From contig JAKAOM010000002.1 in the NCBI GenBank assembly GCA_021812145.1, positions 13,687 to 77,686 of the forward strand: a stretch of 64,000 bases of DNA, written 5' to 3'. Source of the stretch: Candidatus Micrarchaeota archaeon. GTDB lineage: Archaea; Micrarchaeota; Micrarchaeia; Norongarragalinales; UBA8480. The translations under genes were made by a program, and so were the position numbers. Every line of letters begins with the position of its first letter. Within the stretch, counting starts at the first letter, position 1. Shown piece by piece: positions 1-64,000 of this stretch. Under the pieces are notes generated by a model, which was given only the letters and a program-made list of their open reading frames with translations, had not been told where the DNA came from and searched no databases.

Positions 1-3000
1 TCACAGTAACGTATATCTGCTTTACAATCTGGTTGCTTCCCTGCAATGCTATTGTTATTGCTCCAGAATATGTTTTGTCAGGCAGACATATTCCATCAAC
101 CACGTCTGTAGCGGTTAGTTTTAGCTGGTTTGGATTGGTAGGGCTTAAATCTGGAAATAGAGGAGGGTTTTTGGCTTGAAGACTGTCGATAGTGAAGAAG
201 TTTGTAAGAGTACCGTCAATGCTTTGAATGTAAGTGGCCAAACCGTTAGAATCCGACTGACCTGCAGGGTGAAGCGTGGAATCAGCATAGTTTGTAAGCG
301 TAAGCTCTTGGGACTGACTTCTCTGATCTGAAGCCAAAGTGAAATTCACCTGGTTTATTGGGCTTACGGGCTTGTTGTTGAAAGAAACGCCAACGCTGTT
401 AGGAGGGGAAACTTGAACCACACCGCCAACCCCGCAAGGAAGTATTGAAACCACTGCTGAACTGTCCGCGCTTACAATCCAATTCCCACTTTTGTCTTGC
501 TGCTCCTGATAATTGCTTTTAAAAATAACTTTTGTCGCCTGCATAATTGGAATCGAACCACTGGTAACATTCAAAGTTGAGCAAGTCCCAAAATCGTAGG
601 TTCCAGCGCCTGTTCGTGTTATCGCCGGAAAGTTGAAGTAAAGAGGAGAAGGGAGAATAGTGGTGAAGTATTTCAAACTCTCGTCAACGTCAGTGCACTC
701 CTTTATTTGAATCTTCCCTTGAACTTGATAACCACCGCTTACCTGCTCGGCGTTTTCAAGTATAACTTCCTTCGCTGCTGGAAGAGTGTCGCTTAGCTTC
801 AACCCTGGATTTATTTGAGCGTTGAAAACTTTCAGCTGAGCGCATTTTGGAAAAGTTATGTCAAAACCACCGTTTGTTGGAACCGCACTTCCCGAATTTT
901 CTGAAACACCGCCAACCATAACTTTGCCATAAGCAGAATAGTCAAAAGTAAGAGACGTAAGCAGGTTTGAGGAAGAGGTGAATTTTATGGTCGAGCCAGC
1001 AGGCACGAGATAACCATTTTGAACATAGTTGAAAGGCTGAACCGTACTACTAAATCCAAACTGGTTCACCAAATTTGGGTTATAGTAATTAGAGTAAGTG
1101 TTTGTTAGTTGAGTTGAAGTCACTCCCGCCTGAGTTGCAAACGGAGTGTAGGAGCTTCCGAAGAACTGATTGTAATTCAAGTTTTGATTCGATTCCGACT
1201 GGCTTCCGGAAGGCAGTATTAGAGTGCCGCTGTCCGTAGTCAAACTAACGCTCCCGTCACCGTTGGTTATAGTTTTAGCGCTTCCAACGCTTATCAAAAC
1301 AGGCATAGGGTAAGTCACGTCGGTTTCAGTGCTTGAAGTTGAAACAAGATTTGGAGGCAATTCCACTCCCGTACCGGCAGGAACTGAAACAAAGTTCTGC
1401 TGAATTCCACTCCCAAACTGGAATATTATCAAACCCTGAGGTGTTAAAACCGGAACAGAGCCGTCCTGCTGGCTTTGCTGACCGCTCGTGCTTCCAGGCG
1501 GAAGCATGAAAACCGCTGCAAAAGGCAGTTTGACAACCAAACCACCTGCAATCTGGCAGGTTCCATAGCTTTGAATGGTTGAAGAAAGAGTCACTGGAAG
1601 AGCCTGGCTTGACACTCCTTCAGCGCTAGCGTAAAAATTAACCGTTCCAGTTTCAGGCGCTTGAGACACCACGCATTGAAGCTGCTGGTACTCCCATGGA
1701 AGATAGGCAGTCACAGAAAACGTTTGAGAACCCCCTGCAGGGATTGTAGCTGAAAGCGGGGACACCTGAAAATCTCCGCTTGAAGTTTGAGAATTTACTA
1801 AAACAGGGAATGGAGCGTTGTTTGTTATTATTTCATTTTGGCTGCTGCTTGGCTGCATTGGAAGTATGACCTGAAAAGTCAGGGCTGAAGCGCTTAAAGA
1901 AACCGCCTGCTGGATGCTGGTTTGAGTGTAGCTTGTTTGCACGGTGAACGGCAATTGAATTGTTTGAGTGTACCCCCCTGTCCTTGCTATCACATTTACA
2001 TATCCTTTGACGCTCTCGCTCAGAGTTTTTGTCTGAAGCGCGGCCAACTGAACTGCGCTTGAAACAGCCGCCTGAAGAGAATTGGTGAAACTACCCAAAG
2101 GTTGGACGGTAGCTGATGAAGAAGTGGTTGAAACCACTGTGTATTGAGGGCTGAAAGCAACTGTTTGGAAGGTTAGAAAAGTGTTCTGGTTCAAGAGGTT
2201 TTGAGTTTGAAAATCAACGGTTGAAAAATTAAGAGAGTTAACCGACAGACTAAGAGTGGTTGGAGTAACAGCTATTATATTATCCACCCCTACGTTTATA
2301 GAACTTGAATATGTTTTATATCCAGGGGAGGTTATTTTGAAGTAAAGCAAGCCTGGAGCATTAGGAGTGATGGTTGCAGTGTAAACCCCGTTAGCATAAA
2401 CCGCCTGCGTGGGATTGTCCAAAACACCAGTAAGCTCAACATCCGCGTTTGAAACCGCCAATCCATTGGAATCAGTAACAGTGAAATTAATGGTTGATTG
2501 ATCCAAAGCTTTAAGGTTTGTTGGAGCGTATGAAACTTGAAGGTTGTAGTTTGATGCGATAACCCTAACACCAAGCTGGGTAGAGTAGCTTCCAGCGCTT
2601 ACGCTTATCAAACCGTTGTTTACCGGACTTAACGCTTTTATCAATACAAAACCGCTTCCGTTTGAGTTAAAACTCAAAGTGTTGTCTTGTGCTGGAACGG
2701 TCTGACCGTTCTGAACCGCCTGAACCAGCTGAAGACCTGAACTGTTCGTTTGAATTAAAACAGGTGTTGAACTGTTTGATAAAATATTATAGTTAAGCTT
2801 GAATGTTTCAGGAGTCAATGCCTGAAAACCATTTAATCCACTTCCAAGCACTCCAGAAAAATAGAATTGAACGCACATTCCATCAACGCAATTCCCCTGG
2901 AAGGTTATAGGTATTGACTGAGAGTTAAAGCCAGATGAAGGCGTGTTAAAAGTGTTGTTTCCGAAAGTATAGGAGTCGCTCCATTGAAGGTTCAGCGAAG

Positions 3001-5095
3001 CATTGCTCACACTGTTTGTTTGAACGAAAACGTCAAACTCCTGACTGCCTGTGAACTGGCTAACGTTGTATGAAACCCACTTAAGCTCGTTGCTGGCGTT
3101 GTTAGAATTCAAGCTGCTTCCGCTTGAAGGGTTTCCTGAAAAACTAGAAATGTACGCCGGGTCGGTTGAAATATCCTCAGAACCACCAACTTGAACGTAA
3201 ACGCTAGCAGTTGAAAAATTAAGAGTAGGCGCGTTTAATATGAACCTGGCCTCGTAGTTCGTGTTTGGAGACAGCGAATTTACCTTCACCCCGTTTTCAT
3301 ACAATCCTAAGAATTCAAGCTGAAGCGATTGGGAGAAAGAGTTTGGAATTAATACAAATGAATTGTTAGAACTCACCCCTGCCTGAAGTGTAACGCTAGA
3401 GGTTAAAGACTGATAGTTGGGGGAGGTGAGAGTTATTGATTGAACTCCTGAAGGCAGGCTTAGAATGCAGGAGCCTATTGTAGTGTAGCATGAAACTCCT
3501 GAACTTGAAGCGTTGAAAGTGCTTATTGGATTTCCAGTCACGAAGTCTGAAGCAGTTATATTAACCGCCGTGGGCGCTGCGGTAAGATTTATCGCAACGC
3601 TCGTTAAGTTTGAAGAGTTTGTTACGACTGCTGAAGCGTTTCCAGCCAACCCTTGACCGCTGGCTTGAACGTTCAAGCTTCCAAGAGGAATATACTGGAA
3701 GATGGTTGAACCGTCAGGCCCTGTGTTCTGGCTTGGAATTCCCAAAGGTTGATTCAAATTGTTTAAAAGCTCAACGCTAACCCCTGCAACCGGATTCCCT
3801 CCTTGAGTTGTCTGAACTTGAAGCCCTCCGGAGTTAAATGAGTTTGCCGACTGCAGTATGATAGTTCCAACTCCGGCTGAAGTTACTGTTTTCATTGCAG
3901 GAAGATATCCCTGTGCAAACGCGGTGACCTGGCAGGTAGTGCCTATAGGAACGTTGAAACTGTCCACCCCGTTTGAAGGGGTGTCCTGCGCGAATAAAGC
4001 GCCATTGCAATAAACGTTTACAAGCGGGCTTTGAATATTGTTTCCATTCACGTCAACCACGTTAACCCCAATATTTTGCGAGTTTTGAGTTGACAAAGGA
4101 TCCAAATATATTGTGGAGGTTACCCCGTTTTCAGTTATATTATATGTTGATGAGGTTCTTGACAGGAAACCTGGAGCGCTAGCGCTTAGGTAAACCGAAT
4201 CGCCAACGTTGACTTGAATCGCATTAGTCGACCCGTCAGCGCTTCCATTTGTGGATAGCGTTCCCAAAATTTTGTTGGTTGAAGCCTCAACCACGTTAAC
4301 CACAGCGTTTGTTATAGGAGAGTTTGGCGGAACGTCTTGTTCAACAATAGCACTTACTGGCCCAGTTATGGCCTGGCCGAATTGGAACATTCTAATTGTA
4401 AAGGTAGAAGAATCCTGAGCTCTTTCAACATAGCTTTGATACCCCCTCCAGCCTGGAGCGCTGGCAGTTAGAGAATAATTAACACCAGGAGTAAGCTGAA
4501 AAGTATAGGAGGGATTTGCAACCTCACTGTCCACTTGAGTTCCGTTGACGAGCAGCGTGACATTAGCCTGCGCAGGCCCTTGAACTAAAACAGGCAGGCT
4601 CACTGTTGAAAGAGTCAGAGGAGTTAGAGGCACAACCACTCCAGTTCCATTCGAAATAAAAGTCGTTTGCGTCGAGCCAGGCGAGTAGCTTGAACTGCTG
4701 ACGCTTACCGTAACATTCGCGCCTATAGGAATTCCGCTAAAGCTTGCCACGCCGTTTTGATCCGTAACGCTGCTGAATGATAAGAAAGTTCCGTTAACTG
4801 AAGTAAATGATATTGACGCCAAAGACCCGTTTACAGCCTGATTAGAAGGACCTTGCACTGTTACTGTAAAAACACCAACTTGCGGCGCAGTAAAATTTAC
4901 TATAAGTAGAAAAATTCCAACAATTATGGCAAAGATAAGTACCACAAAAAAAGGCAATGGAGGAATTCCCCGCGATTCTAGAAAATCGCTCGCCTTTCTT
5001 ATAGGTAGCCCTTTCTCGTCGCTCCAGTCAAGAAAATCTTCCCATTTTTCTCCGGCACTTGTGAAGAAATTATCTATGAATTCAGGCAACGGCAA
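1..5095 (-). CDS. Giant cell-surface protein (5' end at 5095; 3' end beyond left window edge; at least ~1698 codons)
   Basis: Hand translation gives an uninterrupted minus-strand frame from TTG 5095-5093 (first codon after in-frame TAA 5098-5096) to position 2. It is absent from the ORF track because it has no stop in the window. The N-terminus LPLPEFIDNFFTSAGEKWEDF...GIPPLPFFVVLIFAIIVGIFLLIV has one TM helix. More than 1600 aa of N/S/T/G/V-rich beta-sandwich-like repeats follow (e.g. VTVQGPSNQAVNGSLASISFTSVNG..DQNGVASFSGIPIGANVTVSV). There are many N-x-S/T sequons and very few charged residues. Confidence 0.8.
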   Translation of the reverse strand, partial: MPLPEFIDNFFTSAGEKWEDFLDWSDEKGLPIRKASDFLESRGIPPLPFFVVLIFAIIVGIFLLIVNFTAPQVGVFTVTVQGPSNQAVNGSLASISFTSVNGTFLSFSSVTDQNGVASFSGIPIGANVTVSVSSSSYSPGSTQTTFISNGTGVVVPLTPLTLSTVSLPVLVQGPAQANVTLLVNGTQVDSEVANPSYTFQLTPGVNYSLTASAPGWRGYQSYVERAQDSSTFTIRMFQFGQAITGPVSAIVEQDVPPNSPITNAVVNVVEASTNKILGTLSTNGSADGSTNAIQVNVGDSVYLSASAPGFLSRTSSTYNITENGVTSTIYLDPLSTQNSQNIGVNVVDVNGNNIQSPLVNVYCNGALFAQDTPSNGVDSFNVPIGTTCQVTAFAQGYLPAMKTVTSAGVGTIILQSANSFNSGGLQVQTTQGGNPVAGVSVELLNNLNQPLGIPSQNTGPDGSTIFQYIPLGSLNVQASGQGLAGNASAVVTNSSNLTSVAINLTAAPTAVNITASDFVTGNPISTFNASSSGVSCYTTIGSCILSLPSGVQSITLTSPNYQSLTSSVTLQAGVSSNNSFVLIPNSFSQSLQLEFLGLYENGVKVNSLSPNTNYEARFILNAPTLNFSTASVYVQVGGSEDISTDPAYISSFSGNPSSGSSLNSNNASNELKWVSYNVSQFTGSQEFDVFVQTNSVSNASLNLQWSDSYTFGNNTFNTPSSGFNSQSIPITFQGNCVDGMCVQFYFSGVLGSGLNGFQALTPETFKLNYNILSNSSTPVLIQTNSSGLQLVQAVQNGQTVPAQDNTLSFNSNGSGFVLIKALSPVNNGLISVSAGSYSTQLGVRVIASNYNLQVSYAPTNLKALDQSTINFTVTDSNGLAVSNADVELTGVLDNPTQAVYANGVYTATITPNAPGLLYFKITSPGYKTYSSSINVGVDNIIAVTPTTLSLSVNSLNFSTVDFQTQNLLNQNTFLTFQTVAFSPQYTVVSTTSSSATVQPLGSFTNSLQAAVSSAVQLAALQTKTLSESVKGYVNVIARTGGYTQTIQLPFTVQTSYTQTSIQQAVSLSASALTFQVILPMQPSSSQNEIITNNAPFPVLVNSQTSSGDFQVSPLSATIPAGGSQTFSVTAYLPWEYQQLQCVVSQAPETGTVNFYASAEGVSSQALPVTLSSTIQSYGTCQIAGGLVVKLPFAAVFMLPPGSTSGQQSQQDGSVPVLTPQGLIIFQFGSGIQQNFVSVPAGTGVELPPNLVSTSSTETDVTYPMPVLISVGSAKTITNGDGSVSLTTDSGTLILPSGSQSESNQNLNYNQFFGSSYTPFATQAGVTSTQLTNTYSNYYNPNLVNQFGFSSTVQPFNYVQNGYLVPAGSTIKFTSSSNLLTSLTFDYSAYGKVMVGGVSENSGSAVPTNGGFDITFPKCAQLKVFNAQINPGLKLSDTLPAAKEVILENAEQVSGGYQVQGKIQIKECTDVDESLKYFTTILPSPLYFNFPAITRTGAGTYDFGTCSTLNVTSGSIPIMQATKVIFKSNYQEQQDKSGNWIVSADSSAVVSILPCGVGGVVQVSPPNSVGVSFNNKPVSPINQVNFTLASDQRSQSQELTLTNYADSTLHPAGQSDSNGLATYIQSIDGTLTNFFTIDSLQAKNPPLFPDLSPTNPNQLKLTATDVVDGICLPDKTYSGAITIALQGSNQIVKQIYVTV

Positions 5096-5287
5096 TTAAA
5101 ATCACTAGGTTATCTACAAGTTTAAAAGTTTAAAATCCTTTTCTTTAATCTAAATTTTTGCATTAATTGTCTGCAAGCAATTCCACCGGTAGGTAATCAT
5201 TATTTATAGTTAAAAGTAGACTAGGCTGGCAACGCTGGCTACTTGGGGGGCTAATGTTTATAAATTAAAAAAAAACAAAGATTTTCC

Positions 5288-6865
5288 ATGCTTGAATGGA
5301 ATGAAATTTTAGAGTTAAGGGCTGAAAGCGCGGGAATAAGACTAAACAACGGCTTCAGGCAAGCCTTGAATTTGATGGAAAAAACAAACAAAAATGTTTT
5401 CATCACAGGAAAAGCGGGCACTGGAAAATCCACTCTTCTTCAACTATTCGCCGGAATAACCAGTAAGAAAATAGTAGTTCTTGCTCCAACAGGTGTGGCT
5501 GCTTTAAACGTAAAAGGGCAGACTATACACTCTTTTTTCGGATTCAAACCCGACGTAACCCTTGATTCAATAGGAAGGGTTTCAAAAGAAAAAAGGGAAT
5601 TATACAAAAATCTTGACATGATCGTAATCGACGAGGTTTCGATGGTAAGGGCAGACCTGCTGGACTGCGTAGATAAATTCATGAAAATCAACGGTAAGAA
5701 AAGAACAATTCCATTCGGAGGAACCCAGATGATTTTAATAGGAGATCTTTATCAGCTTCCTCCAGTGGTTAGTAAAGGAGAGGGAGGCATGTTCAGGGAG
5801 TATTACAAAAGCGAGTATTTTTTCGACGCCGAAGCTTTCAGAAAATTCAAAGCCGAATTTATAGAGCTTGAAGAGAACTACCGCCAGGAAGACGAAAGAT
5901 TTTTGAAAATTTTAAACGACATAAGAGGCAACACTGTTTCAGACGAGGAGTTGAAAGAGCTTAACAAAAGGGTAGATCCGGATTTCAAACCTCCTTCTGA
6001 AGATGGCTATGTTACGCTGGTTCCCACAAACGCGCTGGCTGAAAAAATAAACAACGATAATTTAAACTCGCTTCCAGGCAACGAGCAGGTATTCAACGCT
6101 ATTTTAAATGGGGATTTCAAAAAAAACGAATTGCCTGCAAAAGAAAAAATATTCTTGAAAAAAGGGGTTCAAGTCATGCTTTTGAACAACGACGAGGCGA
6201 AAAGATGGGTCAATGGCAGCGTGGGAGTGGTTAATTCAATCAACACTGAAAGAGATTCTGTTACGATTAACCTTCTTGAAGGAAGCGAAGTTGAAGTTGA
6301 ACCCCACACGTGGAAGCTTTTCAAATTTTCATACGACTCCAAAGCAAAAAAACTTGTGAGCAGCGTTTCAGGCCGGTTCACCCAATATCCAATAGCTTTG
6401 GCCTGGGCTTTGACAATTCACAAAAGCCAGGGAAAAACATTTGACAAGGTCGTCATAGACGTGGGCAACGGAATGTTCGCCAACGGACAGCTTTACGTAG
6501 CCTTGAGCAGATGCAGAAGCTTGAAGGGGATTATATTGAAGAAAGGAATTGAAAAAAACCACGTTTTTTCCGACTGGAGAGTTGTCAAGTTTCTCACAGA
6601 TTACCAGTATGGAAAATCTAACGAGAAGATGAGCGTGGAAGATAAAATTGCACTGATTAAAAAAGCGATAGAAAAAAGAAGAGAGATTGAAATAGTTTAT
6701 CTAAGACCAAACAATGAAAAATCAAAGAGAATTATATCCCCAATAAAAGTCGGAATGCTCGAATACCTTGGAAAAGAATTCGTGGGGGTTAACGCATTCG
6801 ACTCGAAAAGAATGAAAAGCGTGAACTTCAGGGTCGACAGAATTCTTGAAATGAATACAGTATAG
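5288..6865 (+). CDS. Pif1/RecD-like SF1B DNA helicase with C-terminal WYL-like domain
   Basis: Helicase motifs: Walker A GKAGTGKST, Ia VLAPTGVAALN, II IVIDEVSM, PFGGTQ...LIGDLYQLPPV (Pif1-type), V LTIHKSQGKTFD, VI YVALSRCRS. The last ~60 aa (nt 6680-6862), REIEIVYLRPNNEKSKRIISP..YLG..FVGVNAFDSKRMKSVNFRVDRI, fit the WYL-domain pattern. Confidence 0.8.
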   Translation: MLEWNEILELRAESAGIRLNNGFRQALNLMEKTNKNVFITGKAGTGKSTLLQLFAGITSKKIVVLAPTGVAALNVKGQTIHSFFGFKPDVTLDSIGRVSKEKRELYKNLDMIVIDEVSMVRADLLDCVDKFMKINGKKRTIPFGGTQMILIGDLYQLPPVVSKGEGGMFREYYKSEYFFDAEAFRKFKAEFIELEENYRQEDERFLKILNDIRGNTVSDEELKELNKRVDPDFKPPSEDGYVTLVPTNALAEKINNDNLNSLPGNEQVFNAILNGDFKKNELPAKEKIFLKKGVQVMLLNNDEAKRWVNGSVGVVNSINTERDSVTINLLEGSEVEVEPHTWKLFKFSYDSKAKKLVSSVSGRFTQYPIALAWALTIHKSQGKTFDKVVIDVGNGMFANGQLYVALSRCRSLKGIILKKGIEKNHVFSDWRVVKFLTDYQYGKSNEKMSVEDKIALIKKAIEKRREIEIVYLRPNNEKSKRIISPIKVGMLEYLGKEFVGVNAFDSKRMKSVNFRVDRILEMNTV

Positions 6866-6937
6866 TGGACTCGGCGGGATTTGAACCCGCAGCCTCATCG
6901 TTGCGAACGATGCGATCTACCGTTGATCTACGAGCCC
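6866..6937 (-). tRNA. tRNA-Ala (anticodon CGC), intron-less, no encoded CCA
   Basis: Minus strand reads GGGCTCG TA GATC AACGGTA GATC G CATCG TTCGCAA CGATG AGGCT GCGGG TTCAAAT CCCGC CGAGTCC A. All four stems pair and the G3:U70 alanine identity pair is present. The 3' end abuts the helicase stop codon. Confidence 0.9.
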
Positions 6938-7301
6938 TTCAATGCTTTTAATGACGCAATTGTTTATTATTATTTTTGTTGAAATGAAAAAATATATGAA
7001 CAAAATTTTTCGTTTAAACTCCGCAAAATTTAGGTTAGAATGAAAAAGTTAATAATTACGGCAAATAATAAAACGATAAATGGCTAGAACTAAAGGCAAA
7101 GCAAAGGCGCTTCCATGCCATTCCCTAAGCGAATGCTTAGCTACGTGATTTTGGTAATTATCGTCATAAATGTTCTAACCTACTAAATTTTTTACAAAGT
7201 TTCGCTCGGATTCGTCGCCTCAGTTAACATTATTGAAATAATAGCACTTGCAGCTGCGCTAGCTTTTTGGACGCCAAAATACAATCTTGAATGGTGAATT
7301 A

Positions 7302-7934
7302 TTACAAATTCGCGTATTCTTCAAGTTCATCCTCAGTTATACTGCATCCAGCATATTTAAGGGCTTGAAGCGCCGCGTTGAAAACTTTCTTCGGGTTCTT
7401 GAATTCTTGGAGATAACCCTTTCTAAATGCAAAGTAAAGCAGTTCAGTAGATCTAAGGATTTGAATCTTTAAAAAATCTGGCTTGTGGAACACCATCTTC
7501 TCACCGTACTCCTTCTCCATTTCTACAAGAAGCAGTTCAGGATTTTCGAAAAGAAGGCGAGTGGTTTTCTCGTCCACAGCAAACGCATCAAAACTGAATT
7601 TTTTGTAAACGGATATGCACGATACCTCTCCTTCCTGTACAATAGTTAGGTTTCTCCCTTCTATTTCAAAAGTCGAGTTTAGCTTTTCAGCAAGACTTCG
7701 GGTTTCCTGCCAGTCCTCCTCCACTTCTTTTATCACCCGGTCTTCGAAGCATTTTTCAAGCCTAAGCGCACCGTACTCGTATCTTTTTATTCTTTCAGGA
7801 TTTTCTATTATCTCCTTTTTAACGCTTTTAGTTATGTAGAACTCGACGCTGTTTTCAGCAAGAAGATAAAGCACTTCCAAATTGCAGGTTTCCGCAAGAG
7901 ATATGAGCGTGCTTGAATCGCATATAATCTTCAT
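7302..7934 (-). CDS. PIN-like (DUF3368-type) nuclease-domain protein with C-terminal extension; putative toxin
   Basis: The N-terminus MKIICDSSTLISLAETCNLEVLYLL...ITKSVKKEI matches the PIN/DUF3368 pattern (hhhDsSpLIsLa..g.L.lL). A later acidic motif is FAVDEKTTRLL. It lies 6 nt downstream of its partner ORF. Confidence 0.55.
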   Translation of the reverse strand: MKIICDSSTLISLAETCNLEVLYLLAENSVEFYITKSVKKEIIENPERIKRYEYGALRLEKCFEDRVIKEVEEDWQETRSLAEKLNSTFEIEGRNLTIVQEGEVSCISVYKKFSFDAFAVDEKTTRLLFENPELLLVEMEKEYGEKMVFHKPDFLKIQILRSTELLYFAFRKGYLQEFKNPKKVFNAALQALKYAGCSITEDELEEYANL

Positions 7935-7940
7935 TTTAAA

Positions 7941-8471
7941 TCACTGGAAAAATTTTTCAAGGTTGGCAAGCCTTTCCTTGACGCTTGAACGGTATTTTTG
8001 ATGTATCTTTGTTTCACCAATGTAGGATTGGAGTTCTATTCTTTCCGCTCCAGTCAGCTGAACCGCCACCCCTATCGAAGCGCCATGGGCGTACATCTGA
8101 GTCGCGGTTTTTATCCTTGCTTTCTGCACAGCGTCCTGCATGAATCTTCCGAAATTTCTGCTCAGTTTTTCTATTTCAGCTATAACAAAATTGAGATTTT
8201 CATCAGAGGGCTGACGCAGTTTATCTTTTAGTTCAACGTACGCTTCCTTCCAAACATCTGTTTTTGCTATTCTGGGCTTTTCCATTATCTTCGCAAGCGC
8301 ATAAGCAATTATACTTGTTTTCGCTTCTAGCGAGTCGCTTTTTACCAACGCTTCAGCAGCTGATTTTTCTGCAATCTCCTTCATCTGCAACGTATCGTTT
8401 TTTTCAAAAGCTTTCAGAAGCGCTTCTATCATAATTAGTGTTTGAACGACAAGGTTTAAGAGGTTAACCAA
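7941..8471 (-). CDS. Hypothetical helical protein, C-terminal UPF0175-like HTH; putative antitoxin partner of the PIN-like gene
   Basis: The segment TATQMYAHGASIGVAVQLTGAERIELQSYIG resembles UPF0175 antitoxins, which typically pair with DUF3368 PIN toxins. The real start may be the internal Met (MIEALLKAF, nt 8432), because the track start is only 14 nt from the divergent GGDEF start. Confidence 0.4.
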   Translation of the reverse strand: MVNLLNLVVQTLIMIEALLKAFEKNDTLQMKEIAEKSAAEALVKSDSLEAKTSIIAYALAKIMEKPRIAKTDVWKEAYVELKDKLRQPSDENLNFVIAEIEKLSRNFGRFMQDAVQKARIKTATQMYAHGASIGVAVQLTGAERIELQSYIGETKIHQKYRSSVKERLANLEKFFQ

Positions 8472-8485
8472 TTCAAATTTTATTC

Positions 8486-9244
8486 ATGAGCGATCACTAC
8501 AAGATTCCTGAAGATAGAAAGATAAGAGAAAAAAGACTGGATTTATTTGATTTACATGAAAACGAGATTAAAAAACTTAAGGAGAGCGGCAAAATAAATT
8601 TTAACGATTACGATAAACTTATGCGAACCATTACAGATGCAAGGGAAGAATATGAAAAACTACATTACGAACATCTGTTCGGAAGAAAATACCCGCAACT
8701 TTACACCCCGACTTTTCTGAAGCAAAATCTTGACCGGCACTTGAATGAAATAGCAGTTCAAAAAGGATGGAGAAAAGGGCAGTTGAACATGTTTAAAAAT
8801 GACGAGTCACACGCAGTTATAATGATTGATTTAGATAATTTCAAGAAAGTTAACGATACTTTTGGGCATGTTATTGGAGATATTGTTCTAAACAAAGTAA
8901 ACAGCATAGTAAAAGATGTTGCCGACAAACACAAGGGAATGGCGGCAAAATATGGCGGAGAGGAATTTCAATTATGGTTTCCAAATTCCGACAGAGAAAA
9001 AACAAGAAAGATTTCAGAGGAATTGATTGAAAAAATAAGAAAGGAAATGAAAGAACCACCATCTAAAGAAATATCCAAAAAATGGAAAGGACTTACCGCC
9101 AGCGCTGGTTTTGCAACACATGATATGCTCGCTAATAGAAATGAAAGGCTTACTGCCGAAGGTCTAACACAATTGGCGGATATAGGCCTGCTAAAGGCGA
9201 AAGCAAAAGGCAAAAATAGGGTAATATCGGCTGAAGACAGTTAA
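8486..9244 (+). CDS. GGDEF-domain diguanylate cyclase-like protein with N-terminal coiled-coil region
   Basis: Classic GGDEF core: AVIMIDLDNFKKVNDTFGHVIGDIVLNKV...AAKYGGEEFQLWF (GGEEF at nt 8954-8968)...SAGFA...ADIGLLKAKAKGKNRV. No RxxD I-site lies 5 residues upstream of GGEEF. Confidence 0.8.
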   Translation: MSDHYKIPEDRKIREKRLDLFDLHENEIKKLKESGKINFNDYDKLMRTITDAREEYEKLHYEHLFGRKYPQLYTPTFLKQNLDRHLNEIAVQKGWRKGQLNMFKNDESHAVIMIDLDNFKKVNDTFGHVIGDIVLNKVNSIVKDVADKHKGMAAKYGGEEFQLWFPNSDREKTRKISEELIEKIRKEMKEPPSKEISKKWKGLTASAGFATHDMLANRNERLTAEGLTQLADIGLLKAKAKGKNRVISAEDS

Positions 9245-9318
9245 TCTCAACATAGAAATTATTCAAAAGTTAAAGTTAATGAATAGTGGAAGTAAGCCTC
9301 TAAAATTCAGAGAAAACC

Positions 9319-9394
9319 TTTTAAATAAGTATCATGATATTATCATGACAATACAGTGACGCTGTCATGACTTCATTTTATGAATATCATGATT
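9319..9394 (+). promoter_or_regulatory. TATA-like box plus four phased TCATGA palindromes (putative operator array) upstream of the wHTH gene
   Basis: TTTTAAATAAG lies at 9319-9329. TCATGA occurs at 9332-9337, 9343-9348, 9365-9370 and 9387-9392, with spacings of 11, 22 and 22 nt. The inner pair is embedded in the inverted repeat TCATGACA-N12-TGTCATGA. Confidence 0.45.
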
Positions 9395-9429
9395 GTCGAG
9401 CAATAAAAGGTTTTTGGTGAGTCTGGAAG

Positions 9430-9807
9430 TTGAATGAATTCGAGGAAATGAAGGAGGCATTCGAAAAAATAAAACAATCCACAAACGACCCAGTAGCTAT
9501 TGGAAACCTGCTGTACATAATGGCAGAGGAAAGAGCATCCACAAACCTTTTGTTGAAGGAGATAAATGCAAAGCTTGACAAAATAATTTCAGGGAGTGAA
9601 AAACCCAAGAATGAAAATGTTTTGTCAGAAATAGACAACGAGATCGTCAGCTTCATAGGAAGCGGGAGAGTTTGCGCGGAGAATGTGCAGAAGAAGTTCA
9701 AGTACAAAGGCTCCAACGCGGCGTCCTCAAGGCTGAACAGGCTTTGCGATGCAGGGATTTTGAGAAAATTTCAAGTAGGAAGGAAAGTGTTTTTTGAGAA
9801 AATTTAG
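9430..9807 (+). CDS. Winged-helix (MarR/TrmB-like) DNA-binding protein
   Basis: The C-terminal half EIDNEIVSFIGSGRVCAENVQKKFKYKGSNAASSRLNRLCDAGILRKFQVGRKVFF looks like a wHTH. The start is TTG 9430 or ATG 9448. Confidence 0.55.
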   Translation: MNEFEEMKEAFEKIKQSTNDPVAIGNLLYIMAEERASTNLLLKEINAKLDKIISGSEKPKNENVLSEIDNEIVSFIGSGRVCAENVQKKFKYKGSNAASSRLNRLCDAGILRKFQVGRKVFFEKI

Positions 9808-9851
9808 CGCTAATTTGTTGCCTTCATTTATGAAGGCCGTTCAACCCACCT

Positions 9852-9880
9852 GTTGGGGTTTTGCCCACCAAAACCCCAAC
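9852..9880. terminator. Perfect 12-bp stem / 5-nt loop hairpin between convergent genes (bidirectional terminator candidate)
   Basis: GTTGGGGTTTTG-CCCAC-CAAAACCCCAAC followed by TTT. It lies between the stop of 9430..9807 (+) and the stop of 9889..10074 (-). Confidence 0.5.
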
Positions 9881-9888
9881 TTTCATGA

Positions 9889-10074
9889 TTATATTGCCTC
9901 CAATGAGTCGCCCTTTCTCGGCGAGAGAAAAACAACACTGCCTTTCGGAATGTCCTCGAAGAATTTAACACTTACATACTTTCCATAGCTGTTTTCGCCT
10001 ATAAAAGCGCTACCAACGAAACTTTTGTCTTTCTTGACGTTAAGTTTCCGAACGTCTGTTTTCAACTCATCCAT
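9889..10074 (-). CDS. Small hypothetical protein (61 aa), third cistron of a mini-ORF operon
   Basis: ORF track entry. GGTGG lies 7 nt upstream of the ATG. Two tightly coupled mini-ORFs precede it on the same strand: 10250..10128 (40 aa) and 10131..10087 (14 aa). Confidence 0.45.
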   Translation of the reverse strand: MDELKTDVRKLNVKKDKSFVGSAFIGENSYGKYVSVKFFEDIPKGSVVFLSPRKGDSLEAI

Positions 10075-10127
10075 TTCAGGACCACCTTATTTTATTCTTA
10101 TCAATCTTCCCTTGTAAAATATTTTCT

Positions 10128-10250
10128 TCATACTCTTTCACACTCCACAAGAACATTTTTACCTATCTTTGCAAAATTGCATGCCAAGGGAAACCCGTTG
10201 AATAAATCATTTATCTCGCGGTATGAGAGATTTGTAACGTCGAACTTCAT
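10128..10250 (-). CDS. Mini-ORF (40 aa, MKFDVTNLSYREINDLFNGFPLACNFAKIGKNVLVECERV), first cistron
   Basis: Hand translation. A consensus TATA (ATTTAAATA, 10292-10284 on the minus strand) lies about 38 nt upstream. GGTGA lies 6 nt upstream of the ATG. The stop overlaps the next ATG (ATGA). Confidence 0.35.
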   Translation of the reverse strand: MKFDVTNLSYREINDLFNGFPLACNFAKIGKNVLVECERV

Positions 10251-10515
10251 TTTTCATCACCGTATGTTCAAAAGATTGAATAGTATTTAAATGCTCAGAC
10301 CCCCCACCGCCGACGTGACCAGCGTCAAACTTAAATCATTAAGTAAAGTTATTGATTGCAAAACTAAAATGAAAATAACTATATATTATATATAATGCAA
10401 AATTAGAAAATAAAAATAACTACTAGCAAATAGTTAAATTGGAAAGATTTAAATACTTGTTCATTTCTCTTTTAACCACCTTTTAAAAAAAGGTTGAACG
10501 AAAAAAAATAGTGGG

Positions 10516-13500
10516 TTGAAAAAAGTGCATAAATACACTGCTTTTGCAATTTTGGGATTTCTAGTTCTTACTGTCTACGGACTAGGCTTCAGCAACAATC
10601 AAGGATTCAACATTCAAAACAACCCTGTAACCGTAAACACTCAAGCTAGCCAGAACACCACTGCGCCAAACTTCAACATAAACAACCCAGCGCTTGCTCA
10701 GCAAAATTCAAATACTCAAACCACCACTACAACTCAAAACAATATAAATACACAAAACAGTTTAAACCCTCAAAGTTTTTCAATAAACAATCCTTCAATC
10801 TCAACCACAATTGTCGGCAGTTCTTTGTCAACTGATTCTTTTGCCACCGGAACTTGCGTTGCAAACCAACCTCAACTACCCGCCATTGTAAGAAATACAT
10901 TTAACCAACTCTGCAGTCTTGGAGGAAGCACAAACCCTCTTAGGGATTTCTGCAACGCTTTGAATTCAATGAACCAACCATTAACCCCTCCTTCTCAATG
11001 CGCTTTGATAGGCGCCAAGGTTTTGAACCAATCCTGCACCACTACTGTTAATCTTCCATACGCTGTTTGCAGAAGCTATTGGAATTCAGGATGGCAAGCA
11101 ACCTGGTATGGCGCTTGCCCTTCATGCCCTTCAGGCTATGTAAGGGATTCCTGCGATTCAGCCTGGTGGGATTTCGCACTTAGCTCAAAAACCTACTGCC
11201 ACAAAGACACCACCGTAGTAGGCCAATGCCCTTCAGGAGAAAGCGTGGTTTCAACATCTACTCAACCAACCACTTTGAACGGCAACGAGGCTGCATGCGA
11301 CACAACAATGATTATTTCAAACGTCAACGTAATTGTAAACGCTTTGTCTGGAACCGCTTCGGTCAGCTGGACTGACAGCGTTTACGGAAACGCGACTGTT
11401 TCCTATTCTGGCCCTGTTTCAGGAAGCCAATCCACCCCTTTAATTCAAGGATACAACCACAACATTGTCTTGACCGGATTAACCAATGGAAATTACAACC
11501 TCAACATTCAATCTTGCAACAGCGTGAGCGGCTGCGGAAGTTACAACGGAGCGTTCAACATTCAAAACATTATTTCATTTCTTCAAATCCAATCCCCAAC
11601 AAACACTTCCTACTATTTCAACACTCCAATATTCATGAATTTCACAGTAAATGGAAGCGCTCCAAACTACAACGCATCCTACTCGCTGACCGGATACGCT
11701 CCTGTTCAATTCAACGCAGTTAACGGCTTCAATTCATTGCAACTACCCAACTTGAATTTGGGAAATTATGTATTGAACCTAACGGTTTCCGCAGGAATTC
11801 AAACGTCAAGTCAAAGCGTTTCATTCTCAATAGTAAACGCAACCGCGAACGTTTCTTTGACTGCAAACTCATGGAATGTTGTTTACGGAAACACTTCAAA
11901 CGTTTCATGCTCTTCAAACGTAGCCAACGCTTCGCTTCAGCTTTACGACAACGGAGTTGCTGTTTCAAACCCGGACGTGGAAATTCTCGGAGTCGGAACG
12001 TACAATTACACCTGCGAGTTAAACGCTTACGGCTACAACACTGCAAACGCTTCAAATACTCTTACAATATCGCAGGCCCAAACAACTACAAGCGTTTTGC
12101 TAAACAACTCAAATTCTAACTTAACGATTATATATGGAGATTCAATCATAGCCAACTATTCAGCAAACGCGGGAACAACCAGTTTCTACCTAAACGGGTC
12201 AATCATAAGCAACAACTACAACACTTCAGGATTAAGCGCAGGATACTACAACTTCACCGCGATTACCGACGGAGGAGTTAACTATTCAAACAGCAGCGAT
12301 TCGAAGTTTCTTACTATAAATCCCGCTTCTTCGCAAACAACCGTTTTTCTAAACGGCTCAAACTCCAACCTTACAATTATTTACGGGAATAGCGTTATCG
12401 CTAACTACACTTCATCTTCAACAGCAACCCTCTACCTAAACGGGTCAATCATAAGCAACAACTACAACACTTCAGGATTAAGCGCAGGATACTACAACTT
12501 CACTGCAATTGCGAACAGCGGGCTTAACAGTTCAGGAAGCTCTGATTCAGAATACTTGACCATTCAGCAAGCCCCTTCAACCATCAACCTAACTCTTAAC
12601 GGGGTTGACGGAGACATAAACGTTCTTCAAAACTCAATAGTCAACATTACAGTCTACACCAACTTCAACGACCTGGTTACAACAACTATTTCAAACCTTT
12701 CAGGAATGGTTTACAGCGCTAATTCCACTTCATTCAACTTTACCGCAAGCTCAGGCTCATACTACACTGTAACTTCAAGCTTTGCAGGCGATGTTAACTA
12801 CACTCCTTCTTCCGCAACTCACACAATCGGATTGACTGGATTGAACTTCTCAAACCTTGTCGAGTATTCAACTCCTTCAGCACAACAATATTCAGGCGTC
12901 GGAGAAAGCTTCAACTGCAACTACACCGACGGCTACGGAAACGAAATTCAGAACGCAAGCGTTTACGTAGAAATTGGAAACGCTTCCTATCCAACAGCAT
13001 TCAACAATAATTATTTTTACAACGCAAACCTTCCGGCAGGCAACTATTCATGGTACTGCAACGCTACAAGCGCTAATTACCAGCCTCAGGTTGGAAGCGT
13101 TCAGAACTTCACAGTTTTGCCGATATCTCCAAACTATTCATATTCATACATAAACGCTTCAAACACTACTGTGGGAATTCCTTCAAACGTGGTTATTTTC
13201 ATCGGAGGTTTTAACGGAACCGGGCTTTCCAACGTCAGCATTTCTCTATACTCAAGCAGGAATGACACTATAGCTCCTTTGAATGAAATGACCGACGCCA
13301 ACGGTTTTGCAAACTTCACAGTCAATTCAACGATTGCAGGAGTTTCAAACCTTACAGCAGTGGTTTCTGGATTCAACCTTTCAACACAAGCGTACTTCAA
13401 CCCTGAAAGCGTTGCAAGCATAATAGTTTCTCCTTCAAACGCTTCGATTTCAATGAACTCAACTCAGCAGTTCAACGCCAGCGCTTTTGATTCCTACAAC

Positions 13501-16269
13501 AATTCTGTTCCAGTCAATTTCACGTGGAGCGTTTCAAACTCGACCGTTGGTTCTGTCGACGTTAACGGTCTTTTCACTTCAAGCTCTGTTGGAACCACAG
13601 ACGTGACCGCTTCAAACGGAAGCGTCAACGGAAGCGCTTCAGTCATTGTAATTCCAGGAAACATTTCATCAATAATCGTTTCATGCCCCAACTCGACAAT
13701 CCAATCAGGTGATTCAGTGCAATGCACTGCCAGCGCCTTCGACTCGTTCAATGATTCTCTAAACGCTAGTTTTGTTTGGAGCGAGGTCAACTACACTGGA
13801 ACTGGAATAGTTGACACGAACGGATTGTTCACAGGGTTTAAAGCAGGAATTGTCGAGGTTGACGCTTCAAGCGGCAACGTGACAGGATCCTTCAACGTTA
13901 CAATAACTCCGGGAGTTCCAAGTGTTTTGATTGTTTCAGCATCACCTCAGACTCTTACAGTGGGAAATCCTTCAAGCATTTCAGCCATTATTTCAGACGC
14001 TTATGGAAACGTCATATACAATGGAAGCGTTGATTTCAACACAAGCTTAGGAGTGTTCGCTTCTTCAAACACGTCAACAGCTGTTGACTCTATAATTAGC
14101 GGAAGCGCGAACGATTCCCTGACTTCAAACACGTCAGGAACCGCTAACGTCACAGCTCAGTACGGAAGCCTTTCAAACTCAACGCTTGTTACAGTCACTT
14201 CTGGAAGCCTTTCATCAATAATCGTTTCATGCCCCAACTCGACAATCCAATCAGGAGTTGAAATGCAGTGCAGCGCGAGCGGTTTTGACTCTTGGAACAA
14301 TCCTGTCAACGCTAATTTCACATGGAGCGTTTCGAACTTCACTGGAACAGGATTTGTAAACGCATCAGGAGCGTTCACAGGAGAAAACGAAGGTATTGTT
14401 GAAGTGGATGCTTCAAGCGACAACGTTTCAGGCTCGTTCAATGTAACTGTAACTCCAGGAAGCCTTTCAAGCATCATTCTTTCAGCATCGCCGTCAAACT
14501 TGCCTGTCAATAACACTTCTTTAATTTCAATAAGCCTTTACGACTTATATGGAAACCCAGTCAACGCTACCGTTGTTTTAAGCGTGAACGACTCTTCAAA
14601 CACCACCTACAACCTTCAGGTTAATGGAAGCGGTTCAATAAACATAACTGAAACAATCGCAGGCTTTTACAACATCAACGCAAACTCAACAGGAGTTTCA
14701 AACTCGACAACCATAACATTCACGGCGTTGAACGCTTCGCAAACAAACTCTACCATAACCCCGCCTCAAACACTTCCAGTAAATTCCACTGCAAACGTTT
14801 CAATTTCATTGAAAGACGCTTACGGAAACCCTGTCCAAGATTTGGTTGAATTCTTCGTGAATGGAAACCCCGTAAATTCAACTATAGCAAACGCGAGCGG
14901 AGACGCTTCATTCAGCGTTTATTCAAACCAGAGTGGATTGTTCAACATAACCGCCGAGGACGTAAACAACTCGTTCAACCTTTCAACTTTCGTTCAATTC
15001 AACGCGCTAAACGCTTCAACAATTTTGATAAACGCCGCAAGCCCTGTGACCGCCGGCTCAATAAACCAGGTTAACTTCACTGTTTCAGACGCTTACGGAA
15101 ACCCAGTCAACGACATTCTTAACGTTTCAATAGGAAATTCAACACAGCAGGCTCAGATAATTAACGGCTTCGGCCAAATTAACTTTTCTGAAAACGCTTC
15201 AGGAATTTACGGAATAACCGCGGTTTCAACAACCAACGGAGCTGCAAACTCCACTTCAATAAATGTTATTGCAGGCAGCCCCACAATATTGAACATTTCA
15301 GCAAACCCTATGCAAGTAAACACCGGCGGGAATTCAACAATAACAATCAGCTTAACCGACGCGTTCGGAAACCCTGTTTCAAACGCTACGATTGACTTTA
15401 ATTCAACCTCGCTTCTTTCTCAGAATTCAAGCGTTACAGACTCTAATGGAACAGCAACAGTGAATCTAACAGCAAACGCCGGATCAAACGCAATCCTTGC
15501 ATTCTACTCCTTGAATCCTTCGGTCAACAACACAATTACAATTACCGGAATCGCTCCCAACTACAACGTTTCAATACTTGTTGAAGACGGAAACTACAAT
15601 CCTATTCCAAACGCAAACGTTTCAGTAACCAGCTACGGAGTTTACAACACAAACGCCAACGGAACGGTTATAGTTCAAATGACCGAAGGCAACTACCTGT
15701 TCACAGCATACGACGCGGGATATTCAAGCGCACAGCAAAATCTGACAATCAACGCCAACACTCAAATTATATTCGTTCTCCAAAAACTTGGAGTTTTGAA
15801 CGGAACAGTTAACTCGGCTAACGGGAGCGCGATCAACGCGTTGATAACCTTTGGTAACTATTCCACCACCGCAGTAAACGGAGTTTTCTCTGTTTCAAAC
15901 GTAGTTCCAGGCGTTTACAACATAACCAGCTCTGCTTCTGGATTTGCAAACAGCGTTTTGTTCAACATTCCAGTGTACTCGGGAAACACCACCGACGTTT
16001 CAATAACCATGAATCCACTTGGAGGAGTCAACGGAACAGTGGTTGACGCCTTGAACGGAAACCCCATAGCAAACGCTAACGTGACAATCACCCAAAACGG
16101 AGTTCTAGCAGCGTTTGGATTGACAAACGCCACCGGTTCATACCACGACGCTGGAATTCCGGCAGGCTATTACAACGTTACCGTAACCGCCACAGGATAC
16201 GGAAGCCTGACAAGAGACAATGTCATCGTGTCCCAAGGAAGCGTTTCCACAATAAACTTTGCAATGTGA
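10516..16269 (+). CDS. Giant secreted surface protein (1917 aa): Cys-rich head, Ig-like (Big_2 / invasin-like) repeats, C-terminal carboxypeptidase-regulatory-like domains
   Basis: N-terminal signal-like MKKVHKYTAFAILGFLVLTVYG. A region of roughly 15 Cys spans aa ~110-270. Big_2-like units are present (VSPSNASISMNSTQQFNASAFDSYNNSVPVNFTWSVSN..VDVNGLFT), as are Big_1-like units (SAIISDAYGNVIYNGSVDFNTSLG). CarboxypepD_reg-like units lie at the C-terminus (GVLNGTVNSANGSAINALITF..VPGVYNITSSASGF). N-x-S/T sequons are dense. Confidence 0.85.
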   Translation: MKKVHKYTAFAILGFLVLTVYGLGFSNNQGFNIQNNPVTVNTQASQNTTAPNFNINNPALAQQNSNTQTTTTTQNNINTQNSLNPQSFSINNPSISTTIVGSSLSTDSFATGTCVANQPQLPAIVRNTFNQLCSLGGSTNPLRDFCNALNSMNQPLTPPSQCALIGAKVLNQSCTTTVNLPYAVCRSYWNSGWQATWYGACPSCPSGYVRDSCDSAWWDFALSSKTYCHKDTTVVGQCPSGESVVSTSTQPTTLNGNEAACDTTMIISNVNVIVNALSGTASVSWTDSVYGNATVSYSGPVSGSQSTPLIQGYNHNIVLTGLTNGNYNLNIQSCNSVSGCGSYNGAFNIQNIISFLQIQSPTNTSYYFNTPIFMNFTVNGSAPNYNASYSLTGYAPVQFNAVNGFNSLQLPNLNLGNYVLNLTVSAGIQTSSQSVSFSIVNATANVSLTANSWNVVYGNTSNVSCSSNVANASLQLYDNGVAVSNPDVEILGVGTYNYTCELNAYGYNTANASNTLTISQAQTTTSVLLNNSNSNLTIIYGDSIIANYSANAGTTSFYLNGSIISNNYNTSGLSAGYYNFTAITDGGVNYSNSSDSKFLTINPASSQTTVFLNGSNSNLTIIYGNSVIANYTSSSTATLYLNGSIISNNYNTSGLSAGYYNFTAIANSGLNSSGSSDSEYLTIQQAPSTINLTLNGVDGDINVLQNSIVNITVYTNFNDLVTTTISNLSGMVYSANSTSFNFTASSGSYYTVTSSFAGDVNYTPSSATHTIGLTGLNFSNLVEYSTPSAQQYSGVGESFNCNYTDGYGNEIQNASVYVEIGNASYPTAFNNNYFYNANLPAGNYSWYCNATSANYQPQVGSVQNFTVLPISPNYSYSYINASNTTVGIPSNVVIFIGGFNGTGLSNVSISLYSSRNDTIAPLNEMTDANGFANFTVNSTIAGVSNLTAVVSGFNLSTQAYFNPESVASIIVSPSNASISMNSTQQFNASAFDSYNNSVPVNFTWSVSNSTVGSVDVNGLFTSSSVGTTDVTASNGSVNGSASVIVIPGNISSIIVSCPNSTIQSGDSVQCTASAFDSFNDSLNASFVWSEVNYTGTGIVDTNGLFTGFKAGIVEVDASSGNVTGSFNVTITPGVPSVLIVSASPQTLTVGNPSSISAIISDAYGNVIYNGSVDFNTSLGVFASSNTSTAVDSIISGSANDSLTSNTSGTANVTAQYGSLSNSTLVTVTSGSLSSIIVSCPNSTIQSGVEMQCSASGFDSWNNPVNANFTWSVSNFTGTGFVNASGAFTGENEGIVEVDASSDNVSGSFNVTVTPGSLSSIILSASPSNLPVNNTSLISISLYDLYGNPVNATVVLSVNDSSNTTYNLQVNGSGSINITETIAGFYNINANSTGVSNSTTITFTALNASQTNSTITPPQTLPVNSTANVSISLKDAYGNPVQDLVEFFVNGNPVNSTIANASGDASFSVYSNQSGLFNITAEDVNNSFNLSTFVQFNALNASTILINAASPVTAGSINQVNFTVSDAYGNPVNDILNVSIGNSTQQAQIINGFGQINFSENASGIYGITAVSTTNGAANSTSINVIAGSPTILNISANPMQVNTGGNSTITISLTDAFGNPVSNATIDFNSTSLLSQNSSVTDSNGTATVNLTANAGSNAILAFYSLNPSVNNTITITGIAPNYNVSILVEDGNYNPIPNANVSVTSYGVYNTNANGTVIVQMTEGNYLFTAYDAGYSSAQQNLTINANTQIIFVLQKLGVLNGTVNSANGSAINALITFGNYSTTAVNGVFSVSNVVPGVYNITSSASGFANSVLFNIPVYSGNTTDVSITMNPLGGVNGTVVDALNGNPIANANVTITQNGVLAAFGLTNATGSYHDAGIPAGYYNVTVTATGYGSLTRDNVIVSQGSVSTINFAM
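12082..12579 (+). repeat. Tandem ~82-85-codon intragenic repeat with a 72-nt identical core
   Basis: Unit 1 starts at 12082 and unit 2 at 12337. Nt 12186-12257 are identical to 12432-12503 (ctacctaaacgggtcaatcataagcaacaactacaacacttcaggattaagcgcaggatactacaacttcac), while the flanks have diverged. Confidence 0.85.
13664..14255 (+). repeat. Dispersed intragenic repeat (46-nt identical cores 546 nt apart) in Big_2-like units
   Basis: tttcatcaataatcgtttcatgccccaactcgacaatccaatcagg occurs at 13664-13709 and again at 14210-14255. Both copies encode SSIIVSCPNSTIQSG. Confidence 0.8.
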
Positions 16270-16278
16270 TTATAACAT

Positions 16279-17958
16279 ATGAAAAAATTAATTTTACTGG
16301 TTTTGATTTCCGCGATGGTTCTGGCAAACACGTGGAGCGGATACCTGGTCAACAGCAATACCGGGGCACCCATAGCAAACGCAAGCGTTATTTTTAACAA
16401 CGGAGCGGGCACGACCACAAACGCAAGCAACGCTTCGGGATTTTTCAACGTAAGCTTCTCAAGCGGAACCCAATGCGTGCTTAGTTTTTCGGCTACAGGG
16501 TACTACAACGATTCAAACGAGCCATACAACTACTCTTCAACCAGATTCTGCCCTTCAAGCAGCATATACAACAACATGACAGACGTATTTTTCAACCCAG
16601 CGTACTTCAACTTCACACTCACCCCTCTAAACCCGGGATCTCTTAGCATAACCGTAAAGGATGCAAGCGGAAACCTTCTCGACAACGCTAATGTAAGCAT
16701 TGCAGGCCAATATCAAACTTTTTCGGGATTAACCGCTAATGGAAGCGTTGTTTTTTCAAACCTTACCGATCCAACATATAATTACACAATAACACTTTCA
16801 AACTACAGCACCGGAATCGGAACCGCAAGCGTGGTTTTCAATTCAACAGAAAACATTTCAGTTACTCTTTACCCTTCATTCCTTAGCAACTTCACTGGTT
16901 TTGTTTCAAGCTCATCCGGAATGGTAGGAGGAGCGGTCGTTAACATAACTGATTTAAACGAATACAACTCCACTTCATCAAACGGCCAGTTTGCAATCCA
17001 GAATGTTTACCCCGGAACGCACAGCGTAAGCATTAGCGCTTCAGGCTATATTCAAACCACCGCGGTAATCGACGTTCCACCTTCAAGCAGCGTGGTTTAC
17101 ATGTTTTATCTAAGTCAAAATTCAAATCCCACTCCAACGCCAAACCCAACACCTTCTTCAGGCCCTTCAACCTACTACGGCTGCAACTACAACAATCCTT
17201 CGTGCGGAAGCGGCTACACCTGCGTCAACAACGCGTGCATTCTAGTTCAAACCAACAAAACAAACAACACGGCATCCAACCAGACTAATCAAACTCAGAA
17301 CAATTCAAACGTTCAAAAACAGCCACCGGCCGCGTACGTTTTAACACAGAACTACGTGTTGAATTTCAGCGTTGGAAACAATTCCTATACGGTTCCTGTT
17401 TCAAGAACTATAGCTGTTTACACAGTCAACAACTCTTTTATAACAAAAGTAACCCTTAAAATATTCAACAATCAAAGCGCGATCATTCCGGACTTCTATC
17501 TAAGGGAAATAATTCCGTTTTCAAACGCTTCTCTATCTTCAAAACCATCAATAATGGTTTCAGGCAACGAGCCTGAATGGCTTGTCTCTGGATTGGGAGG
17601 CTACAGCGGGTCAATGATAACCTACACTTTCAACTATTACGTTCCTTCCCAAAACCTTTCATCATTTGCATCACCGCAGATAATCCCGGCAGTAGAACAA
17701 TTCGCTCCGGTCAACAACACCAACGCAACTGTTTCCAACTCGACCTCAAATTCCACTAAGTCAAACAATTTGAGCGGTTTCGCCACAGCATTCCAATCAC
17801 CCATAGTTCTGGGGGCGGTAGCGCTTCTGGCAATTTTGATAGCAGTACTGGCGTACCTTACCCTAAAACCAGAAGAGACTGAAAATGAAACTGCAGAACC
17901 TGAAGACAAGCTTCAAAAAATAGCCGACGAAGTAAAGCCAAAAAAGAAAAAGAAATAA
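16279..17958 (+). CDS. Surface protein (559 aa) with carboxypeptidase-regulatory-like domains, small Cys knot and C-terminal TM anchor
   Basis: Signal-like MKKLILLVLISAMVLANT. CarboxypepD_reg-like segments are present, plus YYGCNYNNPSCGSGYTCVNNACIL. The C-terminal TM IVLGAVALLAILIAVLAYLTL is followed by an acidic then poly-K tail. It lies 9 nt downstream of the giant gene, so it is probably co-transcribed. Confidence 0.75.
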   Translation: MKKLILLVLISAMVLANTWSGYLVNSNTGAPIANASVIFNNGAGTTTNASNASGFFNVSFSSGTQCVLSFSATGYYNDSNEPYNYSSTRFCPSSSIYNNMTDVFFNPAYFNFTLTPLNPGSLSITVKDASGNLLDNANVSIAGQYQTFSGLTANGSVVFSNLTDPTYNYTITLSNYSTGIGTASVVFNSTENISVTLYPSFLSNFTGFVSSSSGMVGGAVVNITDLNEYNSTSSNGQFAIQNVYPGTHSVSISASGYIQTTAVIDVPPSSSVVYMFYLSQNSNPTPTPNPTPSSGPSTYYGCNYNNPSCGSGYTCVNNACILVQTNKTNNTASNQTNQTQNNSNVQKQPPAAYVLTQNYVLNFSVGNNSYTVPVSRTIAVYTVNNSFITKVTLKIFNNQSAIIPDFYLREIIPFSNASLSSKPSIMVSGNEPEWLVSGLGGYSGSMITYTFNYYVPSQNLSSFASPQIIPAVEQFAPVNNTNATVSNSTSNSTKSNNLSGFATAFQSPIVLGAVALLAILIAVLAYLTLKPEETENETAEPEDKLQKIADEVKPKKKKK

Positions 17959-18053
17959 TTCATTTTCAAACGCTTTTTTTTAAACTAATTTAAAACACCC
18001 CTTACAACCGCAAAGGCAAAGTTTTTTAGCTTAAACGTTTATTTTAAATATAT

Positions 18054-18608
18054 ATGAATATAGCTTTGATCGGGCCGCAGGGAAGCGGTAAAAGCACGCT
18101 CGTTTTCTCCCTATCTTCTTTTTTCAGAAAAAAGGGCTTCAAAACAGGATGCGCTAACTTTGACCTAAACGCAAAAAAACTTAAGTTCAACGCTTTTTTT
18201 GACGCCAGAAAAATGGAAAAAAGCCAAGACAAACTTCTCTTGAATTTTTGGATGGTTAAAAAAAAATTCAACGACGATTGCAAGGATTTTGACTTTGTCT
18301 TTATCGACCTTGGCGCCTCCCTTGACACGCTTATAACAACAAACTTTTCAGACATAGCAGACGTTTTCCTTTTTATTTCAACAGAATTCAACGGTCCGGC
18401 CGAATTGAACACAATCAAAAAAATAATAAGTAGCATTATAGGCGGCAAACCAGTAATAGTCATTAAAAGCAAGAGTGATTTGAAGAAAAAAACCACTTTA
18501 ATTACAGCCGGTAATTATGGAAAAAACGAATTTCTTGAAGTATGCGGAGTGGACAGAATGGGTTTTGAAGAAATTTACAAAGCAGTCGAAAATCTAAGAG
18601 AGCATTAG
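18054..18608 (+). CDS. Small P-loop NTPase (GTPase-like; GPN-loop/MinD superfamily-like)
   Basis: Walker A GPQGSGKST, Walker B-like DFVFIDLGA and NKxD-like KSKSD. Confidence 0.5.
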   Translation: MNIALIGPQGSGKSTLVFSLSSFFRKKGFKTGCANFDLNAKKLKFNAFFDARKMEKSQDKLLLNFWMVKKKFNDDCKDFDFVFIDLGASLDTLITTNFSDIADVFLFISTEFNGPAELNTIKKIISSIIGGKPVIVIKSKSDLKKKTTLITAGNYGKNEFLEVCGVDRMGFEEIYKAVENLREH

Positions 18609-18612
18609 ATAA

Positions 18613-18924
18613 TTATTTCCTAACTGATTTCCTGTGGGAATGATTGGCTTTTTTAAGTTGAACGTATGCAAGCCACTTGAACTCAAAATAGAATGCTATA
18701 AAGAAAAGAAGAAGGGAAAGCATTATAATAAACATTGAAGCAGTCTGGTAAAAAGGAGTTAGAATCACTCCAAGAGCGAACAAAACCACCGCGGCCATTA
18801 TAAGCCGATCAAACTTCCTTATTTTCTCGTACTTTGAATACGCCAAGTAGTAGGCCACGACATAGATTATAATGAAGAATGAAAGTAGAACTGTTATTAT
18901 TGTTACAATAATGCTTAAATCCAT
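18613..18924 (-). CDS. Small integral membrane protein
   Basis: Three predicted hydrophobic helices; no recognisable family. Confidence 0.4.
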   Translation of the reverse strand: MDLSIIVTIITVLLSFFIIIYVVAYYLAYSKYEKIRKFDRLIMAAVVLFALGVILTPFYQTASMFIIMLSLLLFFIAFYFEFKWLAYVQLKKANHSHRKSVRK

Positions 18925-19045
18925 TTTTTACCGCTTGAACAAAGTTATTTAACGCTCTGGTTTTTAATTTTTTTGATTCAAAAAAATAAAGGTAGTTGGG
19001 GCATAGCAAACGATTGAGACAATAAATTTAGGGTTAAAGTTTTAA

Positions 19046-19975
19046 TTGCTTAGACTATTAGGGCGAACTTTTATGTTAGTATGCAAAAATCTTTCAAAAA
19101 AATACGGTAATGAAAAGCTTGCTTTGGATTCAACGAATTTAAAGATTGAAACCAACGGAGTCTTCGCATTGATAGGTAGGAACGGAGCCGGAAAAACCAC
19201 GCTGGTAAGGATTCTTTCCACTCAATTAATGCCAACCACCGGGAAGGCCGAGATTGATGGAATGAACGTTGTGGAAAAAACAGGAGATCTGAGAAATATT
19301 ATCGCAGTAATACCGCAGGAAGCCAGACCGCCTCCTTGGACAACGCCCAAACAATTGGTCTTCTCCTATCTTTTATGGCGCGGGTTCAGCATGAAAGAAG
19401 CCGATGAAAGGGCTGAAGACGCTCTAAGAAAACTTCACCTCTCTGAAGACAAGAATAAAGCATCCAGATTTCTCTCCGGAGGCACGAAACGAAGGCTGCT
19501 GGTCGCCACGGTCATAAATTCAGGCGCCAGAATTCTATTTCTTGACGAGCCAACCACCGGGTTGGACCCAATATCAAGGCGGGAGATATGGGGCATAATA
19601 AACGATCTTAAAAAAGACTGCTTCATCTTTCTCACCACCCACTATCTTGACGAGGCTGAAAGTCTTGCGGACAGGATAGCTATAATGGAAAAAGGCAAGA
19701 TTCTAGCCGTAGGAAACATTGACGAGCTAAGGTCAAGGATGAAATACCAGTACTGCATAAGGATTTCTGATGATTTTAAGATCAAGCTGAAGGAGGGAGA
19801 GGTTGTTGAATCCAATGGCGTAAAGCAGGTGTTAACCACCAAAAGCGAGGCTTACAAAATATCCAAGCATTTCATAGAAAAAGGAGCCAAGTTTTCCATA
19901 AACCCTGTTTCGCTTGACGATATCTTTTACTATTTTGTAAAAAAACCCTTGAATGAAGAGGTTGAAGGCGAATGA
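19046..19975 (+). CDS. ABC transporter ATP-binding protein (ABC-2 type)
   Basis: Walker A GRNGAGKTT, signature LSGGTKRRL, Walker B ILFLDEPTTGLD, H-loop TTHYLDE. ATG 19073 (MLVCKNLSKKYG) is the likelier start. Confidence 0.9.
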   Translation: MLRLLGRTFMLVCKNLSKKYGNEKLALDSTNLKIETNGVFALIGRNGAGKTTLVRILSTQLMPTTGKAEIDGMNVVEKTGDLRNIIAVIPQEARPPPWTTPKQLVFSYLLWRGFSMKEADERAEDALRKLHLSEDKNKASRFLSGGTKRRLLVATVINSGARILFLDEPTTGLDPISRREIWGIINDLKKDCFIFLTTHYLDEAESLADRIAIMEKGKILAVGNIDELRSRMKYQYCIRISDDFKIKLKEGEVVESNGVKQVLTTKSEAYKISKHFIEKGAKFSINPVSLDDIFYYFVKKPLNEEVEGE

Positions 19976-20709
19976 ACAGGTTAAATCAGGTGCTGGCGTC
20001 AATAATAATCAATGCTATATCCGTGATGCAGAACTTTCCAATAGTTCTGGTTCAAACTCTTTTAGGCCCGATATCGTTCATATTGCTGATAACTTTTGTA
20101 AGCAAAGGATCTTTGCTTGGCGTTGGAATTTTAGGCGGATTCATAATGGTGATGGCTCAAAGCGGGATAGGCCTGCAGGGGGATTTAACCCACCTTAAGA
20201 CAGACTTACGAGTTCAGGACATGGTTGTTAGCTCTCCTACCAGCGCGTTTATTTATCTAATCGGAATGGCTATTTCAGAGTTGATTTACTCCATTCCAGC
20301 GCTTGCCGTTCTTACCATTCTTGCAGCCTTTCTTCTGCCGCTAAACGCGGTCAGCGTGATGATTATAATTATAGTAATGCTGCTGATGTTTTCTTTTTCA
20401 ATTGCCCTGGGGTTCATGCTAAGCACTTTCTCATCCGACATTATAGAAAGTTGGGGCTTTTCCAACATTTTAAGCATGATTTTGACAACCCTCCCTCCGG
20501 TTTATTACACTATAACGCTTATCCCACTTCCCTACCGATATTTGGCCTATTTATCCCCAACAACTTATGCTGCCGAATTAGTTCAAAACGCTGCAGGTTT
20601 TATAGTTCTAAGCAGTCAGATGATTATTATAGACTGGATTGTTTTGATAGGACTTACCGTGCTTATATTGGTTATAGCTGCAAAAAAATCTAGATGGAGG
20701 GAAGTATAA
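19972..20709 (+). CDS. ABC-2 type transporter permease
   Basis: Its start overlaps the ATPase stop by 4 nt (ATGA). It has six hydrophobic segments typical of ABC-2 permeases. Confidence 0.75.
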   Translation: MNRLNQVLASIIINAISVMQNFPIVLVQTLLGPISFILLITFVSKGSLLGVGILGGFIMVMAQSGIGLQGDLTHLKTDLRVQDMVVSSPTSAFIYLIGMAISELIYSIPALAVLTILAAFLLPLNAVSVMIIIIVMLLMFSFSIALGFMLSTFSSDIIESWGFSNILSMILTTLPPVYYTITLIPLPYRYLAYLSPTTYAAELVQNAAGFIVLSSQMIIIDWIVLIGLTVLILVIAAKKSRWREV

Positions 20710-20712
20710 AAT

Positions 20713-22002
20713 TTAAGATTGAAAATTTTTAAGAATATCTACAGCTTCTTTTACTGAAACTTTTTTCTCCTCCCCAGTCTTCATGTTTCTAAGCACTATC
20801 TTGTTTTCTTTAAGCTCCTGCTCCCCTGCTATTATTGTAAAAGGTATTCCCTGCCTTGAAGCGTAGTCAAGATTTTTAGAAAGGCTTTTACCACTGTAAT
20901 CAGTTATAGAAGGTATTCCATTATCCCTAAGCGCTTTGGTTATCCTTAGCGTTTTATTGAAATTTTTAATTGGTATTACCATAACCCTTACCTGCGGCTC
21001 CTGCTTTTCTTTTTTAAGCGCTTCAAACAGCACATCCAATCCAAACGCCATTCCGGTGGCAGTAACCTGCCTTCCCCCGAAGTTCTTTACAAGATTCTCG
21101 TATCTTCCTCCTCCCCCTATGCTGGAAGTGACTTCGCTTTCAACCAAGAAAAACTCAAAAACATTTCCGGTGTAATAGTCCAAGCCTCTGGCAAGCGATG
21201 GAGTGAATTCAGCGTTACTTATCTCAAGCTCCTCGCAATATTTAATCAACTCCTCCACTTCGCTTACCCCTTTAAGCCCGCTTTCATCCTTTACTATTTT
21301 TTTGATTTCTTGCAGCGCTTCAACTCCCTTCAAATCAAGGTATTTCCTCAATTTGCCAATGCTTTCACTGTTTACCTCCCTCTGTTTTAATTCCTCCTCA
21401 ACTCCTGAAACGCCTATTTTTTTAAGCTTGTCAATGGTTATCATAGCCTTCCTGTCGTTTATGCCGCAGTACTGAAGAAGGCTTTCAAGAACCTTCCTGT
21501 TCCCGAACTCTATTCTGAATTTAACGCCAAGCTTTGCAAAAACGCTTTGAGCTAGAGCGAAAAGCTCTGCTTCAGCCACGCTTCCCTCCACACCTATTAT
21601 GTCCGCGTCGCACTGCGTAAACTCCCTTAGCCTTCCTGTTTTAACAGGGCCGTCCCTCCAGACTGTTCCAATTTCATACCTTTTAAACGGCAAACTCATT
21701 TTAGGGTTTGAAGCAAGTATTCTTCCCAAAGGAACGGTCAAGTCGTATCTTAGGCCAAGTTTTCTCCCTCCCCGGTCTTCGAACAAATATATCTCGTTGA
21801 AAACGTCAGTGTCCTCGCTGTTGGCGAATTTTCCAGTCAGAACCGACTGATTTTGTATTGAAGAGGTTTGCATTGGAAGAAACCCGTAGTTTTTGAACTC
21901 GCCCTCAATTACGCTCAGAATTTTCCTCCTGACGACCGCCTCTTCCGGAGGATAGTCCCTGAATCCCTTGGGAGGCTGCAAAAGTTCGTCGTTCATTCTC
22001 AA
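20713..22002 (-). CDS. hisS: Histidine--tRNA ligase
   Basis: Class II aaRS motifs: GFRDYPPEE, LRYDLTVPLGR, FKRYEIGTVWRDGP..GRLREFTQCD, GGGGRYENL, plus a C-terminal anticodon-binding domain. ATG 21996 (MNDELLQ) is likelier than the track TTG 22002. Confidence 0.92.
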   Translation of the reverse strand: MRMNDELLQPPKGFRDYPPEEAVVRRKILSVIEGEFKNYGFLPMQTSSIQNQSVLTGKFANSEDTDVFNEIYLFEDRGGRKLGLRYDLTVPLGRILASNPKMSLPFKRYEIGTVWRDGPVKTGRLREFTQCDADIIGVEGSVAEAELFALAQSVFAKLGVKFRIEFGNRKVLESLLQYCGINDRKAMITIDKLKKIGVSGVEEELKQREVNSESIGKLRKYLDLKGVEALQEIKKIVKDESGLKGVSEVEELIKYCEELEISNAEFTPSLARGLDYYTGNVFEFFLVESEVTSSIGGGGRYENLVKNFGGRQVTATGMAFGLDVLFEALKKEKQEPQVRVMVIPIKNFNKTLRITKALRDNGIPSITDYSGKSLSKNLDYASRQGIPFTIIAGEQELKENKIVLRNMKTGEEKKVSVKEAVDILKNFQS

Positions 22003-22011
22003 TCACCAAAT

Positions 22012-22083
22012 AGTGGTGGCCGGGATTTGAACCCGGGCTGCAGGCTCCACAGGCCTGGGTGCTACCGACTACACCACCACCAC
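22012..22083 (-). tRNA. tRNA-His (anticodon GTG)
   Basis: Minus strand reads GTGGTGG TG GTGT AGTCGGTA GCAC C CAGGC CTGTGGA GCCTG CAGC CCGGG TTCAAAT CCCGG CCACCAC T. Its 3' end lies 10-16 nt upstream of the hisS start. Confidence 0.85.
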
Positions 22084-22221
22084 ACTTTAGGTAATTTAAA
22101 GACATTAATGCTTTTTAATGTTTTATTTGTATCTGGCGTTGGGCTAAAAGTCTTAATCAATAAAAAAAAAGAACGTAAAAATAATTTATATTTTTAAGAT
22201 TATCATAGAAATGTTTTTAAT

Positions 22222-22851
22222 TTGTTTTTAACAAAAAAATTTTCCATGATAAAAGCGCTAATGCTTGACTTCGGAGGAGTCTATTTCAACGACGGTTACC
22301 ACCGATTTATCAGCGAGATTGCAAAGAAGCATTCAATTCCAAGAAAAAAAGTTGTAAAAATCATATTAGACGAGTTTGTCTACGGCACCGGCTTTGTGAT
22401 TGGAACAGCTAGTGAGGAAGAGGCTTTGACAGAGGCTTTCAAAAAACTCGAAATTACTGAGGACTGGAGAAAATGGCACAAAACAATTTTGAAGTGGTAC
22501 ACTCCTAGGAAAAAACTCATAAATTACGCTAAAGAGTTGAGGAAAAATATCAAGATATGCATGTTAAGCGATCAAACACAATATATCATTGAATTGGAGG
22601 AAAAATACCGCTTCTTTAAGAACTTCGACCTTTCAATAATAAGCACGCAGGTAGGAGTTGCAAAGCCAAACAGCAAAATTTTCAATCTCGCTCTGCACCT
22701 GCTTGAAATAAAGCCAAACGAAGTTGTTTTCGTGGACGACAACCCAGTCAACGTTAACGCTGCAAAAAAAATGGGAATCCACGCTTTTCTGGTGGGAGAT
22801 TTTGAAAGAAATAACTTTCAGGAGTTTAAGAAGCTTAACAATTCACTTTGA
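22222..22851 (+). CDS. HAD-superfamily hydrolase (subfamily IA-like phosphatase)
   Basis: Motif I LMLDFGGV, motif II MLSDQT, motif IV VFVDDNPVNVNAAKKMG. The likely start is ATG 22246 (MIKALMLDFGG). Confidence 0.75.
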   Translation: MFLTKKFSMIKALMLDFGGVYFNDGYHRFISEIAKKHSIPRKKVVKIILDEFVYGTGFVIGTASEEEALTEAFKKLEITEDWRKWHKTILKWYTPRKKLINYAKELRKNIKICMLSDQTQYIIELEEKYRFFKNFDLSIISTQVGVAKPNSKIFNLALHLLEIKPNEVVFVDDNPVNVNAAKKMGIHAFLVGDFERNNFQEFKKLNNSL

Positions 22852-22924
22852 TTAAATCTTCAACATATTAAAGCGCGTTAAAAGGCCAAAAGCATTAAAA
22901 TTTACGATTGAATTTTAACTATTA

Positions 22925-23563
22925 ATGCAATTACCTTCTTTGTTTGGAAAAAAAAGCTTCTTGGTTTTTAGTATAACCGCATTGGTAAGTATTGTATTTT
23001 CTCTGATCTTCATAGATCCACGTTCAACGGTTATTTTCATAATTATATTCTTGATTGGTGGTTTTCTGGGTTTTAAATATGTTGGAGATTTAAAAAACGG
23101 TTTGACCGATATTGAAGAGCTTGCCTTTGGTTTTCTATTATCCGGCGTTTTAACCTATGCTTGGTTCTTGGCAAACGCTTTCGCTTTTGATGCGAACGAC
23201 CTTTACTACGGCTCGAGTAGCAGCCTTGCGTTCGTTTACCTGTTTTGCGGAGGATTGAACGGAAGCGATTGTGTTATGTGGCTATTTTCAAATTTCGGCT
23301 TTTTACTTCATGCCTTATTAGTTATAGCCCTTTTAACCGCTTTAATTGCAATTTTCAAGTTAAAAGATAAAGGAAAATTATTGCCAAGATTTAACATTCT
23401 GCTTTCACTGCTACTGATCATAGTTTTCAGCACGTTTTTAATTATGGCTGGAATTAAAGGTATTTATGGGGTTTTATTTAATGGATTAACCGTAACTTTC
23501 TATTCGATGCTTCCGACCATACTGGTTTTAATCGGCAGTTTAATCTGTATTAACAAAAAATAA
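22925..23563 (+). CDS. Polytopic membrane protein, unknown function
   Basis: About 6 hydrophobic helices; no recognisable motif. Confidence 0.45.
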   Translation: MQLPSLFGKKSFLVFSITALVSIVFSLIFIDPRSTVIFIIIFLIGGFLGFKYVGDLKNGLTDIEELAFGFLLSGVLTYAWFLANAFAFDANDLYYGSSSSLAFVYLFCGGLNGSDCVMWLFSNFGFLLHALLVIALLTALIAIFKLKDKGKLLPRFNILLSLLLIIVFSTFLIMAGIKGIYGVLFNGLTVTFYSMLPTILVLIGSLICINKK

Positions 23564-24466
23564 CTAATTTTTTTGCAGGTAGGAGATTATCTTAAGCGCT
23601 GCCTTAGCCCCCTCTCCGGCAGCGATTATTGACTGTTTCTGCTCAATATTTGTCACGTCTCCGGCAGCGTAGGCTCCCTCCACATTAGTGGCGTTTTCCT
23701 CGTTTATTACTATCTCCCCCCACTTGTTTTTTTCCATTTCAGCGAAGCCACTGCTTGGATTAGAACCCACTTCTATGAAAACTCCATCCACGATAAGTAT
23801 TTTCTCCAGCCCGTCCACCCTTATCTTCAAACCGGACACTTTCTTGTCTCCAAGCACTTCAATAGTTTCAGCGTTGTCTATCAACTCCACGTTTTTGCAT
23901 TCTTTTACCCTCTGCTTCAGCAATTCATCTCCCTTGAATTCAGTATTTTTATTTACGGAATATACTTTCACCGCTATTTTTGAAAGCTGAAGCAACGCGT
24001 CCAAAGCGGAATTTCCGCCTCCTATAACAACAGTAGTTTTGTTCCTGTACAGCGGAGCGTCGCAAGTAGCGCAGTAGGTAACCCCTCTTTTTGAAAGCTC
24101 AGCCTCGCCCTTGATTCCCAGTGTTTTCGGAAGCTTTCCGCTGGCTATTAAAATTGTCTTTGACTGAAATTCCTCTCCTTCGCTTGTTGAAACAGAAAAA
24201 ACTCCGTTCTTTTTTATTTTAGCAACTTCAACACCCTCCCTTATTTCAACTTCAGGATATTTCTCCACTTGCTTTCTGCATTTCTCTATGAAGTCCATTC
24301 CGGCTATTGATTCAAAGCCAAGATAGTTTTCTATTTCAGAACTAAGCGCGGTTTGACCTCCCACATCTATTGTGAGTATTAAAGTTTTGATTTTTTGCCT
24401 AGCCAAATAGACTGCCGCCGAAAGTCCTGCCGGACCCCCTCCGATTATTATAGTATCATAGGTCAC
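23564..24466 (-). CDS. trxB: Thioredoxin-disulfide reductase
   Basis: FAD site IIIGGGPAGLSAA, redox centre CATCDA, NAD(P)H site VIGGGNSALD, and the C-terminal GD motif AAGDV. Confidence 0.88.
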   Translation of the reverse strand: MTYDTIIIGGGPAGLSAAVYLARQKIKTLILTIDVGGQTALSSEIENYLGFESIAGMDFIEKCRKQVEKYPEVEIREGVEVAKIKKNGVFSVSTSEGEEFQSKTILIASGKLPKTLGIKGEAELSKRGVTYCATCDAPLYRNKTTVVIGGGNSALDALLQLSKIAVKVYSVNKNTEFKGDELLKQRVKECKNVELIDNAETIEVLGDKKVSGLKIRVDGLEKILIVDGVFIEVGSNPSSGFAEMEKNKWGEIVINEENATNVEGAYAAGDVTNIEQKQSIIAAGEGAKAALKIISYLQKN

Positions 24467-25116
24467 TTCAAACCACCTGGATTATTGGAAACAATCCCTG
24501 TTATTTTTTGTTTTGAAAACTTTTTAAATTCTTCTTCATCGTCAACAGTCCAAATATACACCTCAAGCCCCGCCTCAACCGCCTTTGCTATCATAAAATC
24601 CGGAAGTATTTTGTGAAAAAAACAAATTGCGTCGCAGTTTAATTTTACCGCCGCCTTAACCGCGTTGAACGGAACCACCACTATAAGCCCTGTTTTTATC
24701 CTCCTGTCAAGCGTTTTTACTTTTTTCAAAACGTTTTCAAGAAAAGAGGTTATTATGACGTTTTTAACAGCGCCGCTTTTCTTAACAATCCCAACCACTT
24801 CTTCCTCTATCCCCGCCTCCTTTATCTCCACCATTGCAATTCTGCCTTTGATAATTTTAAGCGCTTCGCCTAAAAGGGGAAGTTCTACAACTTCTTTTTT
24901 CAATTCAGAATAGGTTCTAGATTTTATTCTGGCTGGTGATTTGAAAACCCTGCTCAGCGTTGCGTCGTGGCTAACCACTATCTTCCCGTCCTTGGTAGCT
25001 CTTACGTCAAGCTCCGCTCCGTCAAACCTCAAACTCAACCTAAAAGCAGGAAGCGTGTTCTCCCTTTCGAAAACATGCACTCCCCTATGCGCTATTATTC
25101 TTATTCCGCTTTTCAT
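24463..25116 (-). CDS. Glycerophosphodiester phosphodiesterase (GDPD family)
   Basis: IIAHRG...ENTLPAF...GAELDVRATKDGKIVVSHD is typical of GDPD. It overlaps trxB by 4 nt. Confidence 0.8.
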   Translation of the reverse strand: MKSGIRIIAHRGVHVFERENTLPAFRLSLRFDGAELDVRATKDGKIVVSHDATLSRVFKSPARIKSRTYSELKKEVVELPLLGEALKIIKGRIAMVEIKEAGIEEEVVGIVKKSGAVKNVIITSFLENVLKKVKTLDRRIKTGLIVVVPFNAVKAAVKLNCDAICFFHKILPDFMIAKAVEAGLEVYIWTVDDEEEFKKFSKQKITGIVSNNPGGLK

Positions 25117-25138
25117 GAATCAAAATAGCAGAAATTCT

Positions 25139-25714
25139 TTATAACTGCTTCATCACAACAACTCCAATAACTATAAACAGCAGTACTAACGCGATTATAG
25201 GTATTAGGAATATTGAAAGAATAGCCCTGCCTGTCGATAACCCGTGAACCTGCTTTATAACAAGATACAGCAAGTACAGCGAATAAATGGATACAACAAA
25301 CATCACAAGCCATCCTATCAAAGGAATCACCATCAGGACTAGAAGAACAAGAAGAGGAGCGGTAAATAAGGAAGTAAGATAGTATTGTTGATCATAAGAA
25401 CCGGTGCCTCCCAAAAGCTTTGCTACTATCCAGATTATTCCAACGTTGATGAAAGTTCCGATCAATTCAATAACTACGAAAAAAATAAATATAGCCAAGA
25501 TAATCAACACCACTCCGGCACCTGCAAGAAAACCGAGCTGAGGTATTAAGGAAGCTCCAAAAATCAAAACTACTATTGAGAATAAAACCGAGATTATCAC
25601 CGACGCCGCCAGAATGTTCATAACCCCCTCTTTAAGAGAAGCGTTTGCCTTTTCCTTCTGAAAAGTTTCTTTAGGCTTTAAAAAAGCGTCCTTCCAAAGC
25701 GAAAAATTAACCAT
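25139..25714 (-). CDS. Yip1-domain-like membrane protein
   Basis: N-terminus ...LKPKETFQKEK...LKEGVMNILAASVI followed by 4-5 TM helices, as in the Yip1/DUF1282 architecture. Confidence 0.5.
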   Translation of the reverse strand: MVNFSLWKDAFLKPKETFQKEKANASLKEGVMNILAASVIISVLFSIVVLIFGASLIPQLGFLAGAGVVLIILAIFIFFVVIELIGTFINVGIIWIVAKLLGGTGSYDQQYYLTSLFTAPLLVLLVLMVIPLIGWLVMFVVSIYSLYLLYLVIKQVHGLSTGRAILSIFLIPIIALVLLFIVIGVVVMKQL

Positions 25715-25999
25715 TAAATAATCACCTTTGCTTTATTGGTTGAACCCAGCTCTTTTTAAATATTTCTGAAAAAAAAACAATTCTCATAATTGTACAAACC
25801 ACATAATGACACTGAAAAATAACCTGAATTCAACAGAAATTGACTCAAAGGCAATAAGCTGAAAATAATGAATAAATTATTTTAAGGCCAACACCCTCTA
25901 CAAACCGGGATTAAAAAGTCCAGACCCTGCGACAAAACCGACAGGCGTAAGGTTTAAATATGTTTTTTGACGTAAATTAAGTTACGTGATGACTGGGGG

Positions 26000-26020
26000 A
26001 GTGGTTGATTTTTAAATTCT
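26000..26020 (+). promoter_or_regulatory. rRNA operon promoter candidate (BRE-like + TATA)
   Basis: AGTGGTTGATTTTTAAAT lies about 210 nt upstream of the 16S 5' end. The same 18-mer recurs at 31692-31709, about 24 nt upstream of the ATG of 31733..32239. Confidence 0.45.
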
Positions 26021-26228
26021 TTTAAAGTTAACCGTCTCTTTTGTTTGATTTTTTTGCTTTAGAGAAACCTGTTTAACTGGTTTTTTCTATCATGGGAACT
26101 TGATGAAACAATCCTCCTTTCAGGCGGAATTGAATTGAGTTCGACTTAGGAGTAGCATTCAAGAAAATTTTTAAGAAAATGGCAAGAAATTTCGAGATTT
26201 TCTTTAAGTTTTAGATCTTCAAAAAATG

Positions 26229-27721
<1,493 letters not shown>

Positions 27722-27786
27722 AATTTTTATAATCTCGTTTTCTGCCTTCTTAAATAAAATTTTCTTGAACGCTACTCCTTTTTTGT

Positions 27787-27879
27787 GGGCTCGTAGCGCA
27801 GCTGGTAGCGCGCTTGCTTTGCAAGCAAGAGGCCGCGGGTTCAAAAAAATTTATTTTTTTGAGAATCCCGCCGAGTCCA
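27787..27879 (+). tRNA. tRNA-Ala (anticodon TGC) in the 16S-23S spacer, with a ~20-nt intron in the T-loop
   Basis: GGGCTCG TA GCGC AGCTGGTA GCGC G CTTGC TTTGCAA GCAAG AGGCC GCGGG [27 nt: TTCAAAAAAATTTATTTTTTTGAGAAT] CCCGC CGAGTCC A. G3:U70 is present. A 7-nt T-loop plus a 20-nt insert is required. The insert contains the self-complementary AAAAAAA-TTTA-TTTTTTT. Confidence 0.8.
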
Positions 27880-27983
27880 CTTTTTTCGTGGGGTTTACAA
27901 GCAAACCTTCCCTTCTGGGAAGTAAATTCTTGTCTAACCGACTAGGTTGATTTGGAATGAGACCGTTTTGTAGTTAATTTTTT

Positions 27984-30914
27984 AAGAAAAATGTATAAGC
28001 CGTTCAGAGGATGGTTAGGCTTGTGTTGCGATGAAGGGCGTGGCAAGCTGCGAAAAGTCCCGGGTAGGAGCATGCATCCGCTAAACCGGGAATTCCCGAA
28101 TTGTTTCGAAAGAAACGCAGACCCGCTGAATTGAAATATCTTAGTAAGCGGAGGAAGAGAAGCCAACAGGGATTCTGCGAGTATTGCGAGAGAAAGCAGA
28201 ATAGGATAAACCGAATATCTCCTGGCGACAGGGGAGAAGATGTGGGGTTTCGGAGGAGGGCATTAAACTTGAATTTCTGAGGGAGCGAAGTGGGCTGGAA
28301 AGCCCTGCGTTAAAAAGTGATAGCCTTGTAGTTTTTTCAGAAGTTGAAGTGCCTTTTTTCCAGAGTAGCGCTCTTTTATTTAGAGTGTGAAGACGCGAGT
28401 TATTAACTTGCAATCCTAAAATATAAGCACAAGACCGATAGCGTAGTTAGTACCGTGAGGGAAGACTGAAAAGCACCGCGAGAAGCGGAGTTAAAAAAGT
28501 ACCTGAAACTGGACGGCGACATTGAGATGCGGCGTGGAAGGAATGACGAAAGGACCGGCGTCGCATCATACTTCTAGAAGCAAGAGCCAAGGAGTTTAAG
28601 AGAGTGGCGAGTCAATGCGAAGCGAAAGCGAGAAACACGCAAGTTCGCAAGAACCCAGGTGTTGAAGTTGTAATTAGCTCCAAGCCACTAATTTAAGACC
28701 TGAAGCCGAAGCGAGCTATGCGCGGGCAAGGCGAAGCCAGTCGTAAGATTGGTGGAGGCCTGCAACCGTTTCTGGTCTATCCGATCGGGTGACCCGCGTT
28801 TAGGGGTGAAAGTCCATTCGAGCTTGGTATTAGCAGGTTCCCTCCGAAGTGTCTGTCAGGACAGCCTGGCTGGAGATCAGTGTTAGGTAGAGCGACCGAT
28901 TAAGAAGAATGGGGGGTAAAACCCTCACTTTTTTATCGAACTCCGAAGCTAGCACTATCGTAGAAGGCTGGAGTCGGGGGTGCGGGGTAAGCTCGTACTC
29001 CTGTAGGGGAACAACCCAAACTGTGGTTAAGGTCCCAAAGACGAGACTGAGTGTAAATTTAAGATGTTAGGCTTTTTAGACAGTGGAGAGGTAGGCTCAG
29101 AAGCAGCCATCCTTTAAACAACGCGTAACAGCGGATCCATCAAGAAGCCTTGCGTCGCAAACTGTCGGGACTAAGTCTCGCACCGATACCACGGAATTCT
29201 TCCCGTTGGGAAGGATTGGTAGGAGGGCGTGCTGTTAGATGAGAAGCTTGTTCGTGAGGACAAGTGGATTTGACAGCAATGAAAATCTTGGCGTTAGTAG
29301 CATCAAATTCAGGTGAGAATCCTGAACGCCGGAAGGGCACGGGTTTCTTGACAACGTTTGTCGGTCAAGAGTTAGTCGGTCCTAACGCTTTACGTATTAG
29401 TTAAGGCGGAAAGGGAAACACGTTAATATTCGCGTACCACGTGAAGCCGCGGTAACGCTTAAACAACATTTGACGGTTGAGGGAAGGTCCAGCGTTTGAA
29501 TAAAGCGTTGAACGAGATAGAGCGGGGAAGTCTCATTATGAGGAGCACTCGCTTAAGTAAGGAAAGCCCAGCAATGGGTTGGATTTTACCTTTGACCCAA
29601 TGAAAAGAATGTTGATAAATGGTTTTCACGTGACCGTACCTAGAACTAGAACAAGTGCCCCTAGCTGAAAAGGCTAAGGCGTGGCAGGAGAACCAAGGCA
29701 AGGGAAATCGGCAAGTTAGCCTCTTATCTTCGGTATAAGGGGTGCCTACATTCTTTCCTTTTACAGAAATGTTTCTGGGGGGTTTGTAGGTTTCAATAAC
29801 AAGGGGGCGTCGACTGTTTATCAAAAACATAGCTCTCTGCTAGATGGAAACGTTTTGTACAGAGGGCGACGCCTGCTCACTGGCAGCATCTGAAACAGGG
29901 TTCCAACCTTGTGAAGGACTGTTAAAGAGCGGGACTAACTCTGAGTCTCTTAAGGTAGCGTAATACCTCGCCGTTTAACTGACGGCTCGCATGAATGGCG
30001 TAACGAGCGTCCCACTGTCCCTGTCTTGGACCTGGCGAACTCACTTCTCGGTGAATATGCCGAGGATTTTTAGGGGGAAATGAAGACCCCGTCGAGCTTA
30101 ACTACAGTCTGCGGTTGAATCGCGGTTTGAAATGCAAAGCGTAAGCAGGAGCCGTTACAACGCATCTTTTGGGGTGCGTTTAGGCAAAAGTGTGACACTG
30201 CTCTTTTTAGACTTCGATTCTTACCTCTTTTTGAGGGACAGCTGCTGATGGGTAGTTTGACTGGGGTGGTACGCCTTCGATAAAAAAACAAAGGCGCCTT
30301 AAGGTCAACTCATCAAGGTTAGAAATCTTGAGTAGAGGGTTAAAAACAAATGTTGGCCTGACTGTGACTTTAATAAAATAGGTCGCAGATGCGAAAGCAG
30401 GGTTTAACGAACAAACACGCTCTTTTAATAGGAGCTGTTTCTGTCAAACAAGCTACCACGGGGGTAACCGGCTTGTCATGTGTGAGAGTTCACATCGACC
30501 ACATGGTTTGGTACATCGCGGTCGGCTCGCGTTATCCTGGCGGTGCAGGAGCCGCCAAGGGTTGGGTTGTCCATCCATTAAAAACGCACGCTAGTTGGGT
30601 TCAGAACGTCGCGAGACAGTTCGGTGACATCTCCTAAAAGTGCATTGCTTTTTGAGGGAAAGGTTTTCCTAGTACGAGAGGAATGGAAAACCGGCGCCTC
30701 TAGTCATGCTGTTGTCTTACAAGGCACGCAGCGTAGCCACGCGCCACGCGGATAAGTCCTGAAAGCATCTAAGGACGAAGCCGCACCCAAAACGAAAAAG
30801 CTTAGACTGCTCGTAGTATACGAGTTTGATAGAGTTGAAGTGTAAACCGCAAGCCCGCAAGGGCGAGCGGCGAGCTAACAACTACTAAAAGTCGTTCCTT
30901 CAATATTTTCTCTT
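27984..30914 (+). rRNA. 23S rRNA (archaeal); ends approximate (+/- ~20 nt)
   Basis: 5' region GAGGATGGTTAGGCTTGTGTTGCGATGAAGGGCGTGGCAAGCTGCGAAAAG. Conserved blocks such as GAAAGCATCTAAGGACGAAGC and GAGCTAAC lie near the 3' end. Putative helix 1 pairs 27984-27993 with 30905-30914. The outer processing stem pairs 27959-27982 with 30951-30976. Confidence 0.88.
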
Positions 30915-31030
30915 TTAACAGAGTTTTCTTTTTGAAGGATTTTTTCCGTGAAAAATTAAAACTGCAAAATGGTCTCCCAAAAAAATATTCTAATTTTGGG
31001 TTTTTAAATTTTAACGCGCTAGCTTAAGCT

Positions 31031-31327
31031 ATGGTTTTTTCAAACAAAAAGGTTTACGAACTTGTTAAGAAGATACCGAAAGGAAGAGTTACAACATACA
31101 AATGCCTTTCCATTAAAACAGGGTTGAATCCAAGAGTTGTTGGAAGAATCTTATCCCAAAACACTGATCTTGAAAAAATCCCGTGCTTCAGAGTGGTTTG
31201 CTCGAACGGTTTCATCGGAGGTTATGTTAAGGGAATCAAAGAGAAAAAGAAAAGACTTAAAAGAGAATGGTTGAAAATAGACAATTATAAAATAGCTAAT
31301 TTCGAAGAAAGACTTTTTGACTTTTAA
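31031..31327 (+). CDS. Stand-alone MGMT/Ada-like DNA-binding domain protein (O6-alkylguanine transferase C-domain-like)
   Basis: VYELVKKIPKGRVTTYKCLS...PRVVGRILSQN...IPCFRVVCSNGFIGGY. This matches the methyltransferase DNA-binding domain, but the site reads PCFRV instead of PCHRV. Confidence 0.7.
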   Translation: MVFSNKKVYELVKKIPKGRVTTYKCLSIKTGLNPRVVGRILSQNTDLEKIPCFRVVCSNGFIGGYVKGIKEKKKRLKREWLKIDNYKIANFEERLFDF

Positions 31328-31338
31328 TTTTTCAAAAA

Positions 31339-31617
31339 TTATATTACTAGCGCTATTATGAATATAAGAGCTAAAATCCAAATGGCTGAATTTCCTTTAA
31401 ACCCTCCATTCGTTAAAGCATAGAACAATATCAGTATGAATAAAAGTCCAAAAACGCTTGAAGCCGCTATTGCTATGAACGCTTGAAAAACCGAGAAGAT
31501 CATCGTCACTGAAACAGTAGCTATCTGGCCCAACACTCCCGCGGTTGGCCTTGAAAAAGACATCAAAGCGCCTAGAAGCAATAAAACAATCAATAAATTC
31601 TGAGTAGATTGGTTCAT
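31339..31617 (-). CDS. Small membrane protein
   Basis: Three hydrophobic helices; no family recognised. Confidence 0.4.
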   Translation of the reverse strand: MNQSTQNLLIVLLLLGALMSFSRPTAGVLGQIATVSVTMIFSVFQAFIAIAASSVFGLLFILILFYALTNGGFKGNSAIWILALIFIIALVI

Positions 31618-31732
31618 GTTACTACTTTATAGTTTTAAACATATTTAAATGTTACTGTTAAATTGTTTTTTCGCTGTTTATAATTTTTAATAGTGGTTGA
31701 TTTTTAAATATTAACATCAAAACATTGTAGTT

Positions 31733-32239
31733 ATGGAGTTGGGAGTGGATTTCAAAACAGTGGGTTGGGTTTTGATTGTCATTGGAATTGCATTAATAGG
31801 CTTCGCTATTGTTAACAATTATTTAAACTCTTTGGTGATTCCGTATTTATCTCCCCAGATTTGTACTCAGCACTGCAATACTCTAACGCTTGAGAACTAT
31901 GTTGTTTTTGTTTTGATCGCTATCAGTCTTGGCTTGGGAATATATCTAGTGTTTTTTTACAAGCCTAAGGGGGTAAAAGAAGAAAAGGAATCGTCAGCGC
32001 AGCCAATTCAGGGAAGTGTTACAAAGCCTAGGATAAACCTCAATTCTCTTGCGCCTGACGAAAGAAAAATAATTGAAGTAATAACTGAAGGGGGTGGAGT
32101 CCTGTTCCAAAGTGATATTGTTGAAAAAACGGGTTTTCCTAAGGCTAAAGTGAGTAGGATTCTCGACCGTTTGGAAGCCAGAGAAGTGGTTGAGAGAAGA
32201 AGGAGAGGCATGACAAACGCTATAATGATCAAGAAATGA
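31733..32239 (+). CDS. Membrane-associated winged-helix regulator (COG2512-like)
   Basis: Two N-terminal TM helices, then LAPDERKIIEVITEGGGVLFQSDIVEKTGFPKAKVSRILDRLEAREVVERRRRGMTN. The TATA lies about 27 nt upstream of the ATG, so the transcript is possibly leaderless. Confidence 0.65.
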   Translation: MELGVDFKTVGWVLIVIGIALIGFAIVNNYLNSLVIPYLSPQICTQHCNTLTLENYVVFVLIAISLGLGIYLVFFYKPKGVKEEKESSAQPIQGSVTKPRINLNSLAPDERKIIEVITEGGGVLFQSDIVEKTGFPKAKVSRILDRLEAREVVERRRRGMTNAIMIKK

Positions 32240-32241
32240 GT

Positions 32242-32664
32242 TTATTTTAATAACAGTCCAGCAAGCTCTTCTGTAGTCCAGCATTTTATTCTTGAACCTC
32301 TCAAATGTTTGTCTCTGCTCCAAAGGTCGGCCCCTACAGCCAGAGCGCATGCTACGTAGGGCTCGTCTTTTAAATCGGTTGTTAGGTGCTTTGCCGCCTC
32401 CTTATATGGCAGCAGTTCAGTGATTTCAACAAGCTTTATTTTATTCAAAAGTAGTTGCGAAAGTCTGGCTGCTTGGTTCGTTTCTATCTTTGAGCGTTCA
32501 ACCAGCATTGGAAAATATTTCTTGAATTCTTCAATCAAAAATTCAGGGAAGTATAGCTCCAACTCCCTGTCCAGAAGTATTTCTCTTGTTTTTCCCTTTT
32601 TCAGAAAGGCTGAAAACAATACGTTAGCATCAACCACCAGCTTCACTTTTCCACCTTCTTGCAA
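32242..32664 (-). CDS. PIN-domain toxin (VapC-like)
   Basis: KLVVDANVLFSAFLKKGKTREILL..., later acidic residues, and C-terminal ...LWSRDKHL. It overlaps the upstream antitoxin-like ORF by 35 nt. Confidence 0.75.
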   Translation of the reverse strand: MQEGGKVKLVVDANVLFSAFLKKGKTREILLDRELELYFPEFLIEEFKKYFPMLVERSKIETNQAARLSQLLLNKIKLVEITELLPYKEAAKHLTTDLKDEPYVACALAVGADLWSRDKHLRGSRIKCWTTEELAGLLLK

Positions 32665-32863
32665 CTCCCTTGTCCACCGACATGGCTAGCTCTTCCACGT
32701 CCCTTTCTGTCAGATTGCTTTTTGACGCTATTCTCTCAGCCTCCTCCATCTCATCGATTTGCTGTTTTATTATGCTTCTAACAACCTCAGACCACTTCAT
32801 ATCTTTGTGCTGATTCATCCTTGCTTTCAGGTATGGAGGTATCGATAAAGTTAAACTTACTAT
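32630..32863 (-). CDS. RHH-like antitoxin; conserved N-terminus implies initiation at ATA 32863 (track ORF starts at internal ATG 32818)
   Basis: The frame is open from 32869. IVSLTLSIPPYLKARMNQHKDMKWSEVVRSII aligns residue for residue with the paralog MAHITLSLPEFVYREMKRHPEVKWSEVARQSI (57725..). ATA aligns with the paralog ATG, and GGTGA lies 6 nt upstream of it. Confidence 0.6.
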   Translation of the reverse strand: MVSLTLSIPPYLKARMNQHKDMKWSEVVRSIIKQQIDEMEEAERIASKSNLTERDVEELAMSVDKGVARRWKSEAGG

Positions 32864-32981
32864 AAACGTTCACCAACGTAATAATAACGTTAAAAAAATA
32901 AAAGCCTTTCGGATGGCTCGCCAGCCAAAATCCAGAGGAGGGTTCTGCATTATTTTAACGCCTTTTGTTTGATTTGCTCCA

Positions 32982-33035
32982 TGAAACCTGTTTCAACCCT
33001 GCCTTTGAAACCAGTTTCGCACTTTTGTTTATAAA
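32982..33035. promoter_or_regulatory. Two 14-bp palindromes TGAAAC-NN-GTTTCR followed by a TATA-like box
   Basis: TGAAACCTGTTTCA at 32982-32995 and TGAAACCAGTTTCG at 33006-33019, then TTTATAAAT at 33027-33035. A third copy lies at 37206-37219. Confidence 0.5.
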
Positions 33036-33841
33036 TGGTTTTTTCCCAGCTACATCCGGTGATTTTAAAAAAAATGAAAAATTCAACGATTGCGTACCTC
33101 CTGATTGGAGTGGTTGGAGCGCTTCTGATCTTGAACGGGTATTTCATGTTTATGATTAAACCCGCTCATAATTCAGAGGGTCAGGTTTACACACAAAGCC
33201 CTGCAGGTCAAAGCCAACAACAACCTCAGGCTAGCTTTCCAGTAAGTCTTGCAAGTGGTTTGGCTCAACTTCAGAGCGACACTCAATATATTAATATAAG
33301 CAATTACACCAGCGTGACAGAGATTGAAGGAAAAGTTTTCGTTTCAGGAACTCCTTTTTATGGCTCTAAGCTCGGCGTTTCATTCAACGACGCTGCCGAC
33401 GCTGCAAACACTCTTGCAAATCTTGACAATTCAATACCTACAAACAGTCTTACTCAAGACCAGCTTCATAGGTATATACGCATTGGAACAAATATTGCTT
33501 GTTTTTATTGTTGCGGCGCAACCACGCTTGTTGATAATAACGGCAATCCGGCGTGTTCATGCAACCATTCAATGGCTATAAGAGGGTTGGCGAAGTGGCT
33601 TATTATAAACACAAACATGACAAATGACCAGATTCTGCTGGAGTTAAACAAGTGGAAAGCTTTATTTTTTCCAGGACCAACGCTAAAAACAGTCAGCTCC
33701 CTCGCAGGGGTTAATAATGGAAGCGTGGAGGTTTTCTGGCTTGGAAGCCCCTCGAACATTCCTCAAGGTTTGATAAACGCTCTCAGGTCTCCTGGAGCTT
33801 CTACTAGCGGGCTGCCAGCTCAGATAGGCGGGTGCAGTTGA
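33035..33841 (+). CDS. Membrane-anchored extracytoplasmic protein with CC...CxCNH cysteine motif and C-terminal ...QIGGCS tail (likely start ATG 33074)
   Basis: MKNSTIAYLLIGVVGALLILNGYFMFMI (TM), preceded by GGTGA 13 nt upstream of 33074. It contains IACFYCCGATTLVDNNGNPACSCNHSMAIRGLAKWL and is a paralog of 37335..38693. Confidence 0.7.
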   Translation: MVFSQLHPVILKKMKNSTIAYLLIGVVGALLILNGYFMFMIKPAHNSEGQVYTQSPAGQSQQQPQASFPVSLASGLAQLQSDTQYINISNYTSVTEIEGKVFVSGTPFYGSKLGVSFNDAADAANTLANLDNSIPTNSLTQDQLHRYIRIGTNIACFYCCGATTLVDNNGNPACSCNHSMAIRGLAKWLIINTNMTNDQILLELNKWKALFFPGPTLKTVSSLAGVNNGSVEVFWLGSPSNIPQGLINALRSPGASTSGLPAQIGGCS

Positions 33842-33903
33842 AAAGAGGTGAACAAATAAGAAAATAAGTGAAATTTTAAAAAAATAAAAGGTGAATTTGA
33901 AAA

Positions 33904-34236
33904 ATGAAAGGAAGTGGTTTTATCATGCTCAGCATGATTGGTTTCTTGTCAGCAATGGCGGGAATGATGGGTTATTTTACGCAGGGCTTTAACTCTGCGA
34001 ACGCGACGTCTGCGAACGCTAGTTTAAGGGGTTTAAGCACAATGGCAGGGGTGATGGAAGGAAGCTACCAAAACATAACTTCAGCATGCACAAGCATAAT
34101 GAAGTCTTACGGTATAAACGGAACTTCGTTGAACGCAATGGAGGGAATGATGCAGAACGACGTGGAAGGCATGATGGACGGGCATTACCAGAATCAAAAC
34201 GGTTATACTGGAATGATGGGAGGCTTAAACAGGTGA
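33904..34236 (+). CDS. Met-rich small membrane/secreted protein (candidate Cu(I)-binding)
   Basis: 16 of 110 residues are Met by my count, in motifs AMAGMMG, TMAGVMEG, AMEGMMQ, EGMMDGH and TGMMGG. The N-terminus is hydrophobic. GGTGA lies 10 nt upstream. Confidence 0.6.
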   Translation: MKGSGFIMLSMIGFLSAMAGMMGYFTQGFNSANATSANASLRGLSTMAGVMEGSYQNITSACTSIMKSYGINGTSLNAMEGMMQNDVEGMMDGHYQNQNGYTGMMGGLNR

Positions 34237-34245
34237 TTTTGAAAA

Positions 34246-34473
34246 ATGGAAGTCAGCAATGAAAATAAAACAGGAATACCAAAAAAGTACGTGTACGTTT
34301 TGGCAGTGGTTGTCGTAGCGCTTGGATTGTTCCTAACGCTTAACGCCTACTCATTCTTTTGGAGGTCAACACCACAAAATTCAGAATATTCTACAGCTCA
34401 ATACGCTCAAAGCAGCAATTCAACCATAGCTACTGGAGGGGTTATTCCATCGCAGGTTGGCGGTTGCAATTAA
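34246..34473 (+). CDS. Small single-pass membrane protein ending ...SQVGGCN
   Basis: KK-flanked TM YVYVLAVVVVALGLFLTLNAYSFFW with the C-terminal tail predicted outside. The tail is homologous to that of 33035..33841. Confidence 0.5.
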   Translation: MEVSNENKTGIPKKYVYVLAVVVVALGLFLTLNAYSFFWRSTPQNSEYSTAQYAQSSNSTIATGGVIPSQVGGCN

Positions 34474-34490
34474 TATTTCAGGTGGCCCAT

Positions 34491-35981
34491 TTGAATAAAT
34501 TATTTTTTATTTTTTTCTTTTTTGTCTTCGTAATAGGCGCCATCAACGCCTGCAATGGGGTTGTGGCCAGCGCGGTTCAAAATCCCGCCGCACTCAGCAT
34601 TGGCAAGGCGGTTGACTCGCAGACAGGATGGAATACCGACTCGTACAACAACACTTTATGGATAGATAACAACAGCAACCTGCTTCTTGCATACAACAAT
34701 TTAAAAATACAGCCCGGCCTGGCTGAAGGAATCGCTGAAAGTTTTGCCAAAAAATTCAACTCCACTCCAATGTTTTTCGGTTTGGAGTACGAGCATGACA
34801 GGTTCGTGTACGTTTTTCGTGTTTTAACCAACCAAACTTTCAATTATTTCATAGGAGTGCCGATCGTTTCAAGAGAATTCGCTTTTTTCATAGACGCTAT
34901 GACCGGGGATGTAATAAATTCCGACGGTTGCGGAATGGGGCCGGGAACCATACTGCAAAACTTCAACTCAAGCATGCAGCCTGTTGAAAACACAACGCTA
35001 TTTCAATTCTCAGGGCAGATTATTCCAGAATCAGGAGACGCTATTTCAGAGAATTTTTCGGTAAAAAACCAAACAGTCCAGACAGAGATTTACAGCGACG
35101 GAAATAGCCTTTACTTTAACACGTCAACTCCCTTCAATTGGACGGCAGTTCTGTTTTCTGACACTCCTGTTGAGGAAATGGTTTCAGGATTTAAAAAAGC
35201 GATTATATACAACAAAAGCGCAGGGAACGTTTCAATCTACTCAATAAACCCAAGCCACATGAGCGTTGATTTTCAAAACCCAAAGCAGGTGCAAAATCAA
35301 ATTCAAGGTTCAAGCTTCAACTTCTCAATTTCGCTGAGCGTTATGAATCTTAGCAGCGGAAAGCCTTTCTCAATAACAATTCTAGGGGGGAATGGACAGC
35401 CAAACATTTATTCCCAGTCCGCAACAAATTCAATGCCCTTATCCTCAAACAATTCAATTACTTACGGGGTTTACGCTTCTTTTCCAAGTGTTTTCTGGCT
35501 TGGTTCCAAACAGGAGATACCTGTAACGCGGCAGTACTCCCTCCCTCTTCACCTTCTTTCAAGCAATGACAACGTTTACGGAAGCATGATTAACATAACT
35601 GCTTTCCAATGGGGGTACACTCCGGACACAATCACTGTAAGGCAGGGTGATAATGTAACTCTGTATTTGACAAGCAACGACGTTACTCATGGATTTCAGC
35701 TTGACGCTTTTGGAATAAGCGCGGTAATAACTCCCGGCAAGATAACAACGGTTAATTTCATAGCAGGCGCGCCTGGAACCTACACTTTTTACTGCAGCGT
35801 TTTCTGCGGAAGCGGGCACACCACTATGAAAGGAACTCTCATAGTGCTGCCAAGCGATAACTCAACGACGGTTGGAAGTGGAAACACCAACTTCTTCAGT
35901 TTTTTCAACGTAATGCTAATGCTTGGTTTCGTGTTTGCGACAGGATTGCTTTTCGTTATGATCAAATCCGGCGGCAGGTGA
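34491..35981 (+). CDS. CuA-type cupredoxin (COX2-like) protein with PepSY-like N-terminal region and C-terminal TM anchor
   Basis: The C-terminal domain FQWGYTPDTITVRQGDNVTLYLTSNDVTHGF...YTFYCSVFCGSGHTTMKGTLIV carries the full CuA ligand pattern H...CxxxCxxxHxxM (nt 35793-35828). The preferred start is TTG 34491 (GGTGG 5 nt upstream; signal-like NKLFFIFFFFVFVIGAINAC). The track start 34359 overlaps the previous gene. Confidence 0.75.
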   Translation: MNKLFFIFFFFVFVIGAINACNGVVASAVQNPAALSIGKAVDSQTGWNTDSYNNTLWIDNNSNLLLAYNNLKIQPGLAEGIAESFAKKFNSTPMFFGLEYEHDRFVYVFRVLTNQTFNYFIGVPIVSREFAFFIDAMTGDVINSDGCGMGPGTILQNFNSSMQPVENTTLFQFSGQIIPESGDAISENFSVKNQTVQTEIYSDGNSLYFNTSTPFNWTAVLFSDTPVEEMVSGFKKAIIYNKSAGNVSIYSINPSHMSVDFQNPKQVQNQIQGSSFNFSISLSVMNLSSGKPFSITILGGNGQPNIYSQSATNSMPLSSNNSITYGVYASFPSVFWLGSKQEIPVTRQYSLPLHLLSSNDNVYGSMINITAFQWGYTPDTITVRQGDNVTLYLTSNDVTHGFQLDAFGISAVITPGKITTVNFIAGAPGTYTFYCSVFCGSGHTTMKGTLIVLPSDNSTTVGSGNTNFFSFFNVMLMLGFVFATGLLFVMIKSGGR

Positions 35982-35987
35982 AAAATT

Positions 35988-37208
35988 GTGTTCGATTTTA
36001 TGAAATATCCATTTGTTAAAAGGATTGCAAAAAACAAGTACTACCCTTTAGCGTTCCAGGTTTTAGGATTGGTTGTTTTTATCGCTTTGATAGCCGACGC
36101 GTTCATAGGTAATCAAAACCCTGCTTTCAACATTGCTACGAACATTCTCTGGGTTTGGTGGTGGTTTTTCCTTCTTTTGACAATACTGGTGTTCGGAAGA
36201 TTCTGGTGCTCAGTATGCCCTTTTGGAGCAGAAGGGGATATTGTTCAAAGATTTTTCAAAGGTCAGAGAAAATGGCCTTCCTTTCTTAAGAACCTCTGGA
36301 TTGTTAACATATTCTTTATATTATTCATATGGGTGGACGATGTTCTCGGAATAGCTAACAATCCGTTCCAGACAGGAATTTTCCTTTTGTTAATAAGCTT
36401 TGGGGCGCTGCTAGTCGGATTGTTTTTTGAGAGAAGAACGTTCTGCAGGTACGTATGCCCTTTGAACGGGTTTATAGGTTTCAACAGCATGAGCTCGTTT
36501 TTTGAATTAAGAAGCAACAATAGGGAAACGTGCATAAACCACAAAGAAAAAGAATGCTTCAACGGAGGTTCTAACAGCAAGCCGTGCCCAATGTTCGAGT
36601 ATGTAGGGGGGATGAAAGACAATCTTTTCTGCATCCAGTGCATGGAATGCGCAAAAGGCTGTCCAAAAAACAATGTCGGTTTCGGTTTCAGAAGCTTCGC
36701 GTCAGACTTGTACTCAAACAACCGAAAGACAATGGAATTCGCTTCAAGCGCTTTGATAATAACCGCTCTAAGCACAGTTATTCTTTTCTTCTTTCACCTA
36801 CAACTTCCGCTGCCTCACATAGAAAGCCTCTCGATTTTATTGATTTTTTCAATAGCATTCCTATTCGCAATATTCTCGCTGACCGTTTTTGCAATATCAA
36901 GAATTGAAAAAATAAATTTCAAAAACGTTTTCTCTTCATACGCTTTCTCGCTCATCCCGCTTGGCCTTCTAACGCAAATCGGTGAAGCTTCAAATTACGC
37001 CTTGAGCAAAATAAGTTTTGTAACAAACATTGGTCACTCCCAAACTGCTTTGATTGAAATATTCATCATATTCGCAGGCTTCGTGGCTAGCTTTTTCGCA
37101 GGATACAAAATAAACGAGCGTGAAAATCACTCGTTCACAAGTTTTATCCTTATAGTACTGCTGCTTTTCTTGATAACAAGCATGATTTTGTACCCTCTAA
37201 CCACTTGA
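35988..37208 (+). CDS. Integral-membrane polyferredoxin (NapH/NosR/CcoG-like 4Fe-4S protein)
   Basis: Membrane-proximal motifs FGRFWCSVCPFG and RRTFCRYVCPLNG, ferredoxin motif CIQCMECAKGCP, additional Cys (CINHKEKEC...KPCP), and about 8 TM helices. Confidence 0.75.
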   Translation: MFDFMKYPFVKRIAKNKYYPLAFQVLGLVVFIALIADAFIGNQNPAFNIATNILWVWWWFFLLLTILVFGRFWCSVCPFGAEGDIVQRFFKGQRKWPSFLKNLWIVNIFFILFIWVDDVLGIANNPFQTGIFLLLISFGALLVGLFFERRTFCRYVCPLNGFIGFNSMSSFFELRSNNRETCINHKEKECFNGGSNSKPCPMFEYVGGMKDNLFCIQCMECAKGCPKNNVGFGFRSFASDLYSNNRKTMEFASSALIITALSTVILFFFHLQLPLPHIESLSILLIFSIAFLFAIFSLTVFAISRIEKINFKNVFSSYAFSLIPLGLLTQIGEASNYALSKISFVTNIGHSQTALIEIFIIFAGFVASFFAGYKINERENHSFTSFILIVLLLFLITSMILYPLTT

Positions 37209-37234
37209 AACTGGTTTCACACTGCCATTTAAAA
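37206..37234. promoter_or_regulatory. Third TGAAAC-NN-GTTTCA palindrome plus TATA-like box upstream of 37335..38693
   Basis: TGAAACTGGTTTCA at 37206-37219 overlaps the stop of the polyferredoxin gene and is followed by CACTGCCATTTAAAAG. The architecture parallels 33006-33035. Confidence 0.45.
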
Positions 37235-37334
37235 GCGATTTAATTCACAAATCAATGAAAATGTTTGAAATTAAATTTGGTCTAAAAAAACCAGATTTTT
37301 AAGGTTTAAAAAAATAAAAGGTGAATTTTATAAT

Positions 37335-38693
37335 ATGAAGCAAGAAATAAATAAAAAAGATAGTGAAAAAAACAAAAATCAAAATGAAGGTGAGAAAAAT
37401 TCAAACATTAGATACTTGGGCTTTTCAAAAGAACAATTAATTCTAGTCCTGGCTTCGTCGCTTATAATAGGTTTCCTGGCTGGATTTAATATATTCAGGC
37501 TGACACTGCCTCAACCACAATCAGCCTATAACGTTAGCGCCGGGCTGAGCTCTTCTGATCAGGCTGCGCTTCAGAATCAGATTCAAAGTGTTCTAAGCCC
37601 TGCATTGACTTCGCAAGGAGGAAGCCTGGCGGTGAGCGTGAACGGCGAGCAAGCACCAGTAGCAAACCTAAGCGTGACAATCAACGGTTCCACGCAATCC
37701 ATTCCTTCGTTTGTTTATAATAATGAATTGTTTCTAGCAACGCAGGGAATACCGCTTTCATCTTCATCCACCGCGTCTAACGCGCAACAACAAACCCTTC
37801 CTCCTTTATTCAACAACCCACCTAAAACAAACACGGTAAATGTCAATCAGTTGGAGGGCGAGGTTATTCCAGCGCAGGGCTATGTTCTACCTGTAAAGTG
37901 GGGCAAGTCTGCTAAAGAGCTTGTGGACAGCGGAGCGTTAAACATTACCGCTTTGTCTTCAATACTTCAACAGTCGGGACAGCCTTTGACAGCAGAAGAG
38001 CTTCAGATTCTAAACGGGACAAGCGATGAAAACATAACAATAAACGCCAACAACACTCTTTTCGACCTTTACGTTTTATGGGGGGTTGGAATAAGCAACA
38101 ACAATTCAATAATCAACAGCGGACCGTTAATGCAGAACGGAAACCCAAACAACTTCGCAAGCACCGGAGGCTATCTTCCTTTAGGAAATCTAATGATAGG
38201 CCAGTTGAACATTATGAATTTGAGTTCTAACGAACAGACAATAGCAGAGCAGGTAGCGTTCAACTCTTACAGGCCTTGCTGTGATAATCCAACGGGATTC
38301 CCTGACTGTAATCACGGGGCTGCAGCCCTAGGCTTGATAGAAATAATGGCTTCGCAGGGAAATAGCCTTAACGCCACGTTTGAAGCGGTTAGGGACTTCA
38401 ACTCTTTCCAGTTCACTCAGCAATACATGGAAGAAGCGGTTTTCTTCGCCTCGCAGGGACAGGATTGGAATGCTGTTCCTGCAAGCACGGTTGTTAACTA
38501 CAACTTTTCAAGCGCGACAGGTTCAAGCTATGTTATGCAGTACATTCAAAAGTTTGGACTTGTTCAAAGCCAAGGCGCGTCTGGTTCAAGCGCCAGCTGC
38601 GGGGTTGGAGGGGCCGCCCAAAGCTCGAGTTCAAGCTGCGGAGTCGGAAGCGCTCCTGTACAGCAAACTCAAACCTCAAGCTGCGGGGTTTGA
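37335..38693 (+). CDS. Membrane-anchored extracytoplasmic protein with PCCD...CNH motif and triple SCGV(G) C-terminal tail
   Basis: TM LILVLASSLIIGFLAGFNIF. It contains YRPCCDNPTGFPDCNHGAAALGLIEIMASQG and ends ...SASCGVGGAAQSSSSSCGVGSAPVQQTQTSSCGV. Confidence 0.7.
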   Translation: MKQEINKKDSEKNKNQNEGEKNSNIRYLGFSKEQLILVLASSLIIGFLAGFNIFRLTLPQPQSAYNVSAGLSSSDQAALQNQIQSVLSPALTSQGGSLAVSVNGEQAPVANLSVTINGSTQSIPSFVYNNELFLATQGIPLSSSSTASNAQQQTLPPLFNNPPKTNTVNVNQLEGEVIPAQGYVLPVKWGKSAKELVDSGALNITALSSILQQSGQPLTAEELQILNGTSDENITINANNTLFDLYVLWGVGISNNNSIINSGPLMQNGNPNNFASTGGYLPLGNLMIGQLNIMNLSSNEQTIAEQVAFNSYRPCCDNPTGFPDCNHGAAALGLIEIMASQGNSLNATFEAVRDFNSFQFTQQYMEEAVFFASQGQDWNAVPASTVVNYNFSSATGSSYVMQYIQKFGLVQSQGASGSSASCGVGGAAQSSSSSCGVGSAPVQQTQTSSCGV

Positions 38694-38749
38694 TTTGATT
38701 TGAATCATAAACCAAACATATTTAAATCACAAAAGTCTAAACTTCTCTG

Positions 38750-39001
38750 GTGATCGTGATGAACGTTATCCTAAGAGGAAGAATCAAGAATATTGTCAAG
38801 ACGATGGTTGATGAAGGCTACGCTAATTCCCAGTCAGAAGCAGTTAGACTTGCCATTGTTGATTTTGGAGAGCATTATATAAGTGAAGAAGAACTTGTCA
38901 ATAGCAAGCTTGACAGAATCGACGCTGAAATAAAAATCGGAAAAAGGAAACTGATAGGCGCTGAAGAAGCCCTTGGCAAATACACAAAATACTTAAAGTG
39001 A
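38750..39001 (+). CDS. RHH (CopG/RelB-like) antitoxin
   Basis: ...IKNIVKTMVDEGYANSQSEAVRLAIVDF... is typical of RHH antitoxins. It lies immediately upstream of a RelE-like ORF. Confidence 0.65.
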   Translation: MIVMNVILRGRIKNIVKTMVDEGYANSQSEAVRLAIVDFGEHYISEEELVNSKLDRIDAEIKIGKRKLIGAEEALGKYTKYLK

Positions 39002-39008
39002 GTTTAAC

Positions 39009-39269
39009 ATCTACCAGCCAAACTTTGACCAAGAATGGGGCAAATATTTCAACATGTTAGATAATACGATCAAGGAAAGAATTTCTAAAAAGATAAAAAA
39101 AATTCTTCAGTTTCCCGAGAAAAGACATTTTAAAACAGTTGGTTTTTTTGTTGACGAGGTCGGACAGTACAGGATAGTCTACAGGGTTTTCAAAGATTCA
39201 AAGGAGGTTAGATTCTATTTCGCAGGAGACCACAAGGATTATGAAAAATGGTACAAACAGTTTTTTTAA
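39009..39269 (+). CDS. RelE/ParE-like toxin (track ORF 39054..39269; frame open and RelE-like from 38997, possible ATC start 39009)
   Basis: GQYRIVYRVFKDSKEVRFYFAGDHKDY matches the RelE core. The upstream in-frame FNIYQPNFDQEWGKYFN resembles the RelE N-terminal strand and helix, but has no ATG, GTG or TTG. Confidence 0.55.
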   Translation: MYQPNFDQEWGKYFNMLDNTIKERISKKIKKILQFPEKRHFKTVGFFVDEVGQYRIVYRVFKDSKEVRFYFAGDHKDYEKWYKQFF

Positions 39270-39312
39270 TCAATGACTGCAAAGAATCTATAGATTAAGG
39301 AAGTGATTTTAT

Positions 39313-39792
39313 ATGAAAAGAATTTACGGAGACATTGCAAGAATATCGTTCGGAGTGGTTGTGTTAGTTGACGCGTTCTTCAAATGGAACCCGGCATTCT
39401 TCTCCAACTTCACTTCTTTTATTTCCAGCGAGGGGCAACCCACATTCACGCTTGGCTGGTTTAACTTCTGGATTTCTTTGGTAAACCTGAATCCCCAATT
39501 TTTCGCACTGCTGGTTGCTTTGATTGAAACATTTTTGGCTTTAGCTTTAATACTTGGATTTGCAAGAAAATTATCGTATCTAGGCGGTGGATTGTTTTTC
39601 TTCATCGTTTGGAGCGTTGCCGAGGGTTTCGGAGGGCCGTACACCCTCATGTCAACCGATGTTGGAGCGGCTATAATCTACGTTTTCGTTCTAGCATGCC
39701 TTGCGCTTATAGATTATTACGCTGGCGAAAACAGTCTTTCGCTTGACAATTACCTGTCAAAAAAAATTAATTGGTGGCATTTCATAGGCTAA
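39313..39792 (+). CDS. DoxX-family-like membrane protein
   Basis: Four TM helices with a DoxX-like N-terminus (ARISFGVVVLVDAFFKW...). Confidence 0.5.
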   Translation: MKRIYGDIARISFGVVVLVDAFFKWNPAFFSNFTSFISSEGQPTFTLGWFNFWISLVNLNPQFFALLVALIETFLALALILGFARKLSYLGGGLFFFIVWSVAEGFGGPYTLMSTDVGAAIIYVFVLACLALIDYYAGENSLSLDNYLSKKINWWHFIG

Positions 39793-39896
39793 ACTTTTTT
39801 TTACAAAACGTATTTCGGCAAACCGATTTTCAATGGTATTAAAATTAATTAGATAACGCTAGCAAGATTTAAAAACAATTAAAACTCAATTAAAGC

Positions 39897-40214
39897 ATGA
39901 ATTTTGAACCAGTTGAAAGAATCAGTCCAAAAGAATTGAAGCAAAGACTAACGCGCATTCATAAAAAACTCACATTTCCAAAACAAAAGTATAACGTTGA
40001 TAAAGAAGTTTACTCAAGACTTACCCGGCACGCAAACAAAATAATGAAAAAAGGCTTTGAAGAAAACTCAAGTTTTAATCTTGACAGGCAGGTTGCCATG
40101 GATTTTGAAAAAGGAAAAATAGCAGGTTTGGCAAAACCAAAAAACGGGCTTAAAATAATTTCAGACCCGCTTCTTAGAAGGAAGATTACAAAATTATTCA
40201 AAGGATCAAAGTAA
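39897..40214 (+). CDS. Small basic hypothetical protein (paralog 1)
   Basis: Shares ...(S/T)xxELKxRLxxIHxxLxF...(K/H)NV... with the next ORF, making a tandem paralog pair. Confidence 0.45.
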   Translation: MNFEPVERISPKELKQRLTRIHKKLTFPKQKYNVDKEVYSRLTRHANKIMKKGFEENSSFNLDRQVAMDFEKGKIAGLAKPKNGLKIISDPLLRRKITKLFKGSK

Positions 40215-40286
40215 AAACTCGTTAACCCACGCCTCTTTTCAATAAATTGGAAACAATTAAAAACAACAATTTTCACTATATTTGCA

Positions 40287-40577
40287 ATGAAACAAAAAAT
40301 TAACCTTTCGAGAATGACACACGAAGAATTGAAATCTAGACTTGAGAATATACACCCTGAACTTGTTTTCCAAAGCAGGAAACATAACGTAAGAATGTAC
40401 AAATTATTGGAGGATCACGTCAAGAAGCACATAATACCCCGCGCGCTTGGAAAAGAAAGTGAAAAAAGCGTTGACCAAATGATTAGAGAAGACCTATACA
40501 GAGGCAAAATTGACTTTTCAAAAATGGGAAAGATGTTTAACCAGGTTCTAAAGGATACAAAATTCAAAAAGATTTAA
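40287..40577 (+). CDS. Small basic hypothetical protein (paralog 2)
   Basis: Paralog of 39897..40214. Confidence 0.45.
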   Translation: MKQKINLSRMTHEELKSRLENIHPELVFQSRKHNVRMYKLLEDHVKKHIIPRALGKESEKSVDQMIREDLYRGKIDFSKMGKMFNQVLKDTKFKKI

Positions 40578-40595
40578 CCATTAATCGGAGGCAAA

Positions 40596-41261
40596 TTATA
40601 ATATCTGGATTATTATCTCCCCAAAAAGATCTTCCTGCCAAGCGTTCACTTTTCTGTCCTGAATGAGATGCATTAGGGGAAGGAGATTCTTCACGTAGTT
40701 TTCCTTTTCAGAGGTTTCCTTCAACTGCGAAAACAAAAGCAGGTTTTTCTCGTCCTTGAGACTTGTCATTTTTCCGTATATTCTCTTTATTATAGTGTTT
40801 ACGTTTTCAGTTGGAATGGTAATGTTGAATGTTTTAGGCATTGGCTGCTGCCTAGGCTTTATCTGGTCGTTCAGCACTTCCTCAACCGCCTTGACCAGCT
40901 CGTCTATTGTAATCCTCCTTGACCGCTGGGAGTTAGGCTTGAAAACAAGTTCAGGTATTTCCTCCTCTATCTTAGGTATTTCAACCCTTTCATCAACCTG
41001 AGCCTCTTCCTCTTTTATCATTAGGGACAATGTTTTGAATTTAAGCAGTATTGACGACGCCAGTATTACGTTTGCCGGAATTCTAAGATCCATTGACTGC
41101 ATTGTCTTTATTTTTTGTATGTATTTTTCGGTAATTTCAGACAGGTCAACTTCCCATGGATTCATGTTGTTTGAATGTATCAAATCAAGAAGAATCTCCT
41201 TCCATGACGGCTGCTGTACAAACTCAGCTATGCTTTCAGTAAGGTTTAACTGCTGCTGCAT
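40596..41261 (-). CDS. scpA: Segregation and condensation protein A (kleisin)
   Basis: ILLDLIHSNNMNPWEVDLSEITEKYIQ...LRIPANVILASSILLKFKT is the typical ScpA N-terminus. Confidence 0.75.
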   Translation of the reverse strand: MQQQLNLTESIAEFVQQPSWKEILLDLIHSNNMNPWEVDLSEITEKYIQKIKTMQSMDLRIPANVILASSILLKFKTLSLMIKEEEAQVDERVEIPKIEEEIPELVFKPNSQRSRRITIDELVKAVEEVLNDQIKPRQQPMPKTFNITIPTENVNTIIKRIYGKMTSLKDEKNLLLFSQLKETSEKENYVKNLLPLMHLIQDRKVNAWQEDLFGEIIIQIL

Positions 41262-41342
41262 TTTTGTGGGTCTCGTTTTATTGCGCTTTTATTGAATTTA
41301 ACCCTTTCGGAATGATTGAAAATATATGTAAAAAGTCAAAAA

Positions 41343-41828
41343 TTACATACAAACGAACAATCCATCCCTTCTTTTTTCGCAATTATTCCAATCATAAACA
41401 CGTCCATTCATAGTAATGTAAACCCCTGCCTTCAAACAATTAACCGCGCCAATAGCAACACCAATATTCACCGCGGCGTCAGAATCCTTAAAACGCTCCG
41501 GCTTAGAAGCGCCCACAAGAATTATCTTCTTGCCCTTGATTGAACTAAGTTTTTTAGCGGTTTTAACCATAGTGTCAGTACCATGTGTAATTATTATTTT
41601 GTCATTTTGAACATCCTTGCAAGTATCAAAAATCAACTGCCGATCATTATCGGTTATATCCAAACTGTCCTTCTTAAGTATTGAAATAACCTTAAAATCA
41701 AAATTCGGCCTGATGGTTTTCAAAATCCTGCTGACGGCAGGCTTAGCAATCTCAAAATTATAAGTTTGTGCCTTACTGGCATAGTCCTTATCAATAGTCC
41801 CTCCAGTAGTAATAAAAATTATCTTCAT
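41343..41828 (-). CDS. Asparaginase N-terminal-domain protein (single domain, 161 aa)
   Basis: TTGGTIDK and ITHGTDTM, the two catalytic-Thr motifs of the L-asparaginase/GatD family. Confidence 0.65.
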   Translation of the reverse strand: MKIIFITTGGTIDKDYASKAQTYNFEIAKPAVSRILKTIRPNFDFKVISILKKDSLDITDNDRQLIFDTCKDVQNDKIIITHGTDTMVKTAKKLSSIKGKKIILVGASKPERFKDSDAAVNIGVAIGAVNCLKAGVYITMNGRVYDWNNCEKRRDGLFVCM

Positions 41829-41931
41829 GACGGTATAAGTATATTAACAATCCTTTAAAAATATTTACCACAGTCTAAATAGTTAATACTTTAATTGGTA
41901 GAGATCTAACCGAATGAGGTAACGCGTTGCA

Positions 41932-42243
41932 CTACTTGGTTTTCTGCTGCCTTGGTTTGGCAGGCGCCTTAGCCTTTGGCTTTACCGCAGGCTTGCTTTC
42001 CTGAACAGCATTGGCAACCGGTTGAACAACTGAATTTTTCTTGCTGACTTTAAGCATTGTTTTTATCCTGGCTATGACTTTCTTTACCTCCCTGTATTTT
42101 CCGGTGTTGGTTGGCTTTTTGTTTGTTTTAATAAGCGATTTTTCCCTGGCTTTTTCTTCTTCCAGTTCTTTAAGCTTGGATTGAAGCGCTTCCCTGCTCA
42201 TTTCCTTCAACTGGTTTTTGCGTATTATTGACATTGCCTTCAC
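41932..42243 (-). CDS. rpl29: Ribosomal protein uL29 with Lys/Ala/Pro-rich C-terminal extension
   Basis: IRKNQLKEMSREALQSKLKELEEE...VKKVIARIKTML is the uL29 core. About 38 extra residues follow (...KPAVKPKAKAPAKPRQQKTK). Confidence 0.85.
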   Translation of the reverse strand: MKAMSIIRKNQLKEMSREALQSKLKELEEEKAREKSLIKTNKKPTNTGKYREVKKVIARIKTMLKVSKKNSVVQPVANAVQESKPAVKPKAKAPAKPRQQKTK

Positions 42244-42841
42244 CTTCGATTATTTTGATTTCTTCGTCTAAGAATTTAGTTTTAGGAGGTATAATAGAAA
42301 CTTTTACACCGATTATTCCCGCAGCCATGTTTGCTTCGGCCCTTCCAACCCTGACTTTCTTGAGTTCCTCCCCGCTCTTTTTAAGATGGCCTTCTCTGAC
42401 TACAAGAGTTTTTGCTTTCGCACCCTTACCGACAACCTTGCCAGCCACTCTTATCTCAGCGCCTATAGCCCCCCCGCCCATTATCTCCTTAAGCGCGAAG
42501 TTAAGTATAGGCTTTATTTTTCCCTTAACCTCCACCTGCCTCGCTATTTTTTCAGCCGCAAGCTTTGCGTCAAGAGTAGGGTTTTCAACCTCGGTAACTT
42601 CTATCTGCGGGTTTTCAATTTTGAATTTTTTCTTAAGAGTGTCTATCGTCTGCTGTATTCCAGCACCCTTCTTTCCTACTATGAGCCCCGGCTTTTTAAC
42701 TATAAGAAGTATTCTTGTGGTCACAGGTGTTTTTTGTATTACTATGTCCGAAATTCCGGCTTTTTCAAGATCTTTCTGAAGGAAGTCCTTTATCTTGATT
42801 TCCTCAAGGCTTGTTTCGATGAATTTTTTTTCCGATGCCAT
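42170..42841 (-). CDS. rps3: Ribosomal protein uS3
   Basis: KH domain VTRILLIVKKPGLIVGKKGAGI, then AEIRVAGKV... The 3' end overlaps the uL29 start by 65-74 nt. Confidence 0.92.
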   Translation of the reverse strand: MASEKKFIETSLEEIKIKDFLQKDLEKAGISDIVIQKTPVTTRILLIVKKPGLIVGKKGAGIQQTIDTLKKKFKIENPQIEVTEVENPTLDAKLAAEKIARQVEVKGKIKPILNFALKEIMGGGAIGAEIRVAGKVVGKGAKAKTLVVREGHLKKSGEELKKVRVGRAEANMAAGIIGVKVSIIPPKTKFLDEEIKIIEGEGNVNNTQKPVEGNEQGSASIQA

Positions 42842-42847
42842 TTTGAT

Positions 42848-43318
42848 TTAAACCTCTTTTACCACGATTTCAAGTATTGAAGTGACGTAGTTGCTGAATA
42901 TAGCCTGTTTTCCGTATCCTATAACAACCGAGCCAACCCAGTATCTTTTGTATCTTGGATATATATTCTGCTTGTTCGCTGAAGCGGTTGAAACGACCAA
43001 CTTGTCCTTCTGAAGACCTTTGAACTCCGCGTTCGCTATCGCCTCCTTGAGCGCTTTCTTCACTATTTTTGCTTCCTTGACCGGATACCTTCCCTTCCCC
43101 TTTATTTCCTTCCTGTGTCCTAGCCTCGTGTTGAAGGTGTAGTAGTGTATTGGCATTTCTTTCTTCATTACCTGATCCATGAGCTTTACCGCCTTTTCCG
43201 CATTCATCCCCTTTATATTCCTGCATATCTGCGATAAATCCTTGTAGGACGCGTTGACCGAGTGCGCCTTTGTTCTGGCCTCCTTGTCGCCTGTTTTCAC
43301 ACTGTATTTGTTGTACAT
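42848..43318 (-). CDS. rpl22: Ribosomal protein uL22
   Basis: ARTKAHSVNASYKDLSQICRNIKGMNAEKAV... The start MYNKYS (43318) is chosen because the track start 43372 overlaps uS19. Confidence 0.9.
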   Translation of the reverse strand: MYNKYSVKTGDKEARTKAHSVNASYKDLSQICRNIKGMNAEKAVKLMDQVMKKEMPIHYYTFNTRLGHRKEIKGKGRYPVKEAKIVKKALKEAIANAEFKGLQKDKLVVSTASANKQNIYPRYKRYWVGSVVIGYGKQAIFSNYVTSILEIVVKEV

Positions 43319-43325
43319 TTTTAAA

Positions 43326-43712
43326 TCACGTTTTCGCGGTTTCGACAGCCCTGCTGCCTCTTGTCGCTCCAACTCCAGGTCCGTGGTGAACTACCTTCTT
43401 GATTGGTATGGAAAACTCTCCAAGCCTCCTTCCAATCATTTCAGGTTTTACCATCAAATCAACATATTCTTTTCCGTTGTAAACCTTGAACTGCCTTCCA
43501 AGCATCTGAGGTATTATGACCATCTCCCTGACCTTGGTTTTTATGACTGCGTCTTTCTTCTTCAACAACTTCTGAATGAACTTCTTGATTTTCTCGCTGT
43601 TCCTCTTCATCGTCCTCTTTTCCTTGCTTTTAAGCAGTTTGACAAACTGTTCCAGCGGCATTTTCGCTATCTCATCCACGTCCACTCCATTGTAGAATAC
43701 TTTCTTTGCCAT
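43326..43712 (-). CDS. rps19: Ribosomal protein uS19
   Basis: ...EMVIIPQMLGRQFKVYNGKEYVDLMVKPEMIGRRLGEF...HHGPG. Confidence 0.92.
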   Translation of the reverse strand: MAKKVFYNGVDVDEIAKMPLEQFVKLLKSKEKRTMKRNSEKIKKFIQKLLKKKDAVIKTKVREMVIIPQMLGRQFKVYNGKEYVDLMVKPEMIGRRLGEFSIPIKKVVHHGPGVGATRGSRAVETAKT

Positions 43713-43718
43713 TTTAAA

Positions 43719-44417
43719 TCACTTTTTCTTCCTTCCAGTCTTGCTGGCTGCTATGTGTCCAACCTTTCTTCCAGGAGGCGTGCTTCTTGAAACAGTCGTA
43801 GGCTTTCCAAAGCTTCTTCCTCCGAATGGGTGGTTGTACGCGCTCACCGCGCTTCCTCTTATTACTGGGAATTCCTTGCCTCTCGCAAGAGCCGCAAACA
43901 TGTGCTTTCCGGCTTTCTTGAATGGTTTTTCAAGTCTTCCACCCCCTGCTGAAACGCCTATTGTTGCAAGGCAGTTGCCCTGCAAGGTTATTATGTTTTT
44001 TGATGGAAGCAGAACGTTTGTCTGAGCGTTGTCCTCGTCCTGGCTTTCTATGTAAGCAACGCTTCCAGCCCCTCTTACTAACTTTCCCCCGTCTTTTGGC
44101 CTTAATTCAATATTATATATGGGAGTCCCTTCCTTAAGCGTTCCTACCTCGCTTATGTCTCCCGCCAAACCCCTGTTTATTCTTATCTCATCCCCTATCT
44201 TCATTCCTTCTGTGGCCAGATTGTAGATAACCTGGTTGTTCTCCATAAGTATTTCAACAAGAAGGCTTGTCCTTCCAGGATCGTCTATGAATTTTATTAC
44301 CTCCCCCCTCCCCTCTATTTTTTTAGGGTATTTCAATTTTGTGAAAAAGTGATGACTTGGCGCGGTGTAAGCTGGGCTACCCTTTCCCCTTCTTTGCTGT
44401 ATTAACGGTTTTCCCAT
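43719..44417 (-). CDS. rpl2: Ribosomal protein uL2
   Basis: GKPLIQQRRGKGSP...NIELRPKDGGKLVRGAGS...NHPFGGR. Confidence 0.95.
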   Translation of the reverse strand: MGKPLIQQRRGKGSPAYTAPSHHFFTKLKYPKKIEGRGEVIKFIDDPGRTSLLVEILMENNQVIYNLATEGMKIGDEIRINRGLAGDISEVGTLKEGTPIYNIELRPKDGGKLVRGAGSVAYIESQDEDNAQTNVLLPSKNIITLQGNCLATIGVSAGGGRLEKPFKKAGKHMFAALARGKEFPVIRGSAVSAYNHPFGGRSFGKPTTVSRSTPPGRKVGHIAASKTGRKKK

Positions 44418-44421
44418 TTCA

Positions 44422-44673
44422 TCACACCACTTTCATTTTACTGGCTATGTTAGCCGCCTCTCCCTGCTTTTCAAATCTTACAATCGCTTTTTTCTCTCCG
44501 CTCATTGAAACGCAAGTAGTTATTTTTTTCACTTTAGCGTTGAACTCCTTTTCTATTTCCTCCTTTATTTCCTTTTTAGTGGAGTTTATCTTCACCACAA
44601 AGGTAAGCTTGTTTTGATTGTCGATGTTGTTGTTTGCCTTTTCAGTGTTCAGTATGTACATAATGTTTTTCAT
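44422..44673 (-). CDS. rpl23: Ribosomal protein uL23
   Basis: ...KLTFVVKINSTKKEIKEEIEKEFNAKVKKITT...; its operon position between uL4 and uL2 supports the call. Confidence 0.88.
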   Translation of the reverse strand: MKNIMYILNTEKANNNIDNQNKLTFVVKINSTKKEIKEEIEKEFNAKVKKITTCVSMSGEKKAIVRFEKQGEAANIASKMKVV

Positions 44674-44680
44674 TTTTAAT

Positions 44681-45472
44681 TCACTCGAATAATTTCAACT
44701 CCTTCATTTTTTTGACAGCGTTCTCGCTCCAGATGGTAAGCCTTCCGGCAACTCCTCCAGGCGCCACGTCGTTTATGTCAAGCGACTCAACTCTCTTTAC
44801 TGCAGCTCCGGGAATGTTGCGTCCCGCCTTCATCAATGGGCAATCCCCTCCTACAACCAGCAGTATAGTCTTTCTTGTTTTGTAACCTCCCCTTCTAAGC
44901 AGAGAAACACCGCTTCTCTTCTTTCTGTTTTCGCTTTTTACCAGGTCCTCCTCCACTTTGAACTGGCTCAAGTATTTTTTAAGATCCTTCGTTTTGCTGA
45001 TTTCCTCTATTTTCTGAGGCGCTATCAAAGGTATTTTATCGAATTGATGCCCCCTAATTCTAACTATTTTCTCGTTTACGGTTGCGCTTATCGCGCTTCT
45101 CATAGCCTTGAAAAGTTCTTTTTTGTTTATTTTAAGCGTTATTATCTTCTCGGTTTTTGGAGGGTGAGCCCTTCTTCCCTTCACCGCGCTTGGAATTCTC
45201 AAAACCCTTCCGCTTCTTCCCTTTGCTATCTTTTCCCTGGGAACTCTTGACTGACCTGTGTTTATAGTCGCCCTCCAGGCGTGCCTTCTTCCGTAGTATT
45301 CTGCTACGTTCTGCAATCCCGCGTACTTATAGCTTCCCTTAGGCTGGTATTTCTGCGAAGCGTAGGACTCAAACGCCCTTTTTATCAAGTCAGGCCTGTA
45401 CTCCTCCTCGAATTGTCTTGGAAGTTCGATTTCCCTTTCTTCTCCAGTTATCTTGAATTTCATTTTCTTCAA
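44681..45472 (-). CDS. rpl4: Ribosomal protein uL4
   Basis: ...GRRHAWRATINTGQSRVPREK...GRRAHPPK... plus operon position. Confidence 0.92.
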   Translation of the reverse strand: MKKMKFKITGEEREIELPRQFEEEYRPDLIKRAFESYASQKYQPKGSYKYAGLQNVAEYYGRRHAWRATINTGQSRVPREKIAKGRSGRVLRIPSAVKGRRAHPPKTEKIITLKINKKELFKAMRSAISATVNEKIVRIRGHQFDKIPLIAPQKIEEISKTKDLKKYLSQFKVEEDLVKSENRKKRSGVSLLRRGGYKTRKTILLVVGGDCPLMKAGRNIPGAAVKRVESLDINDVAPGGVAGRLTIWSENAVKKMKELKLFE

Positions 45473-46374
45473 ATCACTTGCATTATCTGAGGTTTTTTAG
45501 GCGTGTTTTTTCTTATTGCTTTTCTCAGTATTATTATTCTTTTGCTTGGACCAGCAACGCTGCCTTCCACTATAACGTATTGAGCGGCTTTTCCGAAGTT
45601 TCTTATCTCCAACGGCTTTTCCTCATACTTCATTACCCTCTTGTTCAATTCAGTTCGTTTGTGGAATCCCATTTGTCCAGCTCTAGGAATAGTGTAAAAA
45701 ACTTTGGCCTGCCTTTGAGGTCCTATAGACCCTCCATGCCTTCTAGCCTGCGTTGCCTTCATTGGATTCAAAGCAACCCCGAATCTTTTAACCACTCCCT
45801 GAAAACCCTTCCCTTTTGTAACGGCTATACAGTCGGCGTATTCGCCATCGTTGAAAACATCAGTGAACTTCAATTCCTTGCCAAGCAACTCCTTAGCCTT
45901 TTCAACCTGCTCCTGTTTTGTCCCTCCAATCGCCAATTCTATTACGTCAGGCTTCTTCTTTAGTTTTATTTTTTCAGGTTGGGTAGTCACCACAAGCCTG
46001 ACCTCGTCAAAGTCAAAATCTTCAATTTTCTTTGATTTCTTAGCAGGAGTTAGCGCTCTTTTAACGTGCTTTGGCGCTGACGTCGAGTTTACCTCTCCGG
46101 TTTTCTTCAAACCAACCTGCGTTTTCTTGTAAAGCGTTATCCCATAAACAAATACAGGAGGCACTTCTATTATTGTAACCGGCTTTGTAACCTGCTGGTT
46201 TTTAAGAGGCGATTCAGAATCCTCTATCATTAGAACGTGCCTCATTCCTGCCTTGTAGCCTGCGAATCCGCTAACTCCCTTCTCCTTGCTCCAGGCGTTG
46301 ACTCTAGGAGTTATGACTTCAGACCTTTTTCTTATTCTGAAGGCGAGGCTTCCATGTCTCGGGTTGTGTAGCAT
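45469..46374 (-). CDS. rpl3: Ribosomal protein uL3
   Basis: PRHGSLAFRIRKR...FAGYKAGMRHV...TKGKGFQGVVKRFG...GSIGPQRQ. Confidence 0.95.
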   Translation of the reverse strand: MLHNPRHGSLAFRIRKRSEVITPRVNAWSKEKGVSGFAGYKAGMRHVLMIEDSESPLKNQQVTKPVTIIEVPPVFVYGITLYKKTQVGLKKTGEVNSTSAPKHVKRALTPAKKSKKIEDFDFDEVRLVVTTQPEKIKLKKKPDVIELAIGGTKQEQVEKAKELLGKELKFTDVFNDGEYADCIAVTKGKGFQGVVKRFGVALNPMKATQARRHGGSIGPQRQAKVFYTIPRAGQMGFHKRTELNKRVMKYEEKPLEIRNFGKAAQYVIVEGSVAGPSKRIIILRKAIRKNTPKKPQIMQVI

Positions 46375-46398
46375 TTTTCAAAAATCACTTTTTTTCAA

Positions 46399-46545
46399 TC
46401 AGGTTTTTACGGTAACAGCAAGTTCAGGCGTTTTCTTGTACAAGATTCTGAACTGACAGTACGGGCACCTTATGAACCCGTTCTTAATTTGAATTTCATT
46501 GTCAGTGAATTCTTTACCGCACTTTCCACAGATGAACTCCACCAT
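46399..46545 (-). CDS. rpoP: RNA polymerase subunit Rpo12 (RpoP)
   Basis: MVEFICGKCGKEF...IRCPYCQFRILYKK is a zinc ribbon (CxxC...CxxC) of RpoP length. The track start 46587 is probably too far upstream. Confidence 0.75.
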   Translation of the reverse strand: MVEFICGKCGKEFTDNEIQIKNGFIRCPYCQFRILYKKTPELAVTVKT

Positions 46546-46579
46546 TTTTAAAAACCTTTTTTTTAAATTTAATCCGGCC

Positions 46580-46951
46580 TCAAACAATGTTCAAAGCCAA
46601 GACGATTAATATTATCAAAACAACTGCTTTTAAGCCTTTTCCGAAAAATTCCGATGAAGGCATTGCTTCCGGCTTCAAACCGAAGGCCAGCGCGTAGAGC
46701 GCCAAAAGCGACGCGATCAACGTTTCCGCAGTCGTGACGTTTATTGATTGTATTATTATGATTGCAGCCATTATTCCAATGACCATCGTTGTCAGGTTTG
46801 AATCGCGTATCGAATTGAACGCTATCAAGCCGGCAATCAAGAAAAAAATCAGCTCTACGCCGTTTATCATTTTATTTTTTGAAGAAATAAGCTTAAAATA
46901 CTTTATGGTTAAATTGACCGGCGGAGAATACACGCCTATAGTAAAAAACAA
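46580..46951 (-). CDS. Small membrane protein
   Basis: Three TM helices. The likely start is the internal MINGVELIFF. Confidence 0.4.
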   Translation of the reverse strand: MFFTIGVYSPPVNLTIKYFKLISSKNKMINGVELIFFLIAGLIAFNSIRDSNLTTMVIGIMAAIIIIQSINVTTAETLIASLLALYALAFGLKPEAMPSSEFFGKGLKAVVLIILIVLALNIV

Positions 46952-47084
46952 CCGCTATAAACACAAAACCCGTTTTTACAAATTTTCAACCTCAACTCTT
47001 TATTAGAAAGGCAAAGATTTTTAAATCCGGAAGGTTTAAATAGTAGTTAAACCACAATTGATTTAAACTTTTCTCTGATTTAAA

Positions 47085-47297
47085 ATGTTTTTTAAAGTAT
47101 TACTTGAAACCAGCAAGGGTAATCTTCTTCTTTCAAGCGATTCTAAAAGGCCTTTGGAGAGGGTTCCCCTTTTCTTAAAGGGCGAGAAAGTCGCTGAGAT
47201 TTTCGAAACCATAGGTAGAGTTGGTGAACAACTTTATTTGGCAAGGCCGTTGAGAAAAAATTTGGTTGGAGAAGTTTTGTCTTCAAGCAGGGTTTGA
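47085..47297 (+). CDS. gar1: H/ACA RNP protein Gar1
   Basis: Pattern ...GNLLLSS...VPLFLKGEKVAEIFETIGRVGEQLYLARP...VGEVL matches archaeal Gar1. It lies directly upstream of tfb, a common archaeal arrangement. Confidence 0.7.
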   Translation: MFFKVLLETSKGNLLLSSDSKRPLERVPLFLKGEKVAEIFETIGRVGEQLYLARPLRKNLVGEVLSSSRV

Positions 47298-47323
47298 ATT
47301 TTAAAAAAAAGGTGGTGTGAAGT

Positions 47324-48229
47324 ATGATATCTAAATGTCCTGAATGCGGAGGTAAAAACTTAAAGAAGGATTCCGCAAGAGGAGAAATAGTATGCAAGGA
47401 TTGCGGTTATGTTATAGAAGAAAATACGGTTCAGGAAGGCCCAGAATGGAGGGCTTTCGATTCCGAACAAAGAAATTCAAGGATGCATACGGGAGCTCCT
47501 TTGAAATACATGAGCCCTAATAGAGGATTGGTTACTGAAATCGACCAGTACAATAGGGACTCAAGAGGGGGCAAAATAGACTCTTCGCAGCAGGCCCAGC
47601 TTTACAGAATGAGAAAGTGGCACAAAAGAGCGTCGATTTCGAACAGCATTGAAAGAAATCTTTCAATCGCCTTAACCGAATTAAGCAGGGTGGCAACCCA
47701 TCTTAATCTTCCTGAAAACGTCAAGGAATCAAGCGCGTTGCTTTACAGAAAGTGCGTTGAAAGAGGCTTGATTAGAGGAAGACAAATAGAAAGCGTTGTA
47801 AGCGCAGTCATATATGCTGTTTGCAGGCAGTATTCAATTCCAAGAACTCTTGACGAAATCTCAAAGATCGCTGAAATTCCAAAAAAAGAAATTGGAAGAA
47901 CATACCGGCTTATCACTCAGGAGCTTGAATTGAAGGTTCCTTTGACAAACCCAAGATTCTACATTTCAAGATTCGTAAGCGCGTTGAAGCTTTCAGGAGA
48001 CACTCAAGCAAAGGCCAACGATATTCTGGACCAGGCTTTGAAAAAAGGATTGATTTCAGGCAGGGGGCCTATGGGAGTGGCGGCCGCGACCGTTTACATA
48101 GCTTCTGTGATGACAAATGAAAGGAGAACGCAGAAGGAAGTGGCTGACATTGCGGGAGTTACTGAAGTGACCATCAGAAACAGGTACAGGGAGCTTAAGA
48201 AAAGCCTTGGATTGAAGATTAGCATCTGA
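47324..48229 (+). CDS. tfb: Transcription initiation factor B (TFB/TFIIB)
   Basis: N-terminal zinc ribbon CPECGG...CKDCG, a B-finger region, and two cyclin-like repeats (...LPENVKESSALLYRKCVERGLIRGR...; ...GRGPMGVAAATVYIAS...). Confidence 0.95.
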   Translation: MISKCPECGGKNLKKDSARGEIVCKDCGYVIEENTVQEGPEWRAFDSEQRNSRMHTGAPLKYMSPNRGLVTEIDQYNRDSRGGKIDSSQQAQLYRMRKWHKRASISNSIERNLSIALTELSRVATHLNLPENVKESSALLYRKCVERGLIRGRQIESVVSAVIYAVCRQYSIPRTLDEISKIAEIPKKEIGRTYRLITQELELKVPLTNPRFYISRFVSALKLSGDTQAKANDILDQALKKGLISGRGPMGVAAATVYIASVMTNERRTQKEVADIAGVTEVTIRNRYRELKKSLGLKISI

Positions 48230-48365
48230 GTTTTTTACAAAAAGGATGCGGCGGGGAAGACAATTTCCCGGCCGAACCCATTTTATTTTTTTTAAAAAAG
48301 AAAAGTTTAAAATAAAGTCTTGAGCAAGTAATGATTTAAAGTTTTTTTTCAAAGGAGTTGTTTTA

Positions 48366-49871
48366 ATGAAAATTAAACTATCCGAAGACAAAACTAACGG
48401 TCAGAAGCCAATTCACGAAACTAATTCAGTTTGCCCAGAATGCCTTAGGATTTTAAACGCAAGAATATACGAAGAAAACGGCAGAGTGATGATTTCAAAA
48501 ACCTGCCCCGAACACGGCGAATTCACAGACGTTTACTGGAGCGACTCTGAGATTTATTACAAAACTAAAAAATGGGAGAGAAACAAAAGAAGCTTGGAGG
48601 TCTTCAACACCAAAGTGGATAAAGGATGCCCGTTCGACTGCGGCTTGTGCGAAAAACATGAAAACCACACCGGACTTGCAAACATCGTAGTTACAAACAA
48701 GTGCGACTTAAACTGCTGGTACTGCTTTTTTTACGCCGAAAAGGCAGGATATGTATACGAACCCACTCTTGAACAAATAAAAACTATGATGAAAAATTTG
48801 AGGGGGGAAAAACCAATAGCCTGCAACGCATTGCAGCTTACCGGCGGAGAGCCAACCATGAGGGATGACCTTGTCGACATTATTAAAATGGCCAAGGAGG
48901 AGGGTTTTGAGCACATTCAACTTAACACAAACGGAATAAACATTGGAAACGATTACGAATTATTCAAGAAGCTTAACAAAGCCGGGGCCGGCGTTTTGTA
49001 CTTGAGCTTCGACGGAGTTTCCAAAAAAACAAACCCCAAAAATCACGACGCTGTTCCTAAAGTGCTTGAAAACGCGAGAAAAACCAAGAAGATGAACATT
49101 GTTCTAGTTCCCACTGTGATAGGAGGAGTTAACGACTTCGAAGTCGGAGACATTCTTGACTTCGGATTCAAAAACAACGACGTTGTCAAGGGAATCAACT
49201 ATCAGCCGGTTTCAATTGTCGGCAGAATGCCTAGAAAGCAAAGAGAGGAAATGAGGATTACCATACCCGACGTTATAAAAAAAATTGAAGAACACACAAA
49301 CGGAATGATAGGCAGAGACGATTTTTACCCAATACCCTATACAGGAGTTTTCTCAGACTTCATAGAAAGCCTGAGCGGAAAACCACAGTATGATTTGAAC
49401 ACGCACTTTGCCTGCGGAATGGGCACTTACGTATTCAAGGATGAAGACAAGCTTATTCCAATAACAAGATTCGTGGACGTGGAAGGCCTTTCAGAATTTT
49501 TAAGGGAGAATACTGGAAAAATCAACGGCAGGGTGGACAAGGTCGTATTTGCAAGCAAGCTCTTGTACAAGCTTAACGGTTTTATTGACAATTCCAAAAA
49601 ACCTAGCTGGCTTGACATTTACGGAATTTTGCTAGACACTCTTGTGAAGCATGATTATTCCAGCCTGGGAAAACTCCATGACAATTCGCTTTTTATTGGA
49701 ATGATGCACTTCATGGACCTTTACAATTACGACATAGAAAGAGTAGAAAAATGCGTTATCCACTACGCCACTCCTGACGATAGAATAATACCCTTCTGCG
49801 CTTTCAACGTTTTTCCAGAGATTTACAGGGACAAAAGCCAGAAAGCGTTCAGCACTTCTTTGAAAAAGTGA
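48366..49871 (+). CDS. Radical SAM enzyme, COG1964 / tetraether-lipid-synthase (Tes, GDGT-MAS)-like
   Basis: Rubredoxin-like N-terminus CPEC...CPEH, an auxiliary cluster motif GCPFDCGLC, and the radical SAM motif CDLNCWYC. The ~500-aa length fits the family. The family assignment is from memory of its layout, not from a search. Confidence 0.6.
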   Translation: MKIKLSEDKTNGQKPIHETNSVCPECLRILNARIYEENGRVMISKTCPEHGEFTDVYWSDSEIYYKTKKWERNKRSLEVFNTKVDKGCPFDCGLCEKHENHTGLANIVVTNKCDLNCWYCFFYAEKAGYVYEPTLEQIKTMMKNLRGEKPIACNALQLTGGEPTMRDDLVDIIKMAKEEGFEHIQLNTNGINIGNDYELFKKLNKAGAGVLYLSFDGVSKKTNPKNHDAVPKVLENARKTKKMNIVLVPTVIGGVNDFEVGDILDFGFKNNDVVKGINYQPVSIVGRMPRKQREEMRITIPDVIKKIEEHTNGMIGRDDFYPIPYTGVFSDFIESLSGKPQYDLNTHFACGMGTYVFKDEDKLIPITRFVDVEGLSEFLRENTGKINGRVDKVVFASKLLYKLNGFIDNSKKPSWLDIYGILLDTLVKHDYSSLGKLHDNSLFIGMMHFMDLYNYDIERVEKCVIHYATPDDRIIPFCAFNVFPEIYRDKSQKAFSTSLKK

Positions 49872-50285
49872 CTACACTGTTGTGATGCCTCCTGAGTCGG
49901 CGATTTGCTTTAATTTGCTGTCGAACGTAAACAGTTTTCCCGATGTTAGCCTGCAGGCTGCGATATAAAGCGAGTCGTACACGCTTGCCTTGTACTGCAC
50001 CGCTATGTTCATGGCGTCTTCTGAAATGTACTCTGATTGTATTTTTTCTATTTTTGACCATACCTCGCGAGTGATTTCAAGCGCGGTTTGAAGGTCGTGC
50101 CTGCTTACGTCCTTAAGCAGCACGTGGTGCTTCCATATAGCGTTTAGAGACTCTGCCAGAGCTATGTCGGGAGAGGATATTCTCTCGCCTTGTTTTATGA
50201 AGCTTTTGAATTTATTGAAGACTATTTCTGATTCTGGCTCGTGCAGGGCTAGTTTTATCAGCGCGCTAGCGTCGGAAACTATCAT
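49872..50285 (-). CDS. vapC: PIN-domain toxin VapC
   Basis: MIVSDASALIKLAL..., later ...YDSLYIAAC..., ...TFDSKL. Its ATGA overlaps the upstream antitoxin gene by 4 nt. Confidence 0.8.
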   Translation of the reverse strand: MIVSDASALIKLALHEPESEIVFNKFKSFIKQGERISSPDIALAESLNAIWKHHVLLKDVSRHDLQTALEITREVWSKIEKIQSEYISEDAMNIAVQYKASVYDSLYIAACRLTSGKLFTFDSKLKQIADSGGITTV

Positions 50286-50506
50286 CTAAGCTCCCTTTCT
50301 TCCCTTATCAGTTTTGTGCTGTCGGAGGTTTTTTTCATGTGTTTGACTTTTTTTTCAGAGCTTTCAAGCGCGTCGGCAAGCTCCAAGACATTCAGTCTAG
50401 TGTCTATGTAGTGCCTTATGCCCTCGCTCCAGTTTTCATCGTACTTTTTCATTTTAGCCCTTATCTCTTTCGATATCCTTACATTAATCACTCCTCCCAT
50501 GTCCAT
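50282..50506 (-). CDS. vapB: VapB-like antitoxin
   Basis: INVRISKEIRAKMKKY... is an RHH-like strand and helix. The gene is translationally coupled to the PIN gene. Confidence 0.65.
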   Translation of the reverse strand: MDMGGVINVRISKEIRAKMKKYDENWSEGIRHYIDTRLNVLELADALESSEKKVKHMKKTSDSTKLIREERELR

Positions 50507-50643
50507 ACTCTAGTATATACTAATGTAAAGTATTTAAGCGTTACGCTAGAGGATTATTTGATGAAAAATTTATTAATTTAGGTTATTACTTTTTCTTATA
50601 GGTAGTTTTATTGACTCGTTGATAGGGTTGCTTAATTTTTAAT

Positions 50644-52500
50644 TTATTTTTTTAAAAGCTCTTTTACTTTGCCCACTATTCCCTTAGCGTCCAATCCAAG
50701 ATTCTCGTACAGTATTTTAGGGTTTCCGTGCTCTATGAACTTGTCTGGAATTCCAAGCCTCACCACCCTCTTTCCTGAAAGAAGCTCTGAGACCGCGCTT
50801 CCAAACCCACCCTCAATAACCCCGTCTTCAATAGTTATAATATTCTGTGTTTTGTCGGCTAGCTCCTTGAAAAGTTTTTCGTCAAGAGGCTTTGCGAATC
50901 TGGCGTTGACGACAGTCGCCTTTATCCCCTGCTTCTTCAACTCTTCAACCGCCTGCAATGCGTTGTTGACTATCGGTCCGTAGCCTATTATTACCGCATC
51001 CCAACCCTCCTGTTTCATTATCTCCGCCTTTCCTATTTCTATCTTTGAAGATTTGCACACCCCCGCCTCTCCGCGAGGATATCTTATCACAACCGGGCGT
51101 TTCTGCTGCAAAGCCAGATCAAACATAGCGTTGAATTCAGAATCACATACAGGAGACATTAAAATCATTCCAGGCATTGGAATTGTCATTGCTATGTCGA
51201 ATATACCGTGGTGCGTTGGACCGTCCTCTACCAACCCCGCCCTATCCAGACAGAAAACCACTGGCGATTTAGGTATGCAAACGTCATGCATTAATTGATC
51301 GAAAGCCCTTTGGAAAAAAGTGGAGTAAAGCGCCACCACAGGCTTCAATCCTTGAGACGCCATTCCGGCGGCTATTGTAACCGCGTGCTGTTCAGCCATT
51401 CCCACGTCCACCAATCTGTCAGGGTATTTCTTGCCGAAAGCGCTTAAACCAGTGCTTAGAGGCATTGCCGCGGTTATTGCTATTACCTTTTTATTTTCAC
51501 CTAATTCCTCAATTTTTTTGCCGAACACTTCACTCCAGGTTGGATTTGCCGACTTTTTGATAACAAAGCCTGTTTCAGGATTAAACGGGCCTATTCCATG
51601 CCAAACTCCAATCTCGTCGTTCTCTGACTTTGAATAACCCTTTCCTTTTGTTGTAATCACATGAACTATTACTGGAAACTTTGATTTTTTCGCTCTCTCA
51701 AAACCTTCTATCAACAAGCCTATGTTGTGGCCATCAAGAGGGCCTATGTAATCATATCCAAGCTCTTCAAAAACAATTCCCGACGATAATAGATGCAATG
51801 CCCTTTCCCTCAATCTTTTAAGCACATCCATGCTTTTGGGATCGTCTTTTTCCTTGTCCATTAAATAATGAATGTCATTTCTCACTTCATGATATATTGG
51901 AGAATCGTAGATTCTGTTCGCCACCTCAAGCCGACTCGTGTAGGCTGCAAGCCCCCCTACGGTTGGCCCGTACGACTGACCGTTGTCGTTGATTATAATC
52001 ATGAATTTTTCAGGCCTTAAATATCCAACATGGTTTATGGCCTCGAACGCCATACCTCCTGTTAGCGCCCCGTCTCCTATTACCGCGGCTATGTGGAAGT
52101 CTTTTCCCTCAAGCTTTCTTGCAATCGCTATTCCTTCGGCAATGCTTATGCTTGTTGATGCATGCCCTGCTATGAACGTATCATAACAGCTTTCTTCCGG
52201 ATTTGTAAAACCGCTCACTCCCTTGTAGGTTCTAAGCGTTTTGAATCTGTCCCTTCTTCCAGTTACCAGTTTGTGAGTGTATGCCTGATGCCCAACGTCC
52301 CAGATTATTTTGTCCTCAGGAGCGTTCATAGTGTAGTGAAGCGCTATCGTCAACTCAACCGTTCCAAGATTAGGAGCAACATGGCCCCCGTTGGCGCTGC
52401 AAACCTCTATTATCTCGTTTCTTACATCGTTGGCAAGTTGCTGAAGTTCAAACAGGTTTAGTTTTTTCAAATCACTGGGTTCGTTTATGTTTTCTATCAT
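50644..52500 (-). CDS. dxs: 1-deoxy-D-xylulose-5-phosphate synthase
   Basis: INEPSDLKKL...GGHVAPNLGTVELTIALHY...WDVGHQAYTHKLVTGRR..., the ThDP motif IGDGALTGGMAFEAIN, and a full 618-aa three-domain length. Confidence 0.93.
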   Translation of the reverse strand: MIENINEPSDLKKLNLFELQQLANDVRNEIIEVCSANGGHVAPNLGTVELTIALHYTMNAPEDKIIWDVGHQAYTHKLVTGRRDRFKTLRTYKGVSGFTNPEESCYDTFIAGHASTSISIAEGIAIARKLEGKDFHIAAVIGDGALTGGMAFEAINHVGYLRPEKFMIIINDNGQSYGPTVGGLAAYTSRLEVANRIYDSPIYHEVRNDIHYLMDKEKDDPKSMDVLKRLRERALHLLSSGIVFEELGYDYIGPLDGHNIGLLIEGFERAKKSKFPVIVHVITTKGKGYSKSENDEIGVWHGIGPFNPETGFVIKKSANPTWSEVFGKKIEELGENKKVIAITAAMPLSTGLSAFGKKYPDRLVDVGMAEQHAVTIAAGMASQGLKPVVALYSTFFQRAFDQLMHDVCIPKSPVVFCLDRAGLVEDGPTHHGIFDIAMTIPMPGMILMSPVCDSEFNAMFDLALQQKRPVVIRYPRGEAGVCKSSKIEIGKAEIMKQEGWDAVIIGYGPIVNNALQAVEELKKQGIKATVVNARFAKPLDEKLFKELADKTQNIITIEDGVIEGGFGSAVSELLSGKRVVRLGIPDKFIEHGNPKILYENLGLDAKGIVGKVKELLKK

Positions 52501-52577
52501 GTTAAGTTTTTATTTTGAATAGAAAAAGAATATAAAACTTTGGTTTAAAGCGAAGTTGGATTCGTCTTTCAACGAAG

Positions 52578-53097
52578 TTAATCCTGCTTTTCTATTTTCC
52601 TGCTTAAATCCCTCCATCTAAATTCTGAAGTAGGAGCAGAGTACTGAACGCCTTTCTCATATAAAATCAAAGCTTTTTTATACATTTTTTTCTGCTTTTC
52701 TTTTGGATACAAATCAGCAGCTCTTTTAATCGAAACGGCCGAGTTTTTAAGCAGCGGGCCAGTCATAATCATTCCAGTTCGTTGCATCTTCTCTTTTAAG
52801 AATTTCCCTGACGTGCGCAACATTATAATAAAGAGTGCGATGTTTTTTCGGCCTTAACTCAGTAAGAAAAACCCCGTTCATGCTTATGCAATCATGATTT
52901 CTTATTATAGTTTCAGCCGCTTTCTTGTAATGAGCAGCGGCCTTCAAATGATAAAAAGGGTTTTTAGTCTCATTGGCAAGATTCGCGTAGCTTACGGCTA
53001 TTCTGGAGTGCTGCATTATTCTGTCTTCAACCGTAGAATTATTCAAATTTGTTTTTATTTTTTTAATGCCGTCCAAAATTTCAGCGCTTGAATACAT
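52578..53097 (-). pseudogene. TPR/Sel1-like helical-repeat gene split into two overlapping frames (possible frameshift)
   Basis: ORFs 52747..53097 and 52578..52823 overlap by 77 nt in frames offset by 1 nt. Both halves have the same helical-repeat character (AAAHYKKAAE / MYKKALILYEKG). An A-run (cttaaaagag) lies in the overlap. Confidence 0.4.
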
Positions 53098-53206
53098 CTG
53101 AATTAAGGGAATTTAATTGATTTTAAAGGTTTTCATAGTCAAATAATTGCGGTAAAATTAAAAAAAAATCAAAAGTGTTTAAAATTATTACAATCAAATT
53201 ATAAGC

Positions 53207-54628
53207 ATGGAATCAATTGCTTATCAAAAATGCATAATGCCCGACTGCGGGGCCACCTATGAAGTTAAAGAGGCTTTGACATCGTGCAAGAAATGCGGAG
53301 GCCTGCTTGACGTTGTTTACGATTGGAAGAAGGTTAACGTCCCAAAAGACTTGAGATTCTTCAGCGCAAGGCTTGGAAATTCAAACAACATAGCAGACAT
53401 GAGCGGGGTTTGGCGCTTCAGAGAGCTTCTTCCATTCATTTCATACCACGACCCCTACGCTTATCTTCAGGAGATAGTTTCCCTTGACGGAATGGAGGGT
53501 TGGACAAGACCCATTCACGTTTCAACCGCAGCTGATTACACTGGAATGAGCAGGAAAACACTTTACCTTCAATTCGAGGGACAAAACCCAACCGGTTCTT
53601 TCAAGGACAATGGAATGACCGCTGCTTTTACTCACGCTCAAATGGTTGGGGCTAAAAGAGCAGCCTGCGCTTCGACAGGAAACACATCAGCTTCCTTCGC
53701 AGCCTACGCCGCAAACTCAGGCATTCTTGAAGCGTTCATATTCATAGGAGAGGGAAAAATAGCCTACGGCAAGCTTTCGCAAAGTCTTGAATACGGAGCA
53801 AAAACAATCCAGATTGAAGGGGACTTCGACGACGCAATGGCAAGAGTAAGGGAGCTTGCGAAAGAAAAAGGGCTTTACCTAATGAACTCTGTTAATCCAT
53901 TCAGGCTTGAAGGACAAAAAACGATAATGTATCGCGTCTTGGAGGGTTTGGACTGGAGAGTACCCGACTGGATAGTCTGTCCCGGGGGAAATCTCGGAAA
54001 CTCTTCTGCCTTCGGAAAGGCCTTTGAGGAATTGTTCCAGCTTGGATTGATAAACAAAAAACCAAGAATAGTGGTGGTCAACGCCGAAGGCGCCAACACT
54101 CTTCACAAAATTTACAACGAGGAAAAAATAAGATGGAATAACGGGAAAGTTGACACTGGAAGGATAGACAAGTTTTACGAAAAAATGGATAAGGAAAACA
54201 AAAGAGCGCACACCATAGCAAGCGCCATTGAAATCAACAGGCCAGTAAACCTCCTTAAATGCCTGAGAGCCCTTGAATGGACCGACGGAGTGGTGGTTGA
54301 CGTTACCGACCAGGAAATTCTAGACGCAAAGGCAGTTATAGGAAGAAACGGGATGTTCGGATGCGAACCAGCATCTGCAACTTCAGTTGCCGGAATAAAG
54401 AAGCTTGTTGAAAGCAAGGTTATAAAACCAGACTCGATAGTCGTAGCAATTCTAACCGGCAACCAGCTTAAAGACCCGGACGCAGTGGTAGGGTATCATG
54501 CGCAAGGATTCAACAGCGCTTTGGACGAAAAATTCAAGAATTACGGAATAAACTCGAGAAAATTCCAGAACAAACCCATCAAAGTGAAAAACGACTTGAA
54601 GGAAATAATCTCTGTAATGGGCATTTGA
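53207..54628 (+). CDS. thrC: Threonine synthase
   Basis: N-terminal zinc-ribbon-like CxxC...CxxC and the PLP lysine motif FEGQNPTGSFKDNGM. At 473 aa it is of the long archaeal/type-1 form. Confidence 0.88.
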   Translation: MESIAYQKCIMPDCGATYEVKEALTSCKKCGGLLDVVYDWKKVNVPKDLRFFSARLGNSNNIADMSGVWRFRELLPFISYHDPYAYLQEIVSLDGMEGWTRPIHVSTAADYTGMSRKTLYLQFEGQNPTGSFKDNGMTAAFTHAQMVGAKRAACASTGNTSASFAAYAANSGILEAFIFIGEGKIAYGKLSQSLEYGAKTIQIEGDFDDAMARVRELAKEKGLYLMNSVNPFRLEGQKTIMYRVLEGLDWRVPDWIVCPGGNLGNSSAFGKAFEELFQLGLINKKPRIVVVNAEGANTLHKIYNEEKIRWNNGKVDTGRIDKFYEKMDKENKRAHTIASAIEINRPVNLLKCLRALEWTDGVVVDVTDQEILDAKAVIGRNGMFGCEPASATSVAGIKKLVESKVIKPDSIVVAILTGNQLKDPDAVVGYHAQGFNSALDEKFKNYGINSRKFQNKPIKVKNDLKEIISVMGI

Positions 54629-54745
54629 AGTCAATTCACAAACAAGCCTATTGTTTTTATTTTTTAAAATTATCCTCCTTAGGAATATCACCGAGTTGGA
54701 AAGATTAGGAAAACCTTTTAAAATCTTTGAATTCTCTTTTAATGC

Positions 54746-55771
54746 ATGCTTTTGGACGCACCCGGTTTTGTTTTTAACGTTCAACCTGAGAACGCTTTGA
54801 GCATTATTCAGAAGGTTATTCAGTCCAAGCGTTGGAGCGATTATGAACTTTCAGAGATTCAACCATTCTACACTCCTTTTTACGTTTTCACTTACGACAT
54901 CAACACCGGCAACGGAGCTCAGTCAGGAAGAGCGGCCTTGAACGCCAATTCAGGAGAATTGAACGAATACATTCCAATGCTTTTGGACAAGCCAATAAAA
55001 AAAATCAACTCCACCCCGCCGGACATGAACATCGAAGTGGAAAGCACCAGCATCAGAGAGGGGGAGGTTAAAGACTTGGCGGCAATCAAGATTGCAGGCC
55101 AAACCGGAGGAAAGAAAGAGCAGATTGTTATCTCAGCAGTTAGCAAGCTTTACGCTCCTTTTTACAAAGTTTGGATTGACGTTGCAGGAGACGATTACAA
55201 ATTAGAAGTGGACGGATGCCTGGGAACTCCATTCGGCGCCGAAGCCATTCCAGAAAGGGAGAAAACATGGGAGGAAAGCGCAAAGGAAACAGTCAAGAAA
55301 ATGCAGACTCCCGCAGGCATGGCTGAGCTTGCTGGAAAAACAGTTAAAGAAGTGGGAGGGGGAATGGGAAACAAAAACTCGCAAAACAAATATATTATTT
55401 GGATTGTACTTGTCGCAGTAATAATAGCAGCGGGTTATTTTTACCTAAACCAAGCTAAGGGGAATATTTCCTGCACGGTAAGCCCTCAATTCGTTCAAAA
55501 CTCATGGTTTGGGCTTCAGAAAAATATTGTTCCAGGAAGCGAGGGCAACTATTCATTCTTCTCAGGCACCTGCACTTTAAGCTCGAGCAAACTTATGCAA
55601 AACGTCTTGGCGGACGTGTTTGTCACTTCAGCAGGCAAGAGAATCGCAGTTCAAAACTTGAACGTAACTTCTATTTCAACATATCCCATTAACGCTCCCT
55701 TCAACGTTAACTTCACTCCGACGCCAACCGGCTCTTACAGCGTGCAGGGAGAAATTTTGACAGGAAGTTAA
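54746..55771 (+). CDS. Hypothetical bitopic membrane protein
   Basis: A cytoplasmic ~215-aa domain, the TM YIIWIVLVAVIIAAGYFYL, and a ~100-aa external beta-rich domain. No family was recognised. Confidence 0.5.
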   Translation: MLLDAPGFVFNVQPENALSIIQKVIQSKRWSDYELSEIQPFYTPFYVFTYDINTGNGAQSGRAALNANSGELNEYIPMLLDKPIKKINSTPPDMNIEVESTSIREGEVKDLAAIKIAGQTGGKKEQIVISAVSKLYAPFYKVWIDVAGDDYKLEVDGCLGTPFGAEAIPEREKTWEESAKETVKKMQTPAGMAELAGKTVKEVGGGMGNKNSQNKYIIWIVLVAVIIAAGYFYLNQAKGNISCTVSPQFVQNSWFGLQKNIVPGSEGNYSFFSGTCTLSSSKLMQNVLADVFVTSAGKRIAVQNLNVTSISTYPINAPFNVNFTPTPTGSYSVQGEILTGS

Positions 55772-55870
55772 AAAATTCTCGCCAACACCAATCACTTCAA
55801 TCCGAGTTAAAATGCAAAACAGAAATATTTAATAACAACAAGGGATTATTTGTTAAAAGGTGATGTTTAA

Positions 55871-56158
55871 ATGCCTGGAAGAAAAATGAAGGAAAGTAAA
55901 ATTGCCTGCAATGGCTGCGTAAGCGAAACCAACGCCGGCATAGCGGTTGGAATTATAACCGGCTTGTGTCTGTTTTTGCTAGGCTTGAGCTCAGAGTTTT
56001 TGTCTTACGGAAGCTTGTACGTTCTCGTGGCAAGTTCAATGCTGCCTGGTTTTGACGCTTCAATACTTGGAAGTTTTATAGGATTGTTTTGGGGTTTTGT
56101 TTCAGGATTCATAATTACCTACTTGGTGGTTTGGGTTTACAACCGCTTAGGAACCTGA
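55871..56158 (+). CDS. Small membrane protein
   Basis: Three hydrophobic helices. GGTGA lies 8 nt upstream of the ATG. Confidence 0.5.
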   Translation: MPGRKMKESKIACNGCVSETNAGIAVGIITGLCLFLLGLSSEFLSYGSLYVLVASSMLPGFDASILGSFIGLFWGFVSGFIITYLVVWVYNRLGT

Positions 56159-56792
56159 AGCCGGCGAATAGCGCTTGAACCTCGTTTTCAGACGCGTTGC
56201 TTTTGAGCAGCACGTTTGAAAACGCCTTTATTATTTTTGATTTTTTTTTGAACCTACCCCTTTCAATAGTTTTTGAAAACAATTCCACCAGCTTTTTGAT
56301 TTTCTTCCTGTCACACGCCTGCGTTTCAGTGTTTTGAAAATTCATTACTTGGTAAAGGGTTAGGGCTACCGCGTGGCTTAAATTGAGAACAGAATATTCC
56401 GGATTTAAGGGTATTGACGCTACGAAATCGCATTTTAGCGCATCCTGCTTTGACAACCCGTTGCCCTCGCTTCCGAAAACCAGCGCTAGCTTTCTGGACT
56501 TAGGAATTTGAGTTATGTTAATGCGGGTTTTCAGGTCCTTTGAAAACCTTTCCGGAGTTGAGCTCGTACCTACAACAAGCGCGCAATCAGTTACGGCCTG
56601 TTCAAGGGTTTTGAAACGCCTGGCTTTTTGAAGAATACTCTTGCCTTTCATTGAAAATTTAAGCGCCTGCCTGCCTGGTTTAACACCCCTCACTATTCTC
56701 AAATCGCTTAAAGAGAAGTTCTTCATCAGCCTTGCAACGCTGCCTAGATTTATCTGGTATTCCGGCTTTACCAGCACCACCGCTATCTTCAT
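56115..56792 (-). CDS. SpoU/TrmJ-family RNA 2'-O-methyltransferase
   Basis: MKIAVVLVKPEYQINLGSVARLMKNF..., LVFGSEGNGLS and IPLNPEYSVLNLSHAVALTLY are the SPOUT motifs. Confidence 0.8.
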   Translation of the reverse strand: MKIAVVLVKPEYQINLGSVARLMKNFSLSDLRIVRGVKPGRQALKFSMKGKSILQKARRFKTLEQAVTDCALVVGTSSTPERFSKDLKTRINITQIPKSRKLALVFGSEGNGLSKQDALKCDFVASIPLNPEYSVLNLSHAVALTLYQVMNFQNTETQACDRKKIKKLVELFSKTIERGRFKKKSKIIKAFSNVLLKSNASENEVQALFAGFRFLSGCKPKPPSR

Positions 56793-56812
56793 GATTTGTT
56801 TTTATTGCGGAA

Positions 56813-57679
56813 GTGTTAAAAGTTTTGTTTTTCAATTTTTTTATTATGAAACTCAAGGCCCGCGCTAAAATTAATCTGTTTCTTCATGTGATAGACCGGC
56901 TTCCAAACGGTTATCATGAAGTTGAAACTGTAATTCAGCCGCTTACCCTTAGCGACGTCGTTGACGTTAAGAGAATAAAAAAGGGAATCAGGATAAGCTC
57001 AAACGCGGACATTCCGCTTGATGAAAATAATTCTGCCTACAAGGCGGTTAAAAGGCTAGGGGTGGACGGGGTTAAGATTCACATTCACAAAAACATTCCG
57101 CTTGCAGGAGGTTTGGGTGGAAGCGCGGTGGACGCAGCGCCTGTGCTTAAAATTCTTGGAAGAAAACAATCATTGAAAAAGCTAGTTAAAATAGCAGGAA
57201 GCATAGCCGCTGACGCGCCTCAAGCGCTATTTGAAAAACCTTCCCTAGGAACAGGGATAGGAACGAACTTAAAAATCATACCTAAGCTTGGAAAAGAGTT
57301 TGTTTTGCTGACTGACGTGGTTGGAAGCAATTATTACAAAAACAAGAAGAAAAGCGCTTACCTTTACTCAAAAATCGACGGAATTAAAATAAAACATTCA
57401 AAAAAGCTTAATGAAATGAAAAAAGCACTAAAGAGAAAAAACTGGAAAGAGATTGGGAAGAGTTTTGAAAACGATTTTGAAAAAATCGTCTTCAAGGACT
57501 ATCCTAAAATCAAAAAATTAAAAGAAGAGCTTGTAAAAACAAACCCGGACGTCTGCGGAATGAGCGGAGCCGGAAGCGTGGTTTTCGCCTTGTACTCAAG
57601 AAAAAAAGATGCTTTTGAAGCTCAAAAGAAAATAAGGAAAAAGTTCAGGTGCTGGACTCTTTTGACAAGCACTATCTGA
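56813..57679 (+). CDS. ispE: 4-diphosphocytidyl-2-C-methyl-D-erythritol kinase (IspE-like GHMP kinase)
   Basis: MKLKARAKINLFLHVIDRLPNGYHEVETVIQPLTLSDVVDV is the IspE N-terminal signature. The GHMP motif is IHKNIPLAGGLGGSAVDAA and motif 3 is GMSGAGS. The likely start is ATG 56846. Confidence 0.75.
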   Translation: MLKVLFFNFFIMKLKARAKINLFLHVIDRLPNGYHEVETVIQPLTLSDVVDVKRIKKGIRISSNADIPLDENNSAYKAVKRLGVDGVKIHIHKNIPLAGGLGGSAVDAAPVLKILGRKQSLKKLVKIAGSIAADAPQALFEKPSLGTGIGTNLKIIPKLGKEFVLLTDVVGSNYYKNKKKSAYLYSKIDGIKIKHSKKLNEMKKALKRKNWKEIGKSFENDFEKIVFKDYPKIKKLKEELVKTNPDVCGMSGAGSVVFALYSRKKDAFEAQKKIRKKFRCWTLLTSTI

Positions 57680-57724
57680 AGTTGTAGCAAAAGTTATATA
57701 AATGTATTTGGACATATTTATAAC

Positions 57725-57988
57725 ATGGCGCATATAACGTTGAGTTTGCCTGAATTTGTTTATAGGGAAATGAAGAGGCATCCTGAAGTGAAATGGAGCG
57801 AGGTCGCGAGGCAGAGCATAGTTTTGAAACTCGTAACGCTTGATGAGATAAACGCAGATGACTTGCTTAACAGCCTTCCACTTGTAAGGGAGTCTATTAG
57901 CAGGATTGATGAAAACGAGGCTAAAAAACTTTTTAAGAAAATGGTGAAGGAGGAACGGAAGCACAGGAAATTCTTGACACTAGCGTAG
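57725..57988 (+). CDS. RHH-like antitoxin (paralog of 32630..32863)
   Basis: MAHITLSLPEFVYREMKRHPEVKWSEVARQSI... Confidence 0.65.
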   Translation: MAHITLSLPEFVYREMKRHPEVKWSEVARQSIVLKLVTLDEINADDLLNSLPLVRESISRIDENEAKKLFKKMVKEERKHRKFLTLA

Positions 57989-58266
57989 CGATTGAGCGTA
58001 GTTCTGGAGTAATAACAGTTTTTACCGCTGTGGAGTATCCAAAAGCGCTGGAGAAAAGGTTCGTGGTTGTTTTTCCAAAATCAAACGATTATGAGCGCGC
58101 ACTTAACATTTCAGCAAAACTTTATTTGATTGGAAAGCCTATTCCTGCAATTGATGTTCTTATCGCAAGCATGGCTTTGAACAGGAAGATTGCTGTTATA
58201 AGCAAGGACAAGCATTTTGATGCGGTTCAAGAAGTTGAGAGCGATCTAATTCTAAGGAAAGAATAA
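57970..58266 (+). CDS. Short PIN-domain toxin (track ORF 58030..58266); the conserved N-terminus ILDTSVAIE has only ATT 57970 as a possible start, so it may be a decaying gene
   Basis: The frame is open from 57937 (after TAA 57934-36). EILDTSVAIERSSGVITVFTAVEYP... continues into the track ORF ...PIPAIDVLIASMALNRKIAVISKDKHF. There is no ATG, GTG or TTG before GTG 58030. Confidence 0.5.
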   Translation: MLDTSVAIERSSGVITVFTAVEYPKALEKRFVVVFPKSNDYERALNISAKLYLIGKPIPAIDVLIASMALNRKIAVISKDKHFDAVQEVESDLILRKE

Positions 58267-58270
58267 AAAG

Positions 58271-58376
58271 CGGGCCTAGAGGGATTTTCGATTTTGTTTT
58301 TCGAACCCTCGATCTACAGCTTTCTTCCAAGAACGGTTAGAAGGCTGTCGCCTTATCCAGACTAGGCTATAGGCCC
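58271..58376 (-). tRNA. tRNA-Arg (anticodon TCT) with two introns: 16 nt in the anticodon loop and 15 nt in the T-loop
   Basis: Minus strand reads GGGCCTA TA GCCT AGTCTGGATA AGGC G ACAGC CTTCTAA[+16 nt CCGTTCTTGGAAGAAA] GCTGT AGATC GAGGG [22 nt TTCGAAAAACAAAATCGAAAAT] CCCTC TAGGCCC G. All stems pair perfectly. 75 nt of mature sequence plus 31 nt of inserts gives 106 nt. Confidence 0.8.
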
Positions 58377-58520
58377 TTGTATTAAAAAGAATTGAAAGGG
58401 ATTTAATTCTTTTCATAAGAGTTCTTGTTTTGAAAAGAATTAAAAATATTTGATTTCATAATTGAAGTGTTGAAAGCGCGCGGTTGAAAAACAGGTTAAA
58501 AAGGGGTTTTTATTTTTTTT

Positions 58521-59690
58521 ATGGAAATTAGAACAAAGGAATTGAAGAAGTTCAAACTTGGGCTAAAAGCTGAGAGGATTATAGCTGATAAAATTCTGCC
58601 GCAAATACCTAAAAAAATGCGGGGGTACCGCCCTTATGATATATTGCCTAGGATTTTAGCGCGTAAACCAACACCTGAGACGTTGAAAGAAATAATAAAA
58701 ACCTTGCCGATGGTACCTAAAAAAGAACGCGTGCATTTCTTTTATCAGATTGTACCTTGGATAATGGATTACAAGCCACGCCCAGCATGGAAAGTGATAA
58801 GGCAAATATTCCCAAACATACCTATGAAGGATCATGACGAGTTCTTTGGAAATGGATTGCCAGAAACGCTAAAATATAATCCAAGTGTATACACGTGGAA
58901 AAAAATAGTATTAATGCTTCCAGAAACGCCAGAAGAGCATAGGTATAACCTCTTTAAATACGGTCTTCCGGAAATGCTGAAGCAGAAGACAAAAGCAGGG
59001 GAATTAAAACAAAAATGGAAGAATGTTACAGGCATATTATCAACAATGCCTGAAGAATACCATCGTGACTTCTTTAGACAAAGTTTGGCGCATATTATCG
59101 GAATTAATCCCACGCCGGAAAATACATCTGAAATGATCAAAACAGCAAAAAGTTATTTGAAAGGACATGAGGATGATTATTTTTTCAACAGGGTTGTCGC
59201 TGAGAATTATGGAAGGCTGACAAAGCCAAGAGGAGTTATTTCATCCGCTGATATGCTGTCATTTTATAAAGAAAGCAGCAAACTCATTCCCTTAGGAGGC
59301 GGGCTCAACAGTATAATAAGGGTTATAAGAAAAGAGGCTTTTAAAGCTTGGAAAGAGGCTTTTGAAGACGAGTACCTTAAAAATCACGTGGAGCCGATTC
59401 TTGAAAAGAACGGAAGTTTGAGGGCATACGCTTCCAAGGACGGGTTATACCGCGTTTACACTAAATACTGCGGAATCCCCTTCCTGGAATTTACAAAACA
59501 ACATCCTGAACACCTAGAAGAGCTGGAAAATCAAAAGGACAAAATTATAAAAAGGCTTAACGAACTCAGAATCAATCATATGCATGCTCAAAGAAACTTC
59601 GTTGTGGATGAAAATGATGGAAAACCCGTAGTAAAGCTGATAGACTTTGATGCAGCCGTGCAACACAGTGAGCAGCCAAACTCCTTATGA
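58521..59690 (+). CDS. Hypothetical protein: five ~37-aa helical repeats plus a C-terminal degenerate protein-kinase-like domain
   Basis: Repeats follow LPxxPxxxRxxFFxxxLPxxLxxxPxPxxxKxI. The C-terminus has the Gly-rich LIPLGGGLNSIIRVI, AFKAWK, INHMHAQRNFVV (a catalytic-loop-like segment without the Asp) and KLIDFDAAV. Confidence 0.5.
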   Translation: MEIRTKELKKFKLGLKAERIIADKILPQIPKKMRGYRPYDILPRILARKPTPETLKEIIKTLPMVPKKERVHFFYQIVPWIMDYKPRPAWKVIRQIFPNIPMKDHDEFFGNGLPETLKYNPSVYTWKKIVLMLPETPEEHRYNLFKYGLPEMLKQKTKAGELKQKWKNVTGILSTMPEEYHRDFFRQSLAHIIGINPTPENTSEMIKTAKSYLKGHEDDYFFNRVVAENYGRLTKPRGVISSADMLSFYKESSKLIPLGGGLNSIIRVIRKEAFKAWKEAFEDEYLKNHVEPILEKNGSLRAYASKDGLYRVYTKYCGIPFLEFTKQHPEHLEELENQKDKIIKRLNELRINHMHAQRNFVVDENDGKPVVKLIDFDAAVQHSEQPNSL

Positions 59691-59719
59691 GTTAGTTAAA
59701 GATGCCAACACACGCAAAT

Positions 59720-61363
59720 TCAGTCCATCTCGCCGCCCATGCCTCCTGGAGGCATTGACGGGGCTTTCGCCCTGCTTGCGATTATGTCGTCGATTCTTAA
59801 AATCATTTCAGAAACTTCTGAAGCGCTTTGTATCGCCTGCTTCTTTATCTTCAACGGTTCAACCACTCCCTTTGACTTCATGTCAGATATCTTGTTGTTG
59901 TATATATCAACGCCGTAGTAAATCCCGTCCTTTTTCTCGTGCTTTGACCTTAACTCCACCAAACTGTCTATAGAGTCCATTCCAGCGCTTTCAGTTAAAG
60001 TTCGCGGTATTATTTCAAGAGCGTCGGCAAAAGCCTGAATAGCCAGCTGCTCCCTTCCACCAACCTCAACGGCGTATTTTCTTATCCTGCCGGCCAACTC
60101 CATTTCTATGCTTCCCCCGCCGTAGACAAGCTTGCCTTCCTGTATTGCGGATGTTACCGCGCCTATAGCGTCAACTATCGCTCTTTCAGTCTCGTCGACA
60201 ACGTGGTTGGTGCTTCCCCTTATCAAAAGAGTTACCGCCTTCGGATTCTTGCATTTTTCCACGAAGGTCATCTGCTCCCCCGCTACCTTTCTCTCGTCAA
60301 CTAGGCCAGCGTGGCCCAAGTCTGAGTCAGTGAGGTCTTCCAGCGTGGTGACTATCTTCGCTCCAGTCGCCTTGGCGAGTTTTTCCATGTCGCTTTTCTT
60401 TACCCTCCTGCACGCCATTATTCCATGCTTTGCCATGTAGTGCTGCGCCACGTCGTCTATTCCCTTCTGGCAGAAAACCACGTTCGCCTTCACCTTGACT
60501 ATTTTTTCAACCATGTCCTTAAGCATTTTCTCCTCCTGCTCGAGAAAAGCAGTCATTTGCTCGGGCGTGTTTATGTTTATCTTAGCTTCGGTTTCTGTTT
60601 TTTCTATTTCAAAGGCAGCGTCTACGAGCGCGATTCTCGCGTTTTCTGTTTTTTTAGGCATTCCTGCGTGAACTATTTCCTTGTCCACGAGGACCCCGCT
60701 TATCACAGAAGTCTGGTCGACATCAGATCCTTCCTTTTTCTCCATTTTTATGTAATCCTTGTCTATTACTGTTTTGGAACCGTTTTTCTCAGCCACCTGA
60801 GTTACAGCTGAAACCACAAGCTTCGCAAGAAAGTCTTTCGTGTCCCCGCTGCCTATTGTTTTAGAACCCATTGAAACACTGGCTATTTTTTCAAGCGTTT
60901 TTACGTCATCCATTTTCACGTCTTCCGCTATATCGTAGAGAGCTTGAATGCTTTTGCTGGCCGCCATTTTGTACCCGTTTATGATTGTGGTTGCGTGAAT
61001 GTCCTGATCGAATAATTCTGACGCTTTTTTAAGAAGCTCTCCAGCTATAACCACGCTGGTTGTCGTGCCGTCGCCCACCTCCTTGTCCTGGGTTTTTGCG
61101 ATTTCAACAATCATTTTTCCCGCAGGGTGTTCTATGTTCATCTCCTGCAAGATGGTTGCACCGTCGTTTGTAATTATTATGTCACCCATCTCGCTTACAA
61201 GCATTTTGTCCATTCCTTTAGGGCCGAGTGTAGACTTCACTGCCTGAGACACAGCGTAACCTACTAATATGTTTATTCTCTGCGCCTCCTTTCCTAGTAC
61301 TCTAGAACTTCCTTCTGGCAGAAAGCTGTTTTGCTGATTGTTGATTTTATCCATTTTTCCCAA
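59720..61363 (-). CDS. ths: Thermosome subunit (group II chaperonin)
   Basis: ...[11 protein letters not shown]...[13 protein letters not shown]..., [16 protein letters not shown], the ...[10 protein letters not shown]... blocks, and the C-terminal GGMGGEM tail. Confidence 0.95.
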
Positions 61364-61460
61364 ACCACCTTTTTTTAATTTTGTTTTTAAAAATTAATGC
61401 ATTATTCGACCTAATTAGTTTGATAGTTATATATCAGATAAAATTTAAATATGTTGCGTT

Positions 61461-62129
61461 TTGACAGTTGAAATTTTATTTTTTCACTACAAGGCGCAAA
61501 CCTTAAATTTATTTACAAATCAAAAATTAACTATGGAAGAAAAGGAAGTTGAAGAACTTATGAAAAGCATAACGCAGAGCATGCACCAAAATTCAGGGCA
61601 AACTCCAACTAGAAGAGAAGAAAAGGACAAAAACAGCAACCGGATTGCGATTTTTGAAAACAAAATAATGAGCGAGGAAAACTCAAGAGACAAAAAAGAC
61701 ACGCACGTAAATGATTATAAAAAACACTTAGAGGAAATAAGAAGCTTGCTTAAAAAAAAAGGCTTGAATATGGAAATGGATCCTGAAAATAAGCTTTCTC
61801 TTATAGGCGAAGCGCCAGGCTTGTCTGCCAGATACGAAGCCGACTGGAATAAAGGCACTGAAAGAATTAGCTTTACAATAAAAAGCAAGGAAGGTTTCCT
61901 CACTGAACTTGTAAAGAAAGGAGTAATAGGAGAAGAAGAATTAAACGTTTTGAAGGAACTTCACCAAAAAGGCGCGGTTCCTATAGAACAAGTTAAGAAC
62001 ATCGGAGTTTTCAATAACGAGCTAAGCAAAATTGTTGATATAACGCCTAATTCAATAAGATTAAAAACAAAGTTTTCTCTTGAAAAGGAAATTCATGAAG
62101 CGAGAAACGCGCTGTCTGAGAGAAAATAA
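61461..62129 (+). CDS. Hypothetical charged protein
   Basis: ORF track entry. The likely start is ATG 61533 (MEEKEVEEL). No family was recognised. Confidence 0.45.
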   Translation: MTVEILFFHYKAQTLNLFTNQKLTMEEKEVEELMKSITQSMHQNSGQTPTRREEKDKNSNRIAIFENKIMSEENSRDKKDTHVNDYKKHLEEIRSLLKKKGLNMEMDPENKLSLIGEAPGLSARYEADWNKGTERISFTIKSKEGFLTELVKKGVIGEEELNVLKELHQKGAVPIEQVKNIGVFNNELSKIVDITPNSIRLKTKFSLEKEIHEARNALSERK

Positions 62130-62136
62130 AAAAAAA

Positions 62137-63276
62137 TCATTTGAATGCGTATAAAACTCCGTCGCTGCTTCCGATGAAAAGAATTCCATCTGAAATAGCA
62201 GGATTGCTTTCGATATAGCCACCAGTGGTGAAATACCATATTTCAAATCCAGTAGACTCATTCAAAGCGAACACATTCTTGTCGTTGCTTCCAAAGAAAA
62301 CTTCCCCTCCTGCTATTGCAGGACTGCTCTGAATTGACGTTCCACCGGCTTTGAAACTCCAAAGTTCATTTCCATTACTCTCGTTAAAAGCGTAAACAAA
62401 ATCACCGCTTGTTGTTGCAAAAACAACTCCCCGGTCCACCGCCGGACTTCCTATTGCGGTTCCGACTGTGGTAAAATTCCAAACCACGCCACCCGTAGAT
62501 TCATTCAAAGCATAGATATTCCGGTTTATGTTTCCAATTAAAACAAGGCCATTGTCAACAGTTGGGCTGTATTCAAGCAAAGATCCAAGGGCGGTAGTCA
62601 CTCTGGTGAAATTCCACGCCAGCGTGCCGTTGGCTTCAAACAAAGCGTACAACGCGCCATAGCTTTCAAAGAAAATCAATCCATTGTCAACCGCAGGACT
62701 GCTAAATATCATTCCCCGCACTCCGTACGACCAAAGCTTGTTGCCATTGCTCTCATTCAAGGCATAGAAAACTCCGTTTGAACTTCCAAAAAAAACAACT
62801 CCCCGGTCCACCGCCGGACTTCCCTTGATGTAGCGTCCGGACTGGAACGACCACATTAAAACCCCGCTCTTCTCATTCAAAGCGTAAAAAGTACCGTTAG
62901 CATTACCGAAAAAAACCATTTTGTTTGCAGCGTCAACAGCAGGCACGTCTATAATACTTGAATTTGTGCTCAAAGTCCAGGCAACCGCTCCATTCTTCTC
63001 ATTCAAAGCGTAAAAAGTGCCGTTAGCATTACCGAAAAAAACCCTGCCGCTTGAGAATGAATTGTCAACCGCGCACCCACCTTCTACTGGAGAAGTAGTA
63101 TTGTAGGCCCAAAATGAAGAGTTTGTTGGGGCGGTTGAGTTTTCAAAACCTAAATGATTCAGGTTGTTGCCATACATAGTCCATTGCGCGTTTGCGTTAA
63201 AACTAAACAAAACTAAGGGTATTACAAGCATTGAAAGGGCTAGTTTCCAATTCATATCTTTAAAAAGAAATTCCAA
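62137..63276 (-). CDS. Secreted PQQ-like beta-propeller repeat protein
   Basis: Signal peptide MNWKLALSMLVIPLVLFSFNANA. There are about 8 repeats of ...G.(V/F)YALNE.(N/T)G...W.F....I.SSPAV.... Confidence 0.75.
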   Translation of the reverse strand: MEFLFKDMNWKLALSMLVIPLVLFSFNANAQWTMYGNNLNHLGFENSTAPTNSSFWAYNTTSPVEGGCAVDNSFSSGRVFFGNANGTFYALNEKNGAVAWTLSTNSSIIDVPAVDAANKMVFFGNANGTFYALNEKSGVLMWSFQSGRYIKGSPAVDRGVVFFGSSNGVFYALNESNGNKLWSYGVRGMIFSSPAVDNGLIFFESYGALYALFEANGTLAWNFTRVTTALGSLLEYSPTVDNGLVLIGNINRNIYALNESTGGVVWNFTTVGTAIGSPAVDRGVVFATTSGDFVYAFNESNGNELWSFKAGGTSIQSSPAIAGGEVFFGSNDKNVFALNESTGFEIWYFTTGGYIESNPAISDGILFIGSSDGVLYAFK

Positions 63277-63606
63277 AATATTTAAATGTTTTTACGCTCT
63301 AATCTAAATAGTTGCCCTTATTTTAGAGGAAGTTCAACCTGTAAAAAGGTTTAAATACTTGTTTGTTTCATATAATAGCAACTTGTGATTTATAAAAAAA
63401 TAAAGCACAAGCCGCAGTTTTTCTTTAATGATTTTTTTGTTTTACATTAAATTTATTAAAGAAAACCTGTATTTTTCTTGATAAACTAATAAACAGGGAT
63501 TGAATCTTTTAAGTTTTTATAACCTTACTGCGCAGCGTTTCTATTTAAGCTACGCCGGCGGTTGGGGGTTGAAAGATTTAAAAAGCGCTTGAATTCAAAT
63601 AGTAAA

Positions 63607-63699
63607 ATGATAAAAATAGAATGCAACTCCCCTGAGTTCCGCTATTCTCCTGATTGCTTTTTAATATTGAACATCTTAAAAAATAGTGGGTTTGAATGA
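63607..63699 (+). CDS. Possible leaderless 30-codon upstream ORF coupled (ATGA) to mcm
   Basis: ATG 63607 lies about 27 nt downstream of GGTTGAAAGATTTAAAAAG (TATA ~63575-63585). It encodes MIKIECNSPEFRYSPDCFLILNILKNSGFE. Its stop TGA 63697-99 overlaps the mcm ATG 63696-98. Confidence 0.25.
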   Translation: MIKIECNSPEFRYSPDCFLILNILKNSGFE

Positions 63700-64000
63700 A
63701 CGCTGAAAAGATAGAGGAGTTTATAGGCACTCAAAAAGCAAAAGTTTTAGAGGTTACTTCCAAGTACCCTGAGAAGAAAAGTCTGGACGTTGACTTCAAG
63801 GAGCTTGATTTTTTCGACGGGGATTTGGCTGACTATCTTCTTGAAAAACCCGACGAATTCACAAGAGAGTTTGAAAAACAATTAAAAGTTGAAACAAGCG
63901 GTTTAAAAGTTCACGCCAGATTCTACAACCTTCCGGACGTGGCAAGCGTTGACGTTCAAAAACTCGGAGAGGAGCATCTGAACAAGCTTGTAAAAGTGGA
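63696..64000 (+). CDS. mcm: MCM replicative helicase, N-terminal fragment (continues beyond the window)
   Basis: MNAEKIEEFIGTQKAKVLEVTSKYPEKKSLDVDFKELDFFDGDLADYLLEKPDEF...VQKLGEEHLNKLVKV is the typical archaeal MCM N-terminal helical bundle leading into the OB domain. Confidence 0.75.
   Translation, partial: MNAEKIEEFIGTQKAKVLEVTSKYPEKKSLDVDFKELDFFDGDLADYLLEKPDEFTREFEKQLKVETSGLKVHARFYNLPDVASVDVQKLGEEHLNKLVKV

What the first reader, a model, noticed from the sequence alone, without database searches (positions are those of the whole stretch)
8486..9244. Canonical GGDEF (GGEEF) diguanylate-cyclase domain encoded on an archaeal chromosome
The 252-aa ORF has every hallmark of an active GGDEF domain: IDLDNFKKVNDTFGH, GDIVL, YGGEEF, SAG, and AKAKGKNRV. 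It lies on the same contig as an archaeal rRNA operon, TFB, MCM and a thermosome. By established surveys, GGDEF/EAL c-di-GMP signalling is a bacterial hallmark and is essentially missing from cultivated archaea. This is therefore either a horizontal acquisition with an unknown output pathway in an archaeon, or a GGDEF-fold enzyme making a different product. No EAL, HD-GYP or PilZ domain is visible in this window. The N-terminal ~95 aa are coiled-coil-like with no obvious sensor domain.
Basis: partly seen in the sequence, partly recalled or inferred. Interest (0 to 1): 0.6.

Follow-up and report, generated by a model that had tools for sequence, protein, structure and literature searches.

The report
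Native diguanylate cyclase in Micrarchaeota archaeon
A tiny uncultured DPANN archaeon (Micrarchaeota) carries an intact, native gene for the enzyme that bacteria use to make the messenger c-di-GMP; such archaeal enzymes were published in 2026 and are common in this phylum, so this is one more example, with receptor and breakdown enzyme still unknown.

Summary
Window 8486-9244 (+) encodes a 252-aa protein whose C-terminal 160 residues are a textbook GGDEF domain: Pfam PF00990 at 89 bits and a confident AlphaFold model that matches only solved diguanylate cyclases. All catalytic and guanine-specifying residues are present. The RxxD product-inhibition site is absent. The N-terminus is a lineage-specific pair of helices with no sensor domain.

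The gene is not an assembly artefact or a recent import. Its codon usage is typical of the genome. The same locus occurs in at least six independently assembled contigs. Orthologues at 55-63% identity keep the same gene order in four other lineages.

The genome is a 0.76-Mb Micrarchaeota MAG with a second GGDEF gene that does have an I-site. GGDEF genes occur in 171 of 401 genomes sampled across the phylum. EAL, PilZ and MshEN domains were found in none of 61 relatives. HD-GYP occurs in about 10-13% of the phylum's genomes but not in this genus.

Most likely it is a constitutively dimeric, transcriptionally controlled c-di-GMP synthase with an unknown output. A 2026 paper (PMC13725321) already reports GGDEF cyclases in archaeal isolates and DPANN MAGs. 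I therefore class this as a new member of a known kind, of modest interest.

The parts
8486..9244 (+). Complete gene for a 252-aa two-helix + GGDEF protein, a predicted diguanylate cyclase
   Evidence: ORF. PF00990 at 89.1 bits. TIGR00254 at 96 bits. Best solved-structure match by sequence is a WspR GGDEF domain, E=1.5e-16.
8455..8461 (+). TATA-like box TTTAAGA about 28 nt upstream of the ATG. It is a putative archaeal promoter for a leaderless or short-leader mRNA (inferred).
   Evidence: Sequence. An A/T-rich TTTAA element sits at the same place in the orthologous loci L018 and L085.
8510..8683 (+). N-terminal helical pair, aa 9-33 and 39-66. It is lineage-specific and is the presumed dimerisation stalk.
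   Evidence: AlphaFold2 helices with pLDDT 65-81. No Pfam hit. Found only in the four orthologue clusters.
8684..8746 (+). Divergent linker GRKYPQLYTPTFL that replaces the canonical DxLTGLxNRR wide-turn motif. GRKYPQLYTP is identical in all four orthologues.
   Evidence: Alignment A1. pLDDT below 50 for residues 66-91. The Pfam match starts only at profile position 28.
8747..9229 (+). GGDEF catalytic domain, aa 88-248
   Evidence: pLDDT 90-98. Foldseek top hits are all GGDEF cyclase domains (GcbC, DgcB, WspR, DosC, PleD) at E about 1e-12.
8828..8881 (+). Substrate and metal-binding segment D115-L-D117-NFK120-KVN123-DTFGH128-VIGD132. These equal PleD D327, D329, K332, N335, H340 and D344.
   Evidence: Residues checked. 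Invariant columns in the 120-sequence alignment. PleD numbering is from established knowledge.
8927..8938 (+). Position of the inhibitory I-site, which reads K148-H-K-G151 instead of RxxD, so the I-site is absent
   Evidence: Alignment to WspR, where RSSD aligns with KHKG. Orthologues read KHNG, KHEG and KHDG.
8954..8968 (+). Active-site motif G157-G-E-E-F161, preceded by K155-Y156
7941..8432 (-). Context only: divergently transcribed 163-aa genus-specific protein with a faint UPF0175-like C-terminus. The longest ORF extends to a TTG at 8471.
   Evidence: Only six protein clusters are known. UPF0175 at E=0.054. Adjacent to the GGDEF gene in all five lineages.
7302..7934 (-). Context only: 210-aa DUF3368-type PIN protein, the probable toxin partner of the 163-aa protein
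   Evidence: PF11848 DUF3368 is recorded for the orthologues. Weak PADLOC PDC-S70 match.
9430..9807 (+). Context only: 125-aa winged-helix protein downstream. It is a near-universal single-copy gene of the order and is not GGDEF-specific.
   Evidence: Present in 57 of 61 relatives whether or not they have GGDEF. Single copy in the own genome.

Best explanation
The gene encodes a genuine, chromosomally native diguanylate cyclase of a Micrarchaeota (DPANN) archaeon.

Two N-terminal helices probably hold two subunits together, so that their GGDEF domains, each binding one GTP-Mg2+, face each other and condense 2 GTP into c-di-GMP. There is no sensor domain and no RxxD inhibitory site. Activity would therefore be set mainly by how much protein is made, from an archaeal-type promoter, and not by a ligand or by product feedback.

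The messenger's targets are unknown, because none of the standard bacterial receptors or phosphodiesterases is encoded in this genus. Candidates are the I-site of the genome's second GGDEF protein and unknown archaeal receptors. A possible output is control of the giant adhesin-like surface proteins that flank the locus.

- Shown here: domain identity, residue conservation, fold, native status and phyletic spread.
- Inferred: dimerisation, product, constitutive activity and output.
For: **Domain and fold.**
- PF00990 at 89 bits and TIGR00254 at 96 bits.
- The best sequence matches among solved structures are WspR, DgcB, PleD and DgcR.
- The AlphaFold2 GGDEF core has pLDDT 90-98.
- All 50 top Foldseek PDB hits are GGDEF cyclases. 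They include the coiled-coil + GGDEF forms 6ttr and 3i5c.

**Catalytic residues.** D115, D117, K120, N123, H128, D132, G157-G-E-E-F161 and K239 are present. They fall in invariant or near-invariant columns of the 120-sequence alignment and are conserved in the three orthologue clusters.

**Native status.**
- Codon usage is at the 94th percentile of the genome's own ORFs.
- The locus is present in at least six contigs from three separate assemblies, one of them 224.8 kb long.
- Gene order is conserved in four further lineages at 55-63% identity.
- No att-like repeat of the nearby tRNA-Ala was found.

**Lineage-wide feature.**
- GGDEF in 27 of 61 genomes of the order and 171 of 401 of the phylum.
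- A second GGDEF gene in the same genome carries an RKTD I-site.
- HD-GYP genomes are enriched for GGDEF: 27 of 40 against 144 of 361, p=0.001.

**Published precedent.** PMC13725321 reports indications of cyclase activity for some archaeal and DPANN GGDEF proteins in Salmonella and E. coli reporter assays.
Against: - No enzymatic, expression or metabolite data exist for this protein.
- c-di-GMP has not been detected in any archaeon, according to PMC13725321.
- No EAL, HD-GYP, PilZ or MshEN is encoded in this genome or its 94%-complete congener. A complete pathway therefore cannot be drawn.
- The first ~27 positions of the GGDEF profile, the DxLTGLxNRR wide turn, are replaced by a divergent, poorly modelled linker.
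- Two basic residues are Lys instead of Arg: K155 and K243, equivalent to PleD R366 and R446.
- Heptad hydrophobicity of the N-terminal helices is only moderate. The model shows a helical pair, not one long stalk, so dimerisation is an inference.
- In the 2026 paper none of the seven MAG proteins described in the section read behaved consistently across all three assays.
Confidence: 0.7

Rival explanations
1. The GGDEF domain is intact in sequence but is not an active cyclase in the cell. It would act as a scaffold or nucleotide-binding (GTP or c-di-GMP) regulatory protein.
For: - The wide-turn segment is divergent and there are Arg-to-Lys changes at two phosphate- or substrate-contacting positions.
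- PMC13725321 reports catalysis-independent phenotypes for several archaeal GGDEF proteins.
- There is no partner phosphodiesterase or receptor.
Against: - Every residue known to be needed for catalysis is kept across orthologues only 55-63% identical. That is unexpected for a degenerate domain.
- It has no I-site with which to bind c-di-GMP.
Confidence: 0.12
2. It is the signal generator of a conflict or defence module. The nucleotide it makes would control the neighbouring PIN nuclease / UPF0175-like pair, or other island genes such as the Pif1-WYL helicase or, in relatives, the AbiE pairs. The logic would resemble CBASS or type III CRISPR signalling.
For: - The PIN-p163 pair is divergently adjacent to the GGDEF gene in all five lineages.
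- The interval between the two giant genes also holds a helicase-WYL, and in relatives AbiEii/AbiEi pairs.
Against: - The five lineages are one genus-level clade, so the linkage may be plain inherited synteny.
- The GGDEF protein has no PADLOC hit.
- p163 is a genus-specific ORFan with no recognisable nucleotide-sensor domain such as CARF, SAVED or STING.
- Other Micrarchaeota GGDEF genes have unrelated neighbours, such as RadA, FtsZ and a metallo-beta-lactamase-fold protein.
Confidence: 0.08
3. It is a GGDEF-fold enzyme that makes a different nucleotide product, for example 3'3'-cGAMP or c-di-AMP as Hypr GGDEFs do, or a linear product.
For: - No c-di-GMP-specific partner is encoded.
- The linker is unusual and strictly conserved.
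Against: - Asp132 occupies the position where Hypr enzymes have Ser, and Asn123 is present. Both specify guanine (determinant as cited in PMC13725321).
- The closest structures are all c-di-GMP synthases.
Confidence: 0.07
4. It is bacterial contamination, or a chimeric contig that brought a bacterial gene into an archaeal bin.
For: - GGDEF is overwhelmingly bacterial, and MAG bins can be contaminated. Galperin et al. raised this caution in 2018.
Against: - The gene lies 17 kb from an archaeal rRNA operon on a 99-kb contig.
- The identical locus was assembled at least six times, once in a 224.8-kb contig.
- Codon usage is native.
- Orthologous loci in four other lineages have the same archaeal neighbours.
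- Estimated contamination of the assembly is 0.26%.
Confidence: 0.02

Closest known systems
Archaeal / DPANN GGDEF proteins of Sidorov et al. 2026 (Mol Microbiol, PMC13725321), e.g. the short GGDEF-only proteins KHO53289.1 and KHO53915.1
   Same: - A small protein that is little more than a GGDEF domain, on an archaeal DPANN contig.
- An intact GG(D/E)EF motif and signature residues.
- Asp, not Ser, at the cGAMP-determining position.
- Receptor and phosphodiesterase unknown.
   Different: - This protein comes from Micrarchaeota.
- It has its own lineage-specific two-helix N-terminus and lacks the I-site.
- I could not compare it directly with the paper's sequences, so I cannot tell whether this lineage was in their set.
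- A relative in the same order (L089) carries the unusual RIFHPSGDEF motif that the paper reports for MBI503694.1.
WspR of Pseudomonas aeruginosa (PDB 3bre, 3i5b, 3i5c) and coiled-coil DgcB of Caulobacter crescentus (PDB 6ttr)
   Same: - Best sequence match (WspR, E=1.5e-16, about 29% identity over the domain) and best fold matches.
- GGEEF motif.
- A helical stalk N-terminal to the GGDEF domain, which in these enzymes mediates the dimerisation needed for catalysis.
   Different: - No receiver or other input domain.
- The I-site RxxD is replaced by KHKG.
- The helix-to-domain linker (DxLTGLxNRR) is replaced by GRKYPQLYTPTFL.
- The host is archaeal, with no EAL, HD-GYP or PilZ partners.
PleD of Caulobacter vibrioides (PDB 1w25, 2v0n), the reference diguanylate cyclase
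   Same: Equivalent residues: D327/D115, K332/K120, N335/N123, D344/D132, E370/E159, E371/E160 and K442/K239.
   Different: - R366 is K155 and R446 is K243.
- The R359xxD362 I-site is absent.
- There are no REC domains.
Hypr GGDEF enzymes (GacA/GSU1658, PDB 6d9m), which make cGAMP
   Same: Same fold. 6d9m is among the fold hits.
   Different: The specificity-switch Ser is Asp here, so membership is not supported.
Cas10 Palm / mCpol minimal CRISPR polymerase domains
   Same: Distantly related Palm-type nucleotide cyclase fold with a GGDD- or GGDEF-like loop (established knowledge).
   Different: - No Cas10 or mCpol family was listed among the Pfam matches at E<=0.01.
- None of the 50 listed fold hits is described as Cas10.

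Membership tests
GGDEF domain family (Pfam PF00990 / TIGR00254) | Profile match above the curated cut-off | tested here: met
   89.1 bits against a cut-off of 23.8. 96.1 bits against 37.4. The match covers profile positions 28-161 of 161.
GGDEF domain family (Pfam PF00990 / TIGR00254) | GGDEF fold (ferredoxin-like Palm core with the GG[DE]EF beta-hairpin) | tested here: met
   AlphaFold2 core pLDDT 90-98. Foldseek against the PDB: 5euh, 6tts, 3i5b, 3ign and 4zvf at E about 1e-12, TM (target) 0.7-0.8.
Catalytically competent diguanylate cyclase | GG[D/E]EF active-site motif | tested here: met
   G157-G-E-E-F161, identical in all orthologues.
Catalytically competent diguanylate cyclase | Metal-binding acidic residues (PleD D327, E370) | tested here: met
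   D115 and E159 are present, in invariant columns of the 120-sequence alignment.
Catalytically competent diguanylate cyclase | Guanine-specifying residues (PleD N335, D344) | tested here: met
   N123 and D132.
Catalytically competent diguanylate cyclase | Phosphate-binding basic residues (PleD K442, R446; R366 before the motif) | tested here: inconclusive
   K239 is conserved. K243 and K155 replace Arg, a conservative change found in all four orthologues. The effect on activity is unknown.
Catalytically competent diguanylate cyclase | N-terminal wide-turn motif DxLTGLxNRR linking the stalk helix to the domain | tested here: not met
   It is replaced by HLFGRKYPQLYTPTFL. The Pfam match begins at profile position 28 and pLDDT is below 50 for residues 66-91. 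This is a frequent signature, not a strict requirement, so it lowers confidence in activity without excluding membership.
Catalytically competent diguanylate cyclase | Homodimerisation bringing two GTP-loaded domains together | not testable with these tools
   Only a monomer model could be made. Two N-terminal helices are predicted.
Catalytically competent diguanylate cyclase | Synthesis of c-di-GMP from GTP | not testable with these tools
   Needs an enzyme assay or a reporter assay.
Product-inhibited diguanylate cyclases (I-site class) | RxxD motif five residues upstream of GG[DE]EF | tested here: not met
   KHKG at residues 148-151; KH[NED]G in the orthologues. The genome's second GGDEF protein does have RKTD.
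Complete c-di-GMP signalling system | A c-di-GMP phosphodiesterase (EAL or HD-GYP) | tested here: not met
   EAL: 0 hits in the own genome and 0 of 61 relatives. HD-GYP (PF13487): 0 in the own genome and genus, 15 of 61 in the order and 52 of 401 in the phylum. The own assembly is only 78% complete, but the 94%-complete congener G002 also lacks both.
Complete c-di-GMP signalling system | A known receptor (PilZ, MshEN, riboswitch, I-site protein) | tested here: inconclusive
   PilZ 0 of 61. MshEN 0 of 61. The c-di-GMP-I riboswitch gave 0 of 61, but the control genomes were also silent, so that search is uninformative. The class II riboswitch was not searched. One I-site-bearing GGDEF protein is present.
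Hypr GGDEF (cGAMP synthases) | Ser in place of the guanine-specifying Asp (PleD D344 position) | tested here: not met
   Asp132.
Cas10 Palm / mCpol | A better profile or fold match to Cas10/mCpol than to GGDEF | tested here: not met
   Only GGDEF and GGDEF_GdpP are listed by Pfam at E<=0.01. The fold hits are all GGDEF cyclases.

The most novel reading that the evidence does not exclude
Micrarchaeota as a phylum, with GGDEF genes in about 40% of species-level genomes, run a working c-di-GMP network. Its receptors, and in lineages like this one its degrading enzyme too, are not any of the bacterial types (no EAL, PilZ or MshEN, and HD-GYP in only a minority). In this genus a sensor-less, feedback-free cyclase sits between two giant adhesin-like genes. 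It would set the messenger level that governs surface attachment to the host cell through a wholly new kind of effector.
Probability: 0.3. Interest if true: 0.7.

Novelty: new member of a known kind. Interest (0 to 1): 0.3.

Why it matters
Whether archaea use c-di-GMP at all was long an open question, and a 2026 paper has begun to answer it. That paper explicitly leaves open how widespread the enzymes are, where they came from, what degrades the messenger and what senses it.

This locus adds little on its own, being one more intact GGDEF gene in a DPANN archaeon. The survey made while checking it is more useful:
- GGDEF genes occur in about 43% of the Micrarchaeota genomes sampled (80 of 155 genera).
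- HD-GYP occurs in about 10-13% and is statistically associated with GGDEF.
- EAL, PilZ and MshEN are absent from all 61 relatives examined.

A genome of roughly 800 genes with two cyclases and no known receptor is a compact place to look for new c-di-GMP effectors.

Tried and rejected
1. **Downstream wHTH as a dedicated receptor or regulator.** A homologue also lies near a different GGDEF gene in G012. However, the protein is a near-universal single-copy gene in 57 of 61 relatives regardless of GGDEF. Rejected.
2. **Recurrent neighbours of other Micrarchaeota GGDEF genes.** They turned out to be RadA, FtsZ and a metallo-beta-lactamase-fold protein, which are housekeeping synteny and not partners.
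3. **Integrated mobile element at tRNA-Ala.** No direct repeat of the tRNA end and no integrase in 5.0-10.6 kb. GC and codon usage are normal. Not supported, although the interval is variable between relatives, which carry AbiE pairs or a 465-aa gene inserted there.
4. **Donor lineage by phylogeny.** The 171-column domain tree is unresolved at depth. The target clade sits on a long stem (0.97) with no starred sister, and constrained monophyly with the other Micrarchaeota GGDEFs is not rejected. No donor can be named.
5. **N-terminal domain relatives.** None beyond the four orthologue clusters, and no Pfam hit.
6. **Defence-system membership of the GGDEF protein.** No PADLOC hit.
7. **c-di-GMP-I riboswitch search.** Uninformative, because the controls did not ring.
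Full report
**What is there.**

Window 8486-9244 (+) is a 252-aa ORF.
- Residues 104-245 match Pfam GGDEF (PF00990) at E=3.6e-25, 89.1 bits against a cut-off of 23.8. The only other family listed is the related GGDEF_GdpP, and it is below its threshold.
- NCBIfam TIGR00254 gives 96 bits.
- PADLOC gives nothing.

By sequence, the closest solved structures are the GGDEF domains of WspR, a Marinobacter cyclase, DgcB, DgcR and PleD.

An AlphaFold2 model was built on a 120-sequence alignment and has mean pLDDT 79.5:
- two N-terminal helices, residues 9-33 and 39-66;
- a poorly defined linker, residues 66-91, with pLDDT below 50;
- a GGDEF core with pLDDT 90-98.

Foldseek against the PDB returns only diguanylate-cyclase GGDEF domains in the top 50. 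These include the coiled-coil forms of DgcB (6ttr) and GCN4-WspR (3i5c). No Cas10 appears.

**Residues (PleD numbering from established knowledge).**

| This protein | PleD equivalent | Note |
|---|---|---|
| D115 | D327 | metal binding |
| K120 | K332 | |
| N123 | N335 | specifies guanine |
| D132 | D344 | specifies guanine; Ser in cGAMP-making Hypr enzymes |
| G157-G-E-E-F161 | active-site motif | E159 and E160 = E370 and E371 |
| K239 | K442 | |
| K155 | R366 | Arg changed to Lys |
| K243 | R446 | Arg changed to Lys |
| K148-H-K-G151 | R359xxD362 | inhibitory I-site absent, also in the orthologues |

The usual DxLTGLxNRR wide turn is replaced by HLFGRKYPQLYTPTFL. The GRKYPQLYTP stretch is identical in all four orthologues. 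The N-terminal 100 residues have no Pfam hit and occur only in the four orthologue clusters among 5.8 billion proteins.

**Is it really archaeal and native?**

The window is G000:C6:13687-77686 of a 757-kb, 26-contig assembly that is 78% complete with 0.26% contamination.

Archaeal markers in the window:
- an archaeal rRNA operon;
- TFB;
- a thermosome.

The nearest named relative of the protein is from a 'Candidatus Micrarchaeota archaeon' MAG, at 63% identity.

Evidence that the gene belongs where it is:
- Gene GC (0.362) and codon usage (94th percentile of the genome's own ORFs) are native. The 5-10 kb interval has the genome's average GC. It is the flanking giant genes that are richer.
- The identical protein is encoded on at least six contigs from three separate ENA assemblies, one of them 224.8 kb, with the same neighbours.
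- Orthologues of 55-63% identity keep this order: giant surface protein (-), Pif1-like helicase, DUF3368 PIN protein, 163/164-aa protein, then divergently GGDEF, wHTH and giant surface protein (+). This holds in four further lineages.
- No att-like repeat of the adjacent tRNA-Ala was found.
- A TTTAAGA box 28 nt upstream of the ATG, conserved in position in the orthologous loci, fits an archaeal promoter with a leaderless or short-leader transcript (inference).

**How common is this?**

The genome has a second GGDEF gene (C8; L001 1498-2205). It encodes 235 aa with a Cys-rich N-terminus, an RKTD I-site and RFGGDEF, and it lies next to ftsZ.

Order-level survey (61 genomes):

| Domain | Genomes with a hit |
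|---|---|
| GGDEF | 27 of 61 (15 of 22 high-quality) |
| HD-GYP (PF13487) | 15 of 61, none in the own genus |
| EAL | 0 of 61 |
| PilZ | 0 of 61 |
| MshEN | 0 of 61 |

The c-di-GMP-I riboswitch search found nothing, but its controls were silent too, so it says nothing.

Phylum-level survey (401 genomes):
- GGDEF in 171 of 401, of which 152 are over the cut-off. That is 84 of 188 high-quality genomes and 80 of 155 genera.
- HD-GYP in 52 of 401, of which 40 are over the cut-off.
- HD-GYP-positive genomes are GGDEF-positive more often than the rest: 27 of 40 against 144 of 361. Fisher odds ratio 3.1, p=0.0012, not corrected for phylogeny.

Architectures in the order include GAF-GGDEF, a conserved ~575-aa GGDEF family that looks like PAS-GAF-GGDEF, membrane-anchored GGDEF and Cys-rich GGDEF. 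These architectures were read by eye from the sequences and were not confirmed by Pfam. In G035 a GGDEF gene and an HD-GYP gene lie 1.4 kb apart.

**Origin.**

A maximum-likelihood tree was built from 140 GGDEF domains: 23 from Micrarchaeota (the target clade of 4 plus 19 from the order), one from Woesearchaeota, and 116 from the best database hits, which are mostly bacterial.
- The four orthologues form a 100%-supported clade on a long stem.
- That clade has no supported sister.
- Deep nodes are unresolved.

Forcing all the Micrarchaeota domains into one clade gave a better likelihood than the quick free search and is not rejected (p-AU 0.68-0.78). Long-branch attraction could contribute to that result. 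A single old origin in the phylum is therefore compatible with the data but not shown, and no donor can be named.

**Neighbours.**
- The 163-aa protein is a genus-specific ORFan, with only six clusters known. It has a faint UPF0175-like C-terminus. With the DUF3368 PIN protein it looks like a toxin-antitoxin pair.
- The wHTH protein is a core single-copy gene of the order, present in 57 of 61 genomes, and is unrelated to GGDEF presence.
- None of these neighbours can be tied functionally to the cyclase. The linkage is confined to one genus-level clade.

**Mechanism proposed.**
- Shown: a native, conserved, structurally canonical GGDEF domain with a complete catalytic set.
- Inferred: the N-terminal helices dimerise the protein. 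The enzyme makes c-di-GMP from two GTP. With no sensor and no I-site, it is regulated by its expression level. Output goes through receptors of unknown type, possibly the I-site of the second GGDEF protein. One plausible target is the giant Big_1/Big_2/CarboxypepD_reg-domain surface proteins on either side, by analogy with c-di-GMP control of adhesins in bacteria.
- Confidence that it is an active c-di-GMP synthase: about 0.7.

**Comparison with what is known.**
- Galperin et al. 2018 (PMC5847659) knew one archaeal GGDEF, in Methanocella, and flagged a REC-GGDEF in Ca. Micrarchaeum as possibly contamination.
- Sidorov et al. 2026 (PMC13725321) identified GGDEF proteins in three archaeal isolates and 20 MAG proteins, mainly from DPANN. 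These include short GGDEF-only proteins. Several showed indications of cyclase activity in Salmonella and E. coli assays.
- The same paper stated that phyletic spread, origin, phosphodiesterases and receptors remain open.
- Earlier notes of this scan record 37 similar findings in at least 34 genomes.

This locus is therefore a new member of a known kind. What the present work adds is a quantitative picture for one phylum and a clean example of a cyclase-only genome.

**Verdict.** The novelty class is new member of a known kind, and interest is 0.3.

Noticed in passing
L001 1498-2205 (-) = G000:C8, around 14192-14590: Second GGDEF gene of the same genome. It encodes 235 aa with a Cys-rich, zinc-finger-like N-terminus, a canonical I-site (RKTD five residues before RFGGDEF), and sits next to ftsZ. 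The same arrangement occurs in the congener (L006).
   Followed up: partly
window 7302-7934 (-) and 7941-8432 (-): A DUF3368-type PIN protein (210 aa) is followed upstream by a genus-specific 163-aa protein with a faint UPF0175-like C-terminus. This is probably a toxin-antitoxin pair. It is always divergent from the GGDEF gene in this genus-level clade.
   Followed up: partly
window 5288-6865 (+) and 6865-6937 (-): A Pif1/RecD-like SF1B helicase with a C-terminal WYL domain ends exactly where a tRNA-Ala(CGC) gene begins on the other strand. The best PADLOC matches are PDC-S68 and type IV RecD-like helicases.
   Followed up: no
window 9330-9395: Four TCATGA palindromes follow a TTTTAAATAAG box upstream of the wHTH gene at 9430-9807. 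That wHTH is a near-universal single-copy gene of the order (57 of 61 genomes), so this may be an autoregulated core transcription factor.
   Followed up: partly
window 2-5095 (-), 10516-16269 (+), 16279-17958 (+): Giant Asn/Ser/Thr-rich surface proteins flank the island. Orthologues carry Big_1, Big_2 and CarboxypepD_reg domains. The flanking arrangement is conserved in related lineages.
   Followed up: no
L010 523-2253, L013 999-2726, L009 1207-2970, L088 3438-4817, L008 493-2172: A conserved ~460-590-aa GGDEF protein family, PAS-GAF-GGDEF-like by eye and not checked with Pfam. Its motifs read IGGDEF, VGGDEF or YGGDEF. It is present in several families of the order, including the window's own family but not its genus.
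   Followed up: no
G035:C29:3074-3562 (-) and 4977-5459 (+) (L003): A GAF-GGDEF gene and an HD-GYP (PF13487) gene lie 1.4 kb apart in a relative of the same order. This is a candidate complete synthesis/degradation module in Micrarchaeota.
   Followed up: no
L089 3760-4818 (+) (G013): A GGDEF protein with the aberrant motif RIFHPSGDEF, the same unusual motif that PMC13725321 reports for MBI503694.1.
   Followed up: no
window 50644-52500 (-): A full-length 1-deoxy-D-xylulose-5-phosphate synthase homologue (PF13292, E=4.5e-103) in an archaeal genome. Archaea normally use the mevalonate route (from general knowledge), so its role here is unclear.
   Followed up: no
window 34359-35981 (+): A 540-aa protein with a C-terminal cupredoxin/COX2-like domain, followed by a 4Fe-4S (Fer4_5) protein. 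This points to possible respiratory or redox capacity in a reduced DPANN genome.
   Followed up: no

What the first reader, a model, noticed from the sequence alone, without database searches (positions are those of the whole stretch)
32982..38693. Operator-flanked cluster: Cys-motif anchored proteins + Met-rich protein + orphan CuA cupredoxin + NapH/CcoG-like polyferredoxin (candidate undescribed extracytoplasmic copper/redox module)
Six co-oriented genes lie between copies of the same palindromic operator. They are: (A) 33074-33841, a TM anchor plus CFYCCG..(x)..CSCNH domain; (B) 33904-34236, a protein with about 15% Met (MxGMM-type motifs); (C) 34246-34473, a 75-aa single-pass protein; (D) 34491-35981, a PepSY-like region plus a cupredoxin with the complete binuclear CuA ligand set (H..CSVFCGSGHTTM) and a C-terminal anchor; (E) 35988-37208, a polytopic 4Fe-4S protein with two CxxxCP motifs and CxxCxxCxxxCP; (F) 37335-38693, a larger paralog of A (PCCDNPTGFPDCNHG). 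CuA domains normally belong to heme-copper oxidase subunit II or NosZ. No catalytic partner (CoxA or the NosZ propeller) is present in this window. NapH/NosR/CcoG-type polyferredoxins move electrons across the membrane, and CcoG is a cupric reductase. Met-rich proteins are classical Cu(I) binders. Taken together this looks like a self-contained electron-transfer or copper-handling unit on the cell surface of an archaeon that otherwise appears metabolically reduced. I do not recognise the A/F cysteine domain as a characterised family.
Basis: partly seen in the sequence, partly recalled or inferred. Interest (0 to 1): 0.72.

Follow-up and report, generated by a model that had tools for sequence, protein, structure and literature searches.

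The report
Archaeal surface copper-handling gene cluster
A small symbiotic-type archaeon carries a tightly regulated set of surface proteins, including two uncharacterised cysteine-rich families with no solved-structure relative, a copper electron-transfer protein and an iron-sulfur membrane protein, and comparison with hundreds of related genomes links the set to copper handling outside the cell.

Summary

- **D** has a cupredoxin with all CuA ligand positions matching Thermus ba3 subunit II.
- **E** is a Fer4_5 polyferredoxin.
- **A and F** are remote homologues. Both families lack any Pfam, NCBIfam or PDB match, and their confident AlphaFold models have no PDB fold relative.

The cluster is not unique. 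It is a lineage-specific version of a widespread DPANN cassette, parts of which also occur in CPR bacteria.

- The A family occurs in 363 species-representative genomes.
- Its neighbours are Cu(I)-type P1B ATPases, CopG/DUF411, CupA-like cupredoxins, CopY/BlaR-like regulators and thioredoxins.
- E homologues are fused to cupredoxins, in either domain order, and lie directly downstream of a CopG gene; most longer contigs also carry an A-family gene just upstream.
- The palindrome TGAAAC-NN-GTTTCA is conserved just upstream of A-family genes across archaeal phyla (38 sites, about 1 expected). It usually lies beside a membrane-anchored wHTH regulator with an outward Cys pair.

Copper binding, the direction of electron flow and the regulator-operator pairing are all inferred. 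No experiment exists.

The parts
31733..32239 (+). Reg: a membrane-anchored one-component regulator with two TM helices, an outward loop bearing a Cys pair (ICTQHC), and a cytoplasmic wHTH domain
   Evidence: DUF7343 at 54.4 bits (cut-off 27.6) and MarR_2. TM segments at residues 3-36 and 50-78. Homologues lie immediately upstream of A-family genes in 46 of 75 loci. The second loop Cys is 97% conserved.
32982..32995 (.). Operator copy O1 (ATGAAACCTGTTTCAA)
   Evidence: Exact palindrome. The same position is conserved in L006, L105 and L106.
33006..33019 (.). Operator copy O2 (TTGAAACCAGTTTCGC), 56 nt before the A start codon, followed by the TATA-like TTTATAAAT
   Evidence: 26 of 38 exact sites in related loci lie within 150 nt upstream of an A-family gene.
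33074..33841 (+). A: an N-terminally anchored surface protein with a CxxCC...CxCxH domain and a C-terminal ...PAQIGGCS tail
   Evidence: The family has 234 representative clusters and 363 genomic loci. Invariant residues are C143, C146, C147, C161, C163 and H165, and C254 is near-invariant. No Pfam match. The model core has pLDDT above 90 and no PDB fold match.
33904..34236 (+). B: an anchored Met-rich protein (16 Met in 110 aa; AMAGMMG, AMEGMMQ and GMMGG repeats)
   Evidence: An ortholog is found only in the close lineage. Unrelated Met-rich proteins occur in 7 A-family loci.
34246..34473 (+). C: a single-pass mini-protein ending ...IPSQVGGCN
   Evidence: Many 50-120 aa single-pass proteins ending ...MVGGC accompany A-family genes.
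34491..35981 (+). D: signal/anchor, a roughly 350-aa sequon-rich stalk, a CuA-type cupredoxin, and a C-terminal TM anchor
   Evidence: There are 18 NxS/T sequons. The N-terminal 365 residues contain only 3 His and 2 Cys.
35988..37208 (+). E: a polytopic Fer4_5 polyferredoxin of the broad NapH/NosR/CcoG kind. All 11 of its Cys are conserved in cupredoxin-fused homologues.
   Evidence: Fusions are shown.
37206..37219 (.). Operator copy O3 (TTGAAACTGGTTTCAC), overlapping the E stop codon and upstream of F, followed by the TATA-like TTTAAAAG
   Evidence: The same E/F-junction position is seen in L006, L105 and L106.
37335..38693 (+). F: N-terminal anchor, a lineage-specific N-domain, a conserved core (FASTGGY...SYRPCCDNPTGFPDCNHG) and a Ser-rich tail with three SCGV(G) repeats
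   Evidence: The search returned 114 clusters at E <= 0.001, none with a name; apart from one rhodanese fusion none has a Pfam domain, and a few share only F's N-terminal domain. Invariant residues are R149, P150, C151, C152, D160, C161 and H163, with a near-invariant C-terminal Cys. The model has pLDDT 88.6 and pTM 0.86, with no PDB fold match.
39313..39792 (+). DoxX-family membrane protein, a probable accessory member
   Evidence: DoxX at 25.6 bits (cut-off 23.6). It is syntenic in L006 and L106. CuA-type cupredoxin plus DoxX/DoxD gene pairs occur in L019 and L050.

Best explanation
This is a regulated module that handles copper on the outer face of the membrane.

**Proposed mechanism**

- **Sensing.** A transmembrane one-component regulator (31733-32239) senses copper or thiol state through an outward-facing Cys pair. 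Through its cytoplasmic wHTH domain it binds the TGAAAC-NN-GTTTCA palindromes that abut the promoters of A-E and of F.
- **Copper binding.** A, C and F are membrane-anchored surface proteins. A and F carry homologous Cys/His sites (A: CxxCC...CxCxH; F: CC...DCNH). All three end in flexible tails tipped by a Cys (...GGC). Together with Met-rich B they capture and pass on Cu(I) outside the cell.
- **Electron transfer.** E has cytoplasmic Fe-S clusters and D carries a surface CuA cupredoxin. Together they form an electron path across the membrane. I infer that it carries electrons outward to reduce Cu(II), or to keep the copper sites redox-poised. This would play a role like that of the cupric reductase CcoG, but on the outside of the membrane, alongside the copper-cluster protein CopG in related loci.

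**What is shown**

- Gene content and homology.
- Conserved synteny.
- The conserved operator.
- The E-cupredoxin fusions.
- The statistical association with Cu(I) exporters, CopG, and CupA-like and CopY-like genes.

**What is inferred**

- Copper as the ligand of A, B, C and F.
- The direction of electron flow.
- The regulator-operator pairing.
- Whether the outcome is detoxification or supply.
For: **Copper context of the F family**

- Four of five distinct distant loci carry a YHS/HMA P1B ATPase within a few genes. They also carry YHS/TRASH minis, ArsR, blue-copper proteins, or Penicillinase_R with M56.

**Copper context of the A family (80 loci; 75 with a called A gene were clustered)**

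- Regulator in 46 of 75 loci.
- A membrane protein with a CopG-like N-terminus in 46 of 75.
- An HMA/ATPase cluster in 35 of 75.
- M48/M56 in 25 and a CopY/BlaI-like repressor in 23.
- DUF411 in 32 of 80.
- 18 of 23 neighbouring ATPases carry the full Cu(I) signature CPC + NX6YNX4P + MXXSS.
- 16 cupredoxins carry the CupA-type C...CxMxM site (CupA ligands per PMC5646241 and PMC7558416).

**D-E coupling**

- Every E homologue whose relevant terminus lies on its contig is fused to a cupredoxin. Seven have it at the C-terminus and one (L089) has an N-terminal CuA-type domain.
- 10 of 15 E loci have DUF411 directly upstream, and five have an A-family gene within about 3 kb.

**Operator**

- Three exact copies in the window against 0.13 expected.
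- 38 in 1.17 Mb of related loci plus the window against 1.1 expected, with 26 lying within 150 nt upstream of an A-family start.
- Three more in 62 kb of E-seeded loci.
- Positions are conserved in L006, L105 and L106.

**Other**

- The regulator's outer loop has a conserved Cys pair.
- The sequon-rich ectodomains and the charge distribution around the anchors fit an outside location.
- CcoG is a cupric reductase with two [4Fe-4S] clusters, and CopG binds a Cu4 cluster through CxCC (PMC7558416).
Against: - No experiment exists for any member of the A or F families.
- The window itself has no CopA, no DUF411 and no CupA-like gene, so the copper link is by homologues' neighbourhoods only.
- E-type polyferredoxins are rare among A-family loci (1 of 80). 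The D/E part could therefore serve a different purpose from the A/F part.
- From general knowledge, a typical CuA potential (about +240 mV) is too high to reduce disulfides, and the real acceptor is unknown.
- The Cys/His sites of A and F could instead hold Zn or an Fe-S cluster, or form structural disulfides.
- The thioredoxin, DsbA and DsbD-like neighbours fit a thiol-redox reading as well.
- Only 64 kb of a 224,829-bp contig was examined, so a partner enzyme elsewhere cannot be excluded.
Confidence: 0.6

Rival explanations
1. This is a general extracytoplasmic thiol-disulfide (oxidative folding or repair) system. A, C and F would be redox-active Cys proteins or their substrates, E-D would feed or drain electrons, and copper genes would be nearby only because copper damages thiols.
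For: - Thioredoxin-fold proteins, DsbA/Thioredoxin_4, a DsbD_TM protein and a TlpA-like redoxin recur in the neighbourhoods.
- One F homologue is fused to rhodanese.
- Window-lineage proteins share F's N-domain but carry a CPFG motif that I read, untested, as thioredoxin-like.
- The only, very weak, structural echo of F is the thiol-oxidoreductase CcmH.
Against: - The enrichment is specifically for Cu(I)-signature ATPases, CopG, CupA-like sites, CopY-like repressors and YHS/TRASH/HMA proteins.
- From general knowledge, cupredoxin potentials are too high to reduce disulfides.
- Met-rich proteins such as B have no role in disulfide chemistry.
Confidence: 0.15
2. This is a copper acquisition and cuproprotein-maturation pathway rather than a defence. 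The Cys and Met proteins would collect scarce Cu(I) and load it into D and other surface cupredoxins, acting as functional analogues of Sco/PCuAC.
For: - Cupredoxins (CuA, T1, SoxE-like) are frequent neighbours of A and F.
- Nothing Sco- or PCuAC-like appeared among the gene products that I scanned.
- Terminal Cys tails resemble, from memory, the Cu hand-off tail of Ctr1.
Against: - The linked ATPases carry the Cu(I) P1B-1 signature with HMA or YHS domains, and CopY/BlaR-type regulators are nearby. I read both as typical of detoxification operons.
- CopG is linked to copper resistance (PMC7558416).
- No importer is present in the cluster.
Confidence: 0.2
3. This is a respiratory or electron-disposal branch. 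E-D (with DoxX) would be the terminal segment of an electron-transport chain, either feeding an external acceptor or serving as the CuA subunit of an oxidase or N2O reductase encoded elsewhere. A, B, C and F would be accessory.
For: - D's cupredoxin is closest to ba3 oxidase subunit II and to the NosZ CuA domain.
- From general knowledge, NapH/NosH-type proteins supply electrons to NosZ in nos clusters.
- CuA-cupredoxin plus DoxX/DoxD pairs recur.
- Only 64 kb of the 225-kb contig was seen.
Against: - D fails the CoxB and NosZ family cut-offs (59.3 against 147.7; 68.9 against 625).
- Its architecture is stalk plus C-terminal anchor, not, as I recall it, the N-terminal helical hairpin of subunit II.
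- Its N-domain has 3 His, where (from memory) a CuZ site needs 7.
- No subunit-I motif occurs in the window or in the 103 loci scanned (L001-L103).
- Micrarchaeota are reported to have only cytochrome bd-II (PMC5864196).
- The module is under a dedicated operator shared with Cys-tail proteins and CopG.
Confidence: 0.1
4. The module targets another thiophilic metal (Hg, Ag, Cd, Zn) rather than copper.
For: - Cys-rich sites and CPC ATPases with HMA domains also serve Ag, and related ATPases serve Zn/Cd.
- ArsR and PadR-TRASH regulators occur nearby.
Against: - 18 of 23 ATPases have the complete P1B-1 Cu(I)/Ag(I) signature.
- No mercuric reductase appeared among the neighbour clusters that I annotated.
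- CopG, cupredoxins and CupA-like sites are copper-specific partners.
Confidence: 0.07

Closest known systems
CcoG/FixG cupric reductase (Rhodobacter capsulatus)
   Same: Both are membrane-integral Fer4_5-type polyferredoxins with cytoplasmic [4Fe-4S] motifs, genetically tied to copper trafficking. CcoG reduces Cu(II) to Cu(I) (PMC7558416).
   Different: - E has no hit to any CcoG/FixG model or to an Ig-like C-domain.
- E works with, or in relatives is fused to, an extracytoplasmic cupredoxin, which implies delivery of electrons outside rather than cytoplasmic Cu reduction.
- It is found in archaea and candidate-phyla lineages, not next to cbb3 oxidase genes.
NapH / NosH / NosR electron-donor proteins
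   Same: They share CxxxCP motifs plus ferredoxin-type clusters in a polytopic protein. From general knowledge, NosH and NosR support the CuA-containing NosZ, so the polyferredoxin-to-CuA logic is precedented.
   Different: - Scores are far below family cut-offs (NapH 23.3 against 213; NosR 19.3 against 1000).
- There is no NapG/NapAB, no NosZ catalytic domain and no flavin domain.
- The CuA domain stands alone on a stalk.
CopG (DUF411) periplasmic copper-cluster protein
   Same: It is a direct neighbour of A-family genes (32 of 80 loci) and of E::cupredoxin genes (10 of 15 loci). CopG binds a Cu4 cluster through CxCC. A's CxxCC...CxCxH motif is chemically reminiscent of this.
   Different: - The window has no DUF411 gene.
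- A and F are not DUF411 members and have a helical fold, not a thioredoxin-like fold.
Streptococcus pneumoniae cop operon (CopY-CupA-CopA)
   Same: - Related loci combine a CopY/BlaI-family repressor, a membrane-anchored cupredoxin with the CupA ligand pattern C...CxMxM, and a Cu(I) P1B ATPase.
- CupA also reduces Cu(II) in vitro (PMC5646241).
   Different: - CupA traps copper at the cytoplasmic membrane after it has entered the cell and hands it to CopA (PMC7558416), whereas D is predicted to face outward.
- D has the canonical CuA set (2 Cys, 2 His, Met) rather than CxMxM.
- The window uses a different, membrane-embedded wHTH regulator and operator.
Heme-copper oxidase subunit II / NosZ CuA domain
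   Same: The CuA ligand positions are identical, with E 1e-17 to the Thermus ba3 CuA domain.
   Different: - It is below the CoxB and NosZ cut-offs.
- No catalytic partner is nearby.
- It has a different membrane architecture.
- It is in an operon with, and in relatives fused to, a polyferredoxin.
Scs (suppressor of copper sensitivity) and Sco/PCuAC systems (from memory, not tested here)
   Same: They are extracytoplasmic Cys-based proteins that bind Cu(I) and depend on a DsbD-like membrane reductant. This is the same general logic as the A/F proteins with CcdA-like and thioredoxin neighbours.
   Different: There is no sequence or fold relationship. A and F are not thioredoxin-fold proteins.

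Membership tests
Cupredoxin / COX2 CuA domain (Pfam PF13473, PF00116) | Score above the Pfam gathering cut-off | tested here: met
   D residues 410-496 (540-aa frame): Cupredoxin_1 at 43.3 bits (cut-off 27); COX2 at 36.2 bits (cut-off 22).
Cupredoxin / COX2 CuA domain (Pfam PF13473, PF00116) | Binuclear CuA ligand set H...C-x3-C-x3-H-x2-M | tested here: met
   D has THGF...CSVFCGSGHTTM. These residues align column for column with the Thermus ba3 CuA sequence. The Thermus ligand residue numbers come from my own knowledge.
Cytochrome c oxidase subunit II (CoxB, TIGR02866) | Whole-protein score above the curated cut-off | tested here: not met
   59.3 bits against a cut-off of 147.7. The match covers only the cupredoxin.
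Cytochrome c oxidase subunit II (CoxB, TIGR02866) | N-terminal two-helix membrane hairpin and an adjacent subunit I gene | tested here: not met
   D has one N-terminal anchor, a roughly 350-aa stalk and a C-terminal anchor. No GHPEV-type subunit I motif occurs in the window or in the 103 loci scanned (L001-L103). The Pfam survey of the window found none.
Nitrous-oxide reductase NosZ (TIGR04246, TIGR04244, L-NosZ NF052460) | Score above the cut-off, and a propeller domain with the multi-His CuZ site | tested here: not met
   68.9, 61.9 and 48.6 bits against cut-offs of 625, 625 and 700. Only the C-terminal CuA part aligns. The N-terminal 365 residues contain 3 His.
NapH/MauN quinol dehydrogenase ferredoxin subunit (TIGR02163) | Score above the curated cut-off | tested here: not met
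   23.3 bits against a cut-off of 213.
Fer4_5 polyferredoxin superfamily (PF12801) | Fer4_5 repeats with C-x(2,3)-C-P next to TM helices, plus a ferredoxin-type CxxCxxCxxxCP motif | tested here: met
   45.5 bits (cut-off 22), two stretches. All 11 Cys of E are invariant in the three-sequence alignment with the close ortholog L006 and the cupredoxin-fused L060 homologue.
CcoG/FixG cupric reductase | Match to a CcoG/FixG family model and a C-terminal Ig-like FixG_C domain | tested here: not met
   No CcoG/FixG or FixG_C family was listed for E in Pfam or NCBIfam at E <= 1. Cupric reductase activity cannot be tested here.
DUF411 / CopG | PF04214 match with a CxCC motif | tested here: not met
   No window ORF matches a DUF411 HMM built from neighbours. 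A family members show no Pfam hit. DUF411 is present only as a neighbour in related loci.
   Neither A nor F had any relevant Pfam family at E <= 1. None of 38 A-family members had one at E <= 0.01.
PepSY (PF03413) | Score above the cut-off in the D N-terminal region | tested here: not met
   12.2 bits against a cut-off of 24, E 0.24, no stretch passing.
DUF7343 / MarR-type wHTH regulator | Score above the Pfam cut-off | tested here: met
   Product of 31733-32239: DUF7343 at 54.4 bits (cut-off 27.6) and MarR_2 at 36 bits (cut-off 27). DNA binding to the palindrome was not tested.
DoxX (PF07681) | Score above the Pfam cut-off | tested here: met
   Product of 39313-39792: 25.6 bits against a cut-off of 23.6.

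The most novel reading that the evidence does not exclude
- **New copper-binding superfamily.** A and F would found a new superfamily of extracytoplasmic multinuclear Cu(I)-thiolate proteins. They have a fold absent from the PDB and a flexible tail ending in ...MVGGC that captures and hands over copper.
- **New electron conduit.** Together with CopG and a polyferredoxin-cupredoxin pair, they would constitute the first described trans-membrane cupric-reductase and copper-buffering machine of ultra-small archaea, with parts of it also in candidate-phyla bacteria.
- **New regulator class.** In archaea the system would be switched by a new class of transmembrane one-component regulator that senses copper outside the cell through a Cys pair and binds TGAAAC-NN-GTTTCA.
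Probability: 0.3. Interest if true: 0.8.

Novelty: new variant of a known kind. Interest (0 to 1): 0.66.

Why it matters
DPANN archaea and CPR bacteria make up a large share of microbial diversity, yet little is known about how these single-membrane, genome-reduced cells cope with metals. The following points would matter if the reading is right.

- **Two large uncharacterised families get a testable role.** The A family is found in 363 species-representative genomes. The F family comprises 114 clusters. Both now have defined invariant residues, confident structural models and a genomic context that points to copper.
- **A cis-element and its likely regulator are identified.** The element is conserved across archaeal phyla. 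This is rare for DPANN and could be tested directly by EMSA or reporter assays.
- **A new electron route is suggested.** The recurrent fusion of a NapH/CcoG-like polyferredoxin to a cupredoxin suggests a way to move electrons across a membrane to a copper site. This bears on the open question of how NapH/NosR-type proteins work.
- **CuA outside its usual enzymes.** A CuA domain used outside an oxidase or NosZ would add to the short list of stand-alone CuA-type proteins.

Tried and rejected
- **BLASTP of A against F.** No alignment of the Cys region. Homology was recovered only with profiles.
- **Protein comparison on two alignments.** The tool failed. Global hhalign was uninformative. Local hhalign was used instead.
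- **Word-indexed homologue search for A.** Only 4 close hits. The exhaustive profile search was needed.
- **The search for related loci with the full A alignment.** It was repeated with a trimmed core alignment.
- **Fold and sequence searches against the PDB.** Fold searches of the F and A models gave nothing below E 2.5. A 70-residue resemblance of F to CcmH (probability 0.25) is too weak to use. PDB sequence and profile searches for A, F and E gave nothing.
- **Families considered and rejected.**
  - D as NosZ (including the 480-aa lactonase-type), as CoxB, or as carrying a PepSY domain.
  - E as an ortholog of NapH, NosR or CcoG.
  - A and F as PCYCGC or DUF411 members.
- **Literature.** A search for the MVGGC motif, and searches for DPANN or Micrarchaeota copper systems, found nothing relevant.
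- **Walking the contig.** The right-end protein was not on record. The left flank held nothing relevant. I did not survey the remaining roughly 160 kb of the contig.
- **One-mismatch palindrome scan.** Not above chance (6 matches against 4.45 expected). Only the exact palindrome is informative.

Full report
**1. Setting**

The window is archaeal. It carries a 16S-23S rRNA operon at 26229-30907 and ordinary housekeeping genes: TFB, ribosomal proteins, thermosome, HisRS and ScpA. Homologues of its proteins come from genomes labelled Micrarchaeota or "Marsarchaeota". The window corresponds to about positions 61.6-125.6 kb of a 224,829-bp metagenomic contig. GC content across the cluster (0.40-0.43) matches the surroundings.

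**2. The observation**

All six + strand ORFs exist.

- **D.** It matches Cupredoxin_1 and COX2 above the Pfam cut-offs. Its best solved relative is the CuA domain of Thermus ba3 oxidase subunit II (E 1e-17). His (THGF) and C-x3-C-x3-H-x2-M (CSVFCGSGHTTM) sit in the ligand columns.
- **D's N-terminal region.** These roughly 365 residues have 3 His and 2 Cys. The whole protein carries 18 N-x-S/T sequons. A second hydrophobic segment closes the protein. I read it as a glycosylated stalk, not a catalytic domain.
- **E.** It is a polytopic Fer4_5 protein with only weak similarity to NapH and NosR.
- **B, C and the anchors.** B is 14.5% Met. C is a 75-aa single-pass protein. A, B, C, D and F each begin with one hydrophobic anchor.
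- **The palindrome.** GAAAC-NN-GTTTC occurs exactly three times in 64 kb against 0.13 expected. Two copies lie upstream of A. The third overlaps the stop codon of E, upstream of F. The cluster is therefore not flanked by operators. It appears to consist of two operator-preceded units, A-E and F.
- **PepSY.** This is not supported.

**3. The A and F families**

*F family.* A search with F returned 114 clusters at 90% identity. Sources include Micrarchaeota (ARMAN-1 among them), Aenigmarchaeota and the CPR group Nealsonbacteria. All are unnamed and, apart from one rhodanese fusion, lack Pfam domains.

- The conserved core is FASTGGY...SYRPCCDNPTxFPDCNHGAAALGLIELMASQG.
- Invariant residues are R, P, C, C, D, C and H.
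- A near-invariant Cys lies three residues from the C-terminus (GGxCG[VA]).
- An AlphaFold model of the core is confident (pLDDT 88.6, pTM 0.86) and has no PDB fold relative (best E 3.4).

*A family.* A has only four close relatives by word search. An exhaustive profile search finds 234 representative clusters, and a genome scan finds 363 loci. These span:

- DPANN phyla: Micr-, Woese-, Aenigmat-, Nano-, Pace-, Iain- and Nanohaloarchaeota.
- Hydrothermarchaeota.
- CPR bacteria: Parcu-, Magasanik- and Buchananbacteria.

The consensus is GxPxxYGxELGVSFD...CEYCCGA...ACGCAHSxAMRGLAKYL...KWKALFFPK. Invariant residues are C143, C146, C147, C161, C163 and H165, and the motif LPxMVGGC sits at the extreme C-terminus. 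There is no Pfam match, no PDB match and no PDB fold match for the model (core pLDDT above 90).

*Relationship between A and F.* They are remote homologues.

- Local hhalign aligns 163 columns, including CC...CNH and the terminal Cys (51% probability, E 1.5e-4).
- Each family HMM weakly hits members of the other family.
- Both models show the same helix, Cys-loop, three-helix pattern.

*Cys tails.* Protein C (...QVGGCN) belongs to a large set of 50-120-aa single-pass proteins ending ...MVGGC that accompany A genes. In the window only A, C and F carry such tails.

**4. Neighbourhoods**

*Distant F homologues* sit a few genes from YHS/HMA P1B ATPases in 4 of 5 distinct loci. Other neighbours are YHS/TRASH mini-proteins, an ArsR regulator, SoxE/plastocyanin-type cupredoxins, and Penicillinase_R with Peptidase_M56.

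*A family.* I called genes in 80 loci and clustered everything within 6 kb of the 75 loci that had a called A gene. Cluster representatives were annotated with Pfam.

| Neighbour | Loci |
|---|---|
| Membrane wHTH regulator, the same family as 31733-32239 | 46 of 75 |
| Polytopic protein with a weakly DUF411-like N-terminus | 46 of 75 |
| HMA / P1B ATPase cluster | 35 of 75 |
| M48/M56 protease | 25 of 75 |
| CopY/BlaI-like repressor | 23 of 75 |
| Double-thioredoxin protein | 20 of 75 |
| DsbA-like protein | 16 of 75 |
| DUF411/CopG (family HMM) | 32 of 80 |
| F family | 9 of 80 |

- 18 of 23 neighbouring ATPases carry the complete Cu(I) P1B-1 signature CPC / NX6YNX4P / MXXSS. The other five lack part of it, and at least some of those run into a locus end.
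- A census found 26 cupredoxin-like ORFs in 22 loci: 16 with the CupA-type C...CxMxM pattern, 5 type-1, 3 CuA-type and 2 others. The CupA ligands C74, C111, M113 and M115 are taken from PMC5646241 and PMC7558416.

**5. The D-E pair**

- In a Pacearchaeota genome the E homologue is fused to a C-terminal cupredoxin (L060).
- An independent metagenome scan seeded with E returned 15 loci.
- Every homologue whose relevant end is on its contig is fused to a cupredoxin. Seven have it at the C-terminus. One has an N-terminal CuA-type domain (CTQTCGNLHPFM, L089), next to DsbD_TM and a TlpA-like redoxin.
- Ten of the 15 loci have a DUF411/CopG gene immediately upstream (Pfam E 1e-21 to 1e-24 for the three tested).
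- Five have an A-family gene plus MVGGC minis just before that.
- All 11 Cys of E are conserved in the fused form.
- Separate small CuA-type cupredoxins (CSVFCGQGHREM, CTVYCGEGHSSM, CHHYCGEGHSGM) occur in the same islands. Two of them are followed by a DoxX/DoxD gene. The window and its relatives keep a DoxX gene downstream.
- By hydropathy and the positive-inside rule, the Fe-S motifs of E face the cytoplasm. Five TM segments separate them from the fused cupredoxin, which places the cupredoxin outside. This is my reading of the sequences, not a computed topology.

**6. Regulation**

- The exact palindrome occurs 38 times in 1.17 Mb of the first 88 loci plus the window, against 1.1 expected. 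26 of these sites lie within 150 nt upstream of an A-family start codon, often right after the stop of the regulator gene.
- Three further sites lie upstream of A genes in 62 kb of E-seeded loci, against 0.06 expected.
- None occurs in the loci whose titles name CPR bacterial groups.
- The three close relatives keep copies before A and at the end of E. In one of them an extra copy precedes F after an insertion.
- In 39 regulators the outward loop between the two TM helices keeps a Cys pair. The second Cys is 97% conserved, usually as C-P. The window has ICTQHC.
- In the window each operator is followed about 10 nt later by a TATA-like box (TTTATAAAT, TTTAAAAG). Binding there would interfere with, or assist, TFB/TBP recruitment. 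The sign of regulation is unknown.

**7. Synteny**

Reg-A-B-C-D-E-F-DoxX is kept in four independent assemblies at 67-76% protein identity. Different toxin-antitoxin genes are inserted at different points: PIN in the window, PemK in L105. This argues that selection maintains the cluster as a unit.

**8. Interpretation**

The best-supported reading is a regulated copper-handling module on the outer face of the membrane.

- Cys-tail proteins (A, C, F) and a Met-rich protein (B) act as Cu(I) binders.
- E and D form a trans-membrane electron path.

The logic is closest to three known systems:

- CcoG, a polyferredoxin cupric reductase.
- CopG, a Cys-bridged Cu4 cluster protein important for anaerobic copper resistance.
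- The CopY-CupA-CopA operon (PMC7558416, PMC5646241).

E, A and F do not qualify as members of any of these families (see the membership tests).

I favour outward electron flow. From general knowledge, ferredoxin-type clusters are far more reducing than CuA, so the reverse direction is uphill. This step, the metal specificity, and the choice between detoxification and supply are all inferences.

Rival readings remain open at lower probability: generic thiol-redox, cuproprotein maturation, a respiratory branch, and another thiophilic metal.

**9. Known or new**

The available libraries have no family model, structure or paper for A, F, the MVGGC tail, the operator, or the polyferredoxin-cupredoxin fusion. 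Micrarchaeota are reported to have cytochrome bd-II as their only terminal oxidase (PMC5864196), which is consistent with a CuA protein that has no oxidase. I class the finding as a new variant of a known kind of system (a metal-homeostasis operon), built largely from undescribed parts.

**10. Limits**

- Everything rests on sequence comparison and predicted structures.
- Neighbourhood counts were not normalised against a background.
- My gene calls are simple longest-ORF calls.
- Model coordinates could not be inspected for Cys geometry.
- About 160 kb of the contig and the rest of the genome were not examined.

Noticed in passing
window 8486-9244 (+): A 252-aa protein with a clear GGDEF diguanylate-cyclase domain (89 bits) in an archaeal genome. 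To my knowledge c-di-GMP signalling is rare in archaea.
   Followed up: no
window 10516-16269 and 16279-17958 (+); also the 2556-aa gene just left of the window (L104 2138-9808): Giant surface proteins (1917 aa and 559 aa) built of Big_1, Big_2 and CarboxypepD_reg repeats. The region has a strongly negative GC skew (about -0.2), unlike its neighbours.
   Followed up: partly
window 32242-32818 (-) and 38750-39269 (+): Toxin-antitoxin pairs bracket the cluster: a PIN_2 toxin with a small upstream ORF, and an RHH-like ORF with a ParE-like toxin. Relatives carry different inserts at these joints (PemK in L105, none in L106). These junctions therefore appear to be insertion hot spots, while the copper genes stay fixed.
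   Followed up: partly
window 32890-32904, 33876-33890, 37306-37320: The A-rich 15-mer TTAAAAAAATAAAAG occurs three times exactly. Two copies continue into the GGTGA ribosome-binding sites of B and F. The third lies about 90 nt upstream of the operator pair. Its role (promoter, terminator remnant or leader element) is unclear.
   Followed up: no
window 38588-38693 (C-terminus of F): In the window lineage the single C-terminal Cys tail of the F family is triplicated (SCGVG...SCGVG...SCGV). This is visible as a 3-copy DNA repeat.
   Followed up: partly
window 50644-52500 (-): A full-length 1-deoxy-D-xylulose-5-phosphate synthase-like gene (DXP_synthase_N, E 4.5e-103) in an archaeon. Archaea normally use the mevalonate route, and a GHMP-kinase gene lies at 56813-57679.
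   Followed up: no
window 5288-6865 (+): A PIF1-family helicase fused to a C-terminal WYL domain.
   Followed up: no
window 58271-58376 (-) and 27787-27843 (+): One tRNA match spans 106 nt and probably contains an intron. A short 57-nt tRNA-like match sits in the 16S-23S spacer.
   Followed up: no
L009-L088, e.g. L056 13580-14071 and L050 9962-10465: A recurrent, unannotated protein of about 165 aa ending ...DCCKE(W) occurs in 22 of 75 A-family loci. A 174-aa membrane protein with an HCPLC motif occurs in 21 loci. Neither has a Pfam match.
   Followed up: partly
P0081, P0089, P0100, P0101, P0105: Some F-family members carry an N-terminal polytopic extension with a conserved GCPVCG / ICPVC motif inside a TM helix. 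This suggests a membrane-embedded Cys site coupled to the F domain.
   Followed up: no
P0106, P0109, P0111-P0113: Proteins of about 400 aa share only F's lineage-specific N-terminal domain. They replace the Cys core with a domain carrying a CPFG motif that looks thioredoxin-like to me (not tested). One comes from the same source organism as the L006 relative (same locus-tag prefix).
   Followed up: no
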